Virus record (IMG/VR): IMGVR_UViG_3300027733_000059 | Span: 1 to 61,414 of that record | Length of the DNA: 61,414 nt | DNA from: a virus | Lineage: Duplodnaviria > Caudoviricetes | Reading direction: 5' to 3' (one strand) | Shown here: positions 1 through 61,414 of the stretch, in pieces | How positions within the stretch are numbered: the first letter of the stretch is position 1 | Layout of the letters: each line of letters begins with the position of its first letter | Notes under the pieces: model-generated | The model's database searches: none | The model's input: the letters and a program-made list of their open reading frames with translations, nothing else | Told to the model about the DNA's origin: nothing | Position numbers and translations under genes: made by a program

Positions 1-137
1 ATCTATTTGTTAAATTGCATCTTTTTTTGCTCTCAAAGTATCTAAATAAATTTTTGTTTTTTCTGTTGTAAGATGAATTCTTTTTATATTTCCAACCAAA
101 GTTTGTATTTCTAAAACAACCTGCTTATAGCGTTGCT
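1..137. repeat. Terminal direct repeat / assembly overlap, left copy
   Basis: 1-137 is identical to 61278-61414 except position 11 (t) vs 61288 (g). Confidence 0.97.
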
Positions 138-288
138 CATCTGTATCGTGCTGCCCAATAACAAACTTATCAAGTTGATAGCGCGTTCTTGCCTGAGTAA
201 TTTGATTAAAGGCATCGTAAATTGGATGCTTCTCTTCTATAACACTTGGAAGAGAAGCATTTCTTTGATTTTTTTTGTTAATGCGCAC
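10..288 (-). CDS. 5' part of a coiled-coil hypothetical protein that continues across the origin into 60960-61277 (up to ~201 aa)
   Basis: Its C-terminal VGNIKRIHLTTEKTKIYLDTLRAKKDAI is identical to the start of ORF 60960..61376; the stop at 10-12 arises only from the single repeat mismatch. Confidence 0.8.
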   Translation of the reverse strand: MRINKKNQRNASLPSVIEEKHPIYDAFNQITQARTRYQLDKFVIGQHDTDEQRYKQVVLEIQTLVGNIKRIHLTTEKTKIYLDTLRAKKDAI

Positions 289-2197
289 TTGCTAATGATG
301 ACTGATTATTGGCTCCATTGCAAGTTGTAGAAATAACAGAACGCACATCCGTAGAAAAAGTCAATTTATCGGTAGTTGTGTTATAGGTACCTGAAGAACT
401 ACCCGCTGTAATATAGCCCGCGCCTCCAGCGGTATACCCTCTAGCGCTTGGAGATAATTTGGCTGTTGATAAAGTAGCCGATGTCGCAGCCCAAGTCTCT
501 GTTGCAAAAGGCAATTTATAGAAAGTATTTCCTGCGCTATTGGAACCTAAGAATGAATAACCTGCTGTTGTTCCATTAGTAAATTGATGATTATGGCATC
601 CAGCAGCACCAGTAATCGTATGGACTGTAGTGGAGTAATTATCTGTACTAAAAGTATATTGGTAGAAACTAAGATTGGCGGAGGTTGAACCAGTAGAGTT
701 TCCTCTTAAATATGCCTTTGTACCAGGATTGCTTATTTCAGGGGTGCAATGTTGGTTTACGAAATAGTTAAAACTGTATGAATAAGGCACATTGTAAGTA
801 CCATTAGTGCCAACTGTCCAACTGCGAACATTGCTGATAGTATCATTGGAATAATTCATTTTATTTACAACGCAAGTGACGGTTGCACTACTGGTAGCGC
901 CACCATCGGTGACAATATATCCAGCCGTTGCTCCATTTTCAAAAGAACCTACATTTGAATACGTAGTTTGCGTTGCCACAGTAGCAGCAATCGACGACCA
1001 AGTTTCAGCAGCAAAACTTAATTTATCGATATTACTTGTGGCTGTTACGCCAGCACCAATAAATGCCAAGGAAGTTCCTGTAGTAGAACCACCACCACCA
1101 ATATAACCTGATGCTGCTGGATTACTTATAGCACCACACTTTAAGAAAAATCTTGTCATATTATCTGATGTGGTACTAGCAACTTCTGTATCAAATCTAA
1201 ATTTACCAGTATTCTTTTTGGCGTAATCGGTAGCACTACCACCTGAAGTTGTTGTGTTCCAAGTTCCACCAGCAATATACATCGCAGCAATAATAGGGTT
1301 CGGAGTTGATGCAACACCAGCGGATGTACTGCTTGTGCCGTAGGCGTTAGTTGTAGTCATTGTAAATGTGTAAGCCTGATTACCAGCGTAGGTACCAGTT
1401 ACAGAAAGTGCTGTAGATGTTCCGCTATAAGTCAAAGATAGGGATGGAGAGGTTGTAACTGCAACCGATGTGATTGCGCTTCCACCAGTTGCACCTGACC
1501 AGTTTACAGTCACATTTGTAGTGCTGTTGATTCCAACGCTTCCGATTGTAGGTGTCTGAGGGACTGAAGCGGATAGAACTGAGGCGCTTGTACCTGAAGC
1601 AGTTGATGTTCCGTTAGCGTTTGTTGCTGTAACTGTATATGTGTATGAACTGCCAACTGTTTGAGAAATAGTTATAGGGCTTGCAGAGTTGGTTGCTGTT
1701 CCTGTGCTTGATGAAGTCGCTGTATAAACAGAAACAGCCTTTCCACCAGTTGCTCCAGCGGTAAATGCAACTGAGATGTTCGCACTTCCTGTGTATGCCT
1801 GACCTGTAGCGCAAGTTGGAGTTCCGATGGTTGGAGCCTGTGGAACTGTTGTTGCTGTGATTGCAGATGAAGCCGTTGAAGCATCAGATGTACCTACTGC
1901 GTTAGTAGCCGTTGCTGTAAATGTGTATGAAACGCCTGATTGCAAACCAGTCACGGTAAGTGGAGAAGATGCTCCGCTTGCTGTAAAACCACCAGGACTT
2001 GAAGTTACTGTGTAAGAAGTAATTGGCGAACCATTATCTCCACCTGAAGAAAATGAAACGGTTGCAGCACCATTATTATAGGCTCGAGCAGTACCAACAT
2101 CAGTTGCAACTACGCTGATTGGTGGTTGTGGTTTACTTGCGCCCGCAAAACCATATCCGCGTGGACTAACGCCTCGGGAACCTAAAATTGGTGACAT
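278..2197 (-). CDS. Ser/Thr/Gly-rich virion fibre/adhesin: fibronectin type III-like repeats plus a C-terminal beta-propeller-like region
   Basis: Three FN3-like units (GGSPITSYTVT...YTFTATATNAVGTS; VPQAPTIG; VPQTPTIG); repeated GYI-x-GG / KLxFxTETW blades. Confidence 0.75.
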   Translation of the reverse strand: MSPILGSRGVSPRGYGFAGASKPQPPISVVATDVGTARAYNNGAATVSFSSGGDNGSPITSYTVTSSPGGFTASGASSPLTVTGLQSGVSYTFTATATNAVGTSDASTASSAITATTVPQAPTIGTPTCATGQAYTGSANISVAFTAGATGGKAVSVYTATSSSTGTATNSASPITISQTVGSSYTYTVTATNANGTSTASGTSASVLSASVPQTPTIGSVGINSTTNVTVNWSGATGGSAITSVAVTTSPSLSLTYSGTSTALSVTGTYAGNQAYTFTMTTTNAYGTSSTSAGVASTPNPIIAAMYIAGGTWNTTTSGGSATDYAKKNTGKFRFDTEVASTTSDNMTRFFLKCGAISNPAASGYIGGGGSTTGTSLAFIGAGVTATSNIDKLSFAAETWSSIAATVATQTTYSNVGSFENGATAGYIVTDGGATSSATVTCVVNKMNYSNDTISNVRSWTVGTNGTYNVPYSYSFNYFVNQHCTPEISNPGTKAYLRGNSTGSTSANLSFYQYTFSTDNYSTTVHTITGAAGCHNHQFTNGTTAGYSFLGSNSAGNTFYKLPFATETWAATSATLSTAKLSPSARGYTAGGAGYITAGSSSGTYNTTTDKLTFSTDVRSVISTTCNGANNQSSLASAH

Positions 2198-2209
2198 TAA
2201 AGACTCCTA

Positions 2210-3010
2210 TTAAGCGAACTTAGTCTGACCTGCTAAAACCGTGAATGTAGCATTTGCTGTCTTAATGATTGTGTATGTATAAATATCAATTGAACTCGCA
2301 TTGCCAGCAGAGAAAGCAACACCATTCTGATATTTAGGAGTTATTGCGCTTCCATCAACTGTTAAAGCATTTCCATAATAAGGAGTTGCTCCATTTGTAG
2401 CCATAAAAACAACAGTAATTGCATCTCCAGTTATCAGCATTGAGTTCAATGTTGTACCGCTAGTACCGCGAACATTGAGAGTCCAGTTACTTGTTGAGTT
2501 TGATGTGTAGTATAAAACGCCTTGAGTTGCTGCATCAAATTGAACTGTTGTTCCAGCAGCAGTAGCGCTAATAGTTGTTCGCTCTTCGGGAGAAACAAGA
2601 ACTGGCGATGTTGAAATTGCAGTATTTATTGTGGGAGACGTGAGAGTTTTATTTGTAAGAGTCTCTGAAACATCCTTGAGAAGAGTTCCATTTACATAGT
2701 AAGACTTACCTGATGCCAAGTTAAGGTGTTCTGAAGAAGTCCACGCATCTGTAGCATCTACCCAGTTAAGAGTCTTTGTCGTTGTTCCACTAAGGGAGAT
2801 ACCGCCACCGTCAGCGTTCACATCGGTTGGACTCACAACATCGTTAATAACAATGTTCTTATCCTCTACAACAAGGTTTGTTGTATTGATGTTTGTGGTT
2901 GTGCCAGTAAAGGTTGGGTCTGAAATTGTCGGCGCTGTTAGCGTCTTATTTGTAAGAGTAACTGTATTGGTGCGAGTTACTTCAGGCTGCCCATTGGTTA
3001 AAATTGCCAT
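2210..3010 (-). CDS. Virion fibre-like structural protein
   Basis: TLTNKTLT repeats typical of phage fibre shafts; Thr-rich; lies in the structural operon. Confidence 0.65.
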   Translation of the reverse strand: MAILTNGQPEVTRTNTVTLTNKTLTAPTISDPTFTGTTTNINTTNLVVEDKNIVINDVVSPTDVNADGGGISLSGTTTKTLNWVDATDAWTSSEHLNLASGKSYYVNGTLLKDVSETLTNKTLTSPTINTAISTSPVLVSPEERTTISATAAGTTVQFDAATQGVLYYTSNSTSNWTLNVRGTSGTTLNSMLITGDAITVVFMATNGATPYYGNALTVDGSAITPKYQNGVAFSAGNASSIDIYTYTIIKTANATFTVLAGQTKFA

Positions 3011-3339
3011 TATGCAATCTCACTCCCGTAAGCATTGAATGACATATCTGCGCTTGATGCGTAAACAGTTACAACATCAGAGGCATCTATTGTTAGACCG
3101 AGAGTTAGTGAGATAAAAGAGTTTGCAGCGATAGTTGCATCGTAGGCAACATAGTGTTCGCCTGAAAGAGTGGCTCCGTTGGGGCGGATAGCGATACGGA
3201 AAGAACCAGCCGTGGCTGCTTGATTACAAACAGTCAGACTTGAAATGACAGTTAGGGTTGCTGATGGACAGGTATACAGCGTTGTTGCTGTAGTTGCGAC
3301 GGGCTTGACTTGACCAAGCACCTTATAGGTTGTTGCCAT
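3010..3339 (-). CDS. Small beta-rich virion protein
   Basis: MATTYKVLGQ...FNAYGSEI; coupled to neighbouring genes. Confidence 0.6.
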   Translation of the reverse strand: MATTYKVLGQVKPVATTATTLYTCPSATLTVISSLTVCNQAATAGSFRIAIRPNGATLSGEHYVAYDATIAANSFISLTLGLTIDASDVVTVYASSADMSFNAYGSEIA

Positions 3340-3342
3340 TCG

Positions 3343-4023
3343 TTATCCTCCGATGAGAAGCAATGGGTTTATTGTAGCGGATGCGTTATTTGTGGCTGTG
3401 GTGGCACTTGCCGAGGCTGTTGAGGCATAGGCTTGAGCCGAGGTTGTGAAAGATAGGATGTCTGTTCCGTCCAACTCATAAGAGGCAGCGGTCAGAGCGG
3501 TATAGGTAGCAAAAGCCGTATCAAGGGCTGTATAGGTAGCAAACTGAGATGGGATATACCAATATTTGCCTGATGCAAGGATTTTATCTGTTGTTTGATT
3601 GATATTGGTATCTAAAGTATTGATATTAGTCTCAAGGGTATTAAATGTTGTTTGGTCAATCAATTGAACATAGGTTGTATCAATGCTTGGAGCAGGGCTT
3701 ATGTCCGCTAAATCTAAAGACCCAGCGCTGTCATATGGGATGCTAATTTCGTAAGAGCGACCCCCAGCAAAAGACTCTTCAACTGAGTAAGTAAAAGGAT
3801 TCGGCACAACATCAGGGTCATTAGTCGCTGGCAAAGTAACGGAAAAAGAACCGCTAACTAAAGGCACAACCACAACTGAAGGTGCAACCATTTGGTCATC
3901 AGTTCCATTACGTAAGACTTCTGAAGTGCTAAAGCGAATCTGTCCAGCAATAGCAGTTCCTTCATAATCAACATAAGTTCCAGTAATTTGAACTGTGGTT
4001 AAATTCGCTCCTAGTGCCATCAA
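3343..4023 (-). CDS. Minor structural protein, paralog of 4219..4764
   Basis: GTYVDYEGTAIAGQIRF...GSFSVTLPATNDPDVVPNPFTY aligns by eye to 4219..4764. Confidence 0.65.
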   Translation of the reverse strand: MMALGANLTTVQITGTYVDYEGTAIAGQIRFSTSEVLRNGTDDQMVAPSVVVVPLVSGSFSVTLPATNDPDVVPNPFTYSVEESFAGGRSYEISIPYDSAGSLDLADISPAPSIDTTYVQLIDQTTFNTLETNINTLDTNINQTTDKILASGKYWYIPSQFATYTALDTAFATYTALTAASYELDGTDILSFTTSAQAYASTASASATTATNNASATINPLLLIGG

Positions 4024-4217
4024 GCACCAACCAACAAGAAATAATCAAATTTTTGAGCAAGAGCAGATTCAGCCGTATTCTTTGAAGTCAAAGCAGTTGT
4101 TTGAGCAGCATCAAGGGCGTCAGCATTTGTCTCGGCGCCGTTTGTTGCTACTTCCAACTCAGTCAAAAGCGCACTAGCAACTGTTAATTCGCCTATCGGT
4201 ACATACGGTTCAGCCAT
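4020..4217 (-). CDS. Small Ala/Thr-rich structural protein (probable start MAEPYV)
   Basis: Part of ORF 4020..4307; the internal ATG lies just after the stop of 4219..4764; ends YFLLVGA like its neighbours. Confidence 0.55.
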   Translation of the reverse strand: MAEPYVPIGELTVASALLTELEVATNGAETNADALDAAQTTALTSKNTAESALAQKFDYFLLVGA

Positions 4218-4218
4218 C

Positions 4219-4764
4219 TTAGACCCCCATAAATAGAAGAGATTTAACGGTAAATGATGCCAACTCATTCGCTGCTGCCGTGGCTGCTGCTGCATAAACC
4301 TGTGCATTGGCTTCGTAATCTTCTGCGTCTATAACAATCACACGGATGCCCTCTGCATTGGTGTAGCGGGTCAATAGAGCCTGGTACTGGTCAGTAGTGA
4401 CATAAGAGGCAGCGGTGGTTGAATCGACGGCTGGGAGCAGGTCTGCAAGGTTTTGCGTGGTTCCTGCAACTGATAGGGGAAGTGCTACTTGAAACTCGCG
4501 CCCGCCCGAGAAGTTTTCAGTAACGTCGTAGATAAAAGGCTGTGGAGCCACATCGGTATCGCTTGTTACGGGAAGGGTAATAGTAAAGGAGCCAGTTGCA
4601 TCCAATGTTTTAACAATATGAACTGGCATAATAATAATGTTTTGAGTTGTTTCTTTGAGAATTGTTTGAGGGGCAAAGGTCAAAGAACCGCGAACAGGGT
4701 TGCCAATTAAATCAACATAGGTGCCAACGATTGTGGCTGTTGAAAGAGATGTAGGCAACGCCAT
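4219..4764 (-). CDS. Minor structural protein, paralog of 3343..4023
   Basis: GTYVDLIGNPVRGSLTF...GSFTITLPVTSDTDVAPQPFIY; AGGAG RBS. Confidence 0.65.
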   Translation of the reverse strand: MALPTSLSTATIVGTYVDLIGNPVRGSLTFAPQTILKETTQNIIIMPVHIVKTLDATGSFTITLPVTSDTDVAPQPFIYDVTENFSGGREFQVALPLSVAGTTQNLADLLPAVDSTTAASYVTTDQYQALLTRYTNAEGIRVIVIDAEDYEANAQVYAAAATAAANELASFTVKSLLFMGV

Positions 4765-4778
4765 TTAGTTTGCGCTCC

Positions 4779-5069
4779 TTACGAACTAGACCACATTACG
4801 CGTTGTGCGTGAGTTCCTGTTGCAACAATCGCATAAAGTGATTCATTAGGACCAACTTGAATTTGCAAGTCATCTCCAACATTTGCTGCGGATGCTCTGT
4901 GCATAAAGTAACCATCTGATGTGGTTACATCTGCGCCACCAATATAAAAATCAACTGTAGTTGATAAGTTTTGCAGAAAAACAATGTGTCCATCTCGCCC
5001 GCTTGGATTTGGGTTAGAAATAAGCGTTGCTGTTGTGCCAATTGTAATAACCTGTGTTTTGAACGCCAT
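4779..5069 (-). CDS. Small beta-sandwich virion protein
   Basis: AAGGAG RBS; LQN...YIGGADVTTSDG pattern seen in phage structural proteins. Confidence 0.55.
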   Translation of the reverse strand: MAFKTQVITIGTTATLISNPNPSGRDGHIVFLQNLSTTVDFYIGGADVTTSDGYFMHRASAANVGDDLQIQVGPNESLYAIVATGTHAQRVMWSSS

Positions 5070-5086
5070 AAAAACTCCTTAGAATG

Positions 5087-5122
5087 GAAAGGGACGACTC
5101 ATTATAGCGAATCGTCCCTTTC
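5087..5122 (-). terminator. Stem-loop / intrinsic terminator
   Basis: GAAAGGGACGATTC-N8-GAGTCGTCCCTTTC (minus strand) right after the stop of 5126..5347. Confidence 0.7.
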
Positions 5123-5125
5123 TAA

Positions 5126-5347
5126 TTATTCTGCTTCTTTTGTCTTTTTCTTTGTTTCTTTAGGTTTTACTTCTTCATCAACTGGAAGCGCTACAGGCTT
5201 AGGAGCCTTTGCATCTTCTTCAATCAACTTGATGTAGCGACCTGAGACGAGGTTTCTTGTATGACGCCATCCTGAGACATCAACGATGTCGCCAGGAGAA
5301 AGAGTCTTTCCGTCAGAAATCATTACCTTCAGAATTGTGGCTTTCAT
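5126..5347 (-). CDS. Hypothetical protein with a Lys/Glu-rich tail
   Basis: ORF in the head operon, coupled to the upstream gene. Confidence 0.6.
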   Translation of the reverse strand: MKATILKVMISDGKTLSPGDIVDVSGWRHTRNLVSGRYIKLIEEDAKAPKPVALPVDEEVKPKETKKKTKEAE

Positions 5348-5349
5348 AA

Positions 5350-5694
5350 TTATGCAGTCATATCAATCCACACATACGAGAATGTACGCGCTGTGTCATT
5401 GATTGCTGAAGCAGTTGGGTTGTAAAGATAAATTGAAACTGTGTCTGCTGCTGAGATAGCAGCACCACAAAAAATCAAATCATCGTTTAGGTCTGCTGGT
5501 GGATTTACGATAATGATGTCAGTTGTCTTAGCACCTGTAAGAGTGAAAGTAACTGAACCGCGAGATACTGTTGCGATTGAAGCAGGGTCTACTGATGCTG
5601 TACCAAAATCTAGTCCATACACCATTTCGCCAGTTGAACCTTGAATTCCGCCAACTGAAACTTCACCGCGAGAAATACGATTTACTTGAGGCAT
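5350..5694 (-). CDS. Head-associated structural protein (decoration-like)
   Basis: Immediately after the MCP; AAGGA RBS; beta-rich. Confidence 0.55.
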   Translation of the reverse strand: MPQVNRISRGEVSVGGIQGSTGEMVYGLDFGTASVDPASIATVSRGSVTFTLTGAKTTDIIIVNPPADLNDDLIFCGAAISAADTVSIYLYNPTASAINDTARTFSYVWIDMTA

Positions 5695-5710
5695 TTATTT
5701 TCCTTTTCTA

Positions 5711-5749
5711 AGAAAGAAAGGGAGAGCCAATTAAGACTCCCCCTTTCTA
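5711..5749 (-). terminator. Intrinsic terminator downstream of the major capsid gene
   Basis: AGAAAGGGGGAGTC-loop-GGCTCTCCCTTTCT followed by a T-rich run on the minus strand. Confidence 0.75.
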
Positions 5750-5758
5750 TCGACTTAA

Positions 5759-6736
5759 TTACGCGACGATTGTGTTCCAGAAATAACCGAGGTCAGATGC
5801 AATTACCTTGTTATCGAAAGCCATTTCTGCTTCGATACGGTCTGACTTGATTGATTCCATACGGAACTGTGAAGTACCGATTGTCTGTCCTAGTCCGCCT
5901 GAAACACCTGTCCAAGAGAAGGTGTAACCAGCAGAAGGAGTTAGTAGTCCTGGGTTTGGAGCAACGTGTGTTAGTAGAGCGCCCTTGCCATAAGCAAAGC
6001 CGTAAGCCTCTGATGCACCTTCGTTGTTCGTAGCCTTGACTGCCTTAGCAACCATAACGCGAGGGATGTCGAACATTGCTGCCAACATATCTGTTGTGAT
6101 TGTCTGTGAAGATGTGTACTTGATACGGTCTACCAAGTCAGGGTGATTCTTCAACTGACGGAATGTTTCGTAGCCAAGAACAAGTGTATTGGCTTCCATT
6201 CCTGTGTTTGAAAGAATCTCGCTCTTACCCGCTTCAATATCATTGATTGGGTCAGATGAAGTGTAGTCAGACCATTGCTTTGTCTGACCTGATGATGGAG
6301 TACCAGCAACACCTGTTACATCGTCTGCCCATACACCTGTTGTGAAGAAATCAGAAACGAACTGAAGTTCACGACGGAGCATTAGACGGCGAGTAACGAA
6401 CTCTGTTGCCTCACGAAGAGGATTCAAAGGAGCGTCTGCGTTTGCAGTTGTTTGGTCATCAACATCTTTGTGGAAAGCCCACACGTCTGCTGAATATGTA
6501 CCTGTTGAAAGGTTGTAACCTCCACCAGCAGATTCAGTTCCAGGCGCACGGCGTTGAGCCTCATCGCGGAACCAATCGTTCTTGGTGTAAGTAAAGAATT
6601 TGTCAGACTTCTTATCCACAGGAATTACTGGGAATACCTTGTCTGCAATGAAGTTGTCCTGATTTTGTAGGTATGCAACTGAGATGTTAGTCAGAATTGC
6701 GTCTACGTGGACGGAGTTAATATGTGGCTGTGGCAT
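5759..6736 (-). CDS. Major capsid protein
   Basis: 325 aa; VDAILTNISVAY...FIADKVFPVIPVDK and LKNHPDLVDRIKYT are typical of this MCP family; follows scaffold and cement. Confidence 0.9.
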   Translation of the reverse strand: MPQPHINSVHVDAILTNISVAYLQNQDNFIADKVFPVIPVDKKSDKFFTYTKNDWFRDEAQRRAPGTESAGGGYNLSTGTYSADVWAFHKDVDDQTTANADAPLNPLREATEFVTRRLMLRRELQFVSDFFTTGVWADDVTGVAGTPSSGQTKQWSDYTSSDPINDIEAGKSEILSNTGMEANTLVLGYETFRQLKNHPDLVDRIKYTSSQTITTDMLAAMFDIPRVMVAKAVKATNNEGASEAYGFAYGKGALLTHVAPNPGLLTPSAGYTFSWTGVSGGLGQTIGTSQFRMESIKSDRIEAEMAFDNKVIASDLGYFWNTIVA

Positions 6737-6750
6737 TTGTTATTTCCCCC

Positions 6751-7146
6751 TTATGCCGCACGGTGCGGAGTCGCACAGTTGATTACGGCTGTGACGATGT
6801 TTGCATCGGCAGCAGATTCGGTTAGGAGTGTGCCAACAACATACTTGGTTGTATCTGTACCAGCAACTAAAGCAACTGCTTTACCTGCTGAAGATGTACC
6901 AACTTGTGCGCCTTCTGCGATTGCTGCACCAGCAACAATCTTTGTACCTCCGACAACAAGCACTTCTGCTTCCTGTCCTGAAGTTGGAGCGTTCTGTAGT
7001 ACGCCAATTGGAATATCGGTTGCTGCTGCTGCTGCAATAGCCTCACCTGATGAATTCAACTTGACGAATGTGTACTGCTTACTGGAAAGGTCGGCACCTG
7101 CAACAAGTGTGACCTTTACCGAGTAATTGGAGATTTCGTATGCCAT
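6751..7146 (-). CDS. Capsid cement/decoration protein (DUF2190-like)
   Basis: Ala/Gly-rich; IGVLQNAP...AGAAIAEGAQV; between scaffold and MCP. Confidence 0.75.
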   Translation of the reverse strand: MAYEISNYSVKVTLVAGADLSSKQYTFVKLNSSGEAIAAAAATDIPIGVLQNAPTSGQEAEVLVVGGTKIVAGAAIAEGAQVGTSSAGKAVALVAGTDTTKYVVGTLLTESAADANIVTAVINCATPHRAA

Positions 7147-7149
7147 AGT

Positions 7150-7947
7150 TTAGGCACCTTTCTCGGATAGGTATTGGCTGTAAAGGTCAGGGTTCTTTGT
7201 AGCAACATCAGCGAGCGCTTGCTCGAATGACTTTGCTACACCCTCTTCAACGGCTGACTTAGCAAGCGTAGTCATACGCTCGTAAGCATTGCCTGATTTG
7301 AAGTCCGCAGATTTGCCGATTTCTGCAAAAATAGAGGCTGATTCAGCCTGTGCATTGACAGATGCAAGTAGTTCTTCAACTGACTTTGCTAGGTCTGCAT
7401 CTACACTTGATAGACGGCGAAGTGCTGGTCCAACTTTTTCTGCATCGAGATTGAGGTTTGCCCAACCCTTTGCTTTTTCAACTGCTTCTGCATCAGCGTG
7501 AGCATCGCGTTCCTTTTGTAGTTCGGCGGTTGCTTCTTCTGCTTGCTTGCGGAAGTTTTCAATCATTTTGACGACTGACTCAGGCGCGGACTTCATATAG
7601 TCCATCTCCTCAGAGGATTCTTCTTCCATCTTCTTCTTTTTCTTTTCTTCTTCGGACATTTCAGCGTCCGCAGAAGCCTTGGCTAATGCCTCTTCAAGTT
7701 CAGAGATGCGAGCCTTAGCGATGGTTAGTTCCTCAGTAGGATTTACAACCTGCTCTTCAGTAGCCGTGGTAGATGTATCCTCCATTGTGGAGTCCTCCTC
7801 GGTGAGCGATTCGTCTAAAACCCTCTGAACTTCAGATTCTTCGGCGGACTTCATTACAAGCCAACCTTCGTGTAGATGAGCGGGATGGTCTACCCCGCTA
7901 GTTTCCTCAATGGCTAAATTCACCATTTTGCGAGTACGACCAGCCAA
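7150..7947 (-). CDS. Capsid scaffolding protein
   Basis: Acidic coiled-coil; C-terminal NPDLYSQY; many phi-x-K-[SA] sites; TTG start with AGGAG RBS. Confidence 0.8.
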   Translation of the reverse strand: MAGRTRKMVNLAIEETSGVDHPAHLHEGWLVMKSAEESEVQRVLDESLTEEDSTMEDTSTTATEEQVVNPTEELTIAKARISELEEALAKASADAEMSEEEKKKKKMEEESSEEMDYMKSAPESVVKMIENFRKQAEEATAELQKERDAHADAEAVEKAKGWANLNLDAEKVGPALRRLSSVDADLAKSVEELLASVNAQAESASIFAEIGKSADFKSGNAYERMTTLAKSAVEEGVAKSFEQALADVATKNPDLYSQYLSEKGA

Positions 7948-8049
7948 TGTGACTCCTAACGAAATAGAGATAACCTTTTAGCAACGCGCTAAAAAATTAA
8001 CTCGGGTCTAAACATACGAAGAATACCATAAGCCTAATTTGACCCTTTT

Positions 8050-8313
8050 TTAGTTTATTAAAACCCTCGTTTGGGCTAGAGCCTCGGGCAAGTTTGGGCA
8101 AATCCACATTGAAAAGGGATTGTCGTTTGCCCAAAAACGCGCTGTTCTAAAATGGAAGTCATCATCATCCATTTTGCTCCACACAAAAAAGGCTTGGGAG
8201 TCATTAGGTAAATCAATTTGAATTCCTGCATAGCCAGGGGGCGTAGTAACTTTATTTGCCTTGAGATTCATTGAACTCAAAATCTCAATTGTGCTATCAA
8301 TAATTGTTTTCAT
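8050..8313 (-). CDS. Hypothetical protein
   Basis: 87 aa; its ATG overlaps (ATGA) the stop of the hidden frame 8310-8555. Confidence 0.6.
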   Translation of the reverse strand: MKTIIDSTIEILSSMNLKANKVTTPPGYAGIQIDLPNDSQAFFVWSKMDDDDFHFRTARFWANDNPFSMWICPNLPEALAQTRVLIN

Positions 8314-8555
8314 CGTTTATTTCGAGCAGGTGGGCGAAGGATGTCCATATCATCCATCCACCGAGGGTCATCGGCATTACCATCAAATTCGCCTTCGGTG
8401 TCATTCTCGTCATAACTAATCTTAGGTTTCTTGCCCTTATAGTTTTTTGGTTCAGAATTATCTTCACCTTCGGAATCATCAATGTTGTATTTTCCACCGT
8501 GCGTCTTTTGGTCGTGCGTGGCGCCTAGATGCTTGTCTAGGCTCAGGCTTTTTTT
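8310..8555 (-). CDS. Unannotated -1 frame extension of 8543..8947 carrying the tenth tag (KKSLSLDKHLGATHDQKTHGGKYNIDDSEGED...RPPARNKR)
   Basis: Open frame with no ATG/GTG/TTG between the upstream in-frame TAA and the tag; entered by a -1 slip at CTA AAA AAA GCC; its stop is coupled to the next ATG. Confidence 0.7.
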   Translation of the reverse strand, partial: KKSLSLDKHLGATHDQKTHGGKYNIDDSEGEDNSEPKNYKGKKPKISYDENDTEGEFDGNADDPRWMDDMDILRPPARNKR

Positions 8556-8947
8556 AGTGCTGAAGCCTTATGCCCTACAAGAGTTTCTGTTTCTTCGCCA
8601 TCTTTATAGATACGAATAAGAACTGCTGGGTCATCTTTTTCAGCCTTAATGCTAAATGATGATTTTGGAATTCCAAGAACTCCATCGCGCATAATATGTT
8701 CAATCTTGCCTTGTGCTGTTCCACCTGATGCTTGCCAAGAAACCATATCGCCAACCGTTAATCCTGAAGCCTTTTTCATTGCATAAGCCATATCTCGCAT
8801 AGCCTTTTCAATCATTGATTTAGCGTAACCCTTAAGACCTGCGATTCCCTTTTGATTGACCTGTTCCTCAATCATTGCGTACTCGTCGTCTTTCATATTT
8901 TTCATAGGACCATTGCGGAGTTCTTTGAGAATCTTTTTGTCTTTCAT
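8543..8947 (-). CDS. Head-module protein with a C-terminal Tudor/SH3-like domain (DUF2945/Hva1-Tudor-like)
   Basis: LTVGDMVSWQASGGTAQGKI...LVGHKASALKK; ATGA overlap with the protease stop. Confidence 0.65.
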   Translation of the reverse strand: MKDKKILKELRNGPMKNMKDDEYAMIEEQVNQKGIAGLKGYAKSMIEKAMRDMAYAMKKASGLTVGDMVSWQASGGTAQGKIEHIMRDGVLGIPKSSFSIKAEKDDPAVLIRIYKDGEETETLVGHKASALKKA

Positions 8948-9645
8948 TTAGTTTCCTTTGGCTTTTTTTTCTTAGGATTCATAATTGTATCAACGTGAAC
9001 ATCTGTAGCAGTCGGGTCGTTTTTTTCCATATCTACATATAGGCGCTCTGCTCGTCCACCAATTGAATAGCCAAGGATTTCCCCACGTTGAATCTTTTCC
9101 CACGCCCAATCCTCCCAAATAACACCAAGAAATACTGTGTTTGCTGGATAAGTATGATTGACCATAATTCCGCTTGGGGTTGTAATTGGAACTGTTAGTT
9201 CGTATGGAAATGCCATAACTTCAACCCACTCACCTGCAACAATGTCGCGATTATGTTGTAATCGAATACGACGGTCATTGCTTCGGACATAATCCCAAAC
9301 TGCTCTTTGCAACTCCTCGGCATCTGTCCACTCATTGTGTGCATCGAGACGGTCAGGAATATACATAGCGCCAAGTGTGTATTTCTTTTCGCCTTCAGCC
9401 TTAGATACTTCATAAGAGCCGATTGATTTAGCAACATCATTGAAGGCAATTGGGAAAGCCTTTTGAGCCAACTCGAAAGTAATCTCTTCGAGGTTGGCTT
9501 CGCCATCTACTAAATACTGTGCAATATAGGTACTCGGGGTCCAGTTAGGCGCATCCCAGCGCTCTTCAAGGATTCGGTTAGATTCGACATTGAAGCGCCA
9601 CAGAGTATGTGGCTCATTACGGTAAAAGTTTACAAAATATCGCAA
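8944..9645 (-). CDS. Prohead serine protease (XkdF-like) with an N-terminal immunity-like domain
   Basis: YIPDRLDAHNEW...LQH...WEKIQRGEILGYSIGG; probable TTG start at 9645 after GGAGG. Confidence 0.8.
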   Translation of the reverse strand: MRYFVNFYRNEPHTLWRFNVESNRILEERWDAPNWTPSTYIAQYLVDGEANLEEITFELAQKAFPIAFNDVAKSIGSYEVSKAEGEKKYTLGAMYIPDRLDAHNEWTDAEELQRAVWDYVRSNDRRIRLQHNRDIVAGEWVEVMAFPYELTVPITTPSGIMVNHTYPANTVFLGVIWEDWAWEKIQRGEILGYSIGGRAERLYVDMEKNDPTATDVHVDTIMNPKKKKPKETK

Positions 9646-9649
9646 TTTG

Positions 9650-11854
9650 TTATGCCCTCCTCTCAGGGGATAGTTTACCAACCCCAGTTGATTTTATCAA
9701 GCCAGCCTGTTGAGCCGTCTCGAACTGTTGCATAATCAAAGTACCGACGCCAAGAATAGTTGCATAGTTAGATGGGCGAGGAACTCGGGTCGCTATCTTT
9801 ACCATTCTGTCCCAAGAACTACGGCGCTCGCCATCATCTGTGGATTTTCTGTAAATCTCATAAATATCGTGAAGAGCCTTTTCCTTAACTTGGAATGACT
9901 TCGGAGTATGAATCTGTAGTTCAACTTTAATACCATCGCGCTCTGCCTTTATGTTTACACCATCATAAGGGTCGCCTGATTGCCAAAAATTCTTAACTCT
10001 AACTTTCCATCCAGTTGCTTCAAATGCTGTAACGGCAGATTGCAATGTACCTGCGTAATCGGCATCTTTAACTGAAAGTGTGTAACGGTTGGCGTCAGAG
10101 ATTTCTTCTGATGCTTTCTTTCTATCACCTTGGTATCCCTGCTCGGCGTCTAAGTCAATCTTTCGAGCAAGAGAATCTGTAGATTTAACTCTTTGTGAAA
10201 GACCTTCAAGTTTTGCGCCTGACTGTTGTGCAATGCCTTCAACTAATTTTGTAATTACTGGTTCTGCTGCAACTGCTTTCTCACGAACTGCGCGAGCAAG
10301 TGCAATTGCTTCTTTTGATTGCCCCTGCTCAGGTTCTTTATCTGCAACCATATTGTTAGCCCACGCACCGTGCGTCTTTTGGTCGTGCGAGCCGTGCTTT
10401 TCAAGAGGTTCCCAAATAAATGATTTTTTAGCAGGTGCGTCAATTGCTTGACCTTCAAAACCATTATCCGCAGCCCACTTTAACGAAATATCTAATGCTT
10501 CTTTTGCATTTATTGACAGACGATAAACAGGCAACTCAGTTCCAGGATTATCAAAAGAAAAAGCAACAGCAGCGCCCCAAGTATGGTGTCCATCAATAAC
10601 ATAACCATCTTTAGAAATGAGAATTCTTTCATCTTTTGGAATCTTGCCATCTTCTTGAAATTTATTGTAAATGGCACCTGAACGAGAAGCGGAAATTTCT
10701 TTCTGAACTGGCTTTAGGGTTGTTGGGTCAATTTTTTCTTTTTCGGCGGTAACGCCTTGTTCGGCTTCAATCTCTGCCAAAAAGCGAGCGCGTTCTTTAC
10801 CAGGAATTTGAGGCATATCTTTGCGAGCAATTCCCATACCCTCATCGCCATAGAGCAATGTTCCCTTGATACTTAACTCTGTTAAGTCAGGGTGGTCGGT
10901 TCTCTTAGATGCCTTCATTAAAAATGCGGATAAGTTTTCAGGCTCAACTTCAGGGTGTCCTCCAGCCAAGATTTCCTCAGCGATTCCATCAGCCCAACTG
11001 CCGTGAGTTTTTTGGTCGTGCTTTCCTGGATTATGTTTTGCAACTTCTTCTTTCTCGGCGCGAGCAACCATTGACTCAGCCCACGCGAATCCTGCATCTC
11101 CGCCCCAAGCGTCCCAAGCGACTCGACCCGCTGACGGATAACCCTTTTCTCCTTGGCTAAATCCAACTGCGTTCTTATCAACTTCGTGACGAGAAAAGAA
11201 AGATTTCATACGCTTTAAAGTATCTAGTGAGATTGATTCACCTGATGCTAACTGTGATGCACGATGACGACCAACTGAAGTGAAACCGCCTCCAGCCTTA
11301 CCCTCGCTAATCCAATCAAGCGCACGGCGAGCAGCATCTCGAACTGTTTTTGGTGGAGTGTTATCTGCCTTTGAAAAACGGTGAATTTGGTCAAGGCGTT
11401 CTTGAGCCTTTTCCTTTGATGGATAGGTTCCAAACTTGCGTCGTCCCGTCGAATCATAAACCGTGAACTCGCCATCCTCTTCACGAATCATTTTCTCAAA
11501 TGGGTCAAGAGGAATCTCAATTGGCTCGATACGCATTTCATAACCTTGAGAAGTTAGGAAAGTCTGTACATTGCCCACATTGCTACCGCTGGATTTAATA
11601 ACCTCTGCGACCATATCGGCTGGTAACGAAGAGCCAAGCGATGTCAGGTCTACGTCATTGATTGAATCAACGAGGATTTCATAGGCATCCCAATCATCCT
11701 TTGGAGCCTCCATCTTGCGACGAGCCAACTCATTGAGGATTGTGTGGTGAACTTCGATTGTCGCTGGTGAGGCTTCAGACTTATGGATACGCTGATGCAG
11801 CGCGAGTAGTCTCTCAGCGCTTAAAGAAATTAACTTTGGGGCTATATCCGCCAT
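9650..11854 (-). CDS. Tagged polyprotein 4: small head-associated domains, ParB/Srx-like module, RelA/SpoT-like alarmone synthetase module
   Basis: ILISKDGYVIDGHH; RVKSTDSLARKI...DANRYTL...YDGVN...ELQIHT; two HDQKTHG tags. Confidence 0.8.
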   Translation of the reverse strand: MADIAPKLISLSAERLLALHQRIHKSEASPATIEVHHTILNELARRKMEAPKDDWDAYEILVDSINDVDLTSLGSSLPADMVAEVIKSSGSNVGNVQTFLTSQGYEMRIEPIEIPLDPFEKMIREEDGEFTVYDSTGRRKFGTYPSKEKAQERLDQIHRFSKADNTPPKTVRDAARRALDWISEGKAGGGFTSVGRHRASQLASGESISLDTLKRMKSFFSRHEVDKNAVGFSQGEKGYPSAGRVAWDAWGGDAGFAWAESMVARAEKEEVAKHNPGKHDQKTHGSWADGIAEEILAGGHPEVEPENLSAFLMKASKRTDHPDLTELSIKGTLLYGDEGMGIARKDMPQIPGKERARFLAEIEAEQGVTAEKEKIDPTTLKPVQKEISASRSGAIYNKFQEDGKIPKDERILISKDGYVIDGHHTWGAAVAFSFDNPGTELPVYRLSINAKEALDISLKWAADNGFEGQAIDAPAKKSFIWEPLEKHGSHDQKTHGAWANNMVADKEPEQGQSKEAIALARAVREKAVAAEPVITKLVEGIAQQSGAKLEGLSQRVKSTDSLARKIDLDAEQGYQGDRKKASEEISDANRYTLSVKDADYAGTLQSAVTAFEATGWKVRVKNFWQSGDPYDGVNIKAERDGIKVELQIHTPKSFQVKEKALHDIYEIYRKSTDDGERRSSWDRMVKIATRVPRPSNYATILGVGTLIMQQFETAQQAGLIKSTGVGKLSPERRA

Positions 11855-11885
11855 ACCGCAATGATAGCGGATAGGTTTACAACTG

Positions 11886-12032
11886 TTATTTAGTTTCTTG
11901 AACTGAGGTTAGTTTTTGTTCCACTACCTTGTCCAAGAAAGCAATCTCGTTATCGTCAGGCAAGCCTTCCATCTCAACAGGCATCGAGGCGTGAAGTTTT
12001 GATAACGCGTCTAATCTATCTTGTCTGCTCAT
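11886..12032 (-). CDS. Unannotated 48-aa protein (MSRQDRLDALSKLHASMP...)
   Basis: ATG 4 nt after the 12037 stop; fills the intergenic gap; no strong RBS. Confidence 0.55.
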   Translation of the reverse strand: MSRQDRLDALSKLHASMPVEMEGLPDDNEIAFLDKVVEQKLTSVQETK

Positions 12033-12036
12033 AGGG

Positions 12037-14670
12037 TTAGTTTACCGCAGGAGCGGGCTTTTCGCGAGGGGTGCCGTCGTAGACCAAGCCATCACCATCA
12101 CGGTCAATTGGACCCTGTTGGATTGTGCGACCTTCTTGGCTCAATCCCTTTTGATACTTCATATTGAGGCTATCTAGCAATCTTGCCCCAGCCCAAGAAT
12201 ACACGGGCTTGCCAGTAATTTGATTAGTGCCTGTCTCAAATCTATCGCCATACCCAATCATCAAGAAATCATTTGGAATAGGGAAATCATCCGAGTTAAT
12301 TGTTTTTGTTGAACCGCGGAAGGTGGTTGATGTTGGGTCATATTCTGTAACCATTTTTGAAACTAAAGAATCAAACTCAACTCGGTTTGCTGAACCCTCT
12401 GCAAAATCAGCGGAATTGTACATTCTGCCTTTTATCAACTCTCGCACATTTTGACTCATATATCTTTCATCAAAATCAAAACCTGATTTAGCCCAATGGC
12501 GAGCGCCATCCCAGGCTGTACCCACATCAATTCTTCCAATTCCCACAGCCACATACCAAGCCTCTTGTTGGGCTATAAACTTTGAACCAAATCCAACTCC
12601 AGCGTAATCATCGTCCATTTTGAATAGGTCGTGTTCAACAGCCCAAATTTCATTGCCATCCTTATCTTGGCTTCTATAGAAACTGCGTTGGAACTCACCA
12701 GCAGGGAAACCAGCATCATCCGTAACTTCGCCTTGTACGACTAATCTCTCGCCATCAAGATAAATGTTTGTTGTCGATGAACTAAGGGTTGTGGCAACTT
12801 CACCCTGAGCATTTTTTACTTCATAGGTCATTCCAAAAACTTCATCGAACGGACCGTGCAAATCTTCAGGATTAAATTCTTCGCCACCATTTTGTTCTTG
12901 CCACAATTGCGCCAAGGTTCCATCATCGCTTTCGATAAATTCCTGAACCATTTCGTCTTGAATTTTTTCGTAAAGGCGGTTTCTTAATTCTTCATTTGCT
13001 TTGTCGGTAGCCCCTTGGTCCTCATACTCATATTTTGCTTCCTGGAAAGCCTCTTCAACTCTTTCATCAATACCATCAGTTGCTTGGGCATACATTCCTG
13101 AGTCATTATTAACCATAAGTGTTAAATCTGACATATCAGCCTGTTCCGCAGGGGTCAGAGCGTTTTCTAAATCTTCTAATGAAGGACCAACGCCATCCAT
13201 TGTGTTAATTAGTGCTTCATCTTCCGCGGAGACACCACGCGCCCAATTACCGTGACTAGATTGGTCGTGTTGTTCGTGCTTTAAGACTGGCTTTAATCCA
13301 GCAGCAAAACGAATAACTTTAATCTTTTGAAATACCGCTGGAACGGACCAAAACTCTTCAGGGAGCAAGGCAACCTTTTGGTCAGCGAACTGCTTGCCTC
13401 TGTTATTAAAGAATGAATTCTGTCCGCGTGTTTCTGTTGTTAGCGCAGCGCGAGCCTTTTCTGTAAACATCTGAGAGTGGTGAACCCAAGCAGCCTCTTC
13501 GCCATCTTGACCAAATCCTCGACCAGTAGCAGCGTGTCCAAAGTAATCGTGAACTGCTCGGAATTTATTGTTTTGTGTATCTGAGAAAAGCGGGTGTGCG
13601 CCTGTTGTCTCTGTTTGCAAAACCTTTAACACCCCACGGCTGACATCATCAAACATTTCCTTTGATGTCTTATATGGGTCCTCTGCAACGAACTCAACCT
13701 TGACTCCTAGAGTCTTGGTCATAAAATCAAACTGCTCTTCTACTTCAGATGCCAGCGCTTCGTACTCATCGACTGCATCTCTATCCATCTTCGGAAGATT
13801 CTCATAGACATCAGCGATACGCGCTGCTCGTTCGCGATTGGCTACAACTTTGGTGTAATCAATTGTTTCGTCAGGATTTAAACCTTTTTTGAAAGCGTAT
13901 TCTTTTGCGCCATCTCGGGCGCCCTTGACTGAATCGGTTGGGTATCTATCCCCTGCCCAATTACCGTGAGTTGCTTGGTCGTGTTCACCTTGTCGGTGTT
14001 TTTGGACCTGGTACCTGCCAAGGCAGATATGGGGATTTAGAGATTGCCCTCTATCGCTTGCAAGATTTCGTCCACGAAGGCGTCCTTCTCCTTCTCGGTC
14101 ATTTCCTTGACTGGCTTCGGAGTTTCCACCAAGACGGGCTTTGTTTGTTCGCTCATCGACCTCATCCTTCATATAAATATACGAGTCATTGATGACATCG
14201 TAGATTGCTTTTTGTTCGTTTTTAAATCCTGCTCGTACACCCTCTGACCGAGAACTGTATCTTCTCGAGACATCTAAGTAAAGTTTTCCTTCCTCAACCC
14301 AAGCGCCGAAGAAACTGCCCTTGTTATCAAGCAACTCAGCGTGGTCGTTGATGTAATCCCTCAAAGCAGTCCTCAAAGCAGCCCTAGAAGCCTTCAGAGG
14401 CGCGAAATCAAGCACTCTCTCGGCTCCTACATCAGAGGCGATAAAGCCATCTTTAGCAGATTGTTTGGTGCGGATGTCAATGCTGAATCCAGGAGTTTTT
14501 TTCTCACTCAACTTGTCTATCAATCCCGTGATAGTTCTACCTTCAACGGTTTGCCCATCAACTGTGAGGTTTGCCCAATTACCGTGAGTCTTTTGGTCGT
14601 GCGAGCCGTGCTTTTCAAGGACGAGAGAAAGCCCTTTAGAGGATGAGTATTGAAATTTTTCTAGGTTCAT
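12037..14670 (-). CDS. Tagged polyprotein 3: unknown module, HDYFGH module, acidic linker plus GNAT-like module
   Basis: Three tags; RAVHDYFGH...GEEAAW; YAGVGFGSKF...GARHWAKSGF resembles GNAT motifs A/B; probable start MNLEK (ATGA overlap with 14667..15476). Confidence 0.8.
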   Translation of the reverse strand: MNLEKFQYSSSKGLSLVLEKHGSHDQKTHGNWANLTVDGQTVEGRTITGLIDKLSEKKTPGFSIDIRTKQSAKDGFIASDVGAERVLDFAPLKASRAALRTALRDYINDHAELLDNKGSFFGAWVEEGKLYLDVSRRYSSRSEGVRAGFKNEQKAIYDVINDSYIYMKDEVDERTNKARLGGNSEASQGNDREGEGRLRGRNLASDRGQSLNPHICLGRYQVQKHRQGEHDQATHGNWAGDRYPTDSVKGARDGAKEYAFKKGLNPDETIDYTKVVANRERAARIADVYENLPKMDRDAVDEYEALASEVEEQFDFMTKTLGVKVEFVAEDPYKTSKEMFDDVSRGVLKVLQTETTGAHPLFSDTQNNKFRAVHDYFGHAATGRGFGQDGEEAAWVHHSQMFTEKARAALTTETRGQNSFFNNRGKQFADQKVALLPEEFWSVPAVFQKIKVIRFAAGLKPVLKHEQHDQSSHGNWARGVSAEDEALINTMDGVGPSLEDLENALTPAEQADMSDLTLMVNNDSGMYAQATDGIDERVEEAFQEAKYEYEDQGATDKANEELRNRLYEKIQDEMVQEFIESDDGTLAQLWQEQNGGEEFNPEDLHGPFDEVFGMTYEVKNAQGEVATTLSSSTTNIYLDGERLVVQGEVTDDAGFPAGEFQRSFYRSQDKDGNEIWAVEHDLFKMDDDYAGVGFGSKFIAQQEAWYVAVGIGRIDVGTAWDGARHWAKSGFDFDERYMSQNVRELIKGRMYNSADFAEGSANRVEFDSLVSKMVTEYDPTSTTFRGSTKTINSDDFPIPNDFLMIGYGDRFETGTNQITGKPVYSWAGARLLDSLNMKYQKGLSQEGRTIQQGPIDRDGDGLVYDGTPREKPAPAVN
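14037..14156 (-). CDS. Candidate overprinted 39-aa ORF nested out of frame in polyprotein 3
   Basis: MSEQTKPVLVETPKPVKEMTEKEKDAFVDEILQAIEGNL; AAGGA 8 nt upstream of ATG. Confidence 0.5.
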   Translation of the reverse strand: MSEQTKPVLVETPKPVKEMTEKEKDAFVDEILQAIEGNL

Positions 14671-15476
14671 TGTTTTACCAATTCTATATCCCAAACCTTG
14701 CCACGTTGAGCAACGACTTTAAACTTACTTCCTCGAGGCATAAGGAACTCAGCCTCAGTCGTAGAAGGTGTCCATCCATACATAGGTTCGTGATAGCCCG
14801 CAGGAAAGATTCCTTTTGTACCAGCGGGTAACTTCATACGGAAAACTAAACCGTCGTAATAAGGTTGAGAACCGCCAAATTGTTGAGCAACTCCAGCATC
14901 AATTGTCGTGGAGGTGTAGCCCTTATCTTCCCAAGTATCTCCAACTTTGAGAGTTTCAAAAAACTTTAATCCGTTGCCTTTGACTCCCCGATAGGTAACT
15001 AACTCCTCGGATAGCGGTGGAGCAACATCCATCGCCTTATCAAGTAAATCAATTGTAGATTTATAGCCATCTTCACTTATCTGAGGGTCGCGCAGAGCCT
15101 CATTCATATCGTAGCCAAGGCGACTTTCATAATTGCTTATCGCTCCTGAAAACTCAGGATGAGCAGCCTCGGTGAAACCCTTTAATCGTTGGCTAAATAG
15201 TTTCTCCATAAAATAAACTTCTTTATCTGTATCAGACGCAAAAACTTTTATTTCATCTTTGAACCAAGCAGCAAGATTTTCATAATTGCCTGAAGCCCAG
15301 TTACCGTGGGTTTTTTGGTCGTGTTCACCGTGCTTTCGAACTTCTTCTTCTTGAGGTTTAGGAATTAAATCAGGATGAATTGGGTCAATAATTTCCCAGC
15401 CGTAATCTTTAGTCTCCAAGAGGTACACCTGCCTCTCTGTAAGCGGTCTCAAGTCCGTCTGCGAAACTTGCTCCAA
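14667..15476 (-). CDS. Tagged protein 2: ADP-ribosyltransferase (VIP2/C3-like R-S-E type)
   Basis: MNEALR...TYRGV...KGYTSTT...EAEFLMPRGSKFKV; one tag; probable TTG start near 15419. Confidence 0.85.
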   Translation of the reverse strand: MEQVSQTDLRPLTERQVYLLETKDYGWEIIDPIHPDLIPKPQEEEVRKHGEHDQKTHGNWASGNYENLAAWFKDEIKVFASDTDKEVYFMEKLFSQRLKGFTEAAHPEFSGAISNYESRLGYDMNEALRDPQISEDGYKSTIDLLDKAMDVAPPLSEELVTYRGVKGNGLKFFETLKVGDTWEDKGYTSTTIDAGVAQQFGGSQPYYDGLVFRMKLPAGTKGIFPAGYHEPMYGWTPSTTEAEFLMPRGSKFKVVAQRGKVWDIELVKQ

Positions 15477-17730
15477 ATAATTTACTTGTTATGAATATAT
15501 GATTTCGAGCGAACTCTACTCCGTGTCCGCCGTGAGGTGAAGTAGCACTAATCGTTGTAGCATAATGAGCAATTTCGTGAACAATAGTAGGTTCCGCTTT
15601 TGAATAACCTCTGCTTACTCTCAAAATACTTACGGGTAGGTCGCCCTTAAATCCAATTTGATACGCCCCAGCCTCATTAGCAGATGAGACTTTAACCTCA
15701 AGATTATTTCCAGCAACCCCACCTTTTCCAAATGCCTCAACAAACCAATCTTGTCTTATTACATCTCTTACATAACCATTAAGACCTCGAGGCGTTCCAT
15801 CTAAATGCTTTTGTCCTAAAGGCGAAATTAGCGAGGTTGTAACTTTTTTAGACCAAGCAGTAAAATCTTTTGAATACTGTTTGTAGGCTTTGTCGTAATC
15901 AGCGTAATTAGTAAATTGTGTGCGATTAGGGGCAGAAGGCATATCTGCATTTTTATCTTGAATTTGATTATGATTTTTTTCTTCAGCAGCATAAACTTTG
16001 CTTACAAGAGGGTCAGGTTGTTTTTTCAATTCAAACATCTCGCGATGGCTTAATCCGCTTCCACCTTTTTGACCTGTAGCCCAGTTACCGTGAGTGGACT
16101 GGTCGTGTCCTCCGCCTTCGTGCTTTACAACACCACTCCAGCCTTTTGCATCATCTGTCAAAGAAAAAGAATGGTCAATTTTGATACCGTCTTGAGAATA
16201 AGAACGAGCAAAATTTAACATTGCAGTAGCAATGCCTTGGCGTTTGTATTCAGGTTCTACTTGAATTCTATCTATTATCGCTCCCGCTTCAGGTACAAAA
16301 TTATTAGGGCGACTAGATTCAAGGTCAGCAATTTGTTTCACTCCTCCATCAACAAAAAGATAACCTTTTGTAGTCATCGAGATATTTCCGTCTGCTGTTT
16401 TTTCGTTGTCGTGAAGTAGTTTTATTTTTGTGCCATCTTTAGTTTCATAAATGGCTGTCACTCTATTAGATGTCATTCCATCGTCATCGGTAGGATAAGA
16501 CTTATGTTCAATTTGTGTAATTCGTTGCTGAACTTCAATTTCTTTTGCGGAGCGCGCTGAACTATTAGCCCAAGAGCCGTGCGTCTTTTGGTCGTGTTCT
16601 TGGTGCTTTATTACATCTTCTTCATCACGGATAAAAGGAATAGTGTTAAATAAAGTATGAAAAATCATACCTAGTTCAACGCCTTTTTTAAGCGTATGAG
16701 GCTCAATCATTTTCACTTCAATGACCGTAAATGTTGTAGGCTCTTTGCGAGTCCAAGAATTAACTGTGATGTCTTGACCATCTTTAATTGGTCTTGTCTG
16801 ACGGTCATTTGTATACTTTACCGTAGAAGTCTCAATTTTAGAAAAGTTTCCAGTAATGGCTCCATCTCTAATAATTTCATAGCGGACTTTTGCTGCTGGG
16901 TCATTACTATCCATACTGTCCCAACTACGGTCCCTTGGGTCCTGGAATCTATACCCAGTTACTAAATCTTCGCCAGGTCTATTTAATTTGAAAGTTCTTG
17001 CTGAGACGGCACCTCTAGCCCAGTAAGGAGTAGTTACTGTTGTAATTCCTACTACTTGAAATTTACCGCTAGTAATAGTTTCAAAATCTGACGGGTAAAA
17101 ACTTTTCTCAGGCTTGACTGAGACACCTTTTGCGCCTTCTTGAATTTTTAGAATTACTTTTGTGTCGCTTGGTGTGTAAGACCTGTCTGCTGCATACCAT
17201 TGAGCCACACCCAAAGACCGAGTGGTTGAAACCAACGGCATATCAATTGTGTCACCCTCTTTGAGATTAGTGAACTGCTCAAGCAACGCTTTTGATTCTG
17301 CATCACCCGCTGCCATACCTCTATACAAAGTTGGTTGCGGACGACCATTGGCAATTGCTGTTAGAACTGCCTCGGTTTGATTTCTTACTGCGCCCGTTGA
17401 GGATGCACCAAAACCGCGTTGAGTTAAATAATTCTCAGAGCCACCAACATCTTTATCACTTTTAGGAACTGGCAAGCCAAGCATCTCGCCCGCGTACTGA
17501 CGGTATAAATCTACAAACTGGTCGCCATCGACACCGTGTTCCCAGTTTTCCCAAAATTTATCGGTGGTTCCAGTTGCGTTGCGTGGAGCGTCAGGAACTT
17601 TATCTTTTGGACTCCATCCCGATAACTCAGAGGTAACGCCTGTAGCCCAGTTTCCGTGTGTCTTTTGGTCGTGTTCTTGATGCTTGATAACTGGACGAAG
17701 CCCTGGCTCAAATTTAATCACTAGACTCAT
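15409..17730 (-). CDS. Tagged polyprotein 1: ADP-ribosyltransferase-like, GNAT and HEXXH zincin modules
   Basis: LYRG...LVSTTRS...DFETITSGKFQV; IDRIQVEPEYKRQGIATAML; IVHEIAHY...HGGHGVEF; three tags. Confidence 0.8.
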   Translation of the reverse strand: MSLVIKFEPGLRPVIKHQEHDQKTHGNWATGVTSELSGWSPKDKVPDAPRNATGTTDKFWENWEHGVDGDQFVDLYRQYAGEMLGLPVPKSDKDVGGSENYLTQRGFGASSTGAVRNQTEAVLTAIANGRPQPTLYRGMAAGDAESKALLEQFTNLKEGDTIDMPLVSTTRSLGVAQWYAADRSYTPSDTKVILKIQEGAKGVSVKPEKSFYPSDFETITSGKFQVVGITTVTTPYWARGAVSARTFKLNRPGEDLVTGYRFQDPRDRSWDSMDSNDPAAKVRYEIIRDGAITGNFSKIETSTVKYTNDRQTRPIKDGQDITVNSWTRKEPTTFTVIEVKMIEPHTLKKGVELGMIFHTLFNTIPFIRDEEDVIKHQEHDQKTHGSWANSSARSAKEIEVQQRITQIEHKSYPTDDDGMTSNRVTAIYETKDGTKIKLLHDNEKTADGNISMTTKGYLFVDGGVKQIADLESSRPNNFVPEAGAIIDRIQVEPEYKRQGIATAMLNFARSYSQDGIKIDHSFSLTDDAKGWSGVVKHEGGGHDQSTHGNWATGQKGGSGLSHREMFELKKQPDPLVSKVYAAEEKNHNQIQDKNADMPSAPNRTQFTNYADYDKAYKQYSKDFTAWSKKVTTSLISPLGQKHLDGTPRGLNGYVRDVIRQDWFVEAFGKGGVAGNNLEVKVSSANEAGAYQIGFKGDLPVSILRVSRGYSKAEPTIVHEIAHYATTISATSPHGGHGVEFARNHIFITSKLFGASFADGLETAYREAGVPLGD

Positions 17731-18734
17731 TGTGTTCCCCTATCAGGTGGAACTATCACCATTGTGCAACGGCAATGAGGGTGAACAATAGGCGCCTCAA
17801 GCCCGATAGAGAACACACCATTCCAAGGTGCCAACTCACCATCAAGCGGAGCGCATATCTCGCAAGTGCGCTCATCTTGGGCTGTTACCCACATCTTTTG
17901 AGCGCTAGGGTCTATGAAACCCGCTTCATCGGCTTGCTTCCAGCCTTCATAGCGACCTTCATTTTGTGCAATCTGAATCTCGGTGCGGGCAATCATTGTT
18001 GCTCGGGCAGAACGCAATCTATCTGCGTATTTAGATGCGGAGGTGGCAGATGCTTCGCGGGCTTTTGCCTCTTTCATCCCGCCTTTAATCAAACGCTCCA
18101 ACTCACGCTTTTCAAACTTTGTTACTGCTTCCGCCCACTTTGGGTGTAAACCAATAATGTTTTTAATACGGCGGGCTGTAGCGCGATAATCTATTTGTTC
18201 ATTAAATGAATCAATAATAATCTTACGAATTGCAATGCGTGTTAATTCATCAATGCTAACAATTAACTGCCCTGCTCTTTTAGATGCAAAGGCTAAAGAA
18301 TTAGGATTTGTTTTATTAAACGACATTGAGAATGTAACTGGAGGTGGCGTTGGGCTTGCCCAATCAGGAATCTTTGTAAAATCCATATTAGCCATAGGCG
18401 CCTTGTTTGTAATCTTTACAGGCTTAGGCAGAAATGCAGGTAAGAATAATTTAGGTGCAATAGATTGAATCTGTTGTATTGCCTCTTTACCGCCTATTTC
18501 GATAGATGTCATCAAGGCATCTTCAATCTGCTTTCTATTTCCTGCAACAGTAATTGCATTAAGAAGTCGATTTAAAGAATCAGGGTCCAGGCGTTGAATG
18601 ATACGAGCCAACTCTTCAACCTTGATTGTGTTGGTTGATTTACGAATCGCTTCGTAGAGAACGCGGGCTAACGCCTGTTCTTCCGCTGTTAATGGATTAC
18701 GACGGTTTCCGTCTCTGCCAAAGATTAGAGGCAT
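17727..18734 (-). CDS. MuF / SPP1 gp7-family head morphogenesis protein, short form
   Basis: RATMIARTE...KMWVTAQDERTCEICAPLDG...HPHCRC; directly after the portal. Confidence 0.9.
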   Translation of the reverse strand: MPLIFGRDGNRRNPLTAEEQALARVLYEAIRKSTNTIKVEELARIIQRLDPDSLNRLLNAITVAGNRKQIEDALMTSIEIGGKEAIQQIQSIAPKLFLPAFLPKPVKITNKAPMANMDFTKIPDWASPTPPPVTFSMSFNKTNPNSLAFASKRAGQLIVSIDELTRIAIRKIIIDSFNEQIDYRATARRIKNIIGLHPKWAEAVTKFEKRELERLIKGGMKEAKAREASATSASKYADRLRSARATMIARTEIQIAQNEGRYEGWKQADEAGFIDPSAQKMWVTAQDERTCEICAPLDGELAPWNGVFSIGLEAPIVHPHCRCTMVIVPPDRGTQ

Positions 18735-18736
18735 TG

Positions 18737-20152
18737 TTAATCCACATCGCCGTCTAGCGGTTCTGCTCCTTCAGGAATCTCTAACTCTTCTTCCAATGAT
18801 GGAGGTGCATCGAATCCAGCGTCATCTGCCCCTTCAGGCATAGGAGGCATACCGAAGTTTGCTCCATCGTGTTCTGCTGGAGGTAAACCTGCCAACTCAC
18901 GAAGATAATCTTCCAACTTAGGGTCAGGCATAAGAACGCCCGCTTGAGCCAACTTAGTTACGAAGTCTGAAATCTCAGTTAAATCAACGTGGCTTACTTC
19001 ACCGTAAGTTAGGTAAGGAGCGCGAGATATATCCATTCCGTTTAACTTCATCAAGCGAGGAATAGCGTATTGATTCATTACTTCAGCAATGTTTTTAGCA
19101 ATTGAATCAACTGCCATTGACCATAAATCCATCTTTGATGCGCCAAGAGCGTAAGAGCCAACTCTGTCTGAGCCTAGAAGGATAAAGTCTGACAGGATTG
19201 ACATTGACATACGTTGGTCATAGCGATTGATAATCTTGTCTGTATCGAATTGACGAGAACCGCCTGATGAGAGCAACTGTAAGTCAAACATCTTGTGTCC
19301 AGCATCGTCATACATCGCTGGCATAACAATGCCTTCTTGTTCATTGCGCTTGATAGATGTAACAATGCTTTGAATCGAGGCTAATACTTGCTGCTGCTCG
19401 ACTGTTGCTGATGAAGAAAGATATTCAGGTGGTAGGTAGGCAACTGGCAAACCTGCTAAGTCGCGCTCAATACCGATTGCTTCAATTTCTTCAATACGGC
19501 GCTTGAAAAACCAAGGACGGTAAGCATTACGAAGAATGGAGCGACCTTCAGGGTTATTCTTTGTTGTTACTGTACGGAAAAGCAAAGCCTTATCAATTGG
19601 AATTGTATGTATTCCACCCGTTGATGGGTCTACTTGCACCATCGCTTGAATTCCGCCGTCTGCATCAATCTCCCAACGGAATAAAGTTTCCTGGGCGCGA
19701 ATAGGCATCTTGCGCCAACCGATTTTTCCGTCGTTGTGCTTTGAGCGTTTCTTTGGGTCGTTGCCATCGCCCTTGCGGACTTTGTAAACAATTTCGTGAT
19801 ACGAGAATCCAAAAACTAACATTGAAAGAATTTGTGAAAGTGTTGCATCCCAGGAATCGGACATATCGTGAATACACGATTCAATAAATGCTGCTGCTTC
19901 TTTATCTTCAGGCTTTACATCGCCGTCTGATGAATCATCGCTATATGGGTCTACGCGCCATTCAAGACGAGTAATAACTTTTTCAACTGCAAACAGCATT
20001 GACCCGATTGTTGGGTCGTTATCTGCCATTTCGCGGTATGTCTTTGCACCGCGTATGCCTCTAAGATTGACGAGAAATTCTTCATAAACTGTTCCGCCTG
20101 AACGGCGTAAACCAGTTGAGCCAAACTCCTGTAGGTCAGGTCTTTCTGCCAT
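18737..20152 (-). CDS. Portal protein (DUF935 / Mu gp29-like)
   Basis: 471 aa; NNPEGRSILRNAY...IERDLAGLPV...GSYALG; acidic tail. Confidence 0.9.
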   Translation of the reverse strand: MAERPDLQEFGSTGLRRSGGTVYEEFLVNLRGIRGAKTYREMADNDPTIGSMLFAVEKVITRLEWRVDPYSDDSSDGDVKPEDKEAAAFIESCIHDMSDSWDATLSQILSMLVFGFSYHEIVYKVRKGDGNDPKKRSKHNDGKIGWRKMPIRAQETLFRWEIDADGGIQAMVQVDPSTGGIHTIPIDKALLFRTVTTKNNPEGRSILRNAYRPWFFKRRIEEIEAIGIERDLAGLPVAYLPPEYLSSSATVEQQQVLASIQSIVTSIKRNEQEGIVMPAMYDDAGHKMFDLQLLSSGGSRQFDTDKIINRYDQRMSMSILSDFILLGSDRVGSYALGASKMDLWSMAVDSIAKNIAEVMNQYAIPRLMKLNGMDISRAPYLTYGEVSHVDLTEISDFVTKLAQAGVLMPDPKLEDYLRELAGLPPAEHDGANFGMPPMPEGADDAGFDAPPSLEEELEIPEGAEPLDGDVD

Positions 20153-20165
20153 TTGTGCCTCTCGC

Positions 20166-20318
20166 CTACTCTTTGTGCGCTAATCCGACAACAATTTTAA
20201 TTGCTTGCTCTTCATCAAATCCTGCATTTTTTAACTCCAAGAATAATTCGTGGGTCTGAATAGCAAAACTGCTGAGAACGGAGATAACGCCATCGTCGGG
20301 TACGAAGTCGTTATACAC
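20166..20318 (-). CDS. Unannotated 50-aa protein, probably leaderless
   Basis: GTG 6 nt after TATAAT; ...THELFLELKNAGFDEEQAIKIV. Confidence 0.6.
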   Translation of the reverse strand: MYNDFVPDDGVISVLSSFAIQTHELFLELKNAGFDEEQAIKIVVGLAHKE

Positions 20319-20350
20319 CTCACGATTATAGCGGTATACGAATTTAGCCT

Positions 20351-20650
20351 TTATTCTCCATCAAAGACGAACTCGCGAGAATTCAAACGCAAGTTAGCAA
20401 CTTCAACGGCAAGTTTGCGAGCCATATCTTTTGTTCCAGCAAAGCCGTAAATTCTGCTTTCCAACTCTCCGCCTAATGCGTCGAATGAACGGAAAACGAT
20501 TTTGAATGGAAGTTCATAACTCTCCTCAGTCATCTCAATCTCGACATACTCACGCAGAGCAATCTGATGAGAAACATACGGCTTACCTAGTGCAGATACA
20601 ACTACCTTTGACCCAGCAATGCTGGATACGAAATAATCAGTCCACGCCAT
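20351..20650 (-). CDS. Hypothetical protein
   Basis: 99-aa ORF with purine-rich RBS. Confidence 0.6.
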   Translation of the reverse strand: MAWTDYFVSSIAGSKVVVSALGKPYVSHQIALREYVEIEMTEESYELPFKIVFRSFDALGGELESRIYGFAGTKDMARKLAVEVANLRLNSREFVFDGE

Positions 20651-20697
20651 TTCCTACCCCCTTCAGAGTATTTTCAACCCCTATCATACAACACGGG

Positions 20698-21141
20698 TTA
20701 GAAAGGTGCCACATCTGAAAGAGGCTTACTCCAAGGGTCAAACTCTGATACTGGGCTTGGTGGATTAAATGAGGCGTCCGTGCGCTCAACTACGGGGACG
20801 TGATAGGTATGGCGCTTAAGGTCTGCCCCAACGCTCCACGCTGTAACCGTAATCTTTGAACGCTTTTGCCCTGTGTTTTTATCTTCCCAGGATTCTTGAA
20901 CGGCTGTTCCTGATACAACAACAGAAACACCTTTACGAAGAGCATCTGCAACATTCTCAGCGGTCTTGCCCCACGCTTTAATATCCCAAAAAGTTGTGTC
21001 CGTATTTTCCCAAGTTCCATCCGCGTTCTTGGATGACTTTGATGAAACTACTGTAAATGTGGCTAACGCTTTTGCGTTTTGTGTGAATTTTAATTCAGGG
21101 TCAGCAACTAGATTTCCTGTGATTGTGATTGGTGCGCTCAT
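20698..21141 (-). CDS. ssb: Single-stranded DNA-binding protein
   Basis: ITITGNLVADPELKFT...WGKTAENVADAL; C-terminal DVAPF; actinobacterial type. Confidence 0.93.
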   Translation of the reverse strand: MSAPITITGNLVADPELKFTQNAKALATFTVVSSKSSKNADGTWENTDTTFWDIKAWGKTAENVADALRKGVSVVVSGTAVQESWEDKNTGQKRSKITVTAWSVGADLKRHTYHVPVVERTDASFNPPSPVSEFDPWSKPLSDVAPF

Positions 21142-21422
21142 TTTTTATGCCTCTCGTTTGTCATTGGTTTTCCTATTATGTTTAGTTTTTTTCTTAGTGC
21201 ATCTCTTTGTTTTAAGGTTGTTCCGCCCCAAATACCAAGCACTTTGTAATGTAGCGCATAGGTCAGACATTCTGTTTTCCATACACAAGTGCTACAAATC
21301 TTTTTTGCTAACAGATTCTCCTGACTGACTTTGTTCTGCTCGGGAAAGTAATAATCCGTCTCCACCCCCGAGCAACTCGCTCCCTCGAACTGCCACGGCA
21401 TCTTCATCAAATTCCTCTCCAA
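21138..21422 (-). CDS. whiB: WhiB-family Fe-S transcription regulator
   Basis: C...AKKICSTCVWKTECL...GIWGG. Confidence 0.9.
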   Translation of the reverse strand: MERNLMKMPWQFEGASCSGVETDYYFPEQNKVSQENLLAKKICSTCVWKTECLTYALHYKVLGIWGGTTLKQRDALRKKLNIIGKPMTNERHKK

Positions 21423-21669
21423 CTATCAAACGGTTTGGGAAAGCAGAATCTAACTTAGCCAAAACTCGACCATTACGCCATACCTTGCCAGCGCAAACTC
21501 CATCATAAAAATTACTCTTAGGCTCAACTAAATCGTTACAGTTTTGCCAAAAAGGGCAGCCCTTACAAATTTGTAAAGCGGGCATTGCTAAATCAATTTG
21601 ATATTGGTCAAAAAGCCACGGGTCAGAGTGACGGCACGGAGCCTCATCAACAAAAGAACTTAAACCCAT
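21292..21669 (-). CDS. WhiB-like protein (divergent)
   Basis: APCRHSDPWLFD...ICKGCPFWQNC...GVCAG. Confidence 0.75.
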   Translation of the reverse strand: MGLSSFVDEAPCRHSDPWLFDQYQIDLAMPALQICKGCPFWQNCNDLVEPKSNFYDGVCAGKVWRNGRVLAKLDSAFPNRLIVGEEFDEDAVAVRGSELLGGGDGLLLSRAEQSQSGESVSKKDL

Positions 21670-21780
21670 ATTGTAATTGTGACAGACTACTTATTAGATT
21701 CGGCGGATTCGGCACCCTTGCGTGTCGTAACTCCAAAGCGCTCTTCAAGCAATTCTTTGAGAAGGGCTAACCGTTCTTGC

Positions 21781-22041
21781 TCAATCTTTTGGGTCATCTT
21801 TGAATCCGATGTCATCATTCGCCTCCCAAGTTGCTAAAGCGTGATGAACTAATCCCTTATGTCGCCAATCAGGGTTATCATCATCGGCAAGTGTGAGTGT
21901 CCAATATTCTTTTTCGCCCTCGCCCATCCATTCTGATACTAGAACCCATCCAGTACAGATTGCAGGGTCAAGAAAGGCGATGCGCCCGATTTCGGCGAGC
22001 GCATCGTCAATCAATGAAGGTCTTTTATTTTCCTCACTCAT
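21781..22041 (-). CDS. Hypothetical protein
   Basis: 86-aa ORF; TGWVLVSEW...WRHKGL. Confidence 0.6.
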   Translation of the reverse strand: MSEENKRPSLIDDALAEIGRIAFLDPAICTGWVLVSEWMGEGEKEYWTLTLADDDNPDWRHKGLVHHALATWEANDDIGFKDDPKD

Positions 22042-22050
22042 ACCGTGAGG

Positions 22051-22512
22051 TTAATACCAAAAGTTTGAACTCCAAAAGCGCCACGCCGAGCAGGGTGAGC
22101 CATAACGAGATTCGAGATAAACAAGCCCTCGTTCGATTTGTCGTTCAACTGTGGTGTCAGGGTCAAGTCCGAGAATCTGAGGAATCCCTCCAGCGTGGAG
22201 TTTTTCGCCATTCTGACGGACGGGTGTTTTGTTGTAAGCATCGGGACGCCAATTGCTCTCTTTGGTCCACAGCGATAGCAGACATTCCCATTGAGTAGGA
22301 GTGTTCCAACCGAATTGGGACAATTGAGTTTTGGCATAGACCTTGGATGCTTCAGGTGTGCGCTCTACCAAAATTGGTTTTGGCGCTTCCACTACTTCAA
22401 CCGCTTGAGCAACTGGGTCAGGCGGAATGTGGAAAGGATTTAGAATTATGAAACCAAGTACGAGAATCGCTACTGGAATCGGTTTGGAAATAACTTTTTC
22501 ATAGAATCGCAT
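22051..22512 (-). CDS. Membrane-anchored lytic transglycosylase (SLT-like)
   Basis: N-terminal TM; WECLLSLWTKESNWRPDAYN...GIPQ...YLESRYGSPCSAW; GGAGG RBS. Confidence 0.85.
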   Translation of the reverse strand: MRFYEKVISKPIPVAILVLGFIILNPFHIPPDPVAQAVEVVEAPKPILVERTPEASKVYAKTQLSQFGWNTPTQWECLLSLWTKESNWRPDAYNKTPVRQNGEKLHAGGIPQILGLDPDTTVERQIERGLVYLESRYGSPCSAWRFWSSNFWY

Positions 22513-22523
22513 AATCCTCCATA

Positions 22524-22619
22524 GTTCGGAGCGAATTCTTTGTCGCTACTGGATGTAGCGCTTCACGAATTGTCAGTATCGGACTGACCTCGCTTTTGAG
22601 GTGTAGGTGTTTTGCGAAC
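22524..22619 (-). ncRNA. Candidate structured 5' leader of the transglycosylase gene
   Basis: Multi-stem fold: GTTCG/CGAAC enclosing CCTC/GAGG, TCAGT/ACTGA and AATTC/GAATT with inner CGCTAC/GTAGCG. Confidence 0.45.
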
Positions 22620-22796
22620 CTGTAATAAAGGTAGCAGATAAAGATGAATGGATGTCAAGGATATTTTTAACTGGAGTTGGGCGTTCGGTGGCGGAGCAGA
22701 TAAGTCACGCTAGAGAGAGGACGGACGCGCAACGAAGCATCAACGCCACCGAACTATGGGTACCCGATAGGAATGGTACCCCATTGCCTAGCAAGT

Positions 22797-22831
22797 CACC
22801 CACCAGTAGCCCAAAAAGAAACTGGTGGGTG
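22797..22831. terminator. Stem-loop downstream of 22842..23294
   Basis: CACCCACCAGT ... ACTGGTGGGTG 11-bp stem. Confidence 0.6.
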
Positions 22832-22841
22832 AACCTTTTAT

Positions 22842-23294
22842 TTAGTCGAGGCGATTACCCGCGAAGGCTTCGATTCCGTACTTTCCAAGAACCTCAGCGA
22901 AGGCTTGGGCAAAAGCATATTTACGGTCTACGCTCTGTCCGAATTCACGAACCCAAATCTCGTAACCGCCGTAATAACCTTTGCTGCCAATCTCTTGAGA
23001 CTTTAACCAATTCACAAACGCACCTCGCGCTGGAGAAATGTTTACCCAAGCGAATCCGCAAAGACCGTCAAGGATGTAAGTTTTTTTGTTAAAGTCAATA
23101 TCGCTCCCAAGTGGAGTAGTTGGTGAACCAACTACAAACTTTGGAGTGTCGGCATCTTTGCCAGCAGCAAGACCAGCCTCGTATGCTTCAACATAAATTG
23201 CCTTGCATTGAGTCTTTGTTAAAGCCTTCTTTTTTTCGATGACTACTGTTGTCATTTTGTATCCCCTCTCTTGGTTACAAAGTAAGTATATCAA
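22842..23294 (-). CDS. Conserved-looking hypothetical phage protein (probable start MTTVV)
   Basis: CGFAWVNI...QSVDRKYAFAQAFAEVL; upstream TTGCAT-17-TATACT promoter and GAGAGG RBS. Confidence 0.65.
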   Translation of the reverse strand: MIYLLCNQERGYKMTTVVIEKKKALTKTQCKAIYVEAYEAGLAAGKDADTPKFVVGSPTTPLGSDIDFNKKTYILDGLCGFAWVNISPARGAFVNWLKSQEIGSKGYYGGYEIWVREFGQSVDRKYAFAQAFAEVLGKYGIEAFAGNRLD

Positions 23295-23453
23295 ACCCTA
23301 GTTAGTTATGCAACTACCTTGGCTTGGTTTTTAATTTGTTGTTCTTGGCACTCTCCATAAAGTTTGTGATTTGTTTGACGGTTGATTACATAGATTCCGC
23401 ACTCTTTACAGACTGCTGCGTATCTTTCCATTTTGCATCCCCCTCTGAGATAA

Positions 23454-23711
23454 TTAGTAACTGACTTTTATTGGCGCCCACTTAACGCCAACCAAAGAAC
23501 CTGCTGTTTGCTCTTGCAATTCAGCAATCTTTTTTTGACCTTCAGCGATTTGTTTTTCAGCCTCTTGGTAAGCCCTACCCCAAGTGATTGCTTCGATTAC
23601 TCCCTCAAAATATGGAGCGTAATCTTCGAAACTGTAAGTTCCGTCTGAGTAGTTGTAAACTCTGAATTTGTTGAAGTAAATCTTGCTGCCGACTTTGACT
23701 TTCTGACTCAT
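23454..23711 (-). CDS. Hypothetical early protein
   Basis: Own TTGAAT-17-TATACT promoter and GAGAGAGG RBS. Confidence 0.65.
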   Translation of the reverse strand: MSQKVKVGSKIYFNKFRVYNYSDGTYSFEDYAPYFEGVIEAITWGRAYQEAEKQIAEGQKKIAELQEQTAGSLVGVKWAPIKVSY

Positions 23712-23748
23712 TTTTTGTCCTCTCTCGACCTTGTATAACCAGTATATC

Positions 23749-24184
23749 CTACTTGGGTTGGTTATTCAAATCCTGTTGAGCGTGTCGCTTGTCGGCTTCT
23801 TCGGACAGCAAGCGCTCGCGCTCGCGAGCGCGTATGCGGGCGAGGGAGGCTTCAGAGACCTTTAGGGGCTGTTTGAACTTTGCCCAGGATGGAATTAACA
23901 CTAGAACCACCGTCCCGTCTCTATTGACCCCACAATGCCGAATACAGCCAAGATTGCCAGCGCTATCAATGAGCCTTCGAAATTCTCTGCCCAGCGACGA
24001 CCTTTGGCGCTTAGGCGGATTCCCTTACTTGCTAATCGCTTCTCTATCATTACGCACTCCTCCCTTTGATTGCTCGAACTAATCCGTACTGCTCAAGGGC
24101 AAAATCTGATTCGCACCTAAAGCAATAGGCTTTTTCCTTAACGATGGTGATTCTGTATTCACTACCGCACATAAAGCATTTCAT
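23749..24184 (-). CDS. Three coupled small ORFs under 60 aa (CxxC protein MKCFMCGS..., TM protein MIEKRLAS..., basic protein MLIPSWAK...)
   Basis: Read manually; start/stop overlaps and a GGAGG RBS. Confidence 0.45.
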
Positions 24185-24369
24185 TTTGACTCCAATTTTT
24201 CCAATGTATTTGCATCTTCGGATACTAAGTGACTTGCAACAGAATTCACATCTCTTTTGATTTCATACCATTTCACAGCCTTACCGTTTGTTGGATTTTT
24301 AGTCATCACGCCATAAACAAAAGCAGGTGTTCCATTCCAAAGGACTTTCTCGCCTTTCTTAAATTTCAT
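24181..24369 (-). CDS. Hypothetical protein
   Basis: 62 aa; ATGA-coupled. Confidence 0.55.
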   Translation of the reverse strand: MKFKKGEKVLWNGTPAFVYGVMTKNPTNGKAVKWYEIKRDVNSVASHLVSEDANTLEKLESK

Positions 24370-25031
24370 TTTTTCACCTCACATATAACCTCGGATTCAC
24401 CGCGACCATTTAGAAAAGCGATGATGTCTGACTTTGGAATTTCTCTCTCTAAGATAATTCCTTCTTTGCTAAATCTGTTAGCAAAGAATTCTGCTTTTTT
24501 CTTATCCAGGGTCCAGGACAGACCGTTTTCATTTACCCCTGCTTGGCATCCTCGATAGATAGTTACCAACTCAGGTAAAGATTGCAGAAGATTGAATTCT
24601 TCTTCATTCATCAAATAATGACGGCTTGGACGATTCGATGAAAGCAACTGCTTCCACTTATCAATACCTTGCCATTGGTTTTCTGTGTCTGTCCATATAT
24701 CAGATAGCAAAGACCAATATTGCGTATCGGATAATTTATTCTCAATCAAAGAAAAAGCATTTAAACGATATGGGCGTTCGTGCAAGAAAATATAACTGGA
24801 GTATTTATTGTTTGCCAAAGCCTCTTTGACCGCTTTAACTTTTTGTTCGTATAAAGCGTTGGCGTGACCGTTGCTCCACAACGGAACTGCATAGACCAAT
24901 GGATGACGCAATTGAGGTCCTATGGCGCCATCTTCAAGATAAGGCTGTAAGTCAGGGTGCAACTCTTCAGTCGAAGCCATTACTTTTGCATATTCCAAAA
25001 CTGCATCTAGGTTAGGTATTGATTGACTCAT
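24366..25031 (-). CDS. Protein with a C-terminal ADP-ribosyltransferase-like R-S-E motif set
   Basis: TIYRG...GLSWTLD...RGESEVI. Confidence 0.55.
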   Translation of the reverse strand: MSQSIPNLDAVLEYAKVMASTEELHPDLQPYLEDGAIGPQLRHPLVYAVPLWSNGHANALYEQKVKAVKEALANNKYSSYIFLHERPYRLNAFSLIENKLSDTQYWSLLSDIWTDTENQWQGIDKWKQLLSSNRPSRHYLMNEEEFNLLQSLPELVTIYRGCQAGVNENGLSWTLDKKKAEFFANRFSKEGIILEREIPKSDIIAFLNGRGESEVICEVKK

Positions 25032-25879
25032 TAGTTCCCCCTCTTCTTGTACTTATTTTCCAGTATTTTCAACTGCTGGTCAAATGACACGCCGTTCTTT
25101 TCTGCAAGATTTCTAACAATCAAGTCAGCAATCTCTTGAGCGAAAGCGATTTCATCCTTTTGCTTTTGGATGCTTTCCTCGCTGTGCGCTTCACCGCTGT
25201 AGTAGTGAGTCACAACTTCTCTTTCAATTGTCCATTGAAGGTTGAACCATTCAGTAACCGCTGAACGCTCTGTCTTGATAACTCTTGTGTACTTACCCTC
25301 TTTGTAAGTCAAGAATTCGCCTGACGCTGTTGGAGCGTTTGCCTTTTCCTTGGCGATTCGTGCAACCTTTTTTGCATCGCGCTCTGCTTTTGCAGCAGCC
25401 TTAGCAACCTTGTCCGCTGTCACGATTCGTGATGGACGGTTCAAGACATCGGCTGGAGCAGATGGATAACAAACTGTGCAAGCATCCTGACCCGCATCCT
25501 CAACGATTGTTTTCTCATCGTCGTTGCTGTACTGGACTAACCAGTTGTAACGAGTAGTTGGGAAGCAAGTTGAGCAATCCATTGAACTGTGGACGTGACC
25601 GTTGCTGTTGATTACCAAGAACGCTCTTGTCCAAGGGTCTTGGTTGTAAATCGCATTTAACTTTGAGATTTCGACATTGACTTTGAAAATTTCTGACTTA
25701 ATCTTTGCGACCTTTTCAATAGATTCTTGAATCTTTTCTACTGAAGTTGGGTAATACTTCTCGTAGAACTTGATTGAATCTTCAGCGCTCTCTAACTTGC
25801 TGACCAAATCCCAGCGCTTGTCGTACCAAGATGACAACTCTGTATCAATCTTGACCGCGAACTCTTTTGTCACGCTCAT
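25031..25879 (-). CDS. Hypothetical protein with Cys/His metal-binding motifs
   Basis: GHVHSSMDCSTC...ACTVCYPSAP; GAGAGGAG RBS. Confidence 0.7.
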   Translation of the reverse strand: MSVTKEFAVKIDTELSSWYDKRWDLVSKLESAEDSIKFYEKYYPTSVEKIQESIEKVAKIKSEIFKVNVEISKLNAIYNQDPWTRAFLVINSNGHVHSSMDCSTCFPTTRYNWLVQYSNDDEKTIVEDAGQDACTVCYPSAPADVLNRPSRIVTADKVAKAAAKAERDAKKVARIAKEKANAPTASGEFLTYKEGKYTRVIKTERSAVTEWFNLQWTIEREVVTHYYSGEAHSEESIQKQKDEIAFAQEIADLIVRNLAEKNGVSFDQQLKILENKYKKRGN

Positions 25880-25982
25880 TGGGTCTCCTCTCTCATTTAC
25901 AACCCCAGTTTAGCATAGTTTAGCCAATTGGTACAATAAGAGCCTGTCGTGTCCTTTGTGACCCTCGTTCAAAGGGTCCAAA

Positions 25983-28217
25983 TTGCGCTTTTTCCGCATA
26001 ATCACGGTCTGCTTCCTAGTCTTTTGGTGGGCTGTTTTGCCTACCGACTCAGCCTCGGCAGTATGTGTGACGACGGCTGAATCCGTCGCTATTGCCTCCG
26101 ACGCTGCAACAGTTTTAGCGTCATCGGATTCGGCTACGGCGACCTCAACTCCAATAATCGTCCAAGATACCTGTGGAGGCGATGATGTCTCTTACCAAGT
26201 GGCATTGCCAACAGCGGTCAATTTCCAGGGCGTCGAATACACGGCTGTTTATGCCACAACAAACTCAACAATTGTTTTTGGTCAGATAGATAACGATTAC
26301 GCCAACTATCCCAATACGCCTTCGATTTCTGTTAATGCTTATGATTGGGTTGTCCTTGACCCTGCTAATCCAAATCCAACAAACTCTTATCCTGCTGGAT
26401 GGAGAGCAGCGGATGAGCATTTAATTATTACTTCTAGTCAAGCAGGGTTTCAAGTTGATTTAGCCGTGCGCCCTTATGGACAAAATGCTTCAGCCAATCC
26501 TTTATCGACAATCGTTGTTACTGCATCTATTAACGCAGATAGCACTTTAACGATTACTTATCTTTCAGATGTTCAACAAGGATTAAATACTCGAACAGGC
26601 GTTCGTTTGCCCGATGGTCGTGTCGTTAGTTTAGAAGAGGCGGGTCTAACTCGGGTTTATGTTGCTCCTGTTGTAACTGCTGAGGCAATTGTTGAGCCGA
26701 CCCCAACACCCAGCCCCAGCCCTTCGATAGAGCCGACTCCTGAGCCTTCTCCGACATCTGAGCCTTCTCCATCTCCGAGCGTTGAGCCAACGCCGACTCC
26801 AACTGCTGAACCTTCACCTTCTCCCACACCAACTGAGAGCGCAAGTCCTCAACCTCAACCAACATCGGAACCATCGGCTTCACCGACTCCAATCCCTGAA
26901 CCTTCGCCAACTCCGACTGCTCAACCTCAACCGACCCAGGGACCTGCGCCGTCCATACCTGAACCCACACCATCGCCTACTCCTTCACCTGATACCAATA
27001 CAACAGCGCCAGTACAGCCAACGCCACAGCCAACCCCAATGCCATCTCCTACCCCAACTCCAATTCCGTCACCTGAACCAAGTCCCTCACCAAGCCCTGT
27101 TCCGAATCCAGTCGATACCCCTTCGGTAGCGCCGACTCCCGTGCCTGTTCCTGAACCCAGCCCTGAGCCTTCTCCTGTTCCTGAACCCACACCGAATCCG
27201 ATTGTTCGACCTGAGCCAAGTCCAAATCCCGTAGAGCCACCCGCACCTGTCCCTGAACCTGAACCGCTCCCCGAGCCTGAGCCAACTGCTCCGCCCGTTG
27301 AAGAACCTGCACCTGAACCGATTGAACCCCCAGCGGAAACTGTCCCGCCAGGTCCCACACCCGAACCGCTACCACCTACTGAACAGCCAATCGAAGAACC
27401 ATTGCCACCAGCAGAAGAACCGCCGTTACCTCAAGAACCCGAAATGCAAGAGCCACCTGTCGAGGAACCACCTGCTCCCGAACCACCAGCCGAAGAACCA
27501 CCAGCACCAATCCCAGCAGAGCCAGCGCCACAAAGTCCGTCCACAGAATCATCTGAAACCTCCGAATTAGTAAATGACATTACTGAAGATGGAAAGATTA
27601 CACCCGCTGATGTTGAAGCGGTAGTTGATTCATTGATGGCGGATGGAAAAGTTAGCCAAGCCGAAGCAACTGCCTTGATTGAAACTTTAAGCAAAAGCGG
27701 TCCTCTTAACACAGCCGAGAAAGACCTTATTGTTTCCGTCCTTGATGCGGATGGAAAGATAACTCAAGCAGAAGTTAATAATCTTTCAGAGAATCTTTCA
27801 TCTGATGGAAAATTTACATCTGCCGAAAGAGAGTTTGTTGCAGATGTACTTATTGAAGCAGCAAACGGTGAAGCCGTAACTGTTGAATCAATTGCCGATG
27901 CTGGAATCTCGTTAGAAGATTTACCTGACGAGCAACCTGTTGAAGTTCGCCAGGATGAAAATGGTAACGAGGTTGTTATTACAGCCGAGGTTGCTGTTGC
28001 TTTAGAACTGCTTACCTCAGCAGCAGATATTGTTTCAGCAATCTTTGAAAGCCCAGGACAATTGCTCTTCGCTATCGGAAACCTTGGGGCAGATATGTCT
28101 CCTGAAGAACGCGAAGAGGCAAGTAAAACAGTTATTGCTGCAACAATCATCGGCAATATTGCTACCACTACAATTGCTACCGCCATTGGTGGCATTGGAT
28201 ATAGGAGACCAAATTGA
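25983..28217 (+). CDS. Exported or membrane-anchored protein with a long Pro-rich stalk
   Basis: Signal-peptide-like N-terminus; globular domain; ~280 aa of PT/PS/PE repeats; DGK[IV][TS] repeats; hydrophobic C-terminus ending RRPN. Confidence 0.8.
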
Positions 28218-28384
28218 AAAACTTTTTGAATGACATCATCGGACAAATATGGACGATGCTAGGAATGTTTGTTGCCTGGATTCTTGTTGATGGTGTTGCC
28301 AAAAATATCGTTGGCTATGCAATCCTAATTACTTTTGGCGTTTGGGTTCTGACTTACCCTCTTCGCCGTCAGAAGGAAGATTAA
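28214..28384 (+). CDS. Unannotated 56-aa two-TM membrane protein
   Basis: TTG start overlapping the previous TGA, AGGAG RBS; [25 protein letters not shown]... Confidence 0.65.
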
Positions 28385-28622
28385 CTTCTTCTGATTTAGC
28401 AAAAGGACTAAACGCTCCGTTGATTTCATCGAGCGTTAGTTTTCCGTCGTCAAGATATTCACGGGCTAGTCGCTCTGCAACTGAGGCGACAGCCAACAGC
28501 CCTGCCATCGATAGGGCTACCCAAGCATCAATTCCCACAATAGCCCCAGCGCCCAAGGTGCCTAGTGCGCCAACGGTGAAAACAGCCACCATTCGGCTCA
28601 GGATGTCTTGGAATTTACGCAT
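28329..28622 (-). CDS. Small membrane protein
   Basis: Two hydrophobic segments then DDGKLTLDEIN; TAAACT 7 nt before ATG (leaderless). Confidence 0.65.
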   Translation of the reverse strand: MRKFQDILSRMVAVFTVGALGTLGAGAIVGIDAWVALSMAGLLAVASVAERLAREYLDDGKLTLDEINGAFSPFAKSEEVNLPSDGEEGKSEPKRQK

Positions 28623-28710
28623 AGAGCCTAGTTTAGCGCACGACTTTTACCCCTTTCTAAGTTGAATATACAACCCCAGTCGTGTATACTGGATATGTAA
28701 GAGAGAGGAG

Positions 28711-28851
28711 ATGCCCGTGGTGGTCTGCGTGAAGTGCGGAGTTTCTATCGGTCAGTTTGAAGTCTTTCCTGGACAAGTCTGCGTGAAATGTTATGCAGTC
28801 GAATTTGAAAAGGAATTTCAAAGCGCTATTAAAATTGGGAGGTTCAAGTAA
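28711..28851 (+). CDS. Small CxxC...CxxC protein
   Basis: Follows TTGAAT-17-TATACT and GAGAGGAG; CVKC twice. Confidence 0.55.
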   Translation: MPVVVCVKCGVSIGQFEVFPGQVCVKCYAVEFEKEFQSAIKIGRFK

Positions 28852-29165
28852 TGAGTCTTGATTACAAAGGATTTGAGTGGGGCAACAGAATTACCTCCGA
28901 TGAGGATTCTGTCGATAGATTCCTTCACGAAGGTTTGGTGCCTGAATCACCATCAATCGGTGACTTGCACGGGGCTGCTGAATGGTTGGCTACTTATGCT
29001 GCCGAAACTGCCGAGGATGCCCAGGGCTGGGCGAATGTCGTCGCCTTCTTAATCTTGACTGCGGAATCAAAGCAAAAGCGTTCAGCGGTTGCTCAGGCGA
29101 AGAGAGAGTTTGCAAAGGAAAAAGGAATTCCTGTGTCCCAGGTCAGAATTAACAGGAATTACTAA
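28851..29165 (+). CDS. Hypothetical early protein
   Basis: 104 aa; GGAGG RBS. Confidence 0.65.
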   Translation: MSLDYKGFEWGNRITSDEDSVDRFLHEGLVPESPSIGDLHGAAEWLATYAAETAEDAQGWANVVAFLILTAESKQKRSAVAQAKREFAKEKGIPVSQVRINRNY

Positions 29166-29210
29166 CCCCCGTGGTATAATTGGTATACAACCTAGAGAGA
29201 GGTCAGATAA

Positions 29211-29561
29211 ATGAGTAAAGTAAAAGTAACTTGGAAGGCTTTTGGAGATAAGCCTGAGATTGGTCGCTTCATTAGTTCTGTTGAATTCGAAACTGAATTC
29301 GCAATTAACGATGAAAACCGTGACAAGTTCTTAGGAGTTATTTACCACAATACAAATACATATTCAGGAAACTTATGGCAGATTATTGAGCCAAAGTTAT
29401 CTGCAACTCGTACTCACACATCAATCTCAATTGGTGACGAAATCGAAATCGACGGTCAGGTTTACGTCTGCGCTGATTTTGGATTCGAGAAGATTGAAGA
29501 TGTCGAAATCAAAAAGTTCGGAGAATCTGTTTTCTCTGTGTCACGAAAGGTAGGTGTCTAA
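29211..29561 (+). CDS. Hypothetical early protein
   Basis: TATAAT promoter, GAGAGAGG RBS; HTSISIGD motif. Confidence 0.65.
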   Translation: MSKVKVTWKAFGDKPEIGRFISSVEFETEFAINDENRDKFLGVIYHNTNTYSGNLWQIIEPKLSATRTHTSISIGDEIEIDGQVYVCADFGFEKIEDVEIKKFGESVFSVSRKVGV

Positions 29562-29890
29562 TGTCAGAATTCACAAGCCGTCCGTTCGATGAGGACCAAC
29601 TAATTGCTCAGATAGGTCGTATGAATATCTTTGCAATCTCAGGTGGTCGTGTCGGCGTTATTCGAGAAAATGGCGAAACAGTCGGAATCGAATTGCCAGT
29701 TTCAAATGGATACCGCGTCTCAATCAAATTAGGTTGGGATGACACTTGGACAGTCAGCCGTCAATTTGTCCGTGCAGGTGTTGTTTTTGATAAGGGGACT
29801 CTAAGGAGTGTCTATGCAGACCAAGTGGGCGAGATTGCTTACCAAGCATCTTGCTTCAGAAATGTCGAATTTGGAAAGGTGGATGCGTAA
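29561..29890 (+). CDS. Hypothetical early protein
   Basis: QIGRMNIFAISGGR; coupled. Confidence 0.65.
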   Translation: MSEFTSRPFDEDQLIAQIGRMNIFAISGGRVGVIRENGETVGIELPVSNGYRVSIKLGWDDTWTVSRQFVRAGVVFDKGTLRSVYADQVGEIAYQASCFRNVEFGKVDA

Positions 29891-30056
29891 TGGGGTTAAA
29901 TCAAGCACCGAAGTTTTTATTCAAATGTACGGATTGCGATTATCACGCCACAGTCAAAGGGCTATGGGCAGTAATAACTCGTTATCCCGACCAAAGTGTT
30001 TATTCGTTTCTTTGTGTCACTTGTGATGCAAACAAGGAAGAAAAGGTGGTTGCGTA

Positions 30057-30299
30057 ATGAAATTTCTTACTTACATCAAGGCTCCAAACACAACAAACGG
30101 AAATCCTCAGCGTGGATGGATTCTTTCCGATGCAACTGGCAACTTCGAACGATTCATCGACGAAGGCTACGAAGGTCGTGGAGCCATTGCTAAAGAATTG
30201 TGGGAAGGCGCTCAAGAGGTAAACAGCGGTTATGGAATCTTGGTTCCATCAACTGAATACAAGCGTTGGAAGAAAATGAAATCGGAGGTAGCAATATGA
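30057..30299 (+). CDS. Hypothetical protein
   Basis: NGNPQRGW...IDEGYEG. Confidence 0.6.
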   Translation: MKFLTYIKAPNTTNGNPQRGWILSDATGNFERFIDEGYEGRGAIAKELWEGAQEVNSGYGILVPSTEYKRWKKMKSEVAI

Positions 30300-30610
30300 G
30301 TCAAGCATCAATGTCTTGGTCAGAGTTAGCAGAATTAACTCACGCCACACAGGTTGAGAAGTTTAACTTTTGCACCTGTGAAGATAACGAAGGCAACGAG
30401 AATCCTTACAAAGATTGCCCACCTCAAAAGCCATATGACCGCGTAAGCGCGATTATCGCTTTTGAATCAGGCGAACTTGATGGAGACAAAGTTGTTGAAT
30501 TGTTTCAGCACTTAGTAGACACAGGGCTTGCGTGGCAACTCCAGGGTCACTACGGGCGCACAGCAATGGCACTTATCGAGCAAGGTCTAGTCAGCAAGGG
30601 AGGCAAGTAA
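30266..30610 (+). CDS. Hypothetical protein (probable start MSQAS)
   Basis: C-terminal FQHLVDTGLAWQLQGHYGRTA motif; GGAGG RBS. Confidence 0.6.
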   Translation: MEENEIGGSNMSQASMSWSELAELTHATQVEKFNFCTCEDNEGNENPYKDCPPQKPYDRVSAIIAFESGELDGDKVVELFQHLVDTGLAWQLQGHYGRTAMALIEQGLVSKGGK

Positions 30611-31191
30611 TGAGCGAGACAATTACAAAGTGTGCAGATTGCGAGACAGTCATCAATGACGATGATGGTTATGCAATTTCAGATATGACTGAAAAGACAT
30701 TCTGCTATGACTGCGAACAATCAGACCTAGAAAATTGCTCAACTCTTCTCAAGGTCCACGGTAATCACGAAGCCGAAAAAGTTATCTTTGGTAGCGACTT
30801 CTCGCGTGGTGACGATGGAGAATCCCCTGATTGGTTCTATCAACTCTTTGGAGAAAACAAAGGTCGCAAGTATGTGCAGACAAGCGGATGGCGTGGTCAT
30901 TACGAAACCGTCAAGAACTTTGAAGGTATGACCGTTTTAGCATCAGGTTGGACAACTGGCTGGGCAGATGAATTTCATCAGCGTAAGGCTTTATTCAACG
31001 AGTTTGCAGAGCATCTATGCGAGAACTTCTATGGCGCTGTTGCTCCTACCTACTTTTTGTCAGAGCCAACGTCTAATGTTTTCTCAACAGGTATTGATTT
31101 CTTCTGCGCTACAAAAGATGTCGAGAAGGTAACTGCTTGGCTCGAGGAGATTGGGTATCCAGTCGAGAAGTTAAAGGAGTGGTTATCGTGA
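30532..31191 (+). CDS. Hypothetical protein with N-terminal CxxC pairs (probable start MSETI)
   Basis: CADC...CYDC; GGAGG RBS. Confidence 0.6.
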   Translation: MATPGSLRAHSNGTYRARSSQQGRQVMSETITKCADCETVINDDDGYAISDMTEKTFCYDCEQSDLENCSTLLKVHGNHEAEKVIFGSDFSRGDDGESPDWFYQLFGENKGRKYVQTSGWRGHYETVKNFEGMTVLASGWTTGWADEFHQRKALFNEFAEHLCENFYGAVAPTYFLSEPTSNVFSTGIDFFCATKDVEKVTAWLEEIGYPVEKLKEWLS

Positions 31192-31412
31192 GACCAGTAG
31201 AACAATTAGAAAAGCAAAAGGATGCTGCAATGAGAATGAGCCAATCTCCTTGTAAATGTCTTGTTTACCATCCAGCACCAAACACAATAGATTTTGAGAA
31301 TCTATACAAAGAATGGGTTGGCAATGGTTCCGCAATTTCAAAAAGCGAGCGACAGAATCGTTCTGCCTTGCTTGCTCAACTAATCGCCAATTGTCCTTAT
31401 CAACAAAAATAA
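31137..31412 (+). CDS. Hypothetical protein
   Basis: ORF in operon; probable GTG start overlapping the previous stop. Confidence 0.45.
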   Translation: MARGDWVSSREVKGVVIVRPVEQLEKQKDAAMRMSQSPCKCLVYHPAPNTIDFENLYKEWVGNGSAISKSERQNRSALLAQLIANCPYQQK

Positions 31413-31448
31413 GGTAAACTGGGGTTTAATATAGAGGGAGGGATAAAT

Positions 31449-32375
31449 ATGGAACACGCAATAATTGTTCATTCGCCTGAATACGCGAACTGGATATTCG
31501 ATAAGTCGCACCCTACACAGGGACGACGATTTCTTCACGGGCGCAATCAGATTATGTTGGAGGCTCAAAAGCGCCATCTCAACGTAGATGAAATCCATCC
31601 TGAAATGCCACACACCGATGACCTATTGCTTGTTCACGACCCAATCTATGTTCACGATGTCACCATCAAAGGTGAATCAGATGAATGGGATGGTCAGCGT
31701 CACGACCTTGGTGAATTAGCAAAGTTATTTGTCGGCGGTACTTTAACTGCCCTGGATGTTTTGCTTGATAAGAAAACTTTGCTTGCTATTAACTTGGCAG
31801 GTGCAAAGCATCACGCGATGCGTGATTACTCAAGCGGATTCTGCATCTTTGCTGACTTTGCTATCGCTGCAACGAAGGCAACTGAATTAGGCGAGCGCGT
31901 AGCAATCTTTGATATTGATGCCCACCACGGCGACGGTACCGAGATGTTACTTAAGTCTAATAAAAATGTTATGACATTCTCGGTTCACCAATACGGAATC
32001 TTTCCAGGCACGGGTTTAATATCCGATTACAAAAATCGCGCCTATAACTTTCCGCTTACACACGGTTCAACAGACGAAGATTTAATGTCTGCAACTGAAG
32101 CCTTCTTCGAGGCTTGCGATGAATTCAAGCCTACGATGATTTTCGTAGCGTGTGGAGCGGACGGTCTCAAGGATGACCCGCTAAGCGAACTCGCTTACAC
32201 ACCAGCGGGCTATTGGAGGTCACTCCGAGCCGTTAGAGAGCAATTCCACGATATGCCCATCCTTCTAGGTGGGGCGGGTGGTTACTTGCCTGATACGGGA
32301 ACTCCCGAGGTTTGGCGTAATGCAATGCTCGCGCTTACGGCGGTTCAAACCGAGGTAGTTATTCCCGACTTGTAG
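31449..32375 (+). CDS. Zn-dependent lysine deacetylase (HDAC/AcuC family)
   Basis: GAKHHA...SGFCIF...DIDAHHGDG...HQYGIFPGTG...GADGLKDDPL...GGY. Confidence 0.92.
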   Translation: MEHAIIVHSPEYANWIFDKSHPTQGRRFLHGRNQIMLEAQKRHLNVDEIHPEMPHTDDLLLVHDPIYVHDVTIKGESDEWDGQRHDLGELAKLFVGGTLTALDVLLDKKTLLAINLAGAKHHAMRDYSSGFCIFADFAIAATKATELGERVAIFDIDAHHGDGTEMLLKSNKNVMTFSVHQYGIFPGTGLISDYKNRAYNFPLTHGSTDEDLMSATEAFFEACDEFKPTMIFVACGADGLKDDPLSELAYTPAGYWRSLRAVREQFHDMPILLGGAGGYLPDTGTPEVWRNAMLALTAVQTEVVIPDL

Positions 32376-32385
32376 ACTACGGGCT

Positions 32386-32946
32386 ATGACAACTCTCGTC
32401 GGTATCCAGGGACGCAATTGGGCGCTCTTGGGTGCCGACACTCGCATTGCAGATGATTCAACAATTTACAGAATGGCAAAAGGTCATTCGAAAATTATTG
32501 AACACGATAACTTTACAATCGCGTGTGCAGGTGATGTGCGAGCAATAAATATTTTGCAATCGCAACTCAAATTGCCTAAAACTTTTATTGCAAAAGATGA
32601 TGGACATTTCATAACTGGATTCCTTATCCCTGCAATGCGTAAGGCTTTTGCTGATGCGGGCTACGAGAAAACCTCGGAAGGGCAATCAAGCCACGAATCT
32701 GAATTTCTTATTGTTTACAACGGAAAGATTTATGAAGTCGGCTCTGATTATTCTTGGGTCCAAGATTCTCGCGGTATCTACGGACTTGGCTCAGGTGGGG
32801 CTATTGCTCTTGGTGCCTTGGCTTGCCTCAGCGGAGATTTAGTAACTCGAGCAGAGGCGCGTAAGTGGGCTACTAAGGCTCTCGAGATTGCTAGTGAATA
32901 TAACTCGGATACCGCTCCGCCGTTTCATATTGTAATTAAAGAATAA
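32386..32946 (+). CDS. Proteasome-beta/HslV-like Ntn hydrolase
   Basis: MTTLVG N-terminal Thr; GADTR; AGD; GSGG. Confidence 0.85.
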   Translation: MTTLVGIQGRNWALLGADTRIADDSTIYRMAKGHSKIIEHDNFTIACAGDVRAINILQSQLKLPKTFIAKDDGHFITGFLIPAMRKAFADAGYEKTSEGQSSHESEFLIVYNGKIYEVGSDYSWVQDSRGIYGLGSGGAIALGALACLSGDLVTRAEARKWATKALEIASEYNSDTAPPFHIVIKE

Positions 32947-32966
32947 TTCCTGTATCCTAACCCCAG

Positions 32967-33188
32967 TTGTATAAATGTACAACGGGAGAGGAACCTATGG
33001 ATACCAACGAAGTAAATCAAAAGTTTGATGACATCATTCAACCAAAAGTTATCAATCAAATTGTTAAACAAAGGCGTGAACCTGCAAAGTTCCCTGAACT
33101 GCGTTACCTATGGGGAATTACAGGGCTGGCTACTTTTGCCTTGCTAATGCTTGCTGCAATTGTTAGCACATTTCTTGAAGGGCTATAA
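32967..33188 (+). CDS. Small membrane protein (probable start MDTNE)
   Basis: C-terminal TM; GAGAGG RBS. Confidence 0.55.
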   Translation: MYKCTTGEEPMDTNEVNQKFDDIIQPKVINQIVKQRREPAKFPELRYLWGITGLATFALLMLAAIVSTFLEGL

Positions 33189-33377
33189 GTTAAATACTGC
33201 TTCAGGGTCATAAACCTCAAGGGCTTTCAATACGAGAGAGTCCTTGAGGTTTTTTGCGTGATGCCCACAAAAGTGTAATTCGCCCGATAAGAATGTTGCT
33301 CGGACTTTAGCCGTAGCAGGGCATCTGTCACACAATTGATTCGGCTGGATTGGCAGACGAATTATCGTGTCAGTCAT
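33183..33377 (-). CDS. Small Zn-binding protein
   Basis: CDRC...FCGHH. Confidence 0.65.
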   Translation of the reverse strand: MTDTIIRLPIQPNQLCDRCPATAKVRATFLSGELHFCGHHAKNLKDSLVLKALEVYDPEAVFNL

Positions 33378-33796
33378 TATTTTTTATTCTTGTCCGTAAT
33401 TGGTCCGCCGACAATCCAGGCTCGGCAGGTTCTCTTCGAGGCGCATTTGAAATCGAACGCTTCGCAATAACCCAACTCTCCAGCCTCAGCGACATCCCAG
33501 GCGGTCTCGCGGGTATCGCCTTGGGCTAATCCCCCCGTAATACATTCCTTCATCGTTGAAGTCTGAATGAACGCTGCACAGTTTCCACAGCGTTGCTTTT
33601 TGGCTTCAGCGGGCGATACAGACCATTCCTGGGCAATCTTGTCCCAATATGCGTTATTCGCCTCTGAGGGGTTGAGAGGACCGTAGGAGGCGTCGTCGAT
33701 GGCTTTCTTTCTGTTCTTAAGATTGACTCTTACATCCTGAGTCGCTGTTGGGCAAGATGCCTTTAATAGAGCGGAGACTGCTGGTGTAAGAGACAT
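33377..33796 (-). CDS. Cys-rich hypothetical protein
   Basis: CPTATQD...YGPLNP...RCGNCAAF...GYCEAFDFKCASKRTCRAW. Confidence 0.75.
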   Translation of the reverse strand: MSLTPAVSALLKASCPTATQDVRVNLKNRKKAIDDASYGPLNPSEANNAYWDKIAQEWSVSPAEAKKQRCGNCAAFIQTSTMKECITGGLAQGDTRETAWDVAEAGELGYCEAFDFKCASKRTCRAWIVGGPITDKNKK

Positions 33797-33812
33797 AAGC
33801 CAAGGGTATCAG

Positions 33813-33828
33813 GCGAACAGATGTTCGA
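33813..33828. promoter_or_regulatory. Candidate LexA (SOS) box
   Basis: GCGAAC-AGAT-GTTCGA vs the actinobacterial TCGAAC-N4-GTTCGA; adjoins the -10 of 33377..33796. Confidence 0.6.
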
Positions 33829-33889
33829 ATTGTGTACCCCAAAATTTAGACCTAAATTTAGACCTATTTTGGAATATTATTAACCCCAG

Positions 33890-34189
33890 TTGTGTTATAC
33901 TGGATGTACAAGGTCGAGAGAGGAAATCAAAATGACTCAGAAAGTAATCATCAAGGCGACAAACATCGCGCCTTACGGAAAAGGCTGGCAGATTAACGCG
34001 TTCGTAGACGGCGTTGAAACTGAAGCAACTTGGTACGGGGTTGCTAAGGAATATGCGATTGGTCAAGCAAAAGCAACAATCGAAAACTATGGCAAGTTAA
34101 ACAACGAGCCATACAAGGCTGAGGACGCAATCTTTAGCGAGGCTCAGAGACAAAAAGTATTGGCTCAATTCGAAAAGGTGGGGGCGTAA
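33890..34189 (+). CDS. Hypothetical early protein (probable start MTQKV)
   Basis: TATACT promoter, GAGAGAGG RBS. Confidence 0.6.
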   Translation: MCYTGCTRSREEIKMTQKVIIKATNIAPYGKGWQINAFVDGVETEATWYGVAKEYAIGQAKATIENYGKLNNEPYKAEDAIFSEAQRQKVLAQFEKVGA

Positions 34190-34654
34190 TGAGCAACTGG
34201 TCAGACAAAATCGTGGTAATCGGTGTTGGAATCTCAGATGAAGATGCCGAGAAAATTAAAGAAATAATTGTTGAAAAGGTTGATATCCAACCCCAGTTGT
34301 GATAAACTGGATTTGTTCTCAGAGAGGGGAATCAAATGATTAAGACTTGCGATGATTGCGGGATTGATTTCGACATCTTCAAAGAAGGTAACGGTCATCA
34401 ATTCTTCGTAGTTTGCGGAAAGTGCTGGACAACAGAACTTAAGCGCCGTGAAATTGGTGGCGTATTTACTAGAGGGGGTAAATAATGGCTCTTGCATTTG
34501 AAATTGAATACTTTCGATGGACTTGCGATTGTGGCAAACGCGGTAAGTTCTTGATTTTCAACAAGGCTTGCCAAGCGTCAGATAGACACATCAAAGAACA
34601 CGAAAGAAAACTTGAGTGGGGTTTTTCAACTAATTTATCACGGGAGGTTCAATA

Positions 34655-35029
34655 ATGGGGTGGGATGTAACTCAGGTAGGAAAAAACATATCGACCAAGA
34701 AATTTCTTGAATGGGACATCAAGCAAGAAATTGGCGATAACTATGAATTGCTTGCATTAGGCGAAGGCAAAAACGAACACGGTCAAAAGCCTTTCTATGC
34801 TGCGTTCAAAAGTAAGAATAACAACAGCGGAGCGGTCTTTGCGGTTGTTTACTTAACTAGACGTCGCAATGGCAGCATCGCCGTTAAGTCGGTAACTGAG
34901 GGCGCTGGTCCTTATTACTTCGACTGCCCAGCCAAGGTATTTAATCTTTTGACTGCAACAGATAATGAATACGCTCTCGAATGGCGTTCAAAAGTTCAAG
35001 CACATCTATCAGAAAAGGCGGTGGCATAA
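34655..35029 (+). CDS. Hypothetical protein (DUF6927-like)
   Basis: MGW...EGAGPYYFDCP...NEYALEWR; GGAGG RBS. Confidence 0.6.
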   Translation: MGWDVTQVGKNISTKKFLEWDIKQEIGDNYELLALGEGKNEHGQKPFYAAFKSKNNNSGAVFAVVYLTRRRNGSIAVKSVTEGAGPYYFDCPAKVFNLLTATDNEYALEWRSKVQAHLSEKAVA

Positions 35030-35443
35030 GTGGGATACACACATTACTGGACAATCAAGCAAGAACTCACACCTGCTCAATTCAAGGAGTGGACAGAGGG
35101 AGTCAAAGTAATCGTTGAAACTGCAATCGAGGCTGGGATTCCACTCGGCAACGGTTTGGGTTTTGATGCACCAAACATCGATGAGACTCTTGTTGCTCTC
35201 AATGGTGTCGGAGCGGGCGGACACGAAACTTTTGGAATCAGACTTGGTGACGAGGGATTCGATTTCTGTAAGACAGCCGAAAAGCCTTACGATTCTGTTG
35301 TTACTGCAAGTCTTATCCACGCAAAGAAAATCTTTGGAGATTCCATTGAAATCAAATCAGATGGCGACTGGAATGACTGGGAGGGTGGACAGTTGCTCTA
35401 TGAGACAGTTTTTGACATCCAGCCTGAAAGTGTCATCGCGTGA
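35030..35443 (+). CDS. Conserved-looking hypothetical phage protein
   Basis: MGYTHYW...HETF...FCKTAEKPYD. Confidence 0.7.
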   Translation: MGYTHYWTIKQELTPAQFKEWTEGVKVIVETAIEAGIPLGNGLGFDAPNIDETLVALNGVGAGGHETFGIRLGDEGFDFCKTAEKPYDSVVTASLIHAKKIFGDSIEIKSDGDWNDWEGGQLLYETVFDIQPESVIA

Positions 35444-35631
35444 GTGACGAGATACTAAATGACCTAGTGGATGAGTTTGGCAAGGGGATTCTCTCGTCAT
35501 CTCATCCACACAAAGGTTTAACTTTGAGGCAATGTCAGATTTTGTATAACAAGTATGGGCTTGTAAAAGGCAGCGAAATCGCTAAGAGGTGGAAAGAAAT
35601 TCAAAAGGCTAATCGTGGAATCACATCCTGA
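35440..35631 (+). CDS. Hypothetical protein
   Basis: 63 aa, GTGA-coupled. Confidence 0.5.
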   Translation: MSDEILNDLVDEFGKGILSSSHPHKGLTLRQCQILYNKYGLVKGSEIAKRWKEIQKANRGITS

Positions 35632-36226
35632 TTGGTTTAATGGAATTGCCTCCAATACATTCAAAGCGGTGCTTAAAGAATTCGCTGGTCTGCCGAATCA
35701 GCATTATCTTCAAATAGGGGCGTGGACTGGTGACGCCTCTGTTTGGCTTATGGATAATGTTTTAACCCACGAAACCTCTACCTTGACCGATGTTGATGTT
35801 TGGGATTTACAGATTCCCCCTAATTATATTTCTTTAGGCGGTTATGACCTGACAGAGATTGAAAAAGAATATGACCGCAAAACACAAATTTACGGCGATA
35901 AGTTAATTAAGGCTAAATCAACGAGCCATTCTTGGTTATCTCAAACTCACAATAAACAATATGACTTTATCTATATCGATGGCGACCACGCTGCAAAAGC
36001 CGTTCTCGTTGATGGTCTACTTGCCTGGGATTTATTAAAGGTCGGTGGGATTATGGCATTTGATGATTACCTATGGGAGCATCCAAGCGATATTAACCCA
36101 GGAATCGGCATTGATTTATTCTTAAAACTCTACGGCGATAAACTAGAGATTATTAAACTGTATTTTGATAAAGCAAACTTTGTAACTATGGACTATCAAC
36201 TTTGGCTAAAAAAGATTAGCGCTTAG
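35615..36226 (+). CDS. Class I SAM-dependent methyltransferase (Methyltransf_24-like)
   Basis: LQIGAWTGDAS; YDFIYIDGDH; LKVGGIMAFDDY. Confidence 0.85.
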   Translation: MESHPDWFNGIASNTFKAVLKEFAGLPNQHYLQIGAWTGDASVWLMDNVLTHETSTLTDVDVWDLQIPPNYISLGGYDLTEIEKEYDRKTQIYGDKLIKAKSTSHSWLSQTHNKQYDFIYIDGDHAAKAVLVDGLLAWDLLKVGGIMAFDDYLWEHPSDINPGIGIDLFLKLYGDKLEIIKLYFDKANFVTMDYQLWLKKISA

Positions 36227-36603
36227 AATCCTCGAGCCACCTGAAGTAAATCCGTAACTTTAATGAGATAGCCCTTTGAGTAATTAGGTGGAATCGAACA
36301 CTCAATCGGATGCCCGTGTTTTTCTACCGCTTGTTTCAACTGGGCGATAGGCACAATAAATGCCATCTCCTCCAGCACGAAAGCCCAATGCGTCGCCTTG
36401 CTTGTCTGTAGCCCCGATGGATACCACTCGGAATTGTTATCGCTCCAACACCAAACCTCGATATAAAGATTTCCAGTATTCTTCCAGCGCTTATCTCGTT
36501 TGACCTCAACAGTCTCAATGTTTAGTAGAGATTTAATATAGGACTCACCTTGCTGCCCATATCGTAAATCTAAATCAAAGTCAGAGCGCTTTACATCTCC
36601 CAC
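36223..36603 (-). CDS. PD-(D/E)xK-like nuclease-fold protein
   Basis: FDLDLRYGQQGE...VEVKRD...TGNLYIE. Confidence 0.55.
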   Translation of the reverse strand: MGDVKRSDFDLDLRYGQQGESYIKSLLNIETVEVKRDKRWKNTGNLYIEVWCWSDNNSEWYPSGLQTSKATHWAFVLEEMAFIVPIAQLKQAVEKHGHPIECSIPPNYSKGYLIKVTDLLQVARGF

Positions 36604-38189
36604 GGATTTACCTGTCCAATCGAAATAGGTGCAATGGCTGGAATAATATTTTTGTTTTCGTATACGGCGAGAAGTATTGCTTCGGCACGGTCAGGGCTAT
36701 GAACGCCACGCCGTTTCATATCAGCCTTGGCTTCAATTTGTATTCGACCTGAAGAATCAGACTTATAGGTTGGTCCTGCCAACTGTGCCAAAACTTGCCT
36801 ATCCACATCAAGGCGTAATTCTTGCTTATCGTCTCGAGGCTGCAAAAGAGTGCGAGCGTTCCACCACATCTCGGCTCTTTGATTCTTAAACTTGGTTTGG
36901 TCTTTTGGTTTCTCGGCTACATTGACCCCGATAATCAGCGCTCGCAATTGACGCTCTTTTACCCATCTATCCAATAGCGATACGACACCCCAGCCAACTC
37001 CAATTGTGTCAATCTTGACGCGAACCAAATCAGATAAGCCCCTGTCTTTATGAATAGCAACCGCTTTCTCAATCTCAGTCATAACAACACCCGCGACATC
37101 TACAGCGTTTGCATTGACCTTGCCTGAACTGCGGTGCAAAATCGATGCGACATAACCATCAGCCTTAGCGATAACAAATTCATCTCCACCATCGGATGCA
37201 ATATCCACGCCAAGTCGAATGATTGAACTTTCAACCATTTCTTCATTTTGTGTAGCCAACTCCGCCCAATGATAAGGAATTACTTTGCCCGTTCCCGTTT
37301 GTGGGAATCGTGCGTGAACACGGGCTTCGACGAATGGTGAATCTTCTCCGAATTCACTAATCACATCATCAACCCAGGTTTGGTCTACTAGGTGCGTTGC
37401 AACTGGATGCGCCTCAATATGGGATGGACAAGACCGACATTGACCAGTCTCCTCACCCGTAAAGTTTGGTGTTTCAAAAGCGCTAATCGGCAAGATGTTG
37501 TAAAGCGGACTCGCACAGATTCTTTCGAACCAGGATTGTTCTTGGTCTGTAGGCGGGTTTCCCAATACGAGAAGGCGTGTATGTCCACCCGTCATAAGCG
37601 CTTCAAGTGCGCCACCAATTTTGTCTGAGATACCACCAGCCTCATCGACCACAATCAAAAGGTGAGGTGCGTGAATACCCTGTACGGCTGCTTCGTTATT
37701 ATCGGCAGGGCGAAAACCATAGGCAACTACGGTGCCATCCATTTTCCACTCAGTAGTTAAAATCTCTCCAGGCAAGTCGTGGCTCGTATGAACTTTTCGA
37801 ATCTGCGCCCACATAATGTTTCGGACCTGTTTAAAAGTCGAGGCTGTTGTAATTGCAATCGCTGTCCCTGGAGGATGAACTGAAATCCACCAAGCAACGG
37901 CTCTTGCTGCTAAGTGAGATTTTCCAGGAGCGTGACAGGCTGGAACTACTGTTCGCTTATTCTCTCGAATTGAATCAAGAATCTCTTTTTGCTTTGACCA
38001 TAAGGTTTCCCCTAAGCCATCCTCGATAAATCCAATGGGGTCATTTTCCCATCTTGCCCACGGGTTATCCAACTCAGCATCAAGGATGACCGATAGCGCG
38101 TACTTTTCATCATCGGTAAGTGAGAGATAAATCTTTGTTCGCTCTTCAGGTGTGGCATTGAGAACGAGGTCTACGAGCCGTTCACCCAT
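36591..38189 (-). CDS. terL: Terminase large subunit
   Basis: Walker A HAPGKS; Walker B IVVDEAG; LGNP; nuclease LGVDIA...SPDRAEA. Confidence 0.93.
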   Translation of the reverse strand: MGERLVDLVLNATPEERTKIYLSLTDDEKYALSVILDAELDNPWARWENDPIGFIEDGLGETLWSKQKEILDSIRENKRTVVPACHAPGKSHLAARAVAWWISVHPPGTAIAITTASTFKQVRNIMWAQIRKVHTSHDLPGEILTTEWKMDGTVVAYGFRPADNNEAAVQGIHAPHLLIVVDEAGGISDKIGGALEALMTGGHTRLLVLGNPPTDQEQSWFERICASPLYNILPISAFETPNFTGEETGQCRSCPSHIEAHPVATHLVDQTWVDDVISEFGEDSPFVEARVHARFPQTGTGKVIPYHWAELATQNEEMVESSIIRLGVDIASDGGDEFVIAKADGYVASILHRSSGKVNANAVDVAGVVMTEIEKAVAIHKDRGLSDLVRVKIDTIGVGWGVVSLLDRWVKERQLRALIIGVNVAEKPKDQTKFKNQRAEMWWNARTLLQPRDDKQELRLDVDRQVLAQLAGPTYKSDSSGRIQIEAKADMKRRGVHSPDRAEAILLAVYENKNIIPAIAPISIGQVNPWEM

Positions 38190-38192
38190 TGT

Positions 38193-38705
38193 TTACCTCT
38201 TACGAATCGCTAGAACTTTTGCAATCTTATCTTCTAAATCGCCCATTTCAACTTGTACCCTAATTGGGTCGCCGTTGTTTCCACCGATTTCAAACTTCTC
38301 TGTCTTGCCAAACTCCTCGGGAACTTGACGCTCTAACCACCACGCTGCTGCTCGCCAATCTCCATCGTTACCGCTCTTTGCGATAACTGCAACCTTTTTA
38401 GTAATTGCCTCTGCTCTTGCTTGCTCAACTTGCTGTAAAAATTGCAAAAATACAACTTCAGTAGGATTAGATTTTGCGGTCATTGATAAAGATAAGCGCT
38501 CGCGCTCTGCCAATCCTCGACTCATCCAGTTGTAGAAAGTCTTTTCTGCTATCCCTGAAGCAGCAACCGCTTTTCGAACAGGTGTTCCAATTCTGATGTA
38601 GTCAAGGAGAGTCTGCTCCTTAGTTACATCAAGAAGGGCTGTCTTACGTCCAGCATTACTCTTAGGCTTTGGTGTTGGTTTCTTCTTTTCAACTGCGGTT
38701 GCCAT
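38193..38705 (-). CDS. terS: Terminase small subunit
   Basis: HTH (GIAEKTFYNW) and DWRAAAWWLER; directly upstream of terL. Confidence 0.8.
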   Translation of the reverse strand: MATAVEKKKPTPKPKSNAGRKTALLDVTKEQTLLDYIRIGTPVRKAVAASGIAEKTFYNWMSRGLAERERLSLSMTAKSNPTEVVFLQFLQQVEQARAEAITKKVAVIAKSGNDGDWRAAAWWLERQVPEEFGKTEKFEIGGNNGDPIRVQVEMGDLEDKIAKVLAIRKR

Positions 38706-38837
38706 TAAAATTCCATTCCGATATACCAAAATCCTAATTCGATATAAAAGTTATACTTTGAAATAGTGAAACCAACAGCAAGTCCGCCTGTGCGTCCATA
38801 TACGAGCCAACGCTTACCAATCTTTTTCTCCATAGGT

Positions 38838-40022
38838 TTATTCTACCTCTATCGAACAGGCTTCAACTGGCACACCCAATAACTGCGCGATGTCTTTCCA
38901 GTTATAGATGGCATTAGCCCATTCATTCAAATCTTCACTATGAACTCTCATCGAGTGTTCGCCAACTCGGATTGTAGAACGACCAACAGGAATATGACCA
39001 GGCTTGGATTTTCCCCCCGCGAGAATCTCAGCCACCTCTTCAGGACTAAACCCTGTTCCCTTAAGATTTGTTGTCGTGAGAAGTTTGTTCAACTCCTGTG
39101 GGTCGTAGGTTGCAAGGTCGCTGGTTCGATTATCAACAATGAGGATTTTAATTTCCTCAATCTCATCAACATCAATCCAATGAACTGCAATCTTTTCCCA
39201 TCCTAATTGAACTGCGCCTTGATATGTGTGATTTCCCGAAACTATGTGTCGCGTCCGCTTGTTAGCCACGATTGGTCGATATTGACCCATATGTGTCAGG
39301 GACTCGATAATCGAGCCTATATCGCCCTCACGCGGGTTAAGAGGGTGAACCTTTATCTCATTGATGGCAACTGTCTCAACATCCTCGGCGCTGGTCTCGC
39401 TTTTCTCACCGTTTGGCTCAGCCTCAACTGGCTTACGCTCAGGAAAACCAAGGCGCTCTTTAATGATTTTGATGGCTTTTTGTTTTGTCGGTGCCTCGGT
39501 GTATAACTGTTCTTTCCACGCTTTGTAGGCATCCATCTCGATTGAGAACTTCCAGGCGCCAATCTTTACTTCAGGGTCGCTAGGTAAAGGCTTAGAGGCA
39601 ATCGAACTCTTTTCCTCACCGTTTGTCAGCCTGTCTAAAGTATCAACCTCCGATTGAGTAAAGCCCGTGCCATCCAACTCAGGCAAGGCTTGAAGCAAAC
39701 TCTTGAGAAGTGGCTCGTTATATCCTGCAAGGTCAGTTAATCGATTATCGGCTAGAACTATTCTTCGGGCTGTTGTTTCATCAACTTCGATGTAGGTGAC
39801 TTTGATTTTCTTCCAGCCCAGTTTTTTTGCAGCCTTGTAGGTGTGATTACCCGCCAAGATAAAATTCGTACCGTACTGGATAACAATAGGGCGATACTGC
39901 CCGTGGGATTTGAGTGATTGAGCAATCGCTTCAATATCGCCACGACGAGGATTTGTCGGATACGCCTCAAGGGATGAGATAGCAACTGAGGCAACTTGTC
40001 CAACTTTTATCTTCGCTTTCAT
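38838..40022 (-). CDS. Tandem ParB/Srx-like domain protein
   Basis: Two homologous halves: NPRRGDI..GQYRPIV..AGNHT..ADNR and NPREGDI..GQYRPIV..SGNHT..VDNR. Confidence 0.85.
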   Translation of the reverse strand: MKAKIKVGQVASVAISSLEAYPTNPRRGDIEAIAQSLKSHGQYRPIVIQYGTNFILAGNHTYKAAKKLGWKKIKVTYIEVDETTARRIVLADNRLTDLAGYNEPLLKSLLQALPELDGTGFTQSEVDTLDRLTNGEEKSSIASKPLPSDPEVKIGAWKFSIEMDAYKAWKEQLYTEAPTKQKAIKIIKERLGFPERKPVEAEPNGEKSETSAEDVETVAINEIKVHPLNPREGDIGSIIESLTHMGQYRPIVANKRTRHIVSGNHTYQGAVQLGWEKIAVHWIDVDEIEEIKILIVDNRTSDLATYDPQELNKLLTTTNLKGTGFSPEEVAEILAGGKSKPGHIPVGRSTIRVGEHSMRVHSEDLNEWANAIYNWKDIAQLLGVPVEACSIEVE

Positions 40023-40321
40023 TAGATAACTTGTTTTGCTGGTCGCCCTCGGTAACGAATCACTTTTCCGTTTTCATCATATTTCGGAGTGCGGTCAATA
40101 TCATCCTTGATGATTTTGTAAATCAACTGCTCTGATACTCCCATTGCGTCAGCAATCTCACGATATGTGATGCGCTGTTTGCGTAGACGGAGAATCAACT
40201 GCTTGCGTCTTTTGCCTAAATCTTGAATCTGTGATTGATGAGTGCGAATAGCATCAGTCAGAATTTTTACCTCATCGAGACCTTTACCGTCTAACTCCGT
40301 TGCTTCCATTACTGTTGTCAT
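40022..40321 (-). CDS. HTH DNA-binding protein
   Basis: TYREIADAMGVSEQLIYKII. Confidence 0.8.
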   Translation of the reverse strand: MTTVMEATELDGKGLDEVKILTDAIRTHQSQIQDLGKRRKQLILRLRKQRITYREIADAMGVSEQLIYKIIKDDIDRTPKYDENGKVIRYRGRPAKQVI

Positions 40322-40524
40322 TCTGTTACTCCCTCTTCGAACAGGCGTTCGACTGCTTCATCGAATTTAACTTTCTTTTCAATGTGATTGGCTGTTGCCA
40401 AAAACTCTAGTGTGTTTTTTGATTTTGACTTGTCGTAGGCAATGAACATCGCTAGATAAAACGGAACAATAATTAAACCTGCGAAAGCGAGCGCAACTGC
40501 TGTCCAAAAGAATTCTGCGTTCAT
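40318..40524 (-). CDS. Small membrane protein
   Basis: N-terminal TM; ATGA-coupled on both sides. Confidence 0.6.
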   Translation of the reverse strand: MNAEFFWTAVALAFAGLIIVPFYLAMFIAYDKSKSKNTLEFLATANHIEKKVKFDEAVERLFEEGVTE

Positions 40525-40931
40525 CTAAACTTCCTCTCTTTTTCTACCCCTCGTATGTAAAGAACCAATGAATTTTTATCATTCTTTGGTGGTAAATAAA
40601 TTAACGATTTCACATACTGTGAAGAGTCGTCAGGTAAAACTCCTGCATCTACGATTCCATCAATTGCTGCCTTGACAGATGGATTACACGCCCCCACATC
40701 TTGAAGGCGCCCACCTTTCTGATGAGGTTCAACTGTGACAGTTATCCAAGACATAGGAGGTATCCTCTCACTTTTAGCCAAAAGTTGAAAACCGAGTCTC
40801 CACTCTTTCGTAAGACTTGCTCTCTCCCATCTGTTCCCAGCGCGTTCAGCGTTGGTCGTCCAAGGACGCTGGTTGAACTCAAGTCGATAAACGACTTGTT
40901 CGGCTTCATCAATCTGACATAAACATTCCAT
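40521..40931 (-). CDS. RusA-like Holliday junction resolvase
   Basis: QDVGACNPSVKAAIDGIVDAGVLPDDS. Confidence 0.75.
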   Translation of the reverse strand: MECLCQIDEAEQVVYRLEFNQRPWTTNAERAGNRWERASLTKEWRLGFQLLAKSERIPPMSWITVTVEPHQKGGRLQDVGACNPSVKAAIDGIVDAGVLPDDSSQYVKSLIYLPPKNDKNSLVLYIRGVEKERKFR

Positions 40932-40934
40932 TGC

Positions 40935-41321
40935 TCAAGCATCAGAGCGTTCATCTCTAATGTCAAATTGCTCCTTATGACCTGAATTGTCTATTTTCCA
41001 CCATTTGCCCGAATTGTCCTTGAATGGTATATCCTCGGCAGATTCAACTTTCATAATCAGATAACCCAACTCACGCGCTTTGTCGCGATTGGATTCAACC
41101 CAGCCGTGACATCCCGTAGTTCCCGAGCCACATAATGCGATGAGGTTGGCTGGTTGATGAAGCAACTCATTCTTCGAGCCTCCCATCATCCGTGGTCGTC
41201 TATGGTGAACTGATACGCCCCATAAAAAGTCCTCGCCACACTTTTCGCATTTGTATCCGTTACGCCCTAAAACTGTGAATCGGGTTTCATCACTAACCTT
41301 TGCAGGTCTAGGTTTAGCCAT
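40935..41321 (-). CDS. HNH endonuclease
   Basis: CEKC...HHRRPR...NLIALCGSGTTGCHGWVE. Confidence 0.85.
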   Translation of the reverse strand: MAKPRPAKVSDETRFTVLGRNGYKCEKCGEDFLWGVSVHHRRPRMMGGSKNELLHQPANLIALCGSGTTGCHGWVESNRDKARELGYLIMKVESAEDIPFKDNSGKWWKIDNSGHKEQFDIRDERSDA

Positions 41322-41420
41322 TGAAGTCTCGAGTCCGCGATGGCGTCCAGGCAAGCAGGGCAGACCTTTGCGCTCGTCTGCGTCGCCACCTGTAATACCA
41401 ATCGACAAATACCAATATCC

Positions 41421-41813
41421 TCATAGGTCAGATGCCAACTTCCCATTATCAGTTTCCAATGAAGCATCATTCCCCTTATGTAACTTTTTGCGAATCTCTT
41501 CTAAATATTTTTGTGCATCCTCGTATGACAAAGCCTTTTGCTTTGCTTCCTCGAACTCACGGGTTATCGCTTCACCGCGAAGGCGTTCCTTTTCTGAAGA
41601 AACACGAATTCGCCAATGACGATTGAGGTGACTGGGATTGATTGCTTGGTCCGAATTAGCGTAGTGCCAAGAAACAATTTTCTTTGCTTCATCTAACGGC
41701 ATATCAAAATCCAGGGATTCTGCCCACGCACGGACCTTTAATTCATCGACTTGAACTCGAAGGTCATAGATGCCCACATAGCCGAGAAGCAGGGCGATGT
41801 CAGGAAGATTCAT
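41421..41813 (-). CDS. Replication accessory protein (helicase loader/inhibitor-like)
   Basis: Follows the initiator; IALLLGYV..DLR..AWAESL pattern. Confidence 0.5.
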   Translation of the reverse strand: MNLPDIALLLGYVGIYDLRVQVDELKVRAWAESLDFDMPLDEAKKIVSWHYANSDQAINPSHLNRHWRIRVSSEKERLRGEAITREFEEAKQKALSYEDAQKYLEEIRKKLHKGNDASLETDNGKLASDL

Positions 41814-42516
41814 TGCGTAGTTTCTCCGATAACTCGATTGCCCTAATTGCTCCACTTTCGTGCTTGGTCTTAACTCCCACTCCTCTGAGAACTAAATCCA
41901 TTTGACGCATTGTAGGAACTGTCCCGATGTAATCAAGTGCCAACTCAATCTGCTCTTCGCTGTAGCCCCGCACTTCGGCTGCCTTTGTTATCTGAAGGAG
42001 GGAGTGCCACGCCCCTTTACCTAAAGGTTTAACTCTTTGCTTTTCCCACCATCGTTTAGCAACTACCTCAGAGAGCGCGACAACTGCGACAGCAGTTTCG
42101 TCGCTCTTTGTTGTAGATAGGACGGATGTATAGGACGGATGGTACGGAGTGGAGTTGGGGAGTGAGACCTCCAAAGTTGGGGAGTGAGGGGTATCTGAGT
42201 TGGGGAGTTCGTCATCTTCAATGGGTAAAGCCTCCCCAACAGAGTTGGGTAGTTTTTTCCACAAAAGTTGATAAGTCGTAGCCTTACCTCGAGAATTTCC
42301 CTTGCTGATTATTTTGATGTGTCCCTCTTCCACCATCTGATTGATGACTTTACGGACATACTCGATAGAGCAACGACCCTTCGCAGCCAACATTTTTTGG
42401 GATGCGAAGAATCGTCCATCGTCGTGAGAAATATCTGCGAGTGCAAGATGAATTAAAAGTCGAGTCCCGTCATAAGGTGAATCGGACCAAACTTTTGTTA
42501 TCCATCTGATACTCAC
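41800..42516 (-). CDS. Replication initiator (N-terminal winged HTH)
   Basis: RLLIHLALAD...FASQKMLAAK; internal iteron-like repeats. Confidence 0.75.
   Translation of the reverse strand: MSIRWITKVWSDSPYDGTRLLIHLALADISHDDGRFFASQKMLAAKGRCSIEYVRKVINQMVEEGHIKIISKGNSRGKATTYQLLWKKLPNSVGEALPIEDDELPNSDTPHSPTLEVSLPNSTPYHPSYTSVLSTTKSDETAVAVVALSEVVAKRWWEKQRVKPLGKGAWHSLLQITKAAEVRGYSEEQIELALDYIGTVPTMRQMDLVLRGVGVKTKHESGAIRAIELSEKLRNESS
42153..42253. repeat. Iteron array / probable replication origin
   Basis: AGTTGGGGAGT at 42153, 42175 and 42198; AGTTGGGTAGT at 42243; inverted CTCCCCAAC at 42232. Confidence 0.7.
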
Positions 42517-42872
42517 AAATTACCTCCGCAATGTGGGCAACATTTATTGCGCCCTTGTTTTTCGATGACCCGATTCTCAACCCAATTTAATCCCACATAG
42601 ACTTTACATCCATTACGAGATTGTTTGAGTCTTGCAATGCGACCCGCTTTATGGAGAACGGACAATACACCCGAAGCGGTCCCGTGGTGAAGTCCAGTTA
42701 TCAAACTGAACTCTTTCCAGGTAAGACCTTGTTCGTAAGTTGCATTGAGCAACTCAAGTGCTTGAGCCTGACGCATAGCGGTCTTTCCTGACCTGTCTGC
42801 CTCAATCGCCCGAGCCTTTGATGTATCTGTTCCGCTATGTCCTGAAGTTTGGTCGTAAGGCAACTCAGGCAT
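42513..42872 (-). CDS. HTH-containing hypothetical protein (start uncertain)
   Basis: GLTWKEF..LHHGTASGVLSVLHKAG; C-terminal CPHCG. Confidence 0.6.
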   Translation of the reverse strand: MPELPYDQTSGHSGTDTSKARAIEADRSGKTAMRQAQALELLNATYEQGLTWKEFSLITGLHHGTASGVLSVLHKAGRIARLKQSRNGCKVYVGLNWVENRVIEKQGRNKCCPHCGGNL

Positions 42873-43560
42873 TGACAGTAACGATTGGCTCCTCTGTTGT
42901 TGTCTCATTGGTGTCCTCTTCCAATTTAGGTACGATGATGTTTGCTTGACGCTCTTTGAACTTGATGCGAAATTGCTCAAGCAACTCAGCGCTGTATCCA
43001 TCTTTGTTTGTGGTGATGTACTGACCGATTTCAGCAAGTGCATCGATAGTCGTCGCCTGTGCAATCTTGGTTAAAACAGCACTTGGCGCTATGACATCGG
43101 CTGCACTTGAACGCTCGTAACTCGATGAGTCAGGGTCAGGTTCATCTGTTGGAAGCGCCAGCGCTTGAAGTAATGCAGTTCGAAAAGCCACGGACATTGC
43201 CTTAGCCGTTGCCTTGTCTCCAGCATCCATCGCCTCGCCTACAACCGTGGTCTTGATTGAGTCCCCACTTGCACCAATGAATGTGTAAGTGACTTTTATT
43301 TTGACGTGACCCATTGCTGTTCGATTGCGTCCAATTTCAACCGTTGCATATTCGTAATCCTCAACTGAAGGAACAACGATTACGCCGTGCTTTTGAAGTG
43401 CTGGAGATACTGCATTGACGACTGAATCAATCCCGCGGAAATTAAATCCTTGAGATGTGTTTTTGTCTTTTTTTGCAATGGCTCCAACTTCTTTCATAAT
43501 TGCGTTCATTGCCTGAGCAATGGGAAGTGCTGTTTGGTCTGACATAAGTTCCTCTCTCAA
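42865..43560 (-). CDS. ERF-family ssDNA annealing protein
   Basis: FNFRGID...GEAMDAGDKATAKAMSVAFRTALLQ. Confidence 0.85.
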   Translation of the reverse strand: MREELMSDQTALPIAQAMNAIMKEVGAIAKKDKNTSQGFNFRGIDSVVNAVSPALQKHGVIVVPSVEDYEYATVEIGRNRTAMGHVKIKVTYTFIGASGDSIKTTVVGEAMDAGDKATAKAMSVAFRTALLQALALPTDEPDPDSSSYERSSAADVIAPSAVLTKIAQATTIDALAEIGQYITTNKDGYSAELLEQFRIKFKERQANIIVPKLEEDTNETTTEEPIVTVNA

Positions 43561-44123
43561 TCTGCTATTACAAATGAAACTGAAGTCTCGGCTGGAATAA
43601 CTCGAACCGATGGGACAATTTCGCCTTGGGTTGATATTACATCACCTGAATCGGTAAGTAAACTATTTAGAACCTTTTTGTCGATTTCTTTTTTAACGCG
43701 AATCAACTCAGGTTGGCTTGCTTCTGCCCACGCGAGGAATTTTGACTCATCCTCAATTTCAATCTTTGGGCGACCCGCCGTTGTTTTGATTGTTCCGTGG
43801 GGCAGGACTACTGATTTCCGCCCGTTGTAGCGCTCTGTGAGCGCGTATGGCTTGAGGTTCGACTCAAACCATTCAGCATCTCTCTCAAGGTCTGTATTGA
43901 CCTTCTCAAGCCATTCTGCGACTCGTAATACCTCACGGTCATAGATGGCTTTGTTGTCGGCTTGCTTACGCCGTAGGGATGCAAGTTTACGCATCGCCCA
44001 GTCAGCCTTTGAATCATCGCTGATTACAAAAGCCTCGCGAGTTGGTTCTTCGATGATTTCAAAATCATCAATTGGTTGTACATCTGACATAGTTGTTCTC
44101 CTCTCATCCGAGAGGGTACACAA
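43557..44123 (-). CDS. Mu Gam-like host-nuclease inhibitor (probable start MSDVQ)
   Basis: ADWAMRKL coiled coil; KSVVLPHGTI; IRVKKEIDK. Confidence 0.7.
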   Translation of the reverse strand: MCTLSDERRTTMSDVQPIDDFEIIEEPTREAFVISDDSKADWAMRKLASLRRKQADNKAIYDREVLRVAEWLEKVNTDLERDAEWFESNLKPYALTERYNGRKSVVLPHGTIKTTAGRPKIEIEDESKFLAWAEASQPELIRVKKEIDKKVLNSLLTDSGDVISTQGEIVPSVRVIPAETSVSFVIAD

Positions 44124-44145
44124 CCCCTGTTGGTTATGTCAAATC

Positions 44146-44430
44146 TCAGATACCTATGCTTTGTCCAAGGTACATCGAGGCACCGACAACTGTTGTTATG
44201 AAAAGCGCTCCAACGGTACGAATAACCCATTCGGAGCGACTCTCCATCTTTTCAAGACGGTCAGTTATGTGGTCCATTGCTTGAGCGAATCTTTCGGTAT
44301 CCGCGTCATAAACATCTTTCCGAAGATAAGTCTGACCAACATTGAGATTCATCTGCTTGACTTCCATAGTTAGGTCGTCAAGCCGTCTCATTACTTCTCC
44401 TAGTGTTGGTTGAATTTCTTCGGCTGCCAT
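44146..44430 (-). CDS. Coiled-coil membrane protein in the lysis cassette
   Basis: C-terminal TM; follows the endolysin. Confidence 0.6.
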   Translation of the reverse strand: MAAEEIQPTLGEVMRRLDDLTMEVKQMNLNVGQTYLRKDVYDADTERFAQAMDHITDRLEKMESRSEWVIRTVGALFITTVVGASMYLGQSIGI

Positions 44431-44432
44431 AA

Positions 44433-44957
44433 TTATGCTTTCTTCCGCGCCTCGTCCGCAGTTTTTGAAACTGCTGAAGTTGCTGGATACGCTGGACGAG
44501 CAATTCCCATAATGAGTTTATAGGCTCGCTTTTTTAAGAAAGCCCCATCCCCATTTGATTGACTTCCTTTTGTATCCCCACTCGTATTGCCTTCGTAGAC
44601 CCAAAGAGTTCCTTTGCCATCGTTTTTGTGAACGATGCCAACGTGGTCTGCCTGTGCATCTTCATCGAACTGGAAGAACGCAATGTCTCCAGCCTTTGCT
44701 TGACCGACAGGAACTACTTGACCTTTTTTAGCAAACCACTTCAGTCCGACATCGCAAGAAGCAAAACCTTTTTTAGATTGAGCAGCAACAATGTCTGAAA
44801 GCCCAGCCTCTTTAAAACACCAAGAAACATACATAGCGCACCAAGGTTGATTATTTAATCCAAACCACTTACCGAACTTTGTGTCGTTGTTGGCACCCTC
44901 GCGATAACCCGCATCGACCTCGGCTTTGGCTGCTGCTAGAACTTTTTCAACTGACAT
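44433..44957 (-). CDS. Endolysin, CHAP domain
   Basis: QPWCAMYVSW...DHVGIV...EGNT. Confidence 0.9.
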   Translation of the reverse strand: MSVEKVLAAAKAEVDAGYREGANNDTKFGKWFGLNNQPWCAMYVSWCFKEAGLSDIVAAQSKKGFASCDVGLKWFAKKGQVVPVGQAKAGDIAFFQFDEDAQADHVGIVHKNDGKGTLWVYEGNTSGDTKGSQSNGDGAFLKKRAYKLIMGIARPAYPATSAVSKTADEARKKA

Positions 44958-45238
44958 TACTTTTTAGCCGTTGCCTTTTTAGCCGTTGCCTTCTTCGTAA
45001 GTTTGCCGACAACTGCTTCCGTAACTCCATCAGCAATCTTGCCGAAAGCGGGGTCTTTAGGATTGGCTGCGCGAATTGCGACGGGAAGAACTGCTGAGAT
45101 ACCTGCTGCGAGGATTGCCTTGAGTGCATCTCCATCAAGTGCGAGGAGGTCTCCGCCTGTAATCATAAATGCTGTAGTGACGGCTGCTAAAAAAGAGCGT
45201 CCGTATGAGGCAAGCATCGCCTGTGTTTTCTTGTCCAT
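44957..45238 (-). CDS. Holin
   Basis: SYGRSF; two TM segments; RAANPKDPAFG; basic tail; precedes the endolysin. Confidence 0.75.
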   Translation of the reverse strand: MDKKTQAMLASYGRSFLAAVTTAFMITGGDLLALDGDALKAILAAGISAVLPVAIRAANPKDPAFGKIADGVTEAVVGKLTKKATAKKATAKK

Positions 45239-45287
45239 TATTTCTCCTAATCTTAGGTGAGTTAATTCTAACCTATGGTTTATGAAC

Positions 45288-45533
45288 CTAAGTTGCTAAA
45301 TCTCCAAGGCACAAAATATCAGAACCGTTTGTAAGGACAAAAACCGTGTCCCCTACTTGTGGCGCATAACTGTGTAGATATTTTACTGAGGGCAAGGTAT
45401 TTGTATCCCCTGCTATTTGAATATCAACTCTTGCGGGACTGTTGTGCTTATCAACCACATAAGCCTGACGAAGCCTAAGAGTCGGAACATTTGTTTCACC
45501 CTTGATTTGATTAACAAGATAATTTAAATCCAT
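45288..45533 (-). CDS. Minor tail protein
   Basis: YLHSYAPQVGDTVFV OB-like motif after the baseplate gene. Confidence 0.6.
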   Translation of the reverse strand: MDLNYLVNQIKGETNVPTLRLRQAYVVDKHNSPARVDIQIAGDTNTLPSVKYLHSYAPQVGDTVFVLTNGSDILCLGDLAT

Positions 45534-46654
45534 CAGAATCTCCGACTCCTTCCAATTGCGCTCATTGTGTTTTGCGGACTCAAAGGTATCGTAATTGAAT
45601 CAAGCACCAAAGTGGCATCAACTCCTGATGGTGTACGAGTTATCTTTACCAAGTCATAGACATCGTGAGCGGGATTTACAATTTGGTCCCAGGAGATTTT
45701 TTCAAGCGCTCCAATAACTTTTCGAAGTTCTGCTGAGGCAGCCTCTTGAGCCTCGGCAACTGTCAGGATGTAAGGGGATGACTTGAAAATAGGAACTGAA
45801 CCATAAGTCTCTACATAAGTTGGAGATGCTGGGTTATCATCTTTAGCCTCCCCAATTACACCAATCGAGAGGTTGGTTCCTTCACCCGTATAAATAACGT
45901 GGTTAAACGATTCATCACTAGATAAAGAGCGACTCAATGAAGTCAAAACAGATTCCGTGTTGTCCTCATAAGTTATTAGGGGAACACCGCTATCAGGGTC
46001 AGGAATAGGTCGCATACGAACTGTTCCGTTCTCATCAAAATATAAATCCATTCCAGCGGACTCGGCTATCGTAAGCGCTTCTTTCCAGGGATTTGATGAC
46101 TGGTCAAGAGTCGGATAGATAATGTCAGTTACCTGATTAGTTGCTGGAAACAATGTTTTAACTGCTGGGAATCTATCTTTAAGAATCTGCGATATTGCCG
46201 TTTCCTTGGCAGTTGCATCCTCAATGTAAAAGTCGTGACTCGTCCACTTTGCTCGGATTACTCTAAGGCTTCTATCTGAGCCTTGGACCGTAATTCGAAC
46301 TCCTTCAGGAGTGTCGGTAATTTCTACAGTTGTCAAAATAAATACACCGAGAGGAACTAATTCTTCTGTCCCGTCTGCAAACTGAACTCCACGATAGATT
46401 TTAATTTCGCGGTTGTATGGCAGTAAAATTGAGGAACGATTATTTGTTGGTACTAAAGTTCCGTCTTTATCAATGAACTCAATTGAACATTGGCGCCTTA
46501 TATCTCTGCGCGAGTCAATCGTGACTTCACCTGAAATTGGTTGAGCCGTACTAATAATTTCATTATTAGCCATATCATAAATCTCAATCTTGACATTGCT
46601 GATATGGGACTTACGAACTGACGATAAGAAAGCGTCAGATACGGGATACATCAA
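45533..46654 (-). CDS. Minor tail / baseplate hub protein (DUF5047-like)
   Basis: GEVTIDSRRDIRR...ELVPLGVF...LYFDENG. Confidence 0.75.
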   Translation of the reverse strand: MMYPVSDAFLSSVRKSHISNVKIEIYDMANNEIISTAQPISGEVTIDSRRDIRRQCSIEFIDKDGTLVPTNNRSSILLPYNREIKIYRGVQFADGTEELVPLGVFILTTVEITDTPEGVRITVQGSDRSLRVIRAKWTSHDFYIEDATAKETAISQILKDRFPAVKTLFPATNQVTDIIYPTLDQSSNPWKEALTIAESAGMDLYFDENGTVRMRPIPDPDSGVPLITYEDNTESVLTSLSRSLSSDESFNHVIYTGEGTNLSIGVIGEAKDDNPASPTYVETYGSVPIFKSSPYILTVAEAQEAASAELRKVIGALEKISWDQIVNPAHDVYDLVKITRTPSGVDATLVLDSITIPLSPQNTMSAIGRSRRF

Positions 46655-47076
46655 GGAGCCTCAACTTCAAAGTAATTAACCTTTGCGTTACGAATCAAAT
46701 TATTGATGTCGCCTACCTCTGTCCAAGTTCTATCTACAAAGCGAACATATTTTTGACGCCCTAGAGGGTCGTGAACGTGCAAGATTCCTTGATATGTGAG
46801 AACTGGATATAAAGCAGCCCACTCTGTTTCTCCCTGAGTGGTGAACTCATAAGAGCCGTCAATTCCATAAATGCTTGTTGCTACAACAACAGTTTTAGAG
46901 GCACCGAGGGGTTTAAAAACCCCATAAGATTCCACGACAGATGAATTAAGAGGCTGTTGAACTCTTAATTGTGTAACACGAATAGTTGGACTTTGCACAG
47001 CCGTAAATGACCAAACTCCTGCGTTTGCAATTTGAATTGGCTCAGTAGTTGTATAACCCGACGATAAAACAGCCAT
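46651..47076 (-). CDS. Minor tail protein
   Basis: Position; ends YFEVEAP. Confidence 0.65.
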   Translation of the reverse strand: MAVLSSGYTTTEPIQIANAGVWSFTAVQSPTIRVTQLRVQQPLNSSVVESYGVFKPLGASKTVVVATSIYGIDGSYEFTTQGETEWAALYPVLTYQGILHVHDPLGRQKYVRFVDRTWTEVGDINNLIRNAKVNYFEVEAP

Positions 47077-48647
47077 TAGATTTCAGCCCTCGCTTTCGCA
47101 CGATAGGTCACGGTTGTATCAAGTGGAACTTCGTAATCACTCAGGGTTGCAATTTGTGAAGTGTCGGCGCTTACAGGACTATTGCGAATTGCTGTATAAG
47201 TTGTTCCTGAATCATCTGAGCGTTCAACATCAAAGGAGAACGTGCCAAATCCTCCGCGAGTCCAAAAAGGTTCATCACCTGCGTGGAAGGCAATCTTGTC
47301 TACATAATGAACTTCGCTTACTCCAGCAGAGATAATTTTTACTACAACTAAAGCGGTAACTGCGGTAATTGGCGCTGTTGCCGAAACCGTACATTGATTC
47401 CACGCGCTTGCTGAATCTGTTTCGCTTGTTCCGTAGGCAGTAGAGATTGTTGTACCGCTCGAATCGCGCCAAAGAATTCCTACCGCTGTAGAGCGAGCGG
47501 TTGTATTGGCTCTGAACTCAGCGGTTGCAGAAAACTTAGTAGATGGAGTAACGGTGAAAGCCAAGGCAGTAGTGGTTGTTGCGGTTGCATCACCTGATGC
47601 TGTTGCTGTCACGGCTAAGGAGGCAGAACCATCTGACGCTTGAGCGGTTGAACGAGTAAGTGAACAATTTGAGAGAGCAACCCAACCGTCTGTATTTGTT
47701 TCTAAAGATGCTTGGTTGGTGTTAAGAACATTTGTGCGACCAAAAACTGTAATTGCGACTGAGCCAGTATCGGTTTCATAAAATGCTGAGACCGTTGGGT
47801 TAGCAGGAGCATCCACGGCTAAACTAAATGTTGAAAAAGACCAAGCGCTAAAATAATTACTGCCGTTGGCTAATTGAGCAACTCTTACATAAGCACGATA
47901 TGTCGTGCTGTTTGCTAAATCTGCCTCAAGTGTTTGCCCGTTATTGCTCGAAGCCACGATGCCCGTTTCAACCGATGGCGTTGAAGTATCTGCACTAAAA
48001 CCACTAGCACCGTAAGTTGCTGAGTCAAAAATCTTAATTTCGTATGCTGATTGTGGGTCTCCATCTGCATCGGCATATGTCCATACAACTGATGGAAATG
48101 AAGTGGTCGTAATTGTTCCTGAAGGTGCTGTAACCGTAACTGTTGGTTGAGTAGTGGTAACAACATCAACATAAACTGCGTAAACGCTAGTTTTATCAGC
48201 CAAGGCTGTTGCATTGTCTGTAAACTTGAATGAAAGATTATCAATAAGCGTTTGAGTCCAAGCAGCACCATTTGGAGCGCTTGTCATATTTAATGCAAAA
48301 TCAACTGTAGAAAGAGCCAGGGTATTTTGCTTAGAGATTGGGACAGAGTAATAAACGGTTCTGCCGTTACGGTCAGTAATAACCCCAAGACTAAACTGCG
48401 CGATACCCGCTGTTCCGACTGCGATTCTTGCTCGAAGATTTACAGATGTTACTTGCTCTGTTGCCGAAAGTGTTTGTGTGCCAAACTCTGCCTCGTAAGA
48501 GGCTGGGACTGTATTGCTTGTTCTTGTTATGAAAGTTGCATCGTTGTTATCTGCAAGAGCAGCGTGAACTGACGCTGACCCACCCGAAATTGTAAAGAGG
48601 CTGTCATTGTTCCAGTTTGCATCAGGACGGAGTGTGTAAGTTGCCAT
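47076..48647 (-). CDS. Minor tail protein with a carbohydrate-binding-like insert
   Basis: Follows the tape measure; NQASLETNTDGW...DGSASL CBM-like segment. Confidence 0.7.
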   Translation of the reverse strand: MATYTLRPDANWNNDSLFTISGGSASVHAALADNNDATFITRTSNTVPASYEAEFGTQTLSATEQVTSVNLRARIAVGTAGIAQFSLGVITDRNGRTVYYSVPISKQNTLALSTVDFALNMTSAPNGAAWTQTLIDNLSFKFTDNATALADKTSVYAVYVDVVTTTQPTVTVTAPSGTITTTSFPSVVWTYADADGDPQSAYEIKIFDSATYGASGFSADTSTPSVETGIVASSNNGQTLEADLANSTTYRAYVRVAQLANGSNYFSAWSFSTFSLAVDAPANPTVSAFYETDTGSVAITVFGRTNVLNTNQASLETNTDGWVALSNCSLTRSTAQASDGSASLAVTATASGDATATTTTALAFTVTPSTKFSATAEFRANTTARSTAVGILWRDSSGTTISTAYGTSETDSASAWNQCTVSATAPITAVTALVVVKIISAGVSEVHYVDKIAFHAGDEPFWTRGGFGTFSFDVERSDDSGTTYTAIRNSPVSADTSQIATLSDYEVPLDTTVTYRAKARAEI

Positions 48648-51600
48648 TATTTACTCGCTAACTGTCGGGCTAGAATTGCGAATGTTTCCTCAATTTTTGC
48701 TGCGATAATCGCCGTGCGCTCTTCATCATCTTTGGCTCCTGAGACATCAACATTGAGTTGGAAGGCTCCTTGCTGGATGTAAACATTATTGCCTCGGCTT
48801 GCTGTTTGGAAATCTTGACCTTGCATAGAGTTAAGAATTCTAGTTGCATCACTTATCTGTCCGCTAAATCCTGCCTCTGCACCAAAAGCACCAATTCTCG
48901 CTCCAGCGAACTGAATCTGCTTTTGTAGACGGCTTACATCATTAACTGCCTCTTGTCCGCCACCTAAAATTGAAGCAGCGAGTTGAGCGCCCTTTATCGG
49001 ACCCTCTTCAATAATTGACTTTAAGGCATCTGCATCAAGGTTCATTGCTTGCAATTGAGCAATCTGTGTTGCGAACTGCTGACTCTTATTAAGTCGTTGT
49101 TCCATATTTGCAATTAAAGATTTAGCCTTTGGAATGAAACCATCAGGCAACTCAACACCCTTAAGACCCGCAAAGTTTACAATTGTGTCCTTGAGACTGT
49201 CTGCAAAGTCTTTTGCAGCCTGTTTTAAGTCATCAAGTACGCCACGGATTGCGTCAATTCCTGCCTTCATTGAGTCCCGAATTGTTTCTAATCTTTTGGC
49301 TCCATTGGCTAACTCATCTGCGTTGGGGTCATCAAAATTTAAATCTCCAGGCTTCGAAAATTCTTTTTTAAGGTCCTCAAGAATGTTGCCAAAACCCAAT
49401 CCAGTTTTGAGTTTTGCTACTAAATCACCAAAAGCATCTCCGATTTTGTCCACAAAATTGCTACTGGTAAATGACTCGATACCAGCGCCAAGACCAAGCA
49501 AAAACTCTCCAGCCTTAACTGCTGCCTCGCTAGTATTTTCAACAATGAACTTGCCAACTTCTAAGTCTTTCATTTTTTCTAAACCTGCAATGACTTTGCC
49601 AAGACCGTCTGAAGCAATATTGGCTCCCTTGACTAAGCCTTCAACAATCTTATCGCCAAACTTCATCTCTTTTAGGGCTGTAATACCTTTTATCATTGTG
49701 CCTAAAACGGTTGATGTTTTTTCGCCAGCAGTTATGAAGCCAGCCACCAATTTATTACCAACTTCGTCAGTAGCAATTTTATTTACTTTTGCAGCAAAGC
49801 CCAGCATTTTGTTTGCTACATCTGAAAGCGTTCCAGCAGCGCCATCTTTGTAGTTACCCCAAGATAAAGAAGCCTCAATTATTTTTGAATTTAACTTTGA
49901 TGCTGCGTCAATCCCCGCAATTGCAGTTTTGCTAATATCTTCGCCTAAACTTGGCTTAAAATCTTCTTCGGCTTTTTTAACTCCACTAATAGCATTAGCA
50001 ATACCTCGCAAGGCATCACGAATTACATCGCCTCCCAAAAGAACAGGAATTTTATCTGCAAGGTTAGCAAGCCAATTTATGAAAGATGCAAATTTTTCCC
50101 TCATAAACGAAATAACACCCGACATAATGTTTCCGAGTTTGCTAAGAACTCCACCTATGATGTCTTTAGCCTTGTCAATGGCTAAGGTTATTTTACCCCA
50201 AACATCTGCAATAAAGTCTCTGAATTTACCAAAATAATAAACCAGCGTAGCAATTACTTTAATAATGTTTGCCAATACAACAACAATTGTTGTTACAGCA
50301 AAACCGATTATAGCCTGAATTGCATTGAATACGGTTTCAACAATATTTCTGAATGTCTCATTTGTTTTAAACAAATCTACAAAAGCATCTATGACTGATT
50401 TTATAGTCCCAAGAATAAAACTGTAGAAGGTTGTATAAACACCTATAATAAAGTTAATAATACCTGCAACTACTTTTGCAAAAACAGTTTGATTCTCAAA
50501 AAGCATTAGGAAAGTATCAATCACAGATTTAATTGCTTTGACAATAAATGTGTACCAGGTTAAATACACTTGATATACAAACTGTATAACACTTGCTACT
50601 ACTTTTCCAAAAGTATTGTTAATGTCAATTAGATTTCCAAAAGCAACTAACAGATTGCCAAAAAGTTTAAAAATAAATCCTAAAACTTTTCCGACTACGT
50701 TGGCTACAAAATCAAATACTTTTGTCATAACTTCACGGAAAGTCTGACTTTCTTTCCACGCAAAACCAAAAGCAATTACTAACCCAACTATTGCTCCAAT
50801 TATCAATCCAATTGGGTTTGCGTACATTGTTGCATTTAGTTTAAGCATAGATGCTGCTAAGCCATTTGTAGAGGCTATCGCTGCTAATTGCCCACCTGAC
50901 ATTAGGACCTGAGCAACACCAAGCAACTCTGAAGTAAATGCGACTGCTGCTTGAATTGCTGGAATCACAATAAGTGCTGCTTTGTAAGCGATAAAAGCAC
51001 CAACAAGAGTCAAAATTATGCCAGCCAGGATTTTTGCAATTGTTGAGTGTTTTTGAAAAAATCCAGTAACCGAACTAATAACTTTGGCTAAACCGCTTAT
51101 TGCTTTAGCCAAGATAGCAACTGCAAAACCACCCAACACAGCCAATGCCTTACCCAACTTGACGACAATGGAAAAGAAAGGCTTCATTGATGTGACTAAA
51201 TTATTTATAGCGGTTTTCACTTGAGATGAAGTCAAATACAAGGTTGCCAAAACGACTGCAACAATTCCAATAGGACCAGCAAGCCCGCCAAGCACCGTGC
51301 CTAAAATTGGAATCATTCTAAAAAGTTGCGCTCCAGCAAATGTAGCAAAAGCCGCTGTTACGGCTGCAATTGCTGGAAGCAAGAACTCAATTTTCTCGGC
51401 TAAACCTTTTATTTTATCTTGGGCGCCACTCATCGCACCCTCAAATTTTTCCCCAATGGTTGCGACAGGTTTTAAATTATCAACAAACTCTTTTATTTTA
51501 TCAATTGCGACAATAAAAGGTTTTGTTAATTTTTGCAAAACTAAAGTGATAGCCTTAAAAATTGTCTGTAAAATTTCACTTTTTTCTATAGCCTTAGCAA

Positions 51601-52387
51601 AGGATTTAACTAAGTTATATGCAGAGAAAATAAGTGGACCAATAGCCTTAAGAAGAACTCCGCCGACTGACACCTGTATTTCATTATTAAGGCGGGCAAA
51701 AGAACGCAAAACTTTTCCAGGGCTGGTCATAGCAGCCTCGTATGTTCCAGCGACTTTTGCGCCTTCCGTCAAAGCGCCCGAAAGAACAGCCTGTTGTTTT
51801 TCTTGATAGGTAAGTTGTTTTGTTGTTTTGCCAATACTGCGAGCAAAAGTCTCATACATTTGACCCGCGGATTTTTGGATACCAACTGATTTTAAAACTT
51901 CACTTCGACCCGTGATAACGGCGTGGGTGAGCATATTGTATGTATCTGTTGAGTTCATACCGCTAATAACTGCAAGGTCTTGAGCAACGCGGGCTAGGTC
52001 GGCTGCTTTTCCAAGTTCTAAATTATTTTGAGCAAACTTTAAAGCAGACTTTTGAGCAACTTCCATTTCGATGCCGTTTTCCTTAATGGCAACGGTGGCA
52101 TCTCTAATTACTTGATAACCAAGACCAGTTGATTTACCAACTGCGTTCATCGCAATATCGAGTTCATCTACGCGAGCAGCAGCCATAAATGCTTTTGTTC
52201 CAAAAGCAATCATCGCTGTAATGGCTGCGCCTGAAGCAATACCAACTCCAGTCATCGCTCCGCGGAGTCGATTTGAAGTTTGTATAAATCCTTCAGCAGC
52301 CTGAGATGCTTGTTGCATACCTCGGGTAAATTGTGCGGTATCGGCGCTAACTCGCGCCCGCATCTCCATCTGCGGAACTTCAGCCAT
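48647..52387 (-). CDS. Tape measure protein
   Basis: 1246 aa, Ala/Gly/Ile-rich helical; follows the tail chaperones. Confidence 0.92.
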   Translation of the reverse strand: MAEVPQMEMRARVSADTAQFTRGMQQASQAAEGFIQTSNRLRGAMTGVGIASGAAITAMIAFGTKAFMAAARVDELDIAMNAVGKSTGLGYQVIRDATVAIKENGIEMEVAQKSALKFAQNNLELGKAADLARVAQDLAVISGMNSTDTYNMLTHAVITGRSEVLKSVGIQKSAGQMYETFARSIGKTTKQLTYQEKQQAVLSGALTEGAKVAGTYEAAMTSPGKVLRSFARLNNEIQVSVGGVLLKAIGPLIFSAYNLVKSFAKAIEKSEILQTIFKAITLVLQKLTKPFIVAIDKIKEFVDNLKPVATIGEKFEGAMSGAQDKIKGLAEKIEFLLPAIAAVTAAFATFAGAQLFRMIPILGTVLGGLAGPIGIVAVVLATLYLTSSQVKTAINNLVTSMKPFFSIVVKLGKALAVLGGFAVAILAKAISGLAKVISSVTGFFQKHSTIAKILAGIILTLVGAFIAYKAALIVIPAIQAAVAFTSELLGVAQVLMSGGQLAAIASTNGLAASMLKLNATMYANPIGLIIGAIVGLVIAFGFAWKESQTFREVMTKVFDFVANVVGKVLGFIFKLFGNLLVAFGNLIDINNTFGKVVASVIQFVYQVYLTWYTFIVKAIKSVIDTFLMLFENQTVFAKVVAGIINFIIGVYTTFYSFILGTIKSVIDAFVDLFKTNETFRNIVETVFNAIQAIIGFAVTTIVVVLANIIKVIATLVYYFGKFRDFIADVWGKITLAIDKAKDIIGGVLSKLGNIMSGVISFMREKFASFINWLANLADKIPVLLGGDVIRDALRGIANAISGVKKAEEDFKPSLGEDISKTAIAGIDAASKLNSKIIEASLSWGNYKDGAAGTLSDVANKMLGFAAKVNKIATDEVGNKLVAGFITAGEKTSTVLGTMIKGITALKEMKFGDKIVEGLVKGANIASDGLGKVIAGLEKMKDLEVGKFIVENTSEAAVKAGEFLLGLGAGIESFTSSNFVDKIGDAFGDLVAKLKTGLGFGNILEDLKKEFSKPGDLNFDDPNADELANGAKRLETIRDSMKAGIDAIRGVLDDLKQAAKDFADSLKDTIVNFAGLKGVELPDGFIPKAKSLIANMEQRLNKSQQFATQIAQLQAMNLDADALKSIIEEGPIKGAQLAASILGGGQEAVNDVSRLQKQIQFAGARIGAFGAEAGFSGQISDATRILNSMQGQDFQTASRGNNVYIQQGAFQLNVDVSGAKDDEERTAIIAAKIEETFAILARQLASK

Positions 52388-52584
52388 TATCTTCTTGCCT
52401 TAGCCTTTCTTTCCGCTTTTTCCCGCTCTTTCCCTCTTAGGATATAAAGAGCAGACCACTCGGTTAATTCCATACTGGATAGGGGGCGGTGGGCGGGACT
52501 CCCGTAAAGAAGTTCGCCCACCGTCCTACCTAATTCTTCAGCAAGTTCGAAAAGAAACCTACGCTCAGGATTCTTCAGGAAATC
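52387..52584 (-). CDS. Tail assembly chaperone, downstream (frameshift) segment
   Basis: PERRFLFELAEELGRTVGEL...SSMELTEWSALY; overlaps the end of 52565..52924 in the +1 frame. Confidence 0.65.
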   Translation of the reverse strand, partial: DFLKNPERRFLFELAEELGRTVGELLYGSPAHRPLSSMELTEWSALYILRGKEREKAERKAKARR

Positions 52585-52924
52585 GTGCTTGTGCTTCGTC
52601 TGCCGCCTTTTCAGAAAGACCTGAGTTGCCGAGAGCCTTAGTTGCAAGGCGTTCGATAACTGCACCATTCTTAGAAAGGATTGCTTCCTTATCCTGGGCT
52701 GTAAAGACTGGCAGACCTGTAGTTGGGTCGTAAACAGTTGCAATAACAGTTAGTGCGTACATTGCAGCAACATCGGTCTTGTCGCCTTTAGCAGCGCCTT
52801 CTCCGAGTTTTGCTCTTTCATTCGCTGTCATCGAACGAACCTCGACAGTTACTCCCCATTCAGGGATTTCTACGAGTTCCTTTGTGATGTCATCGCTGCT
52901 GAAAATTGCTTCTTTTAGACTCAT
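52565..52924 (-). CDS. Tail assembly chaperone
   Basis: VEIPEWGVTVEVRSMT; between tail tube and tape measure. Confidence 0.8.
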   Translation of the reverse strand: MSLKEAIFSSDDITKELVEIPEWGVTVEVRSMTANERAKLGEGAAKGDKTDVAAMYALTVIATVYDPTTGLPVFTAQDKEAILSKNGAVIERLATKALGNSGLSEKAADEAQARFPEES

Positions 52925-52983
52925 TTATTTCTCCTTGGACACTAGGTTGGTCACGATTTATTAAGTTGTTATTTAATTATTGA

Positions 52984-53400
52984 TTATGCGTAAGCGCCAC
53001 GGGTGACGGCACCTGTAACTTGGAACTCTGCTGAGAAAGTTACAACATCACCAACTGCACCACTCTTCTCATAAGAAGTCATTATGCACTCGCCTGTGTA
53101 CTTTGCATCTAGCGCAGTTGAACCTTCAGGTCCGTACTCAAACGACACCGTTGCTGCCTGTCCTAAAATCCCGCTGAGGTGTGCATCAACTGTTGTATCA
53201 AAGTTACCTGAGATTGAAATAGTTGCATCGCTCAAACCCACAACGTAGGTCTTTGCATTGCTGCCGAAACTTGTGGTCTCGGCGGTCTCGATTGTCTGTG
53301 GAAATGAAACATCTGTCAGCACATCGCTGATAGTAGTTAGGGTTCCACCTGAATTGTCCACCTTGAATACGGTGGCTTTACCGTGTGTGAATGTAGGCAT
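52984..53400 (-). CDS. Major tail (tube) protein
   Basis: ETAETTSFGSNAKTYVVGLSD...FSAEFQVTG. Confidence 0.8.
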   Translation of the reverse strand: MPTFTHGKATVFKVDNSGGTLTTISDVLTDVSFPQTIETAETTSFGSNAKTYVVGLSDATISISGNFDTTVDAHLSGILGQAATVSFEYGPEGSTALDAKYTGECIMTSYEKSGAVGDVVTFSAEFQVTGAVTRGAYA

Positions 53401-54128
53401 TAGTTTCTCCTTGCGAAAGCCACTACTGGGGTGGCGGTACCTGTGGAACCTGCAACCGTGTAGTTCACGCGCAGGTATCTTGCTACGGTTCCAGTAACTT
53501 CAACTCTTTGAGAAGTTTTGGTTGTACTGGAAACGACTGTAAAGGTAATCAAATCAGTAAAGGTTGAGTTGTCGGCTGACTGCTGAACCTTGACTGTTAT
53601 GTTGCCATTACGAGTATTAGTTGGAACGCTTACAAAGCCTACTCCGCCATTGGCAGATGAGGCTGCATTATCAACAGATGTTCCATTTCCTGTTGCTGAG
53701 ATTGCTGAACCTGAAGAAAGAATCTTTCCGTGTTCAACTCCGTCGCTTGATTGGAATTCAGCGCTTGTCTGCACGACATCGGCAACTGCTCCTGAGACTT
53801 CGTATGAGGTGTCATCCGCCTCAAGGACAATTGCGTTTGCTCCATTAGAGTGACCTGACGGGGCAACAATGACATTTAATTTAGTAGCAGAACTAAGTGC
53901 TGCTGAGAAAAATACATCTGTGCCTGTTACTGCTGTTCCATCGAACATTCCACTAAGAGAAACTGTTCCGTCTTGTAGACCAACAATGTAAGTTTTTGCA
54001 CTTGAGCCGAAGGCTGAAGTTTCAGAAGTTTCAACTGTGCTTGTTGCGCTTACATCATTAAAGAAAGCAGAAAAATCATATTCATTAACAAAAACATTAA
54101 CATTTTTACCGTGTGCAAATGTAGGCAT
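53400..54128 (-). CDS. Tail tube paralog with an extra C-terminal domain
   Basis: MPTFAHGK...ETSETSAFGSSAKTYIVGLQDG; C-terminal VQQSADNSTF...RYLRV domain. Confidence 0.75.
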   Translation of the reverse strand: MPTFAHGKNVNVFVNEYDFSAFFNDVSATSTVETSETSAFGSSAKTYIVGLQDGTVSLSGMFDGTAVTGTDVFFSAALSSATKLNVIVAPSGHSNGANAIVLEADDTSYEVSGAVADVVQTSAEFQSSDGVEHGKILSSGSAISATGNGTSVDNAASSANGGVGFVSVPTNTRNGNITVKVQQSADNSTFTDLITFTVVSSTTKTSQRVEVTGTVARYLRVNYTVAGSTGTATPVVAFARRN

Positions 54129-54448
54129 TATTCAGTCTCCTCAACTGGGCGTTGGTGTGGGGTTCCGTCTTGAATAAATCCATCGCCATCGCCATCTGTT
54201 GCTTCAGGGTCAAAACCCTCTGCCTCGATAACAGGCTCAACTGGAGCCTCGACAATTGGTTCTTCCTTGACAGGCTCAACTACAGGTTCTTCAATTATTG
54301 TTTTAGCAGGTTTATTGGCATCTTCAATCGCGCCAATTTCAGTAAGCCACTTAATAGATGTGGCTGGTAAATCTTCAACAACATCGCCCGCTTCGGCGCG
54401 TTTGTTGGGTGGGTAATCGATACCCTGTAGAACTCGATAGCGAGCCAT
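54128..54448 (-). CDS. Hypothetical acidic protein with a DGDGDG...DGTP motif
   Basis: GGAGG RBS; first gene of the tail transcript. Confidence 0.65.
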   Translation of the reverse strand: MARYRVLQGIDYPPNKRAEAGDVVEDLPATSIKWLTEIGAIEDANKPAKTIIEEPVVEPVKEEPIVEAPVEPVIEAEGFDPEATDGDGDGFIQDGTPHQRPVEETE

Positions 54449-54618
54449 TCTTACCTCCTATGACGGCACTTGGGTAGCCCAAGTAAACCGTCTAGGTCAC
54501 ACGGACACAAAGATAAGACGACAACTCGGGCGACTAGCGCACATTGCTCATAGTGTATCAGTCTCTATTTTTGCGCTAATTTTTATTACGAATCAAAGTT
54601 GAGCCGACCCGACTCAAG

Positions 54619-54900
54619 TTATGAAGTTCTGCGAAGTCTTTCTTCTTGAATCATATTAAGGGTAAGGAAGTAACCGATTCCATCCACGACTGTATCGGGC
54701 TTGGTTTGATTAACTTCACGGGCAATCTTCATTCCAACCATACAAAGGCTTACCTGCTCCGCTGAGACCTCACAGCCCAGGATTACAGACCAAATCTGCG
54801 CTGCCCTAGTGAAGTTATCCAAGGGATGCCCGTAGGCGTCCTGACGCTCTCCTGAGACCAACTCAGCAGCATATAAAGCGATGTCTCTTGGGTCGTTCAT
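54619..54900 (-). CDS. DUF6378-like protein
   Basis: AAELVSGERQDAYGHPLDNF...MKIAR...VDGIGY. Confidence 0.7.
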   Translation of the reverse strand: MNDPRDIALYAAELVSGERQDAYGHPLDNFTRAAQIWSVILGCEVSAEQVSLCMVGMKIAREVNQTKPDTVVDGIGYFLTLNMIQEERLRRTS

Positions 54901-56147
54901 AATACCTGGATGTCCGACACTCCCCGACTGCTCACTAGGAATGTCAGAACTCCCACATCCGCAATCTCCCCCGTTGATTGTCTCCACCACACGCTTCCCC
55001 CGTCGAGGGCTGGTGCTTGCAGCCATTTGACTCCTCCCCAATCCGCTAGTTTGAATGAATGATAGTGACCAGTCACCAAGATGTCACAGTCGCCGATTTT
55101 TTGACGCCCTAGTGTTTGGTCAGCAATCCACCTACGCAACTTACCTTCAACTCCCTGTCCCGAGCGAGCAAGGTGTCCGTGGGTGATTCCAATAATTTGT
55201 CCGTGAACTTCAAGAGTCAGGCTCAACTCATCGGTTGGAATTGCAAACTTGATATGACCATAGGCGTCAGGATTGGCTTGGAAGATTTCAGCAACGGACT
55301 CAACTAAAGCGACATCATCATTATCGCCAAGTGTTGTGAACGCTTTTCCGTTCTTACGGTTTTCGCCGTGGTTTCCGCCAATTGCTGCAACGGTGATTGA
55401 CGGGACAACTCGAGACCAGCGGATGAGTGCATCTCTCAAAAGGCGACGAGCAATCTTTACTTGGTCACGCCTATCGACTTCAACTGTGAAAGTCTGAATG
55501 TCGTAATGACCATCGCATCCTTCAACTAAATCGCCAAGGCAAAGAACTGTAATCGAATCGATGGGGCGACCTAGTTTCTTTAATTCTTTTAATCTGAACT
55601 CAACATCATCTATTGCTTGAAGCCAGCGACCAACTAAACCCTTAAGCCCATCACCATCTCTTTTTCCTACTTGCCAATCAGAGGCACAAACAACAAGACT
55701 CGCCCCGCCATCAATTTCTTTTCTTTCGCGAGGTTTATGTTTTTTAATTTCAGCAATAAGAGATTCAATGTCGGCAGTTTCTTGTCGTCCTTTACGAACT
55801 ACTTTGCCTTTCCATTGGCGATTGAGAATTCCTAAAGTATCGCCCCACACATTGAAAAGAACTGGTTCTACAACTGCAAAATGCTCAGGGTCCAAGCCCC
55901 ACATTTTTAATACGCCCGACCAATCGGGATGAACCTCACCCTCAACTGGAGGTGTAGTTATTGTTCCCTCGTCGCCCATCCAGGTAACTCCAGGCGTCCA
56001 TTCGGCTTGTCTTTGTCGTGGCTCAGTTTTTTGAACTGAGGCAATCTCTGTTGTCTTTAAGAGATTGTCTAAAGCATCATCAAGATTCAATTGGACACTT
56101 ACATCCGTCTTTGCCGAATAGCCTTCTACGATGTCTACGCATAACAT
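54897..56147 (-). CDS. Calcineurin-like metallophosphoesterase
   Basis: SDWQVG; LGDLVEG; GNHG; THGH; GHYH. Confidence 0.85.
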   Translation of the reverse strand: MLCVDIVEGYSAKTDVSVQLNLDDALDNLLKTTEIASVQKTEPRQRQAEWTPGVTWMGDEGTITTPPVEGEVHPDWSGVLKMWGLDPEHFAVVEPVLFNVWGDTLGILNRQWKGKVVRKGRQETADIESLIAEIKKHKPRERKEIDGGASLVVCASDWQVGKRDGDGLKGLVGRWLQAIDDVEFRLKELKKLGRPIDSITVLCLGDLVEGCDGHYDIQTFTVEVDRRDQVKIARRLLRDALIRWSRVVPSITVAAIGGNHGENRKNGKAFTTLGDNDDVALVESVAEIFQANPDAYGHIKFAIPTDELSLTLEVHGQIIGITHGHLARSGQGVEGKLRRWIADQTLGRQKIGDCDILVTGHYHSFKLADWGGVKWLQAPALDGGSVWWRQSTGEIADVGVLTFLVSSRGVSDIQVL

Positions 56148-56463
56148 CAGAGCCTACCGCAATGTCAAATGTTGCTAACAATTCAACTAGGCGAGCCGAG
56201 TTAATCTTTTCATTCATCAATGCTTCTTTAAATTTAGTTCGTGCTGGTTCGGGCAACTCATTTGTAATCCTTCTTACCGAGCAGCCGTCTTGAACCTTCC
56301 ATACACCAACTAATTCATCAAGTGCTGAAACGAACTCATCCTGATTTATTTTTGGATTTACAGCGGGGGCAGCGGATACTCCACGGACGCGTTGCACTTT
56401 CGAAGAGGAGCCTGTCGCATTTCCAACATCGCTGGAACTCATCGGTTGTTGCGTTTCTTCCAT
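56080..56463 (-). CDS. Hypothetical protein
   Basis: C...RRHRRR...CKC; lies upstream of the phosphoesterase. Confidence 0.55.
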   Translation of the reverse strand: MEETQQPMSSSDVGNATGSSSKVQRVRGVSAAPAVNPKINQDEFVSALDELVGVWKVQDGCSVRRITNELPEPARTKFKEALMNEKINSARLVELLATFDIAVGSDVMRRHRRRLFGKDGCKCPIES

Positions 56464-56521
56464 ACGGGTCCACTACTCTCTCTTGTGGAGCAGACTCCTC
56501 GTTTACATCCGTACTAGACAT
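56336..56521 (-). CDS. Mu Com-like zinc-ribbon protein
   Basis: RCWKCDRLL...IRCPRCKSKN. Confidence 0.65.
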   Translation of the reverse strand: MSSTDVNEESAPQERVVDPYGRNATTDEFQRCWKCDRLLFESATRPWSIRCPRCKSKNKSG

Positions 56522-56904
56522 CGGAAATTCACCGAGATTAGTGGACGATACTTTGGGTCTACTCCTAGTTGATTGACTGAACCCATAGGTTCAATCCTCA
56601 TAATATGCACCCCCGAGATGGAAGTTTCAACTACCGACGCGAGCAAAATTCTAATCGTGTCGGCTTTGTCCCTAGCAGTTGGATAATCTTCGCGCCCTGC
56701 TCGGCAGATAATTTGAATCATTGGGTAATCGATACGGATACCGCCCGCGCCCATTGTGAAGGCTGGTGAACTGCCTGAGTTCTCATAGACAGCAACACAG
56801 GCATCAGGGGACTCGGGCAAGGTACCAAGGAAGATAGATGTGCCTAGAGTGCCTTGGCTATTGGTCACAAGATAATCGCCTATTGATTCAAGAATGGTTG
56901 CCAT
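56503..56904 (-). CDS. Tail terminator / minor neck protein
   Basis: IFLGTLPESPD...LGVDPKYRPLISVNF. Confidence 0.7.
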   Translation of the reverse strand: MATILESIGDYLVTNSQGTLGTSIFLGTLPESPDACVAVYENSGSSPAFTMGAGGIRIDYPMIQIICRAGREDYPTARDKADTIRILLASVVETSISGVHIMRIEPMGSVNQLGVDPKYRPLISVNFRCLVRM

Positions 56905-57308
56905 CAGTTACTCCTACTTTTTAGAATGTGCATTATTCTACGCGAGATGTTATTTTGAATTTGAGCGAGAGATTCCATAAATGGCTGTTCGAGATATTTA
57001 GCCTGGGTCGGTGGATTATGGTAGTTACCAATGATTTCGTGGACATAGAGCGCGTATGGCGCTGCTGGACCACCATAAAAGATGTCTACATAAATGCCTT
57101 GACCCGAGCCTTGAGGGGCGCTTACTCCGCCTGAACCGCGGAGAACTCCCGTATCAACTGGGACAAGAATCTGTGATTTAGCAAAGATATTGTTGGCTTC
57201 TTCCCAAATTGCCTGGGCAACTGCTTTAGGAGCCTGTAATTGGGCTGCACGTAGAACGGCTTGCAACTCGGCATCACCCTCGAGGGTGAATGTATATGTA
57301 TCCGCCAT
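56904..57308 (-). CDS. HK97 gp10-like neck protein
   Basis: VPVDTGVLRGS...YALYVHE...AKYLEQP. Confidence 0.8.
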   Translation of the reverse strand: MADTYTFTLEGDAELQAVLRAAQLQAPKAVAQAIWEEANNIFAKSQILVPVDTGVLRGSGGVSAPQGSGQGIYVDIFYGGPAAPYALYVHEIIGNYHNPPTQAKYLEQPFMESLAQIQNNISRRIMHILKSRSN

Positions 57309-57310
57309 AA

Positions 57311-57640
57311 CTACCGCCCAAATCGAATGACGGTGTGATGCGCTCCGTTTTCATCTGCGATGTTATCTACTGCGTTTACCGTAAAAGTGTCCGCCCCAAT
57401 GACCATTTTATGAGAAACCGTAATTGTTGTTGCTGGTCCTTTTGTAATAAAACGCCCAACATCTACAACTTCAATACCTTGAACATCTTTAGATTTAACT
57501 GTGTCGTAAATAAGGCGACCAACAACTGTTGTATCACCGCTAAAAGTGGGTTTGTTGTATTTATCAACTGAAGTCTTGGCTGTAAAAACAACCGAATCAG
57601 TCATAAACTCAGCGACTTTAGAGTAGATAGCGTCAGCCAT
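57311..57640 (-). CDS. Head closure / stopper protein
   Basis: Position in neck cluster; beta-rich 109 aa. Confidence 0.6.
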   Translation of the reverse strand: MADAIYSKVAEFMTDSVVFTAKTSVDKYNKPTFSGDTTVVGRLIYDTVKSKDVQGIEVVDVGRFITKGPATTITVSHKMVIGADTFTVNAVDNIADENGAHHTVIRFGR

Positions 57641-57648
57641 AGTGACTC

Positions 57649-58095
57649 CTACTCAGGAACGCGCTGGTCGTAGATGTTGTTTGGGTTGTCGTGGACACCA
57701 GCATAGAAATCTGTGTTGTAATCCTGAACACTTCTATCATTGGTTGAGAGCAAACTGTTGGCATTAGCCTTCATTGTTGGAGGGGACTTACGCATCTTGC
57801 GGTCAAGGAATGAGTTGGCAAGGTCTTGGTATTGCTTGCTCTTTGCAGTAAAGGACTCAGAAACAGAGATGTCTCCGACGCTCTTTGAGGTGCTATCTGC
57901 CAAACGGCTAAAGCGTGAGACTAGAGTTTCACAGGCTGCACGACAGATTTCATAAACATTTGTACCCCACTCAGTAATCAAGTAATCCAACTCTTCATCA
58001 GTAAACAAAGCATCAGTTGATACTGTGTCGTTGATGAGAAAACGCACCTTGTTACGGGTGCTAGTAGTTGGGTCTCCCGAGTAGGTGAAAGTCAT
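57649..58095 (-). CDS. Head-to-tail adaptor
   Basis: FTYSGDP...VRFLINDT...FTDEEL...KSVGDISVS. Confidence 0.75.
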   Translation of the reverse strand: MTFTYSGDPTTSTRNKVRFLINDTVSTDALFTDEELDYLITEWGTNVYEICRAACETLVSRFSRLADSTSKSVGDISVSESFTAKSKQYQDLANSFLDRKMRKSPPTMKANANSLLSTNDRSVQDYNTDFYAGVHDNPNNIYDQRVPE

Positions 58096-58307
58096 TACAT
58101 TCCACCTAGTAACAAATTAGTAGTAACCACGCTGTCATTTGTTGCAGCGCTGGCTGATGTTATGTAGGTTGAAGCAGCGGTGGCTGTTGTTAAATAGTCA
58201 TTTAACTCAGTATCTACATCTGTTGCAAGGTTGAAAATGTCTGTGTGAACAGCAGGATTATCACCTGCGGTTGGGTATCGTAAGCCTTTGGATGTTGTGC
58301 CAGCCAT
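58095..58307 (-). CDS. Small structural protein
   Basis: MAGTTSKGLRYP...NLATDVD; AGGAG RBS. Confidence 0.55.
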   Translation of the reverse strand: MAGTTSKGLRYPTAGDNPAVHTDIFNLATDVDTELNDYLTTATAASTYITSASAATNDSVVTTNLLLGGM

Positions 58308-58360
58308 TATTGCTCCTATCTTGAGGTCATTAGTATACCCCCACAAAAAATAAGCATATA

Positions 58361-59251
58361 ATGTCGGCTATGGCGGATAAACTTTTTGTTTCTATTGCAT
58401 CATTTTTAGATACAGAACTGCGCCCAACCGTTGAGCGTCTTTTATCTACTGCCAAAAATCCTGAGAATATATCTGTCTTTGTCTTTTCTCAGAACGAAGA
58501 TGATGCCCACCCCGAATTAGATTCATTGTTTTCCAAGTACGGCGGGACTTTAAATTACACAAAAATCAACTACAAAGATACCCGTGGAGTTTGCTGGGTC
58601 AGGGCTGAAATCCTCAAGAATTTAAACCAAGAATATAAATACTACCTGCAACTCGATAGCCATATGGCTTTTGCTGCCAACTGGGATTTGATTCTTATAG
58701 AGGATTACCAAAAGGCTTTAGATGCGGTAGGCGACTGCATCTATACCGTTTACCCTCCAGGCTATGACTATTCAGGCGATGGTGTGATGTTGGATTATGT
58801 GGCGCACATTCCCCGCATACCTATCTATATTGAGGGGAAGCCAACTAAATTCCTTCCAAAAGAAGTGGACTCAATAAGAACATCTTTATTTCCAAAACCT
58901 TATGGGAGTAAGTCTTTTTGGTTTTCAGGTAACTTTGCTTTTGGTCACAGCAGGTACTTCATAGAAACTCCTTATGACCCAAACTTTTTCTTTGACGGAG
59001 AAGAACACTCAATGTCTTTGCGAATGTACTCAAAAGGGGTGACATTTTTAGCCCCTCCGCGTCAATGTGTCTACCATTACTACGGAGTAGACAGAAAGAT
59101 TTATGTACACGATTTAAACTTATTTGATGAATACTACAAAAAAGCAGATGTTCATATTGAAGATTTTTTTGCCTTTAGGATTGACGGAGAGTATGGAGTA
59201 ACTCCCGATGTCATCTATAAATGGATAATGACATCAAGGGATAGTAGGTAA
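58361..59251 (+). CDS. GlcNAc-transferase-like glycosyltransferase (GT-A)
   Basis: FVSIASFLD...RGVCWVR...LQLDSHMAF...FFFDGEE. Confidence 0.8.
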   Translation: MSAMADKLFVSIASFLDTELRPTVERLLSTAKNPENISVFVFSQNEDDAHPELDSLFSKYGGTLNYTKINYKDTRGVCWVRAEILKNLNQEYKYYLQLDSHMAFAANWDLILIEDYQKALDAVGDCIYTVYPPGYDYSGDGVMLDYVAHIPRIPIYIEGKPTKFLPKEVDSIRTSLFPKPYGSKSFWFSGNFAFGHSRYFIETPYDPNFFFDGEEHSMSLRMYSKGVTFLAPPRQCVYHYYGVDRKIYVHDLNLFDEYYKKADVHIEDFFAFRIDGEYGVTPDVIYKWIMTSRDSR

Positions 59252-60001
59252 TTTTTTGAATTGCTGTGTATCCCAATGGGTTGATTGAACATTTATCAAA
59301 TCGCAATAAGTCTCAATATCATCCCTTGTCGAATAGATATTAAATAAGGGTTGCTTAAACCAATGCCAGTCCAAGGGTAAAAATATTCCTTCTTTGACTT
59401 GTTTTAGTAGTTTTTCAACTCCTTTGCGGTTAATAATGTAACAGGCGTTTGAGTCGTTTATGTAAGGAAGTGATATTTTAGAATTTATATTAACTGGTTT
59501 GGTTTTAAAATATATTTTTTCTCTTGGAACACAAAAATGGTAAATTTCCCAATCTTCAGGCAGTTCATTTAAGCACTCTTGAAAAACTTCAAAAGAACCT
59601 TCTTTGAAGTAGACATCATCTTCTACTAGCATTACATAGTCATAGTCAGTTTTAAGAAAGTTTATCCAAGCCGTGTAATTACTTGCCCATATACCAATCT
59701 GCCCATATTTCCAGCCAAGGGGCAAGGATTCTTCTTTTCTATAAATAGGTGCAAAGTTCTCGGGGTCATAGCCGTCAGGGTCTACTTTGAACTCTTGGTT
59801 CTTGGAAAGAAATTCTTCTAATGTTTCCTGGGAGTCAATCTTTATTGTTTTTGAATTTAACTCAGGTAGTTGATTTCTTAAATAATCTTTAGATTTATTT
59901 GCATTGGTTTGTCTTAAAAATGAGTCAAAGCCTTTAGATTCAAATAACTGTATGTTTAGTTTTTTTTCTATGTTAAATAAATAAAAGCAACCTTTTAACA
60001 T
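59234..60001 (-). CDS. Glycosyltransferase family 25-like
   Basis: GQIGIWASNY...MLVEDD...CYIINRKGVEKL...PLD. Confidence 0.75.
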   Translation of the reverse strand: MLKGCFYLFNIEKKLNIQLFESKGFDSFLRQTNANKSKDYLRNQLPELNSKTIKIDSQETLEEFLSKNQEFKVDPDGYDPENFAPIYRKEESLPLGWKYGQIGIWASNYTAWINFLKTDYDYVMLVEDDVYFKEGSFEVFQECLNELPEDWEIYHFCVPREKIYFKTKPVNINSKISLPYINDSNACYIINRKGVEKLLKQVKEGIFLPLDWHWFKQPLFNIYSTRDDIETYCDLINVQSTHWDTQQFKKLPTIP

Positions 60002-60678
60002 TATTTATCCTTTTGTAGATTAAAATACTCAATTCCCACAGAGAACCTTTTAATATGTTGAACTGTTGCTTTCTTGCATATAGTTAAAGGGATATTGCAA
60101 GCCTTAGTATTTCTAAAAAAGGTTATATCTTCTCCAAGGCTGGCTTGCCCGTGGAAGAAATTGGTGTTGCCTCCAAACTTTTCTACTAATTTTGTTATTA
60201 CACTTCTATGGATTAGAAGAAATCCAAATCCAGCAGCATCGGCAGAAAAAAGTTCTTCTTCTTTTTCAATGTCTATGGACTCAACTGATTCAAAGTCATT
60301 TTTAGTTGTAAAAACAGATGAAAAGGCTGGGGGAGTTTTTCCTTCTTTTCCGTTTAGCAAAAGATAATAAATTCCTGAAACTATAGGGTTTGAATTTTTA
60401 TCAGCAATCTCCCATAAGTCTTTTACATTTTGCAACTCAACAATAATGTCTGAATCTATGCTTAATAACCATTCGTGGTTATTAGCGTTATACCAATTAG
60501 CAATAATATCCATTCTTTGTTTTGCTAATTGATTTCCGCAATTTCGCATTACTGCTCCGATTGGGATTCCAAATGCCTCACCGTTAAGGGCTAATTCTGT
60601 TAATTTCTGAGTAAATAAACCATCGGTCATTCCATTATCGCACCAAGCAATATTTATTGTTTCATTTGCAGTATGCAA
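60001..60678 (-). CDS. GT-A fold glycosyltransferase-like protein
   Basis: LLSIDSDI...VSGIY...GFGFLLIHRSV...GEDITFF. Confidence 0.75.
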   Translation of the reverse strand: MHTANETINIAWCDNGMTDGLFTQKLTELALNGEAFGIPIGAVMRNCGNQLAKQRMDIIANWYNANNHEWLLSIDSDIIVELQNVKDLWEIADKNSNPIVSGIYYLLLNGKEGKTPPAFSSVFTTKNDFESVESIDIEKEEELFSADAAGFGFLLIHRSVITKLVEKFGGNTNFFHGQASLGEDITFFRNTKACNIPLTICKKATVQHIKRFSVGIEYFNLQKDK

Positions 60679-60711
60679 TTTCGGCTCTCCCGTCTTTGAG
60701 ATTACCTTACT

Positions 60712-60963
60712 CTACATAGATATTATTTGTCGATTTGCAAACATAATTAAAACTTCTTCTGCTTCCTCGGTTGTGAGTTCACGAAAAGCATAGTTTTCTA
60801 ATCCCGAAGTATCGGCTCCTTCTTGAAAAGTTCCAAAGATTGTGTTCTCGTCTATATGAAACAATCCCCCTGCGGTAAAACCTTTTTTCATTATTTCCTG
60901 GTCTGCCGTATAACCATATTTACCGCTATCAGGAAAATATATTTTCCAAGTAGCATATCTCAT
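60712..60963 (-). CDS. Hypothetical protein
   Basis: 83 aa; overlaps the previous stop; GAGG RBS. Confidence 0.55.
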   Translation of the reverse strand: MRYATWKIYFPDSGKYGYTADQEIMKKGFTAGGLFHIDENTIFGTFQEGADTSGLENYAFRELTTEEAEEVLIMFANRQIISM

Positions 60964-61376
60964 AAAAGTTCCTCTTTTTTATCTTGGGGGATTTGATTAT
61001 CTTGTTTGTAAAAATTTGGGTCAAGGCTTGGCAACATCCCGATTTGATGCAGCGCATCTAATGAAGCCCAAGCAACTGTTCCACCTGAACCAATGGCTTC
61101 TAAAGAGGCTTGCCTGTTCAAACGAGCGTTCCAATACGCAGGTTGCATATTTTCAATTTCTTCGGCTGTGTATTTATGTTCCCAATTTTCCCATACTTGT
61201 AAAAGATACTCTAATTCTTTCAAGGCGCCGTGCAATCCCAATTTGGTATCTTCTAAATCTAATTCAATTAACTCAGCATCTATTTGTGAAATTGCATCTT
61301 TTTTTGCTCTCAAAGTATCTAAATAAATTTTTGTTTTTTCTGTTGTAAGATGAATTCTTTTTATATTTCCAACCAA
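60960..61376 (-). CDS. 3' part of the same origin-spanning hypothetical protein
   Basis: Overlaps the terminal repeat in frame with ORF 10..288. Confidence 0.8.
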   Translation of the reverse strand: MVGNIKRIHLTTEKTKIYLDTLRAKKDAISQIDAELIELDLEDTKLGLHGALKELEYLLQVWENWEHKYTAEEIENMQPAYWNARLNRQASLEAIGSGGTVAWASLDALHQIGMLPSLDPNFYKQDNQIPQDKKEELL

Positions 61377-61414
61377 AGTTTGTATTTCTAAAACAACCTG
61401 CTTATAGCGTTGCT
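61278..61414. repeat. Terminal direct repeat / assembly overlap, right copy
   Basis: Matches 1-137; indicates a circular or terminally redundant complete genome. Confidence 0.97.

Follow-up and report, generated by a model that had tools for sequence, protein, structure and literature searches.

The window analyzed here, a 61,414-nucleotide stretch of viral DNA, carries on its minus strand a head module bordered by a Mu-type portal gene and a major capsid gene. Within it, a series of genes here termed cargo genes lies between a MuF-like head morphogenesis gene and the genes for a head protease and a scaffold. MuF is a separate gene in the window, its stop overlapping the first cargo gene's start codon (ATGA), and in relatives it is fused to arrays of the tag described below. 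The XkdF-type protease has invariant columns across 434 homologues that include D113-A-H115 and G204-Y-S206-I-G-G. The match of the major capsid protein to PF03864 (E 6e-5) was just below cut-off. The features are as follows.

18737..20152, minus strand: portal protein, Mu type, upstream border of the head module (PF06074 Portal_Mu, E 7e-42; phrog_113)
17727..18734, minus strand: MuF-like head morphogenesis protein (PF04233, E 9e-14; phrog_3517, E 5e-70)
15409..17730, minus strand: cargo polyprotein B, 773 aa, three tags by HMM
14667..15476, minus strand: cargo protein C, ~261-269 aa, start uncertain (PF03496, E 8e-15; phrog_3895)
12037..14670, minus strand: cargo polyprotein D, 877 aa from the ATG at 14670
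9650..11854, minus strand: cargo polyprotein E, 734 aa (phrog_2859 over its full length)
8944..9681, minus strand: head maturation protease, XkdF type (Peptidase_S78_2; PF14550, E 8e-13, above cut-off)
8543..8947, minus strand: Tudor-like small head protein G (PF11160 Hva1_TUDOR, E 2e-8)
8549..8555, minus strand: A7 run with a -1 frame change between G and the ORF of tag 10 and an acidic tail (8310-8567)
7150..7947, minus strand: scaffold protein with nine hydrophobic-x-Lys-[SAGH] sites, the proposed protease sites (phrog_13547)
5759..6736, minus strand: major capsid protein, downstream border of the head module (phrog_1005, E 2e-102)

A six-frame search of the window with the expression H[DNE]Q..H[GAS] returned exactly ten matches, all on the minus strand; mononucleotide shuffling of the window, repeated 200 times, gave a mean of 0.05 matches and a maximum of 1. 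The same ten places were identified by an HMM of 108 tag instances (i-Evalue 3e-17 to 3e-6), which found no further tags in the 61-kb window, the next matches having i-Evalues of 4 or more. The ten copies located by an earlier, sequence-only reading of this DNA were therefore borne out. They span 8496-17691, with MuF on one side and the scaffold gene on the other. Each copy is given below with its HDQ..HG core.

17644..17691, minus strand: tag copy 1, VIK then HQEHDQKTHGNWA (core 17653-17673)
16567..16614, minus strand: tag copy 2, VIK then HQEHDQKTHGSWA (core 16576-16596)
16078..16131, minus strand: tag copy 3, VVK then HEGGGHDQSTHGNWA, spacer of 4 residues (core 16087-16107)
15294..15341, minus strand: tag copy 4, VRK then HGEHDQKTHGNWA (core 15303-15323)
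14572..14619, minus strand: tag copy 5, LEK then HGSHDQKTHGNWA (core 14581-14601)
13954..14007, minus strand: tag copy 6, VQK then HRQGEHDQATHGNWA, spacer of 4 residues (core 13963-13983)
13240..13287, minus strand: tag copy 7, VLK then HEQHDQSSHGNWA (core 13249-13269)
10991..11044, minus strand: tag copy 8, VAK then HNPGKHDQKTHGSWA, spacer of 4 residues (core 11000-11020)
10358..10405, minus strand: tag copy 9, LEK then HGSHDQKTHGAWA (core 10367-10387)
8496..8540, minus strand: tag copy 10, LDK then HLGATHDQKTHGG, degenerate, without W-A (core 8496-8516)

The consensus in the window is [VL]-x-K-H-(2 or 4 aa)-HDQ-x-[ST]-HG-x-W-A. The K, H, H, D, Q, H and G columns are invariant over the ten copies, the T, W and A columns are each conserved in nine of ten, and [VL]-x-K precedes the tag in all ten. 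A flexible stretch rich in Gly and Ser follows.

The tags open domain-sized modules, as the sequence-only reading had described, and the names which it gave to these modules proved to be of unequal firmness. Polyprotein B consists of a leader, tag 1 with an ART-like module, tag 2 with a GNAT-like module and tag 3 with a HEXXH zincin-like module, the tags being placed by HMM at aa 7-42, 367-401 and 529-562. The ART assignment is a lead only (Atlas score 0.88), and the GNAT matches (E 1e-4 to 2e-3) fell under curated cut-offs, as did those of the zincin-like module, which contains the motif HEIAH, to TIGR04338 (E 1e-4) and SprT-like (E 2e-3). The gene for protein C overlaps the end of the B gene in a different frame and encodes a leader, tag 4 and a VIP2-like ADP-ribosyltransferase, which is firm, its PF03496 match being above cut-off.

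Polyprotein D begins with a leader, tag 5 with a module of unknown fold, and tag 6 with an HDYFGH module (phrog_3170, E 6e-53), followed by a leader-like strand, tag 7 and a large module with a GNAT-like fold, for which Foldseek matched the GNAT toxins GmvT, AtaT and TacT at E ~3e-3. In the AlphaFold model of D, pLDDT falls below 50 across all three tag regions (residues 1-43, 172-240 and 411-479), and confidence is higher for the segments between these regions and after the last. Polyprotein E consists of an untagged N-terminal module, tag 8 with a ParB-like module (Atlas score 0.93) and tag 9 with a RelA/SpoT-like module of toxin type. The latter had no Pfam match and was assigned by homology to MuF proteins of pneumococcal prophages (39% identity); it also matched the C-terminus of XopAD (E 3e-25). 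Virion annotation was found for module homologues in isolated phages: gp205 of Rhodococcus phage E3, a homologue of the second module of D, is annotated 'structural protein', and the ParB-like module is 40% identical to internal/structural proteins of F116-like Pseudomonas phages. Two modules are not preceded by a tag, residues 1 to ~275 of the 734-aa E and the Tudor-like domain; a total of about ten tagged cargo proteins leaves these two out of the count.

The sequence-only reading assigned all ten copies to genes, which needs correction for the last. Copy 10 lies outside the called genes, its frame shifted by -1 from that of the 134-aa Tudor-like ORF (8543-8947); it lacks the four residues A-W-A-N and had an HMM score of 22.8, as compared with 40-58 for the other nine. 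The end of the -1 ORF overlaps the next gene (8050-8313) by ATGA. In relatives the junction of G and tag 10 is in frame, through an A9 run in L007 and L029 and without a run in L030. As judged from these sequences, tag 10 and its acidic tail form a natural C-terminal extension of G.

The tag also heads domain-sized modules in hundreds of other phage proteins. Tag-bearing proteins of uncultured phages form 616 clusters at 50% identity and 1072 at 90%, and tags were found on over 206 viral-contig stretches. In the 120 best-scoring tag-bearing proteins, the HDQ of the first tag mostly falls at residue 18-26 (10th to 90th percentile) and tags are spaced 130-510 aa apart. One protein (P0122) carries nine tags and eight ART domains, and another (P0121, 7059 aa) has 20 tag matches. 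Among related proteins the junctions are constant and module order and content differ strongly. Stand-alone cargo proteins have short, unrelated leaders before the junction. The placement of the cassette in a head module, between MuF and the XkdF-type protease and scaffold, was confirmed in the window and recurred elsewhere: of the 24 tag-bearing contigs examined, 21 had MuF (6 of the 6 that are at least 90% complete) and 16 had PF14550 (5 of the 6 near-complete ones), counts that are not independent because the contigs were gathered by scanning for a single exact tag variant and the majority are related to this phage. The sole near-complete contig without PF14550 stops before the expected position of the protease gene, and in contigs with both MuF and PF14550 the tags lie between the two. 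Elsewhere, natural fusions join the XkdF-type protease domain to a tag that follows its Ser motif by 12-16 residues, scaffold-like proteins have tags between their segments, and Tudor-like head proteins also carry tags. AlphaFold did not place the tag of one natural protease-tag fusion (P0127) in its protease; the tag region was simply of low confidence (pLDDT <50), between more confident domains.

Lys directly precedes the tag in 610 of 650 unique tags, and in particular lineages it is consistently replaced by Glu, Phe, Leu, Tyr or Arg. This consistency extended to individual proteins, with Leu in 6/6, Tyr in 4/4, Phe in 2/2 and Ala in 2/2, Glu in 4 and in 3, and Arg in 5 and in 2. The scaffold is a classic substrate of the head protease. 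In the window scaffold, hydrophobic-x-K-[SAGH] occurred 9 times versus 1.6 in shuffles (p ~3e-4), which do not control for helical periodicity that could itself favor hydrophobic-x-Lys-Ser/Ala in a coiled-coil scaffold, while the Glu version was not enriched (4 versus 3.0). The reverse was seen in the Glu lineage L210, in which hydrophobic-x-E precedes 5/5 tags: its protease-scaffold ORF contained 11 hydrophobic-x-E-[SAGH] sites versus 2.6 in shuffles (p 3e-4) and 1 of the Lys version versus 0.95. These two lineages, K and E, are those in which covariation was tested formally. Among all ORFs of at least 120 aa, the Lys motif flagged only the scaffold-position ORF in the window, G001 and G018. 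Hydrophobic-x-Lys-[SAGH] sites inside the cargo modules were not depleted relative to shuffles, with 5 in B, 3 in D and 6 in E away from the tags, about shuffle level. In the complete 101-kb phage G025, hydrophobic-x-Phe precedes 7/7 tags and the protease is of the Mu-like_Pro type (PF10123, E 4e-19); PF14550 had no match in G025 or in the tag-bearing L210 contig. No ORF of the Phe lineage passed the motif enrichment test, and only 5/7 Phe in the C-terminal part of its scaffold are followed by S, G or H. Tag-bearing lineages thus differ in protease, of which there are at least two types (PF14550 in the window versus PF10123 in G025), and also in portal (Mu type in the window versus lambda type in L210) and capsid (Phage_cap_E-like versus Phage_capsid_4).

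The reading that we favor, with moderate confidence, combines a head-protease cut after Lys with a tag that serves as a head address on cargo modules. The five genes lying between those for MuF and the scaffold would encode proteins that become part of the procapsid and subsequently exit together with the DNA. ADP-ribosyltransferase, acetyltransferase-like, zincin-like, ParB-like and RelA/SpoT-like modules would be among this cargo. Each tagged module would begin at a two-part junction, a hydrophobic-x-Lys site followed by the conserved tag. The XkdF-type protease may cut after the Lys of [VL]-x-K, and likewise cut the scaffold at its many hydrophobic-x-Lys sites, stripping short leaders and dicing the polyproteins into ~10 modules, each of which would keep the tag as its new N-terminus, His first. 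The tag would then bring cargo into the head or keep it there. A cut after Lys by the prohead protease, proposed by the sequence-only reading, is supported indirectly by the switch of the preceding residue and its match to the scaffold motif. The tag itself is unlikely to be what the protease recognizes, since it is constant despite another cut-site residue and another protease family; by elimination, a head address is its most likely role, because it is the only feature common to stand-alone and chained cargo. The analysis establishes the motif and how abundant it is, its placement where modules begin and in linkers predicted to be flexible, its head context, and a lineage switch of the preceding residue that goes with protease type and, for the window and Glu lineage, with the scaffold motif; cleavage, packaging, ejection and a tag reader are inferred.

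The proteins might instead be packaged whole, with the tag serving repeatedly for docking or spacing by binding to a head component or to DNA, and the Lys a part of the binding motif rather than of a cut site. Both in length and in conservation the tag far exceeds a typical protease site, and its regions are flexible linkers in the AlphaFold predictions. In addition, the N4 virion RNA polymerase, a polyvalent protein, is packaged unprocessed (Iyer 2017), which shows that large polyvalent proteins can enter heads uncut and counts against the favored reading. However, a binding motif offers no reason for the preceding residue to switch block-wise (K, E, F, L, Y, R) beside a constant tag, to be the enriched residue of the scaffold motif in the window and the Glu lineage, and to shift with protease type; moreover, the leaders of stand-alone cargo look like propeptides. 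We therefore regard whole packaging as unlikely.

Somewhat less likely again is that the tag acts after delivery, the His/Asp-rich N-terminus exposed by the cut hypothetically binding metal or a host factor and stabilizing, activating or localizing effectors in the infected cell. Three invariant His with the Asp and Gln are kept across differing portal, capsid and protease types, so no single head protein is an obvious common reader. However, scaffold-like segments and Tudor-like head proteins bear tags too, and tags sit directly behind the protease; for none of these is a host role evident. This reading is compatible with cleavage and rivals only the address part of the favored explanation.

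Processing could also be performed by the cargo's own peptidase, the zincin-like module behind tag 3, or by self-cleavage, with the head protease uninvolved. Beyond the weak TIGR04338 and SprT-like matches and HEIAH motif of that module, SprT-like and ATLF-like zincins recur in tag-bearing proteins, and autoprocessing of polyvalent proteins by such metallopeptidases is predicted by Iyer 2017. We consider this improbable, given that many tag arrays lack a Pfam zincin match in the same protein (P0122 matches ART only, and P0126 ART-type families only), that the preceding residue matches the scaffold motif (window and Glu lineage) and varies with head-protease type, and that natural fusions put tags directly after the XkdF-type protease domain.

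Synonymous codon variation between copies, noted by the sequence-only reading, was found in the window at K, T, G, N and A. However, both core His are CAC and Asp is GAC in 10/10 copies, and the codons CAC GAC CAA occur in 9-10 of 10; across all the head genes, GAT is used 202 times and GAC 120 times. Over 183 unique tag instances synonymous positions varied freely (first His, CAC 96 and CAT 87; Thr, ACT 86, ACC 61, ACA 23 and ACG 13; Gly, all four codons), which indicates that the peptide and not the DNA is conserved. For this reason, and because identical DNA at tags runs for only ~9-14 bases, we consider it most doubtful that the tag is mainly a recombination boundary for module swaps between phages, likened to VENN and similar pre-toxin motifs of polymorphic toxins, with a peptide of little function, despite the constant junctions beside strongly variable modules and the uniform core codons in the window; such a role could coexist with the favored explanation.

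The literature searched held no published description of the tag, in agreement with the sequence-only reading, and no experimental demonstration of cleavage, packaging or delivery, no N-terminal sequence and no virion proteome from phages that carry it; the nearest known concept is that of polyvalent or MuF-fused phage effectors. Collectively, these findings point to a common, apparently undescribed route for loading proteins into phage heads.

A six-frame search of the window detected ten copies of the header tag, the His-rich peptide H-x(2,4)-HDQ-x-[ST]-HG-x-W-A that opens the cargo modules, compared with a mean of 0.05 copies in shuffled windows. A hidden Markov model (HMM) built from 108 tag instances returned the same ten copies only, so that every copy located by the sequence-only reading was recovered and no others were present in the window. 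The tag was preceded by [VL]-x-K in 10 of 10 copies, and the consensus of 331 unique instances was V-x-K-H-(2 or 4 residues, never 3)-H-D-Q-x-[TS]-H-G-[NS]-W-A-x-G. The window comprises an entire virus record of 61,414 bases, and its head genes lie on the minus strand in the order portal, MuF, cargo genes, protease, scaffold and capsid.

Genes and open frames of the head module in the window.
18737-20152, minus strand: portal protein (Portal_Mu, E 7e-42)
17727-18734, minus strand: MuF protein, 335 aa (PF04233, E 9e-14)
15409-17730, minus strand: cargo protein B, 773 aa
14667-15476, minus strand: cargo protein C, about 265 aa
12037-14670, minus strand: cargo protein D, 877 aa
11886-12032, minus strand: small acidic ORF of 48 aa between D and E
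9650-11854, minus strand: cargo protein E, 734 aa
8944-9681, minus strand: XkdF-type protease (PF14550, E 7.7e-13; score 49 bits, curated cut-off 24)
8543-8947, minus strand: Tudor-like protein, 134 aa
8310-8567, minus strand: open frame of 85 codons without a start codon
Between the 85-codon open frame and the scaffold, minus strand: ORF of 87 aa
7150-7947, minus strand: scaffold-like protein (phrog_13547)
Between the scaffold and the major capsid protein, minus strand: protein of 131 aa
5759-6736, minus strand: major capsid protein (phrog_1005)

The 48-aa ORF begins 5 bases past the stop codon of D, a gene that ends in a module resembling GNAT toxins. The position of this ORF recalls that of the small immunity ORFs found behind MuF toxin genes. 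The frame of C overlaps the final 40-68 bases of B in another frame (15409-15476) and offers several TTG or GTG start candidates; a relative, P0205, begins about 10 residues further in.

Copy 10 was present but degenerate. It is encoded in the -1 frame, downstream of an A7 run (8549-8555), is without the residues A-W-A-N, and scored 22.8 bits with the HMM versus 40-58 bits for the other nine copies. The Tudor-like gene stops directly after this run, in C-T-A7-G, and the -1 frame past it continues for about 75 codons, comprising tag 10 and an acidic tail, before ending in an ATGA overlap with the next gene. Because of this overlap, the -1 frame was taken as the natural end of the Tudor-like gene. 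The corresponding junction is in frame in three relatives, through an A9 run in L007 and L029 and without a run in L030. The frame break at A7 could be a homopolymer error, a real or recent deletion, or programmed slippage.

The core His codons of the window tags (8496-17691) were CAC in 20 of 20 cases and the Asp codon was GAC in 10 of 10, compared with 64 CAC to 31 CAT and 120 GAC to 202 GAT in the head genes overall. Thr, Gly and Ala codons varied among copies. The synonymous variation that the sequence-only reading had described is therefore found at Thr, Gly and Ala, but not at the core His and Asp. Among 183 tags on other contigs, His codons were split near evenly and Asp was encoded by GAC in 153 versus 30. 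The uniform His and Asp codons may result from selection for accurate decoding at critical residues.

The positions of tags within proteins were consistent with the earlier suggestion that each tag opens a module. Among the 120 best-scoring proteins, the HDQ of the first tag fell at residue 18-26 (10th to 90th percentile), the spacing from tag to tag was 130-510 residues, and the last tag lay 98-793 residues from the protein end. In an AlphaFold model of D (66-row alignment), pLDDT was below 50 at residues 1-43, 172-240 and 411-479, the three tag segments, and the segments between the tag regions and after the last one were more confident. A model of P0127, a natural fusion of protease and tag, likewise had pLDDT below 50 around its tags (131-164, 352-397 and 402-467). 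These models place the tags in predicted flexible linkers at the starts of modules.

Of the modules in the window, the VIP2-like ADP-ribosyltransferase (ART) in C was firmly assigned (PF03496 above cut-off). Three assignments were moderate. The HDYFGH module in D matched phrog_3170 and is homologous to Rhodococcus phage E3 gp205, a 'structural protein', and to cluster C mycobacteriophage proteins; E3 gp205 and Mycobacterium phage Rizal gp101 and gp102, each a homologue or a neighbour of this module, contain no tags. The ParB-like module in E (Atlas score 0.93) was 40% identical to structural or internal proteins of F116-like Pseudomonas phages. The C-terminal module of E was 39% identical to MuF proteins of pneumococcal prophages and matched the XopAD C-terminus (E 3e-25), with no match to the Pfam RelA_SpoT model. 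The remaining assignments were weak: a GNAT module in B, under curated cut-offs; a zincin module in B with a HEIAH motif and matches under curated cut-offs; the first module of B as an ART (Atlas lead, score 0.88); and a GNAT-like fold in the third module of D, nearest to tRNA-acetylating toxins. A Foldseek search of the D model against solved structures gave no match at E≤0.001, and the GNAT-fold match (E about 3e-3) covers part of that third module. Thus, among the names given by the sequence-only reading, the VIP2-like ART is firm and the ParB-like, RelA/SpoT-like and HDYFGH names hold moderately, but the GNAT, zincin and ART-like names are weak.

Over stretches of about 80-100 residues, the untagged N-terminal module of E (11021-11854, residues 1 to about 275) shares 47-55% identity with regions that carry the annotation 'major capsid protein'; these come from Roseobacter phages CRP-811, CRP-701 and CRP-406 and from Synechococcus phage S-CBS3. 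This module may be a head-anchoring domain.

Tags were found well beyond the window. The word HDQKTHGxWA occurred in at least 206 stretches of viral contigs, many with 2-5 copies, and a word-seeded profile search gave at least 1072 clusters (90% identity) at E≤0.001 among 4980 candidates. The wider profile search that had been suggested from the sequence, run exhaustively over 1.84 billion representatives, matched hundreds of phage-type proteins, with at least 616 clusters at E≤0.001 and at least 186 at 1e-10 or better; its best matches, proteins of 7059 and 2201 aa, contained 20 and 9 matched stretches, respectively. These profile counts are lower bounds, and proteins with a single tag probably fall under the threshold. 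Among 185,579 bacterial and archaeal species, each represented by one genome, the Lys-type tag (Lys directly before the tag) occurred in 4 stretches, all on Actinomycetota metagenome-assembled contigs. When two 40-aa tag stretches were searched by tblastn in 50,697 records of isolated phages, a set that may lack near relatives of the window, there was no match at E≤1 and only chance-level matches at E≤10, and no cultured tag carrier was identified among those records. Megablast of the cassette against isolated phages gave no match. E was matched over its full length by phrog_2859.

Tagged proteins carry diverse domains. P0122 has 9 tags and 8 ADP-ribosyltransferase domains and P0126 has 8 tags and 6 such domains; other domains in tag-bearing proteins or contigs were GNAT, SprT-like and ATLF-like zincins, DUF3626, DUF7178, NUDIX, DRAT, ART-PolyVal, ddrB-ParB and a Zeta-toxin-like kinase. 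Tags also occur outside effectors, directly behind the protease domain in several lineages (12-16 residues past G-Y-S-V-G-G), between Tudor-like domains, and between segments of scaffold-like proteins.

Genomic context was consistent with the proposed tie of the tag to head modules in 24 tag-bearing viral contigs picked from the first 80 loci listed; most of these contigs are related to the window, which makes the counts non-independent. MuF was present in 21 of the 24 contigs, including all 6 that were at least 90% complete. PF14550 was present in 16 of 24 and in 5 of the 6 near-complete contigs, the missing one (G019) ending before the expected place of the protease. Wherever a contig had both genes, the tags lay between them. 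In five contigs MuF lies within a long open frame (G001, 626 aa; G008, 757 aa; G014, 1247 aa; G022, 1721 aa; G011, 2541 aa), and in both frames inspected (G008 and G014) the tags were downstream of the MuF domain.

Other lineages have different conserved peptides at the junction behind the XkdF-type protease and no HDQ tag there. These peptides are G-K-W-A-P-G-P-N-A-G-W-like or G-R-G-R-M-G-G-P-L-A-A-G-P-x-G-x-C-x-C-P-x-C-G-H-like (P0378, P0379, P0382, P0384, P0394, P0395 and P0242; P0390, P0391 and P0393). Several families of header tag may therefore exist.

The residue directly before the first His of the tag, P1 of the putative cut, was Lys in 610 of 650 unique tags (255 proteins), and the exceptions grouped by protein: Leu before 6 of 6 tags in P0029, Tyr before 4 of 4 in P0163, Phe before 2 of 2 in P0210, Ala before 2 of 2 in P0240, Glu before 4 tags of P0151 and 3 of P0186, and Arg before 5 tags of P0251 and 2 of P0217. 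The window scaffold contains 9 hydrophobic-x-K-[SAGH] sites versus 1.6 in shuffles (p about 3e-4), with no enrichment of the Glu version (4 versus 3.0). When all stop-to-stop ORFs of at least 120 aa were scanned, the Lys motif singled out one ORF each in the window, G001 and G018: the scaffold in the first, and the ORF at the scaffold position in the other two. The excess of Lys sites in other window head proteins was at most weak (p 0.02-0.06 in three, tag sites included).

Tag-bearing contigs of other P1 types were compared with the window. In L210, of Glu type, hydrophobic-x-E precedes 5 of 5 tags, and the protease-scaffold ORF (phrog_15531, no PF14550 match) contains 11 hydrophobic-x-E-[SAGH] sites versus 2.6 expected from shuffling (p 3e-4) and 1 Lys-version site versus 0.95. 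In G025, a complete phage of 101 kb, hydrophobic-x-F precedes 7 of 7 tags, and a protease of Mu-I type (PF10123, E 4e-19; no PF14550) is fused to a scaffold-like tail. No ORF of this Phe lineage passed the enrichment test, and Ser, Gly or His follows only 5 of the 7 Phe residues in the scaffold tail. Queries with P0163 (Tyr) and P0029 (Leu) found no relatives among viral contigs, and P0210 (Phe) and a Phe-type DNA pattern had no match in metagenome contigs. The Glu-type DNA pattern gave only two contigs, apparently of one lineage, and the Leu-type pattern gave the same three Phe-type loci as the Tyr/Phe pattern.

Most simply read, these sequence comparisons make the residue in front of the tag the P1 position at which the head protease of the same phage would cut. 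The tag would then be an element separate from the cut site, staying on the cargo after cleavage. The sequence-only reading had proposed that the prohead protease cuts after Lys and that the tag is a packaging, retention or ejection address; the cut gains comparative support from the P1 switch, the scaffold motif and the protease type, whereas the address is a function that the tag may have. Nickel-assisted or intein-like self-cleavage was considered unlikely, as the conserved Ser or Thr is at the wrong distance from His and there is no Asn-Cys/Ser/Thr junction.

His115 and Ser206 were invariant in 121 protease sequences and are putative catalytic residues. XkdF has been proposed as a head-processing peptidase in some jumbo phages, and a search of the literature on XkdF protease and capsid cleavage found no cleavage specificity. 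The window protease also has an N-terminal region of 85 residues that is conserved but not covered by the best PF14550 match (residues 91-213). Its C-terminal tail, D-V-H-V-D-T-I-M-N-P-K-K-K-K-P-K, hardly varies and could serve the protease itself for capsid targeting or self-cleavage. The scaffold begins V-N-L-A-I-E-E-T-S-G-V-D-H-P-A-H-L-H-E-G-W-L-V-M-K|S, ending at a hydrophobic-x-Lys-Ser site, and resembles the start of the tag-bearing scaffold-like P0221 (E-L-S-L-T-P-N-P-A-N-...-K). Many XkdF-type proteases (P0398-P0441) are fused N-terminally to 2H phosphoesterase, NUDIX, methyltransferase, DNA ligase, uracil-DNA glycosylase or rubrerythrin-like domains, and a regular-expression search found no HDQ tag in them. 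Such fusions account for the PHROG labels 'RNA ligase' and 'DNA methyltransferase' on the protease domain.

Stand-alone cargo proteins have only the junction in common, and their leaders are of several unrelated types. By elimination, since these proteins share nothing else, the tag is the best candidate for a packaging or retention address. On the same footing, the tag may have a putative role after delivery, such as metal binding by the exposed His-rich N-terminus. Prediction of a complex between the window protease (121 alignment rows) and a 40-aa tag (108 rows) gave a score of 0.00 in both runs, which were made without controls and bear on binding in neither direction. With respect to what might read such an address, the portal is of the Mu type in the window and of the lambda type in L210, the capsid is Phage_cap_E-like in the window and G025 and Phage_capsid_4 in L210, and the protease type also differs among tag-bearing phages. 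No Pfam match to MuF was found in the L210 ORFs scanned.

The address reading was compared with known systems of cargo loading. In encapsulins, short conserved cargo-loading peptides take unrelated enzymes into an HK97-fold shell by binding a known pocket of a conserved shell protein, with no link to proteolysis. The tag is likewise a short conserved peptide on otherwise unrelated enzymes; unlike in encapsulins, the capsid protein families differ among tag phages, and proteolysis would be linked to the tag junction. The T4 internal proteins IPI-III and Alt enter the procapsid by a short N-terminal capsid-targeting sequence and are processed by the prohead protease gp21, which cuts at (L/I)-x-Glu. 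The scaffold core is full of such sites; the cut removes the targeting sequence, which precedes it, and the cargo proteins, one of them an ART, are injected along with the DNA. As in T4, hydrophobic-x-P1 sites occur both before the cargo tags and throughout the scaffold. In contrast to the T4 signal, the conserved tag follows the putative cut and would stay on the cargo, is found in phage lineages that are far apart and differ in protease type, and links many modules in a single polypeptide. Thus, the tag may work like a capsid-targeting sequence, yet by sequence it is no member of that family. Gp21 and its LPE motif are described in PMC12991175.

The available text of Jamet et al. (2017, PMC5576092) places MuF polymorphic toxins only in temperate phages and prophages and describes no junction motif. 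[quoted passage not shown] Unlike those toxins, MuF in the window is a separate gene, with fusions in relatives, and the Lys-type scan of species genomes, with its 4 stretches, did not show carriage by temperate phages or prophages.

Polyvalent proteins, as presented in the main text of Iyer, Burroughs, Anand, de Souza and Aravind (2017, PMC5512222), combine ART, GNAT, zincin, ParB-like and RelA/SpoT effector domains in one polypeptide encoded with portal or terminase genes; their packaging, injection and proteolytic processing are all predicted, the processing being ascribed to zincin or Hint peptidases. The window is similar in encoding several unrelated effector domains per polypeptide among packaging and head genes. 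The polyvalent range is 2-15 unrelated domains per polypeptide; D has three segments of higher confidence set apart by low-confidence linkers, B, D and E each have three modules delimited by tags or linkers, and the location among packaging and head genes is the same. No window protein matched the Pfam models of the polyvalent signature domains (ART-PolyVal, MPTase-PolyVal, ddrB-ParB and LPD) at E≤0.01, and tag-bearing relatives carry signatures defined in PMC5512222: ART-PolyVal in P0151, P0163 and L210, and ddrB-ParB in L207. The window differs from polyvalent proteins, so far as that main text describes them, in its conserved header peptide and junction code and in the head protease proposed here instead of zincin or Hint peptidases. 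Its passages on cleavage, motifs, packaging and proteases describe no header peptide or junction code, and its supplements may hold an alignment covering the motif. The sequence-only reading knew of no description of this tag, and none was found in the literature searched for HDQKTHG or for HDQ with a phage minor capsid motif. The tag arrays fall within the known theme of capsid-packaged polyvalent effectors, of which the header tag is a new, widespread part.

For polyvalent and MuF-linked effectors, packaging and injection have so far been a prediction, and the present finding gives them a concrete, testable anatomy: a cut-site residue that varies with the head protease of the phage and a separate peptide, conserved across distant lineages, on the cargo modules. 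In metagenomic phages where domain searches give nothing, the tag marks candidate injected effectors for anti-defence or host takeover, and it shows the split points of polyproteins ahead of structure prediction. If the address function is true, the tag would offer a means of bringing selected proteins into phage heads in laboratory phage-host systems. To our knowledge, only in a few model phages, T4 and P1 among them, is it understood in detail how the proteins carried in the capsid and injected are chosen. A broader reading is possible, though we lean somewhat against it: the tag would be a universal, protease-independent capsid-cargo address of tailed phages, by which proteins that start with the tag after a lineage-specific cut site enter the procapsid, are freed and are injected with the DNA, the reader being a component or property common to phages of different portal, capsid and protease families. 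If this is true, hundreds of uncultured phage lineages would have one portable loading code in common.

Follow-up and report, generated by a model that had tools for sequence, protein, structure and literature searches.

At the end of a Tudor-domain gene in the head module of an uncultured freshwater phage (Caudoviricetes), the heptamer A AAA AAA is, in our assessment, rather likely to be a programmed -1 ribosomal recoding site, for which the sequence predicts a trans-frame product. A backward slip of one base at this heptamer most likely adds a conserved tail of 79 residues, acidic and bearing a module tag, to some copies of the protein. The window (the whole stretch of DNA that was analyzed) comprises the 61,414 nucleotides of IMG/VR record IMGVR_UViG_3300027733_000059, and the features discussed below are listed in Table 1. 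Programmed frameshifts in the tail chaperones of phages and in a few capsid proteins are textbook knowledge, and the one proposed here would lie in another head-assembly family, widespread in uncultured freshwater phages. Since gene callers miss such a frameshift, the conserved tail is left unannotated. The frameshift would also connect recoding with the tagged cargo modules of phage heads, which are little understood, and give a handle on how the dose of a tagged module is set.

Table 1. Features of the slip site and its surroundings, with positions in the window
Feature	Positions	Strand	Basis or remark
87-aa gene	8050..8313	-	ATG (8311-8313) overlaps the tail-frame TGA (8310-8312) as ATGA
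-1-frame extension, 79 codons, without start codon	8313..8549	-	C-terminal part of the predicted 212-aa trans-frame product
Best-conserved part of the tail, DDPRWMDDMDILRPP	8328..8372	-	M-D-x-M-D and R invariant in 29 tails (alignments)
Tenth module tag, K-H-L-G-A-T-H-D-Q-K-T-H-G-G	8493..8534	-	alignment; without the W-A of the other nine
Predicted hairpin, GCCUAGA-CAAGCA-UCUAGGC	8523..8542	-	7-bp stem, 6-nt loop, begins 6 nt past the A-run
Zero-frame stop TGA	8543..8545	-	one codon past the A7 run
Zero-frame Hva1_TUDOR gene	8543..8947	-	ORF list; 134-aa short product ending ..ALKKA
Slippery run A AAA AAA	8549..8555	-	zero frame reads (CT)A AAA AAA
XkdF-type prohead protease	8944..9681	-	directly upstream; Pfam PF14550, E value 7.7e-13
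Tagged cargo ORFs of the head module	9650..17730	-	hold the nine other tag copies

The Tudor gene and its frame break

The zero-frame product consists of three N-terminal helices followed by a beta-barrel that matches Hva1_TUDOR (Pfam PF11160, formerly DUF2945) over residues 66 to 119, with an E value of 1.9e-08 and 34.7 bits against a cutoff of 24.1. An AF2 model of an in-frame homolog placed the helices at residues 3 to 64 and the strands at residues 70 to 129, with a pLDDT of 70 to 79, and a Foldseek search of the PDB with this model returned only generic SH3, Tudor, and CAP-Gly barrels, none of them at an E value of ≤0.001. Read directly from the minus strand, the 3' end of the gene is CTA AAA AAA GCC TGA, as the initial annotation had it. 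The A7 run fits the X XXY YYZ heptamer, lies where the two frames overlap, and is the sole shift-prone motif between the TAA of the -1 frame (8568-8570) and the zero-frame TGA, behind which two back-up zero-frame TAG codons are found (8537-8539 and 8525-8527). A7 runs alone are not remarkable, as the window contains 19 of them versus 49.5 expected from shuffles, and the significance of the site thus rests on the frame, the tag, and the relatives.

We then looked into the same junction in related genomes, and the frame break reported in the initial annotation was found to be kept in 45 distinct junctions. Among 155 distinct related junction contexts, these 45 need a -1 shift and none needs a +1 shift; the others are 25 in-frame fusions and 85 contexts that lack a tag within reach. 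The run at the -1 junctions is A7 in 16 cases, A9 in 27, and A10 in 2, such that a run of at least seven A's is present at 45/45 of them versus 13/25 of the in-frame junctions. Where its position was listed, the zero-frame stop always came four codons behind the Leu codon (KKx*), in 24/24 of the -1 junctions and in 22/22 of a later set made up of the window again and 21 later loci. No ATG, GTG, or TTG lies between the upstream stop and the tag in any of the 45 loci, 19 of which also lack CTG, ATT, ATC, or ATA ahead of the tag, and the tail frame is open to a normal stop in all 45. This comparison shows a real and conserved frame break, which in every case is a -1 shift at the A-run.

A relative of the Tudor protein is encoded in 589 of the 601 matched IMG/VR stretches. 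Among the 120 homolog clusters listed, 70 are annotated as a protein of 133 to 212 aa (134 aa in most cases) that ends in KKx, and 32 are in-frame Tudor-tag-tail proteins of 183 to 235 aa; one of the in-frame proteins (P0091) has 212 aa and the same junction as the fusion predicted in the window. Junctions with A9 also exist as in-frame A10 forms (L130, L134, P0282, and P0010). The tail is absent altogether in two close relatives, L024, whose Tudor core is 95% identical, and L011, which makes the long form dispensable in some lineages. Likewise, since in-frame relatives exist, a low long-to-short ratio cannot be essential everywhere. Positions 7900-9700 of the window had no DNA match in deposited phage genomes, in which the Tudor protein found just two remote matches.

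The tail frame and its module tag

The open stretch of the -1 frame (8567 to 8313) follows directly on the TAA, contains no ATG, GTG, or TTG between this TAA and the tag, and has no entry in the ORF list; the TAA, the missing starts, and the missing entry had all been annotated from the sequence at the outset. Read from the slip point, it encodes 79 residues (SLSLDKHLGATHDQKTHGGKYN...DDPRWMDDMDILRPPARNKR), and a trans-frame fusion would thus have 133 + 79 = 212 aa, with an acidic tail ending in ..MDDMDILRPP. The tail belongs to no family in Pfam or PHROG, had no tblastn match in deposited phage genomes, and has no relative in species-representative genomes.

When all six frames of the window were scanned for H[DE]Q.[ST]H, ten matches and no more were found, every one of them on the minus strand within 8.5 to 17.7 kb; nine fall in five large ORFs and the tenth is in the tail frame. 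The tenth tag keeps all seven invariant columns (the K-H, H-D-Q, and H-G of the tag) and shares 24 identical nucleotides with the tag at 10366-10389. It reads H-G-G-K-Y-N, and the W-A that follows H-G-x is present in 9/9 of the other copies. As relatives of types B and C retain the W-A stretch (H-G-A-W-A-N-G-K-Y-N), the type found in the window carries a four-residue deletion. The hidden tenth tagged module that had been proposed therefore stands as a tenth tag in the -1 frame, with the refinement that this tag is truncated.

In five disjoint pairs of loci, the pN/pS of the tail was 0.14 to 0.30 in the tag frame versus 1.25 to 2.28 in the other two frames. Pooling the type-A loci gave 0.17 in the tag frame versus 1.67 in the others, and the differences between type-A tails numbered 788 at the third codon position versus 243 and 207 at the other two. 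Judging from these substitution patterns, purifying selection acts on the tail in the tag frame and in neither of the others. Because it is so selected and has no start codon of its own, we conclude that the tail is translated. In the AF2 model of the in-frame homolog, the tag and the tail stay under a pLDDT of 50 and are not packed against the Tudor barrel; this model, although a weak negative, led us to drop the Tudor domain as a candidate reader of the tag.

Proposed ribosomal frameshifting and its alternatives

The hairpin predicted 3' of the run has a folding energy of -14.2 kcal/mol (z score of -3.87), and none of 200 shuffles was as stable. Its distance from the run is within the usual spacer of 3' stimulators, given as 5 to 9 nt (or 6 to 9 nt) in excerpts of Atkins et al. 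2016 (PMC5009743). In the junctions that we folded, a hairpin of 6 to 7 bp was found at 13/13 A7 loci, 0/11 A9 loci, and 0/17 in-frame loci; at the A7 loci, it begins 6 nt past the run. Across the 13 A7 loci, 13 of the 14 stem positions are invariant, and so are 5/5 third-codon positions in the stem, while 50 of 70 third-codon positions outside it vary. The seventh pair, A-U, is replaced by G.U in one locus and by a mismatch in three (L001, L025, and L047); the stem is otherwise essentially invariant and shows no double-sided covariation. A search of Rfam with positions 8200-8800 gave no match even at permissive thresholds. The predicted structure is a probable 3' frameshift stimulator, and its frozen sites could also reflect another constraint, for example, the two zero-frame TAG codons in the stem arms. 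A Shine-Dalgarno-like AAGG occurs 10 nt ahead of the run in the 10 type-A loci examined; we did not count it as an upstream stimulator, since it follows from His-Lys-Val/Ala codons and most A9 loci lack it.

We propose that most ribosomes would read GCC and terminate at the TGA, which yields the 134-aa Tudor protein, and that a minority, aided by the hairpin 6 nt downstream, would slip by -1 on the two Lys codons. The slipped ribosomes would yield the 212-aa fusion, composed of the Tudor domain, the truncated KH..HDQ.THG tag, and a disordered acidic tail ending in MDDMDILRPP. The slip would be ribosomal rather than transcriptional, and its rate would set the long-to-short ratio and probably also the dose of the coupled 87-aa gene. 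The long form may be a component of the procapsid interior, with the tail as a putative module for loading or protease processing, in one class with the nine tagged cargo modules encoded upstream. It is from the gene position that packaging into the capsid, or a cut by the prohead protease at the tag, is suggested. A fusion of about 212 aa, made by programmed frameshifting or transcriptional slippage, had been predicted in the initial annotation and gains support from the conserved break, the selection in the tag frame, and the in-frame homologs; the slip had also been proposed there to set the copy number of an acidic cargo peptide, which it may do. A point against a ribosomal slip is that ribosomes of E. 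coli shift far less readily on A_AAA_AAA than on A_AAA_AAG (excerpts of PMC5009743).

The main rival is transcriptional slippage, in which RNA polymerase would add one A to some transcripts, and we regard it as possible but distinctly less likely than a ribosomal slip. Its product would be the identical 212-aa fusion. Among the -1 junctions, 29 of the 45 have A9 or A10 runs and no hairpin, runs of nine A's or T's slip efficiently in bacteria, as in Thermus dnaX (excerpts of PMC5009743), and the occurrence of A9 junctions as in-frame A10 forms would be expected if either genotype yielded both products. However, the run in the window is just A7, and the efficient slippage described in the same excerpts concerns runs of nine. 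In addition, a ribosome would meet the conserved hairpin, which is located downstream of the run, and the perfect split between A7 junctions with a hairpin and A9 junctions without one suggests two different mechanisms. The sole RNA-hairpin stimulator of slippage that we traced, that of Penno et al. in 2015, reportedly lies upstream.

The remaining explanations all appear improbable. Under phase variation, which we consider unlikely, a subpopulation of genomes with A8 would encode the fusion in frame and A7 genomes would make only the short form. Both the A9 and the A10 states of one junction do occur among relatives, and contigs drop rare variants and so cannot show a minor A8. However, an A8 version of the A7-plus-hairpin junction was found neither among the 16 distinct A7 loci, nor among 53 longer tail-bearing proteins, nor in the tails of the 120 Tudor homologs listed; moreover, purifying selection on the tail holds among A7 genomes that have diverged deeply (pS of about 0.45) and needs regular expression from A7, and the frozen hairpin would have no role. 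The same absence of A8 bears on a homopolymer sequencing or assembly error, an alternative raised in the initial annotation for which the true sequence would be A8. Such runs are error-prone on some platforms, but the Logan contigs of three runs, each from a different study (2017, 2024, and 2025), bridge 8549-8555 as A7 with 0 gaps and no indels, and the 15 A7 relatives stem from more than a dozen different data sets; of all the explanations, this one is the least credible. That the tail is made alone, by noncanonical initiation or by reinitiation after the TGA, is very doubtful. A CTG overlaps the TGA in the window and had been suggested as the start, yet it is present only where the stop is TGA and becomes CTA in the TAA-stop loci, and the near-cognate codons missing from 19 of the 45 junctions, on top of the canonical starts missing from all of them, do not favor it. 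The tag would also sit just a few residues from such a start, and, as the in-frame relatives show, the tail normally extends the Tudor protein at its C terminus. Equally hard to maintain is a decaying remnant, a tail silenced by a one-base deletion and no longer expressed. Tail-less relatives show that the tail can be lost, but the low pN/pS in the tag frame holds at a pS of up to about 0.6, a synonymous divergence that excludes near-clonal copies as the source of the relatives, and the 45 distinct -1 junctions all break at the A-run, with no +1 case and the tail frame open throughout.

The 87-aa gene downstream also speaks for recoding. Its ATG overlaps the tail-frame TGA, as annotated initially, and in almost all tail-bearing loci the ATG of the downstream gene overlaps or abuts the tail-frame stop; the gene has no Shine-Dalgarno-like motif. 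In this phage, the other structural genes that lack such a motif (7/18 besides the 87-aa gene) mostly begin at or just past an upstream stop. The 87-aa gene is probably coupled translationally to the tail frame. A bolder scheme, which we offer as a speculation, is that the slip acts as a dosing valve in which the hairpin fixes two procapsid components, the tail is a docking or cutting signal, and the A9/A10 lineages use polymerase stuttering instead. Only slipped ribosomes would make the tailed Tudor protein and reach the ATGA start of the 87-aa gene, and since this gene has no Shine-Dalgarno-like motif, one hairpin would fix the stoichiometry of both components. The terminal MDDMDILRPP could then be read as a docking or cutting signal by the XkdF protease or the capsid interior, and after cleavage at the tag, the acidic peptide could remain in the head and be injected with the DNA. 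If this scheme is true, stuttering at A9 and A10 makes in-frame and out-of-frame genotypes nearly neutral and freely interchangeable.

Known systems and neighboring genes

The arrangement resembles that of the lambda tail-assembly chaperone gpG/gpGT, where a morphogenesis gene with a -1 slip close to its end also gives a short major product and a long minor one with a common N-terminal part; there, the extension adds a second function and a fixed ratio matters for assembly (excerpts of Atkins et al. 2016, PMC5009743). Unlike gpG/gpGT, which belongs to the tail module, the site described here is in the head module, between the protease and the scaffold, and concerns a protein of the Hva1_TUDOR family with a disordered, tagged, and acidic extension, many relatives of which are in frame or have no extension. 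With dnaX (tau/gamma), it shares the production of two proteins from one gene at an A-run of Lys codons (excerpts of PMC5009743). According to the same source, E. coli dnaX uses ribosomal frameshifting at A_AAA_AAG and Thermus dnaX transcriptional slippage at a run of nine. Here too the lineages would differ in route, with A7 and a 3' hairpin, A9 or A10 without a hairpin, and a plain in-frame fusion. The slip in dnaX truncates the protein, whereas the one proposed here extends it; the heptamer of the window ends in A and that of E. coli dnaX in G, and no conserved upstream Shine-Dalgarno-like stimulator was established here. As the family allows these three junction routes to a short and a long form to be compared, it should be a convenient system for separating ribosomal from transcriptional slippage.

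Frameshifting also provides a C-terminal extension, and hence two forms of a protein, in gene 10 of T3/T7, in Lactobacillus phage A2, and in Listeria phages A118, A500, and PSA (excerpts of PMC5009743). Those cases extend the major capsid protein, often by an Ig-like domain on the shell, whereas the protein extended here would be an accessory Tudor-domain protein with a disordered tail. In retroviral and totiviral Gag-Pol, as proposed here, frameshifting joins a minority product to a component of the assembly, so that few copies, in a fixed number, are taken into the particle (excerpts of PMC5009743); in the Tudor-tail fusion, either half may do the targeting and the other would be the cargo. 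Polyvalent and MuF-linked effectors form chains of ART, GNAT, and other modules beside MuF, portal, and protease genes; packing into the head and processing by peptidases are presumed for them (excerpts of Iyer et al. 2017, PMC5512222). The tail bears the same junction tag as the polyvalent-type enzyme modules of this phage but, unlike them, has no enzyme domain.

We found no description of the KH..HDQ.THG tag in the literature searched, and "HDQ" had 0 occurrences in PMC5512222. The tag profile matches 633 protein clusters, and a single protein can contain as many as 20 copies of the tag. Among the tagged cargo ORFs of the window, the one at 14667-15476 contains an ADP-ribosyltransferase domain and the one at 15409-17730 has weak GNAT matches (Pfam). 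Arthrobacter phages have proteins with about 40% identity to the scaffold-like protein, but no HDQ tag occurs in the 22.8-kb head region of phage Laroye when its forward frames are read. The tail end MDDMDILRPP resembles the C terminus of the protease (VHVDTIMNP), and it also resembles the N terminus of the capsid protein (VHVDAILTN) and an internal motif of the scaffold (EEMDYMKSAP).

A tagged −1 frame at the end of the Tudor gene

The Hva1_TUDOR gene ends with CTA AAA AAA GCC TGA, its run of seven A's (A7) lying at positions 8549 to 8555. One base back from this run, 79 codons are open (8313 to 8549), and the −1 frame encodes, in order, SLSLDKHLGATHDQKTHGG, an acidic stretch, and DDPRWMDDMDILRPPARNKR; past the tag (KH..HDQ.THG, the header of the cargo modules), this tail has a pI of 4.5, with 17 D+E versus 11 K+R. 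The tail frame is closed upstream by a TAA six codons before the slip point, has no ATG, GTG, or TTG ahead of the tag in the window, and its terminal TGA overlaps the 87-aa gene's ATG. The slippery gene end, the tagged −1 frame, the upstream TAA, the lack of these start codons, and the stop-start overlap had been described in the initial annotation, and reading the window confirmed them as written.

A six-frame scan with the core H-D-Q-x-[ST]-H gave ten matches, all on the minus strand; the large ORFs hold nine of them, and the tail holds the tenth. The tenth tag has seven of the seven invariant residues and lacks the W-A found in the other nine. At the nucleotide level, all ten tags share the codons CAC GAC CAR ... 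CAC GGN (8499 to 8516, 10370 to 10387, and eight others), and the tail tag matches the one at 10366 to 10389 at 24 of 24 nt, which points to nucleotide-level conservation or gene conversion between modules.

Features of the head module, motifs resembling the tail end, and Logan contigs crossing the A7 run
Feature	Positions	Strand	Remark
471-aa ORF	18737-20152	minus	usual portal position (position only)
MuF	17727-18734	minus	
Four large ORFs with enzyme modules	between MuF and protease	minus	include ADP-ribosyltransferase
XkdF-type prohead protease	8944-9681	minus	
Protease C-terminus	8947-9003	minus	motif ..VHVDTIMNPKKKK / DVHVDTIMNPKKKK
Hva1_TUDOR protein	8543-8947	minus	134 aa
87-aa gene	8050-8313	minus	
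Scaffold-like acidic protein	7150-7947	minus	
Internal scaffold motif	about 7590-7610	minus	motif ..EEMDYMKSAPE / EEMDYMKSAPESVVKMIE
131-aa protein	between scaffold-like protein and major capsid protein	minus	
Major capsid protein	5759-6736	minus	
Capsid protein N-terminus	6686-6715	minus	motif ..SVHVDAILTN
Contig of run X3, record 1	8250-8590		identical to window
Contig of run X4, record 9	8250-8950		15 substitutions
Contig of run X7, record 12	8392-8643		3 substitutions

The frame break in relatives and translation of the tail

Logan contigs from three sequencing runs of three different studies cross the A7 run without an indel, and a homopolymer assembly error was rejected on this ground; the comparison used contigs, which can miss rare variants, and in a fourth run the site falls outside the coverage. 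The initial annotation had proposed looking for the same break in related genomes, and it recurs there. We collected Tudor relatives from IMG/VR and JGI metagenome contigs and collapsed identical 210-nt contexts into 155 distinct junctions. Reaching the tag requires a −1 shift in 45 of these and a +1 shift in none; in 25 the tag is already in frame. The other 85, which comprise Tudor domains joined to different modules as well as loci without a tail, lack a reachable HDQ tag. All 45 breaks fall on an A-run within Leu-Lys-Lys codons (A7 in 16, A9 in 27, A10 in 2), and the zero-frame stop lies one codon past the Lys-Lys pair in 24/24 and 22/22 of the −1 junctions whose stop position was printed. 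By contrast, only 13 of the 25 in-frame junctions have an A-run of at least 7 (Fisher p = 1.7e-5 for this contrast in a smaller, earlier set). Neither the 53 longer tail-bearing proteins nor the tails of the 120 listed Tudor homologues included an in-frame A8 version of the A7-plus-hairpin junction.

Sequence comparison indicates that the tail is translated. For the window's junction type, differences by tag-frame codon position numbered 788 at third positions versus 243 and 207 at the other two, and the pooled pN/pS was 0.17 in the tag frame versus 1.67 for the same DNA in the other two frames (0.14 to 0.30 versus 1.25 to 2.28 in five pairs sharing no sequence). The tail frame is open to its normal stop in all 45 −1 loci, and none has a canonical start between the upstream stop and the tag. 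Independent initiation at a CTG was rejected, since this codon occurs only where the zero-frame stop is TGA and 19 of the 45 loci also lack a near-cognate start. Among the 120 homologue clusters, 70 end with KKx, the short form as gene callers see it, and 32 are in-frame Tudor-tag-tail proteins of 183 to 235 aa (one, P0091, has 212 aa), whose junctions (for example, ..LNK-SLVEKHG..) align with the window's predicted trans-frame junction, ..LKK-SLSLDKH... In almost all tail-bearing loci, the tail-frame stop is overlapped or abutted by the ATG of the next gene. The 87-aa gene has no Shine-Dalgarno-like motif; such a motif precedes 10 of the 18 structural genes, and those without it mostly begin at or just after the preceding gene's stop. 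The overlap and the missing motif fit ribosomes arriving in the tail frame.

Two clusters, P0011 and P0015, have lost the zero-frame stop past the run (TAG to CAG, as deduced from the protein), and translation in their zero frame would cross the tail for about 85 out-of-frame residues, since its GAN-rich codons yield no stops there. In P0006 and P0057, an additional tagged segment separates the N-terminal helices from the barrel; both end with ..TLKKA and probably use the same frameshift junction.

A Tudor-core tree splits the A7 loci: three, including the window's, lie among in-frame forms, and the other ten belong to a different clade, together with A9 forms. Grouping all A7 loci was rejected (AU p = 3.5e-6), as was grouping all shifted loci against the in-frame ones (p = 7e-6), in an alignment of 219 columns and with topologies chosen after inspection of a quick tree; the state must have changed three or more times. 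As the junction and hairpin are nearly identical on both Tudor backbones, the cassette has moved by recombination. One related locus, L027 (2870 to 3186), has the window's A7 junction and hairpin followed by a different tail past the tag, ending ..NPRAMDNMDTGR and then about 50 more residues, so the tag looks like the joint for cassette exchange. The tail is absent from the close relatives L024 (Tudor core 95% identical) and L011, where an 87/88-aa gene directly follows the Tudor stop; L011 keeps a remnant of the hairpin. In run X3, a tail-less variant accompanies the window's form, with a loose end exactly at the A-run (window position 8550).

A downstream hairpin and the mode of slipping

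A predicted hairpin, GCCUAGA-N6-UCUAGGC, starts 6 nt past the run in all 13 A7 loci folded (−8.7 to −16.1 kcal/mol, median z of −3.2); in the window it reaches −14.2 kcal/mol, a stability matched by 0 of 200 shuffles (z = −3.87). In three later A7 loci outside the folded set (L145, L146, and L156), the 30 nt covered contain the beginning of this junction sequence. In the 13 loci, 13 of the 14 stem positions are invariant; the seventh pair is G.U in one later locus and mismatched in L001, L025, and L047. All five third-codon positions in the stem are invariant, versus 50 of 70 degenerate ones varying elsewhere in the tail (naive P of ∼0.002). These frozen positions imply a constraint beyond coding, and covariation proof was not found in the stem. 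No comparable hairpin was detected in the 11 A9 loci (median z of +0.74) or the 17 in-frame loci (median z of +0.36) folded. At the level of sequence comparison, these data demonstrate a conserved and selected −1 trans-frame arrangement at the A-run, with a structure-like constraint 6 nt downstream.

Atkins et al. 2016 (PMC5009743) describe Lys-codon A-runs as classic shift sites of bacteria, with A_AAA_AAA weaker than A_AAA_AAG in E. coli; in their account, stimulator structures usually sit 5 to 9 or 6 to 9 nt past the heptamer, and transcriptional slippage is efficient at runs of 9 A or T. We lean toward ribosomal −1 frameshifting at the window site, given the Lys A-run, the hairpin at the usual stimulator spacing, and the 9-nt length at which slippage is efficient. 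Transcriptional slippage ranks second and appears rather unlikely there, where the run is A7 and the hairpin has the ribosomal spacing. Slippage probably comes first, ahead of ribosomal frameshifting, in the A9/A10 relatives: their runs reach the efficient length, the A9 loci folded lack the hairpin, and the same A9 junctions also occur as in-frame A10 (L130, L134, P0282, and P0010).

One junction is A9 and out of frame in L166, L168, L171, and L173 to L177 and A10 and in frame in L134; another is A9 in L004, L005, and L019 and A10 in L130. The homopolymer length thus toggles between related phages. In the in-frame A9 forms L015, L018, and L129 to L133, slipping would give truncated proteins.

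Tudor protein, tag family, and head module

AF2 modeling of an in-frame homologue shows the short product as a complete fold of three helices and a beta-barrel (pLDDT of 70 to 79); pLDDT drops below 50 past about residue 138, tag included, and the tag and tail are probably disordered. In Roseobacter phage CRP-811, an 816-aa ORF (L125:3081-5528) fuses Hva1_TUDOR, a Peptidase_S78 prohead protease, and the capsid; it is annotated "major capsid protein." In many metagenomic relatives, the Tudor end reads directly into other open modules, several of which look like the start of a prohead protease. This recurrence of the Tudor domain in head-assembly proteins suggests that the protein acts inside the procapsid.

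A profile built from the ten tags matched 633 protein clusters (E ≤ 0.001), 199 of them with E ≤ 1e-10, and there are up to 20 copies per protein (P0121, 7,059 aa). P0122 (2,201 aa) has nine tags and eight ADP-ribosyltransferase domains, with a tag between each domain and the next. Of the 150 matches listed, 48 were scanned against Pfam: ADP-ribosyltransferase domains occur in 10, three tagged modules follow an XkdF protease in one, and 30 match no family at E ≤ 1e-5. Our literature search returned no description of the tag, and "HDQ" is absent from Iyer et al. 2017 (PMC5512222).

We propose that the gene yields two products, of 134 and 212 aa, in a ratio that the slip rate would fix; this rate would probably also govern translation of the coupled 87-aa gene. 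The tagged, disordered tail of the long form would be handled like the other tagged cargo modules: loaded into the procapsid and cut by the XkdF protease. The tail end, ..MDDMDILRPP (8328 to 8372, minus strand), resembles three other conserved head-module motifs; the pattern they have in common, [VM]-D-x-[IYM]-[LM], is loose. As a lead rather than a finding, the four motifs may serve as one shared signal for the protease or for docking.

The site joins a class of recoding events whose closest known cases are the lambda G/GT tail-chaperone frameshift, dnaX (ribosomal frameshifting or transcriptional slippage, depending on the lineage), and the capsid-extension frameshifts of T3/T7, A2, A118, and PSA. 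We found no report of a frameshift in the Hva1_TUDOR family or at this genome position; among the papers retrieved, only one on Cryptococcus Hva1 and one on Pfam concerned the domain.

The window is a complete virus record of 61,414 bases (CheckV completeness of 100%), and fresh water is the source of the window and of all 20 runs holding the stretch. The head genes run on the minus strand from the portal-position ORF to the capsid gene. The scaffold-like protein is ∼40% identical to Arthrobacter phage proteins and one homologue is labeled as from a Micrococcales MAG, which hints at an actinobacterial host. Window-wide, all 19 seven-A run matches lie on the minus strand, and such runs are depleted (19 observed versus 49.5 expected from shuffles). 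An A8 run (8963 to 8970, minus strand) lies in the Lys-rich protease C-terminus, ∼20 nt before the protease stop and just before the Tudor start codon.

Follow-up and report, generated by a model that had tools for sequence, protein, structure and literature searches.

How a cell survives the assembly of phage particles that are loaded with a toxin, and how this toxin is re-activated for delivery, is an open problem of phage-delivered toxins, both of the MuF and of the polyvalent type. The question is raised by a head-module locus in the window, i.e. the whole stretch of 61,414 nucleotides of the IMG/VR virus record IMGVR_UViG_3300027733_000059, in which a predicted toxin at the end of a cargo protein is followed by a prohead protease bearing an additional N-terminal domain. 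A preliminary description of this DNA had taken the additional domain for a candidate immunity protein. In the following, the toxin, the domain (termed domain A) and their counterparts in related phages are analyzed by sequence and model comparison.

Toxin module of the cargo protein

By Pfam and PHROG annotation, the head-module operon has the order portal, MuF, four polyvalent cargo ORFs, protease, scaffold and capsid. The toxin gene thereby has its place in a head morphogenesis module with portal and MuF, a context like that of Apk2. The four cargo ORFs comprise an ART domain (PF03496), weak GNAT matches, a ParB-like module and the Apk module, i.e. several unrelated effector modules in the head region of a mobile element. 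Polyvalent proteins of phages and conjugative elements are characterized in passages of Iyer, Burroughs, Anand, de Souza, and Aravind (2017, PMC5512222) as multi-module proteins that are packaged and delivered with the DNA, and RelA/SpoT, ART, and GNAT modules are among those listed there. Across the four neighboring ORFs a total of nine HDQ linkers was found, each of them preceded by hydrophobic-x-K (9/9). Two linkers of the form HDQxxHGxW lie in the 734-aa cargo protein, at aa 279 and aa 490, giving the order N-terminal module, HDQ linker, ParB-like module, second HDQ linker, and toxin module (Table 1). MuF is encoded by an ORF of its own (17727..18734) apart from the 734-aa ORF, and Phage_Mu_F did not match the latter, the toxin polypeptide thus having no N-terminal MuF domain. 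A megablast search with the region gave no match among isolated phages.

Table 1. Positions of the features discussed, numbered along the window; ↓ marks a putative cut.
Feature	Position	Strand	Basis
XkdF-type (Peptidase_S78_2) prohead protease core with lysine-rich C-terminal tail	8947..9426	-	Pfam match covers 9043-9411
Junction VAK↓SIGSYEVSK↓AE between domain A and protease core	9397..9429	-	Alignment A6
Swappable cassette of 1,002 nt, from the linker through the toxin module to domain A	9417..10418	-	Missing as one block from the record behind locus L122 (blastn, blastp, ORF structure)
Domain A, 73 residues, IapK/Tis1-like candidate immunity domain, N-terminus of the protease polypeptide	9427..9645	-	Alignment A1, homology, model
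Translational coupling signals: GGAGG (9660-9656), toxin stop TAA (9652-9650), TTG start (9645-9643)	9643..9660	-	Sequence
Polyvalent (multi-module) capsid cargo protein, 734 aa	9650..11854	-	ORF list; full-length phrog_2859 match
Conserved C-terminal tail of the toxin module (...QQFETAQQAGLIK↓STGV...) with invariant K	9653..9769	-	Beyond the 8VX3-aligned part
Promoter-like site TTGATA-17-TAAACT with upstream TG, within the last codons of the toxin	9672..9700	-	9/12 positions match
Catalytic core, putative Apk1/Apk2/EAS-type alarmone synthetase (pyrophosphokinase)	9770..10288	-	PDB 8VX3 and motif conservation
Linker EK↓HGSHDQKTHGAW, just before the toxin module	10358..10399	-	Sequence pattern

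The C-terminal module of the 734-aa ORF had been read as an alarmone synthetase of the Apk2/Tas1 type on account of several motif strings. All of these, i.e. RVKSTDSLARKI, DANRYT, KNFW, YDGVN, ELQIHT, and LHDIYE, are present in the translation of 9653-10399 on the minus strand, and an Apk2/Tas1/EAS type was borne out by matches to PDB 8VX3 and to the C-terminus of pneumococcal MuF proteins. PDB 8VX3 matched the module with E 2.6e-13 when a single sequence was used and with E 1.7e-22 when a profile was used, and since 8VX3 is a solved alarmone synthetase, the motif set is not a product of chance. The C-terminus of MuF proteins from S. pneumoniae prophages shows 39.5% identity to the module (E 2e-21), the C-terminal, Rel-like part of the XopAD model matched at E 2.1e-26, and Tas1 (6OX6_A) gave a weak match to the toxin profile (E 0.047). 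No match was obtained with Pfam RelA_SpoT (PF04607); the 734-aa protein contains no Pfam family at E ≤ 0.01, and a Pfam search with the toxin module alone returned just DUF6674 at E 0.28.

In 27 aligned sequences the residues of the motifs R.KS, D..RY, Y.G, E.Q.HT, and H..Y are invariant, the H of H..Y being kept in at least 90%. The invariant positions R30, K32, D62, R65, Y105, G107, E120, Q122, H124, and Y140 are those which we take to be the synthetase motifs syn1-5. PMC12226406 gives the number of syn motifs as five. Conservation extends into the tail of the module, where G179, Q184, T188, L194, K196, T198, and V200 are invariant (alignment A3). In P0103, a natural read-through fusion, this tail runs directly into domain A and then into the protease within one chain. 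Judged from sequence, the last module of the 734-aa protein is an Apk1/Apk2/EAS-type alarmone synthetase, the product of which may be pppApp or pppGpp. When prokaryote genomes were scanned with the toxin alignment, a single locus at a contig end was obtained.

Among solved structures, the one closest to the toxin module is that of SaEAS (PDB 8VX3), an alarmone synthetase exported by Streptomyces albidoflavus (PMC12691689). According to passages of that paper, SaEAS carries a Sec signal peptide and has no adjacent immunity gene. In contrast, the enzyme encoded here belongs to the capsid cargo and has an immunity-like domain next to it.

N-terminal domain of the prohead protease

The ORF following the toxin gene reads ...RYFVNFYRNEPHTLWRFNVESNRILEERWDAPNWTPS...LEEITFELAQKAF...NDVAKSIGSYEVSKAEGE... 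and then continues in frame into an XkdF protease, as had been noted before. PF14550 matched the protease with E 7.7e-13 and 49 bits in comparison to a curated cutoff of 24 bits, and its PHROG matches are head maturation protease families. Mechanically, the ORF starts with TTG 9681, upstream of TTG 9645. The latter start, assumed in the preliminary description, was upheld by the GGAGG in front of it and by relatives beginning there with M-RYF, mostly with ATG, and is most likely the real start of the protease gene, which leaves a gap of 4 nt between the toxin stop and the start of domain A. The same description had also assumed an internal promoter for independent supply of immunity. This was not confirmed and was dropped as evidence: the 3.4-kb region has four such sites compared to 4.8 ± 2.2 in shuffles, a count no better than chance.

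Domain A is conserved, with 14 invariant columns in an alignment of 27 sequences (alignment A1). Its family comprises 200 representatives at E ≤ 1e-3, and 117 of the 150 listed have at most 125 aa, mostly about 70 aa; some of the "stand-alone" members may be shortened gene calls on short metagenome contigs. Searches of Pfam, NCBIfam, and PDB sequences with domain A, or with the alternative domain B described below, returned nothing. Regarding the genomic context of domain A homologues, no locus was obtained for P0082 in a search of viral contigs, neighborhood searches for P0100 and P0078 gave nothing usable, and a metagenome match was discarded as a spurious tape-measure match.

In MuF-Apk2 phages, the ORFs at the iapK position encode 68-72 aa and are located at the same place directly after the toxin. 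By hhalign, domain A and IapK were aligned end to end over 60 columns with a probability of 86.9% and E 4.2e-6, compared to 0.1% for the reversed control and at most 0.9% for 30 column shuffles; a first, narrow domain A profile reached just 9.5%. Single-sequence HMM scores were barely above the best of 2,000 shuffles (12.0 vs. 11.4, 13.0 vs. 12.3, and 9.0 vs. 8.8), and one of the four IapK-position ORFs, that of Aaphi23, scored below its own shuffles. All four IapK-position ORFs tested belong to phrog_3514. This family is also the top PHROG match for two of six domain A family members (P0065 and P0074, E ~0.01), and it is absent at E ≤ 0.1 in the other four, including the domain A of the window. 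In a BLASTP comparison with domain A, the IapK of S. pneumoniae reached E 0.56. Domain A appears to be remotely similar to IapK immunity proteins.

The AlphaFold2 model of domain A has a pLDDT of 89.8. Among 48,161 chains compared with it, Tis1 (6ox6_B) ranked third, with 58 residues aligned, an rmsd of 3.8 Å, and a Z of 3.8, which is low and in the range that the search tool calls common; Foldseek of the model against PDB yielded nothing at E ≤ 0.001. The modeled fold thus seems to bear a weak resemblance to Tis1. In BFVD, a phage protein of 236 aa (A0A1B0XTJ1) has the same N-terminal domain (TM 0.89). Tas1 (Apk1) and Tis1 form an effector-immunity pair of the P. aeruginosa T6SS (PDB 6OX6), which the toxin profile and the domain A model both match, both weakly. 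Unlike here, where delivery would be accomplished by the phage head, that toxin is a PAAR/Rhs-type effector delivered by the T6SS.

The locus resembles the MuF-Apk2/IapK phages in that an Apk-type domain stands C-terminally on a head-module protein and that directly after it comes a domain of some 70 residues with an apparent remote likeness to IapK. It differs from them in that the toxin is the last module of an HDQ-linked polyvalent protein, with MuF being separate, and in that the putative immunity is provided by the N-terminus of the prohead protease and not by a free ORF. Also, an Aph1-type hydrolase was not seen among 48 further ORFs scanned. In passages of PMC12226406, the iapK product is reported to neutralize Apk2 by direct binding.

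Co-variation of toxin module and N-terminal domain

The co-variation of both parts was analyzed in 96 non-redundant related phage loci, four of them without upstream DNA. The Apk module was found together with domain A in 77 loci, and in all of these (77/77) domain A is in frame with the protease, so that it is not free-standing here. In 12 loci a Zeta-toxin module occurs together with an unrelated N-terminal domain (domain B), and in three loci there is neither toxin nor N-terminal domain, the cargo protein running directly into the protease. Mixed pairings of toxin and N-terminal domain were not found in any of the 96 loci. The two N-terminal domains are unrelated according to hhalign (0.4%).

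In the relatives concerned, the Zeta module (PF06414; E 1.7e-23 and 7e-22) has the same position as Apk and precedes a domain of about 76 residues; the Zeta module of one locus (L041) gave no match with PDB sequences at E ≤ 0.001. Domain B is likewise fused to the protease, has just five short homologues, and matched nothing in Pfam, PDB, or PHROG. This arrangement resembles Zeta-epsilon/PezT-PezA in the succession of a Zeta_toxin module and a small domain, and it differs from them by the fusion to the protease and by domain B having no detectable family similarity.

In the tree of the protease cores, the well-supported branches require at least two changes for the Zeta label and at least two for the label "none". 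Two records of the latter type (88% and 79% complete) contain neither toxin nor domain A anywhere, and in each of five complete Apk-type genomes exactly one toxin and one domain A are present and adjacent. Distances of domain A correlate with those of the toxin with r 0.90 and with those of its own protease core with r 0.84. The partial correlation between domain A and toxin given the core is 0.74, a value reached by none of 999 permutations.

The proposal of an IapK-type immunity domain was thereby supported by position, size, strict co-variation with the toxin, remote IapK likeness, and a weak fold resemblance to Tis1. On comparative grounds, it is a well-supported reading that domain A represents the cognate immunity domain of the Apk toxin module.

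Proposed role in head maturation

The sites VAK↓S and VSK↓A, which had been pointed out between the N-terminal domain and the protease, are present in the junction; the lysines K73 and K82 as well as G76 and E84 are invariant among Apk-type and Zeta-type relatives (alignment A6, 30/30 sequences). In a model of the full-length protease, residues 69-87 have no secondary structure, but the model is of too low quality overall (pLDDT 53) to reveal an exposed linker. Sites of the type hydrophobic-AK[S/A] are about threefold denser in head-internal proteins (7 in 3,628 aa vs. 8 in 12,820 aa), an excess that carries little weight because five of the seven are located in the alanine- and lysine-rich scaffold. 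The invariant lysines, and the hydrophobic-x-K in front of all nine HDQ linkers, are consistent with cleavage after K in these linkers and at VAK↓S and VSK↓A, by which domain A may be removed at head maturation.

With a probability of roughly 0.7, we favor a scheme in which the Apk toxin is carried as cargo, is bound by the protease-fused immunity domain, is freed when this domain is severed inside the procapsid, and is ejected into the next host. What the analysis shows is the families to which the parts belong, their fusion and co-variation, a remote homology, and a resemblance in fold; that the toxin is bound and neutralized, that the sites are cut, that the cargo is packaged, and that the next host is affected are inferred steps. 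In the operon, the 734-aa cargo protein would end in a pyrophosphokinase toxin of the Apk/EAS type, and the next cistron, probably translationally coupled to the toxin gene, would open with the 73-residue IapK/Tis1-like domain. Domain A would bind the toxin and keep it inactive in the phage-producing cell, where otherwise synthesis of (p)ppApp/(p)ppGpp would drain ATP before packaging ends. In this phage lineage the presumed immunity domain would be made as an N-terminal extension of the XkdF prohead protease instead of a separate protein. Within the procapsid, the protease would cut after lysine at hydrophobic-x-K sites, namely at K↓H of the HDQ linkers, at GLIK↓S at the end of the toxin, and at VAK↓S and VSK↓A at its own N-terminus, which would release the modules and sever the immunity domain. 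As this would happen inside the procapsid, the toxin would be armed only in the sealed head and reach the next host together with the ejected DNA. Toxin and immunity domain would together form one swappable cassette, replaced in relatives by a Zeta module with the other N-terminal domain or by neither.

It is unlikely, in our view, that domain A is unrelated to the toxin, being a pro-region, a capsid-targeting piece, or a small cargo on the protease that changes together with the toxin owing to adjacency in one recombination block. The flanks of the block are conserved sequences in which crossovers can occur, and the co-variation and the distance correlations are also expected from physical linkage, because crossovers fall only in these flanks (HDQ linker and protease core) and the block between them moves as a whole. 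Furthermore, XkdF proteases elsewhere carry unrelated N-terminal fusions, such as a 2H phosphoesterase in the actinophage ValentiniPuff (Microbacterium) or "RNA ligase" PHROG families, so that the N-terminal extension could simply be cargo, and domain A is also fused N-terminally to ART-bearing cargo proteins. However, this leaves unexplained that toxin-less lineages have no N-terminal domain yet a conserved protease, that Zeta is accompanied in its cassette by an unrelated domain of its own, and that domain A is similar to IapK and Tis1 within a family mostly of ~70-aa proteins. Still more improbable appears a domain A that binds the toxin chiefly as a packaging adaptor tethering the polyvalent protein and the protease into the procapsid, with neutralization as a side effect or absent. 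Such a role would agree with its covalent connection to the protease, which has to get into the procapsid, with the single chain of toxin, domain A, and protease in P0103, and with the cargo protein itself being fused to the protease in relatives of the "none" type, which suggests that a physical coupling of cargo and protease is tolerated or even favored. It is opposed by the lack of such a partner domain for the remaining three polyvalent ORFs in the window, by the family members being mostly free small proteins, and by the homologous IapK proteins, which act as inhibitors according to passages of PMC12226406.

The module might also be no toxin here and instead a regulated (p)ppGpp/(p)ppApp signaling enzyme that needs no immunity, domain A then being a regulatory or an unrelated partner. 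One Apk-type locus (L024), in which an in-frame stop lies within domain A and the toxin is intact, fits this explanation. We nevertheless give it very little credence, as SaEAS without its signal peptide and Apk2 toxin domains are both described as toxic in E. coli, in passages of PMC12691689 and PMC12226406, respectively, and as in relatives the place of the module can be taken by a Zeta toxin.

A literature search retrieved no description of a prohead protease that bears a fused immunity domain. The passages of PMC5512222 on immunity and antitoxins describe no protease-fused immunity domain, and the terms XkdF and linker do not occur in them. Under the favored scheme of a protease-fused immunity domain, this fusion suggests a simple, testable answer to the question raised above, in which protection would arise with the translation of the head operon and would be lifted as the capsid matures. 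Tentatively, and at somewhat less than even odds, the idea may be extended to the prohead protease as a maturation timer for packaged toxins, with a tethered immunity domain silencing the toxin in the producing cell and being cut or destroyed only in the sealed procapsid. This would be a general modular scheme in which Apk/IapK-like and Zeta/domain B pairs are swapped at one site, domain B forms a new family of Zeta antitoxins, and hydrophobic-x-K together with KH..HDQxxHGxW serves as a processing code for polyvalent cargo. The three natural alleles (Apk with domain A, Zeta with domain B, and neither) provide ready-made controls. They also point to a large, uncharacterized family of ~70-residue proteins as candidate inhibitors of alarmone synthetases, and to domain B as a possible new Zeta antitoxin.

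Head module and toxin

The window is a complete virus record of 61,414 bp (CheckV completeness 100%), and its head module contains four multi-module ORFs that fit the description of polyvalent proteins in PMC5512222. Their modules are parted by nine K-H-x(1-4)-HDQxxHGxW linkers, each preceded by hydrophobic-x-K, which could be processing sites, metal-binding sites or something else. This linker was also seen in related contigs and in proteins such as P0100, a member of the domain A family treated below. One module is an ADP-ribosyltransferase (ART; PF03496, E 7.8e-15), and an R...STT pattern suggests a second ART-like domain in the first module of the 773-aa ORF 15409-17730(-); in this ORF, GNAT was also matched twice, though weakly (E about 1e-3), and the C-terminal end carries a zincin-like HEIAHY motif. 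Elsewhere, a histone-deacetylase-family gene (31449-32375(+); PF00850, E 1.3e-56) precedes an ORF weakly matching a proteasome subunit (32386-32946(+)), a combination uncommon in phages. On the strand opposite to the head module, a 744-aa ORF giving no Pfam match (25983-28217(+)) lies in the most GC-rich stretch (GC 0.51 vs about 0.44).

Coordinates of head-module features and of the alternative toxin module (window positions unless a related locus is named)
Feature	Position	Strand	Remark
Mu-type portal	18737..20152	-	head module
MuF	17727..18734	-	separate ORF
Multi-module ORFs	15409..17730, 14667..15476, 12037..14694, 9650..11854	-	four ORFs
Linker hydrophobic-x-K-H-x(1-4)-HDQxxHGxW-A	10991-17673, e.g. 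10358-10387, 14572-14601, 16567-16596		nine sites; strong conservation
Toxin module	9653-10399	-	residues 486-734 of the 734-aa ORF
Protease gene, then small Tudor-like ORF	after 9650..11854	-	head module
Mechanical ORF of protease gene	8944..9681	-	TTG start inside toxin gene
Domain A	9427-9645	-	73-residue N-terminal domain of the 233-residue protein
Scaffold	7150..7947	-	then decoration or scaffold-like ORF
Major capsid protein	5759..6736	-	last in head-module order
Zeta module (PF06414)	L041:670-3794, L074:2087-5175 and ten further loci		replaces Apk module

The last module of the 734-aa ORF, which the preliminary description had taken for an Apk2/Tas1-type synthetase toxin, contains all motifs quoted there. 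The Pfam search assigned it no family; among PDB chains it matched 8VX3 ('SaSAS') with E 2.6e-13, or 1.7e-22 using a profile of 27 relatives, followed by Tas1 (6OX6_A, E 0.047). According to the mBio 2025 paper with the code 8VX3 (PMC12691689), SaEAS is an alarmone synthetase making both (p)ppApp and (p)ppGpp, and Apk1, Apk2 and EAS enzymes form one family. A tblastn search retrieved 35 Streptococcus phage records in which MuF 'minor head' proteins end in a sequence similar to the module (39.5% identity, E 2e-21), as well as Pasteurella, Mannheimia, Haemophilus and Aggregatibacter phages; these MuF C-termini correspond to the Apk2 toxins described in PMC12226406. The motif residues R.KS, D..RY, Y.G, E.Q.HT and H..Y are invariant among the 27 relatives, except for a single histidine that is kept in 90% or more of them. 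The proposed toxin type is borne out by these matches, and from sequence comparison we conclude that the module is a predicted Apk1/Apk2/EAS-type pyrophosphokinase under purifying selection.

Candidate immunity domain of the prohead protease

The relatives have M-RYF as their first residues, beginning where the window has TTG 9645; GGAGG is located 10 nt upstream of this codon and the toxin TAA ends 4 nt ahead of it; therefore, the protein comprises 233 residues, in agreement with the start assumed before. Domain A, with 14 invariant columns in 27 sequences, runs in frame via the junction VAK-SIGSYEVSK-AE into the XkdF protease core (PF14550), as had also been described. The internal promoter proposed for independent supply of immunity was not retained, since such a 9-of-12 match is not more frequent in the region than in shuffles; translational coupling is the simpler supply route.

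A profile search of 1.84 billion representatives assigned 200 proteins to the domain A family (E<=1e-3). Among the matches listed, 117 of 150 have at most 125 aa and most span the whole profile, although some of these short members could be incomplete gene calls on short contigs. Pfam analysis of 29 of the 33 longer proteins revealed four XkdF fusions and five proteins joining domain A, an AK site, the HDQ linker and ART, and assigned no family to 18. One family protein, P0103, is a natural single chain of Apk module, domain A and XkdF. In three others (P0072, P0076, P0078), an unannotated domain of ~130 residues, marked by a CxxC pair and KISFPNVIK, either precedes or follows domain A.

In MuF-Apk2 phages, the ORF directly 3′ of the toxin encodes 68-72 aa and is followed by an HD hydrolase in three of four records, an order equal to the iapK-aph1 arrangement in PMC12226406, where IapK is reported to bind its cognate toxin and thereby neutralise it. 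BLASTP of domain A against these IapK-position ORFs found nothing. A narrow profile pair gave 9.5%, the enlarged domain A family against Streptococcus IapK 60%, and an IapK alignment widened by the Javan146, Pmp2 and Aaphi23 ORFs 86.9% (E 4.2e-6, 60 co-linear columns), with controls of 0.1% (reversed) and at most 0.9% (30 column shuffles). The four IapK-position ORFs are all members of phrog_3514 (E 1e-25 to 1e-35), also the top PHROG match for two of six domain A family members (E about 0.01). The confident model of domain A (pLDDT 89.8, pTM 0.77) is a small alpha/beta fold in which four strands are followed by a helix, one more strand and a final pair of helices. Foldseek found no match to it in the PDB; in an exhaustive structural alignment with 48,161 chains, 6ox6_B, the immunity protein Tis1 bound to Tas1, ranked third with Z 3.8, weak alone (rmsd 3.8 A, 58/76 residues), and this match carries weight because Tis1 is the one chain predicted by the hypothesis. 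In BFVD, a 236-aa phage protein shares the N-domain (TM 0.89, E 1.5e-6). The likeness of domain A to IapK-position ORFs appears remote but consistent, and the homology scores are marginal. A probable remote kinship to IapK and Tis1 and the pairing with the toxin favour the IapK-type immunity suggested earlier.

Exchange of cassettes of toxin and candidate immunity domain among relatives

Two scans of viral contigs (80 loci each) yielded 96 non-redundant loci, 77 of which combine an Apk module at the cargo C-terminus with domain A at the protease start. Twelve carry a Zeta toxin as last module (PF06414 E 1.7e-23 and 7e-22 for two loci checked, the other ten by 55-73% identity), and here the protease opens with domain B, about 76 residues with the consensus ...SFEETGL...APxG...NEWVGDEYDD..., unrelated to domain A (hhalign 0.4%) and without match in Pfam, PDB or PHROG; it is a candidate new Zeta antitoxin. 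Toxin and N-domain are both absent in three loci (L121-L123), where the XkdF core continues a polyvalent protein in the same reading frame. In L122, a 654-aa ORF joins a ParB-like module directly to the protease core (L122:3513-5477); the part of the window missing there, 9417-10418, measures exactly 1,002 nt and is almost the interval flagged in the preliminary description. Mixed types were not found among the 96 loci, four of which have no upstream DNA. Five of five complete Apk-type genomes contain exactly one Apk module and one domain A, adjacent to each other, and the same searches found neither anywhere in two large records lacking the cassette (88% and 79% complete). In a fast maximum-likelihood tree built from the protease core, cassette types are interleaved, and branches with good support require at least two changes each for Zeta and for absence. 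One of 78 Apk-type loci (L024) has an in-frame stop replacing Tyr of EERWY in domain A (L024:5980-6213) downstream of an intact toxin module, possibly through a sequencing error or because the phage is defective.

In 76 unique Apk-type triples, domain A evolves fastest, with a mean p-distance of 0.48 compared with 0.37 (toxin) and 0.17 (core). Domain A distances correlated better with those of the toxin (r 0.90) than with those of its own protease core (r 0.84); the partial correlation with the toxin given the core was 0.74, matched by none of 999 permutations. Co-inheritance is expected from linkage alone, because the block is flanked by conserved sequences where crossovers are possible, but linkage does not explain that each toxin type has its own unrelated domain and that the domain is absent without a toxin.

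Proposed function and fusion to the protease

That polyvalent proteins can contain RelA/SpoT-type modules, and that Apk2-IapK pairs occur in head modules, is known from PMC5512222, PMC5576092, PMC12226406 and PMC11699363. A search of article listings and of passages from these papers turned up no account of a prohead protease carrying an immunity domain, of Apk/Zeta cassette swapping at the protease site or of the domain A family.

Fusion of a probable immunity domain to the protease is well supported by the comparison of related loci. Less probably, the N-terminal domain might be cargo, as actinophage XkdF proteases carry unrelated N-terminal enzymes. Domain A would bind and block the toxin in the producing cell, and the protease would cut its own N-terminal junction after K73 and K82, neither of which varies in any of 30 Apk- and Zeta-type sequences; the quality of the full-length protease model is too low for an exposed linker to be recognised in it. 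Further cuts would fall within the toxin tail (GLIK|S) and at the K|H of each linker, and after cleavage the toxin would be ejected into the next host. The N-terminal enzyme of actinophage XkdF proteases is a 2H phosphoesterase (LigT-like), found at L163:3850-5022 (Microbacterium phage ValentiniPuff) and in Arthrobacter phages. N-terminal fusion to the XkdF protease appears to be a general way of adding functions.
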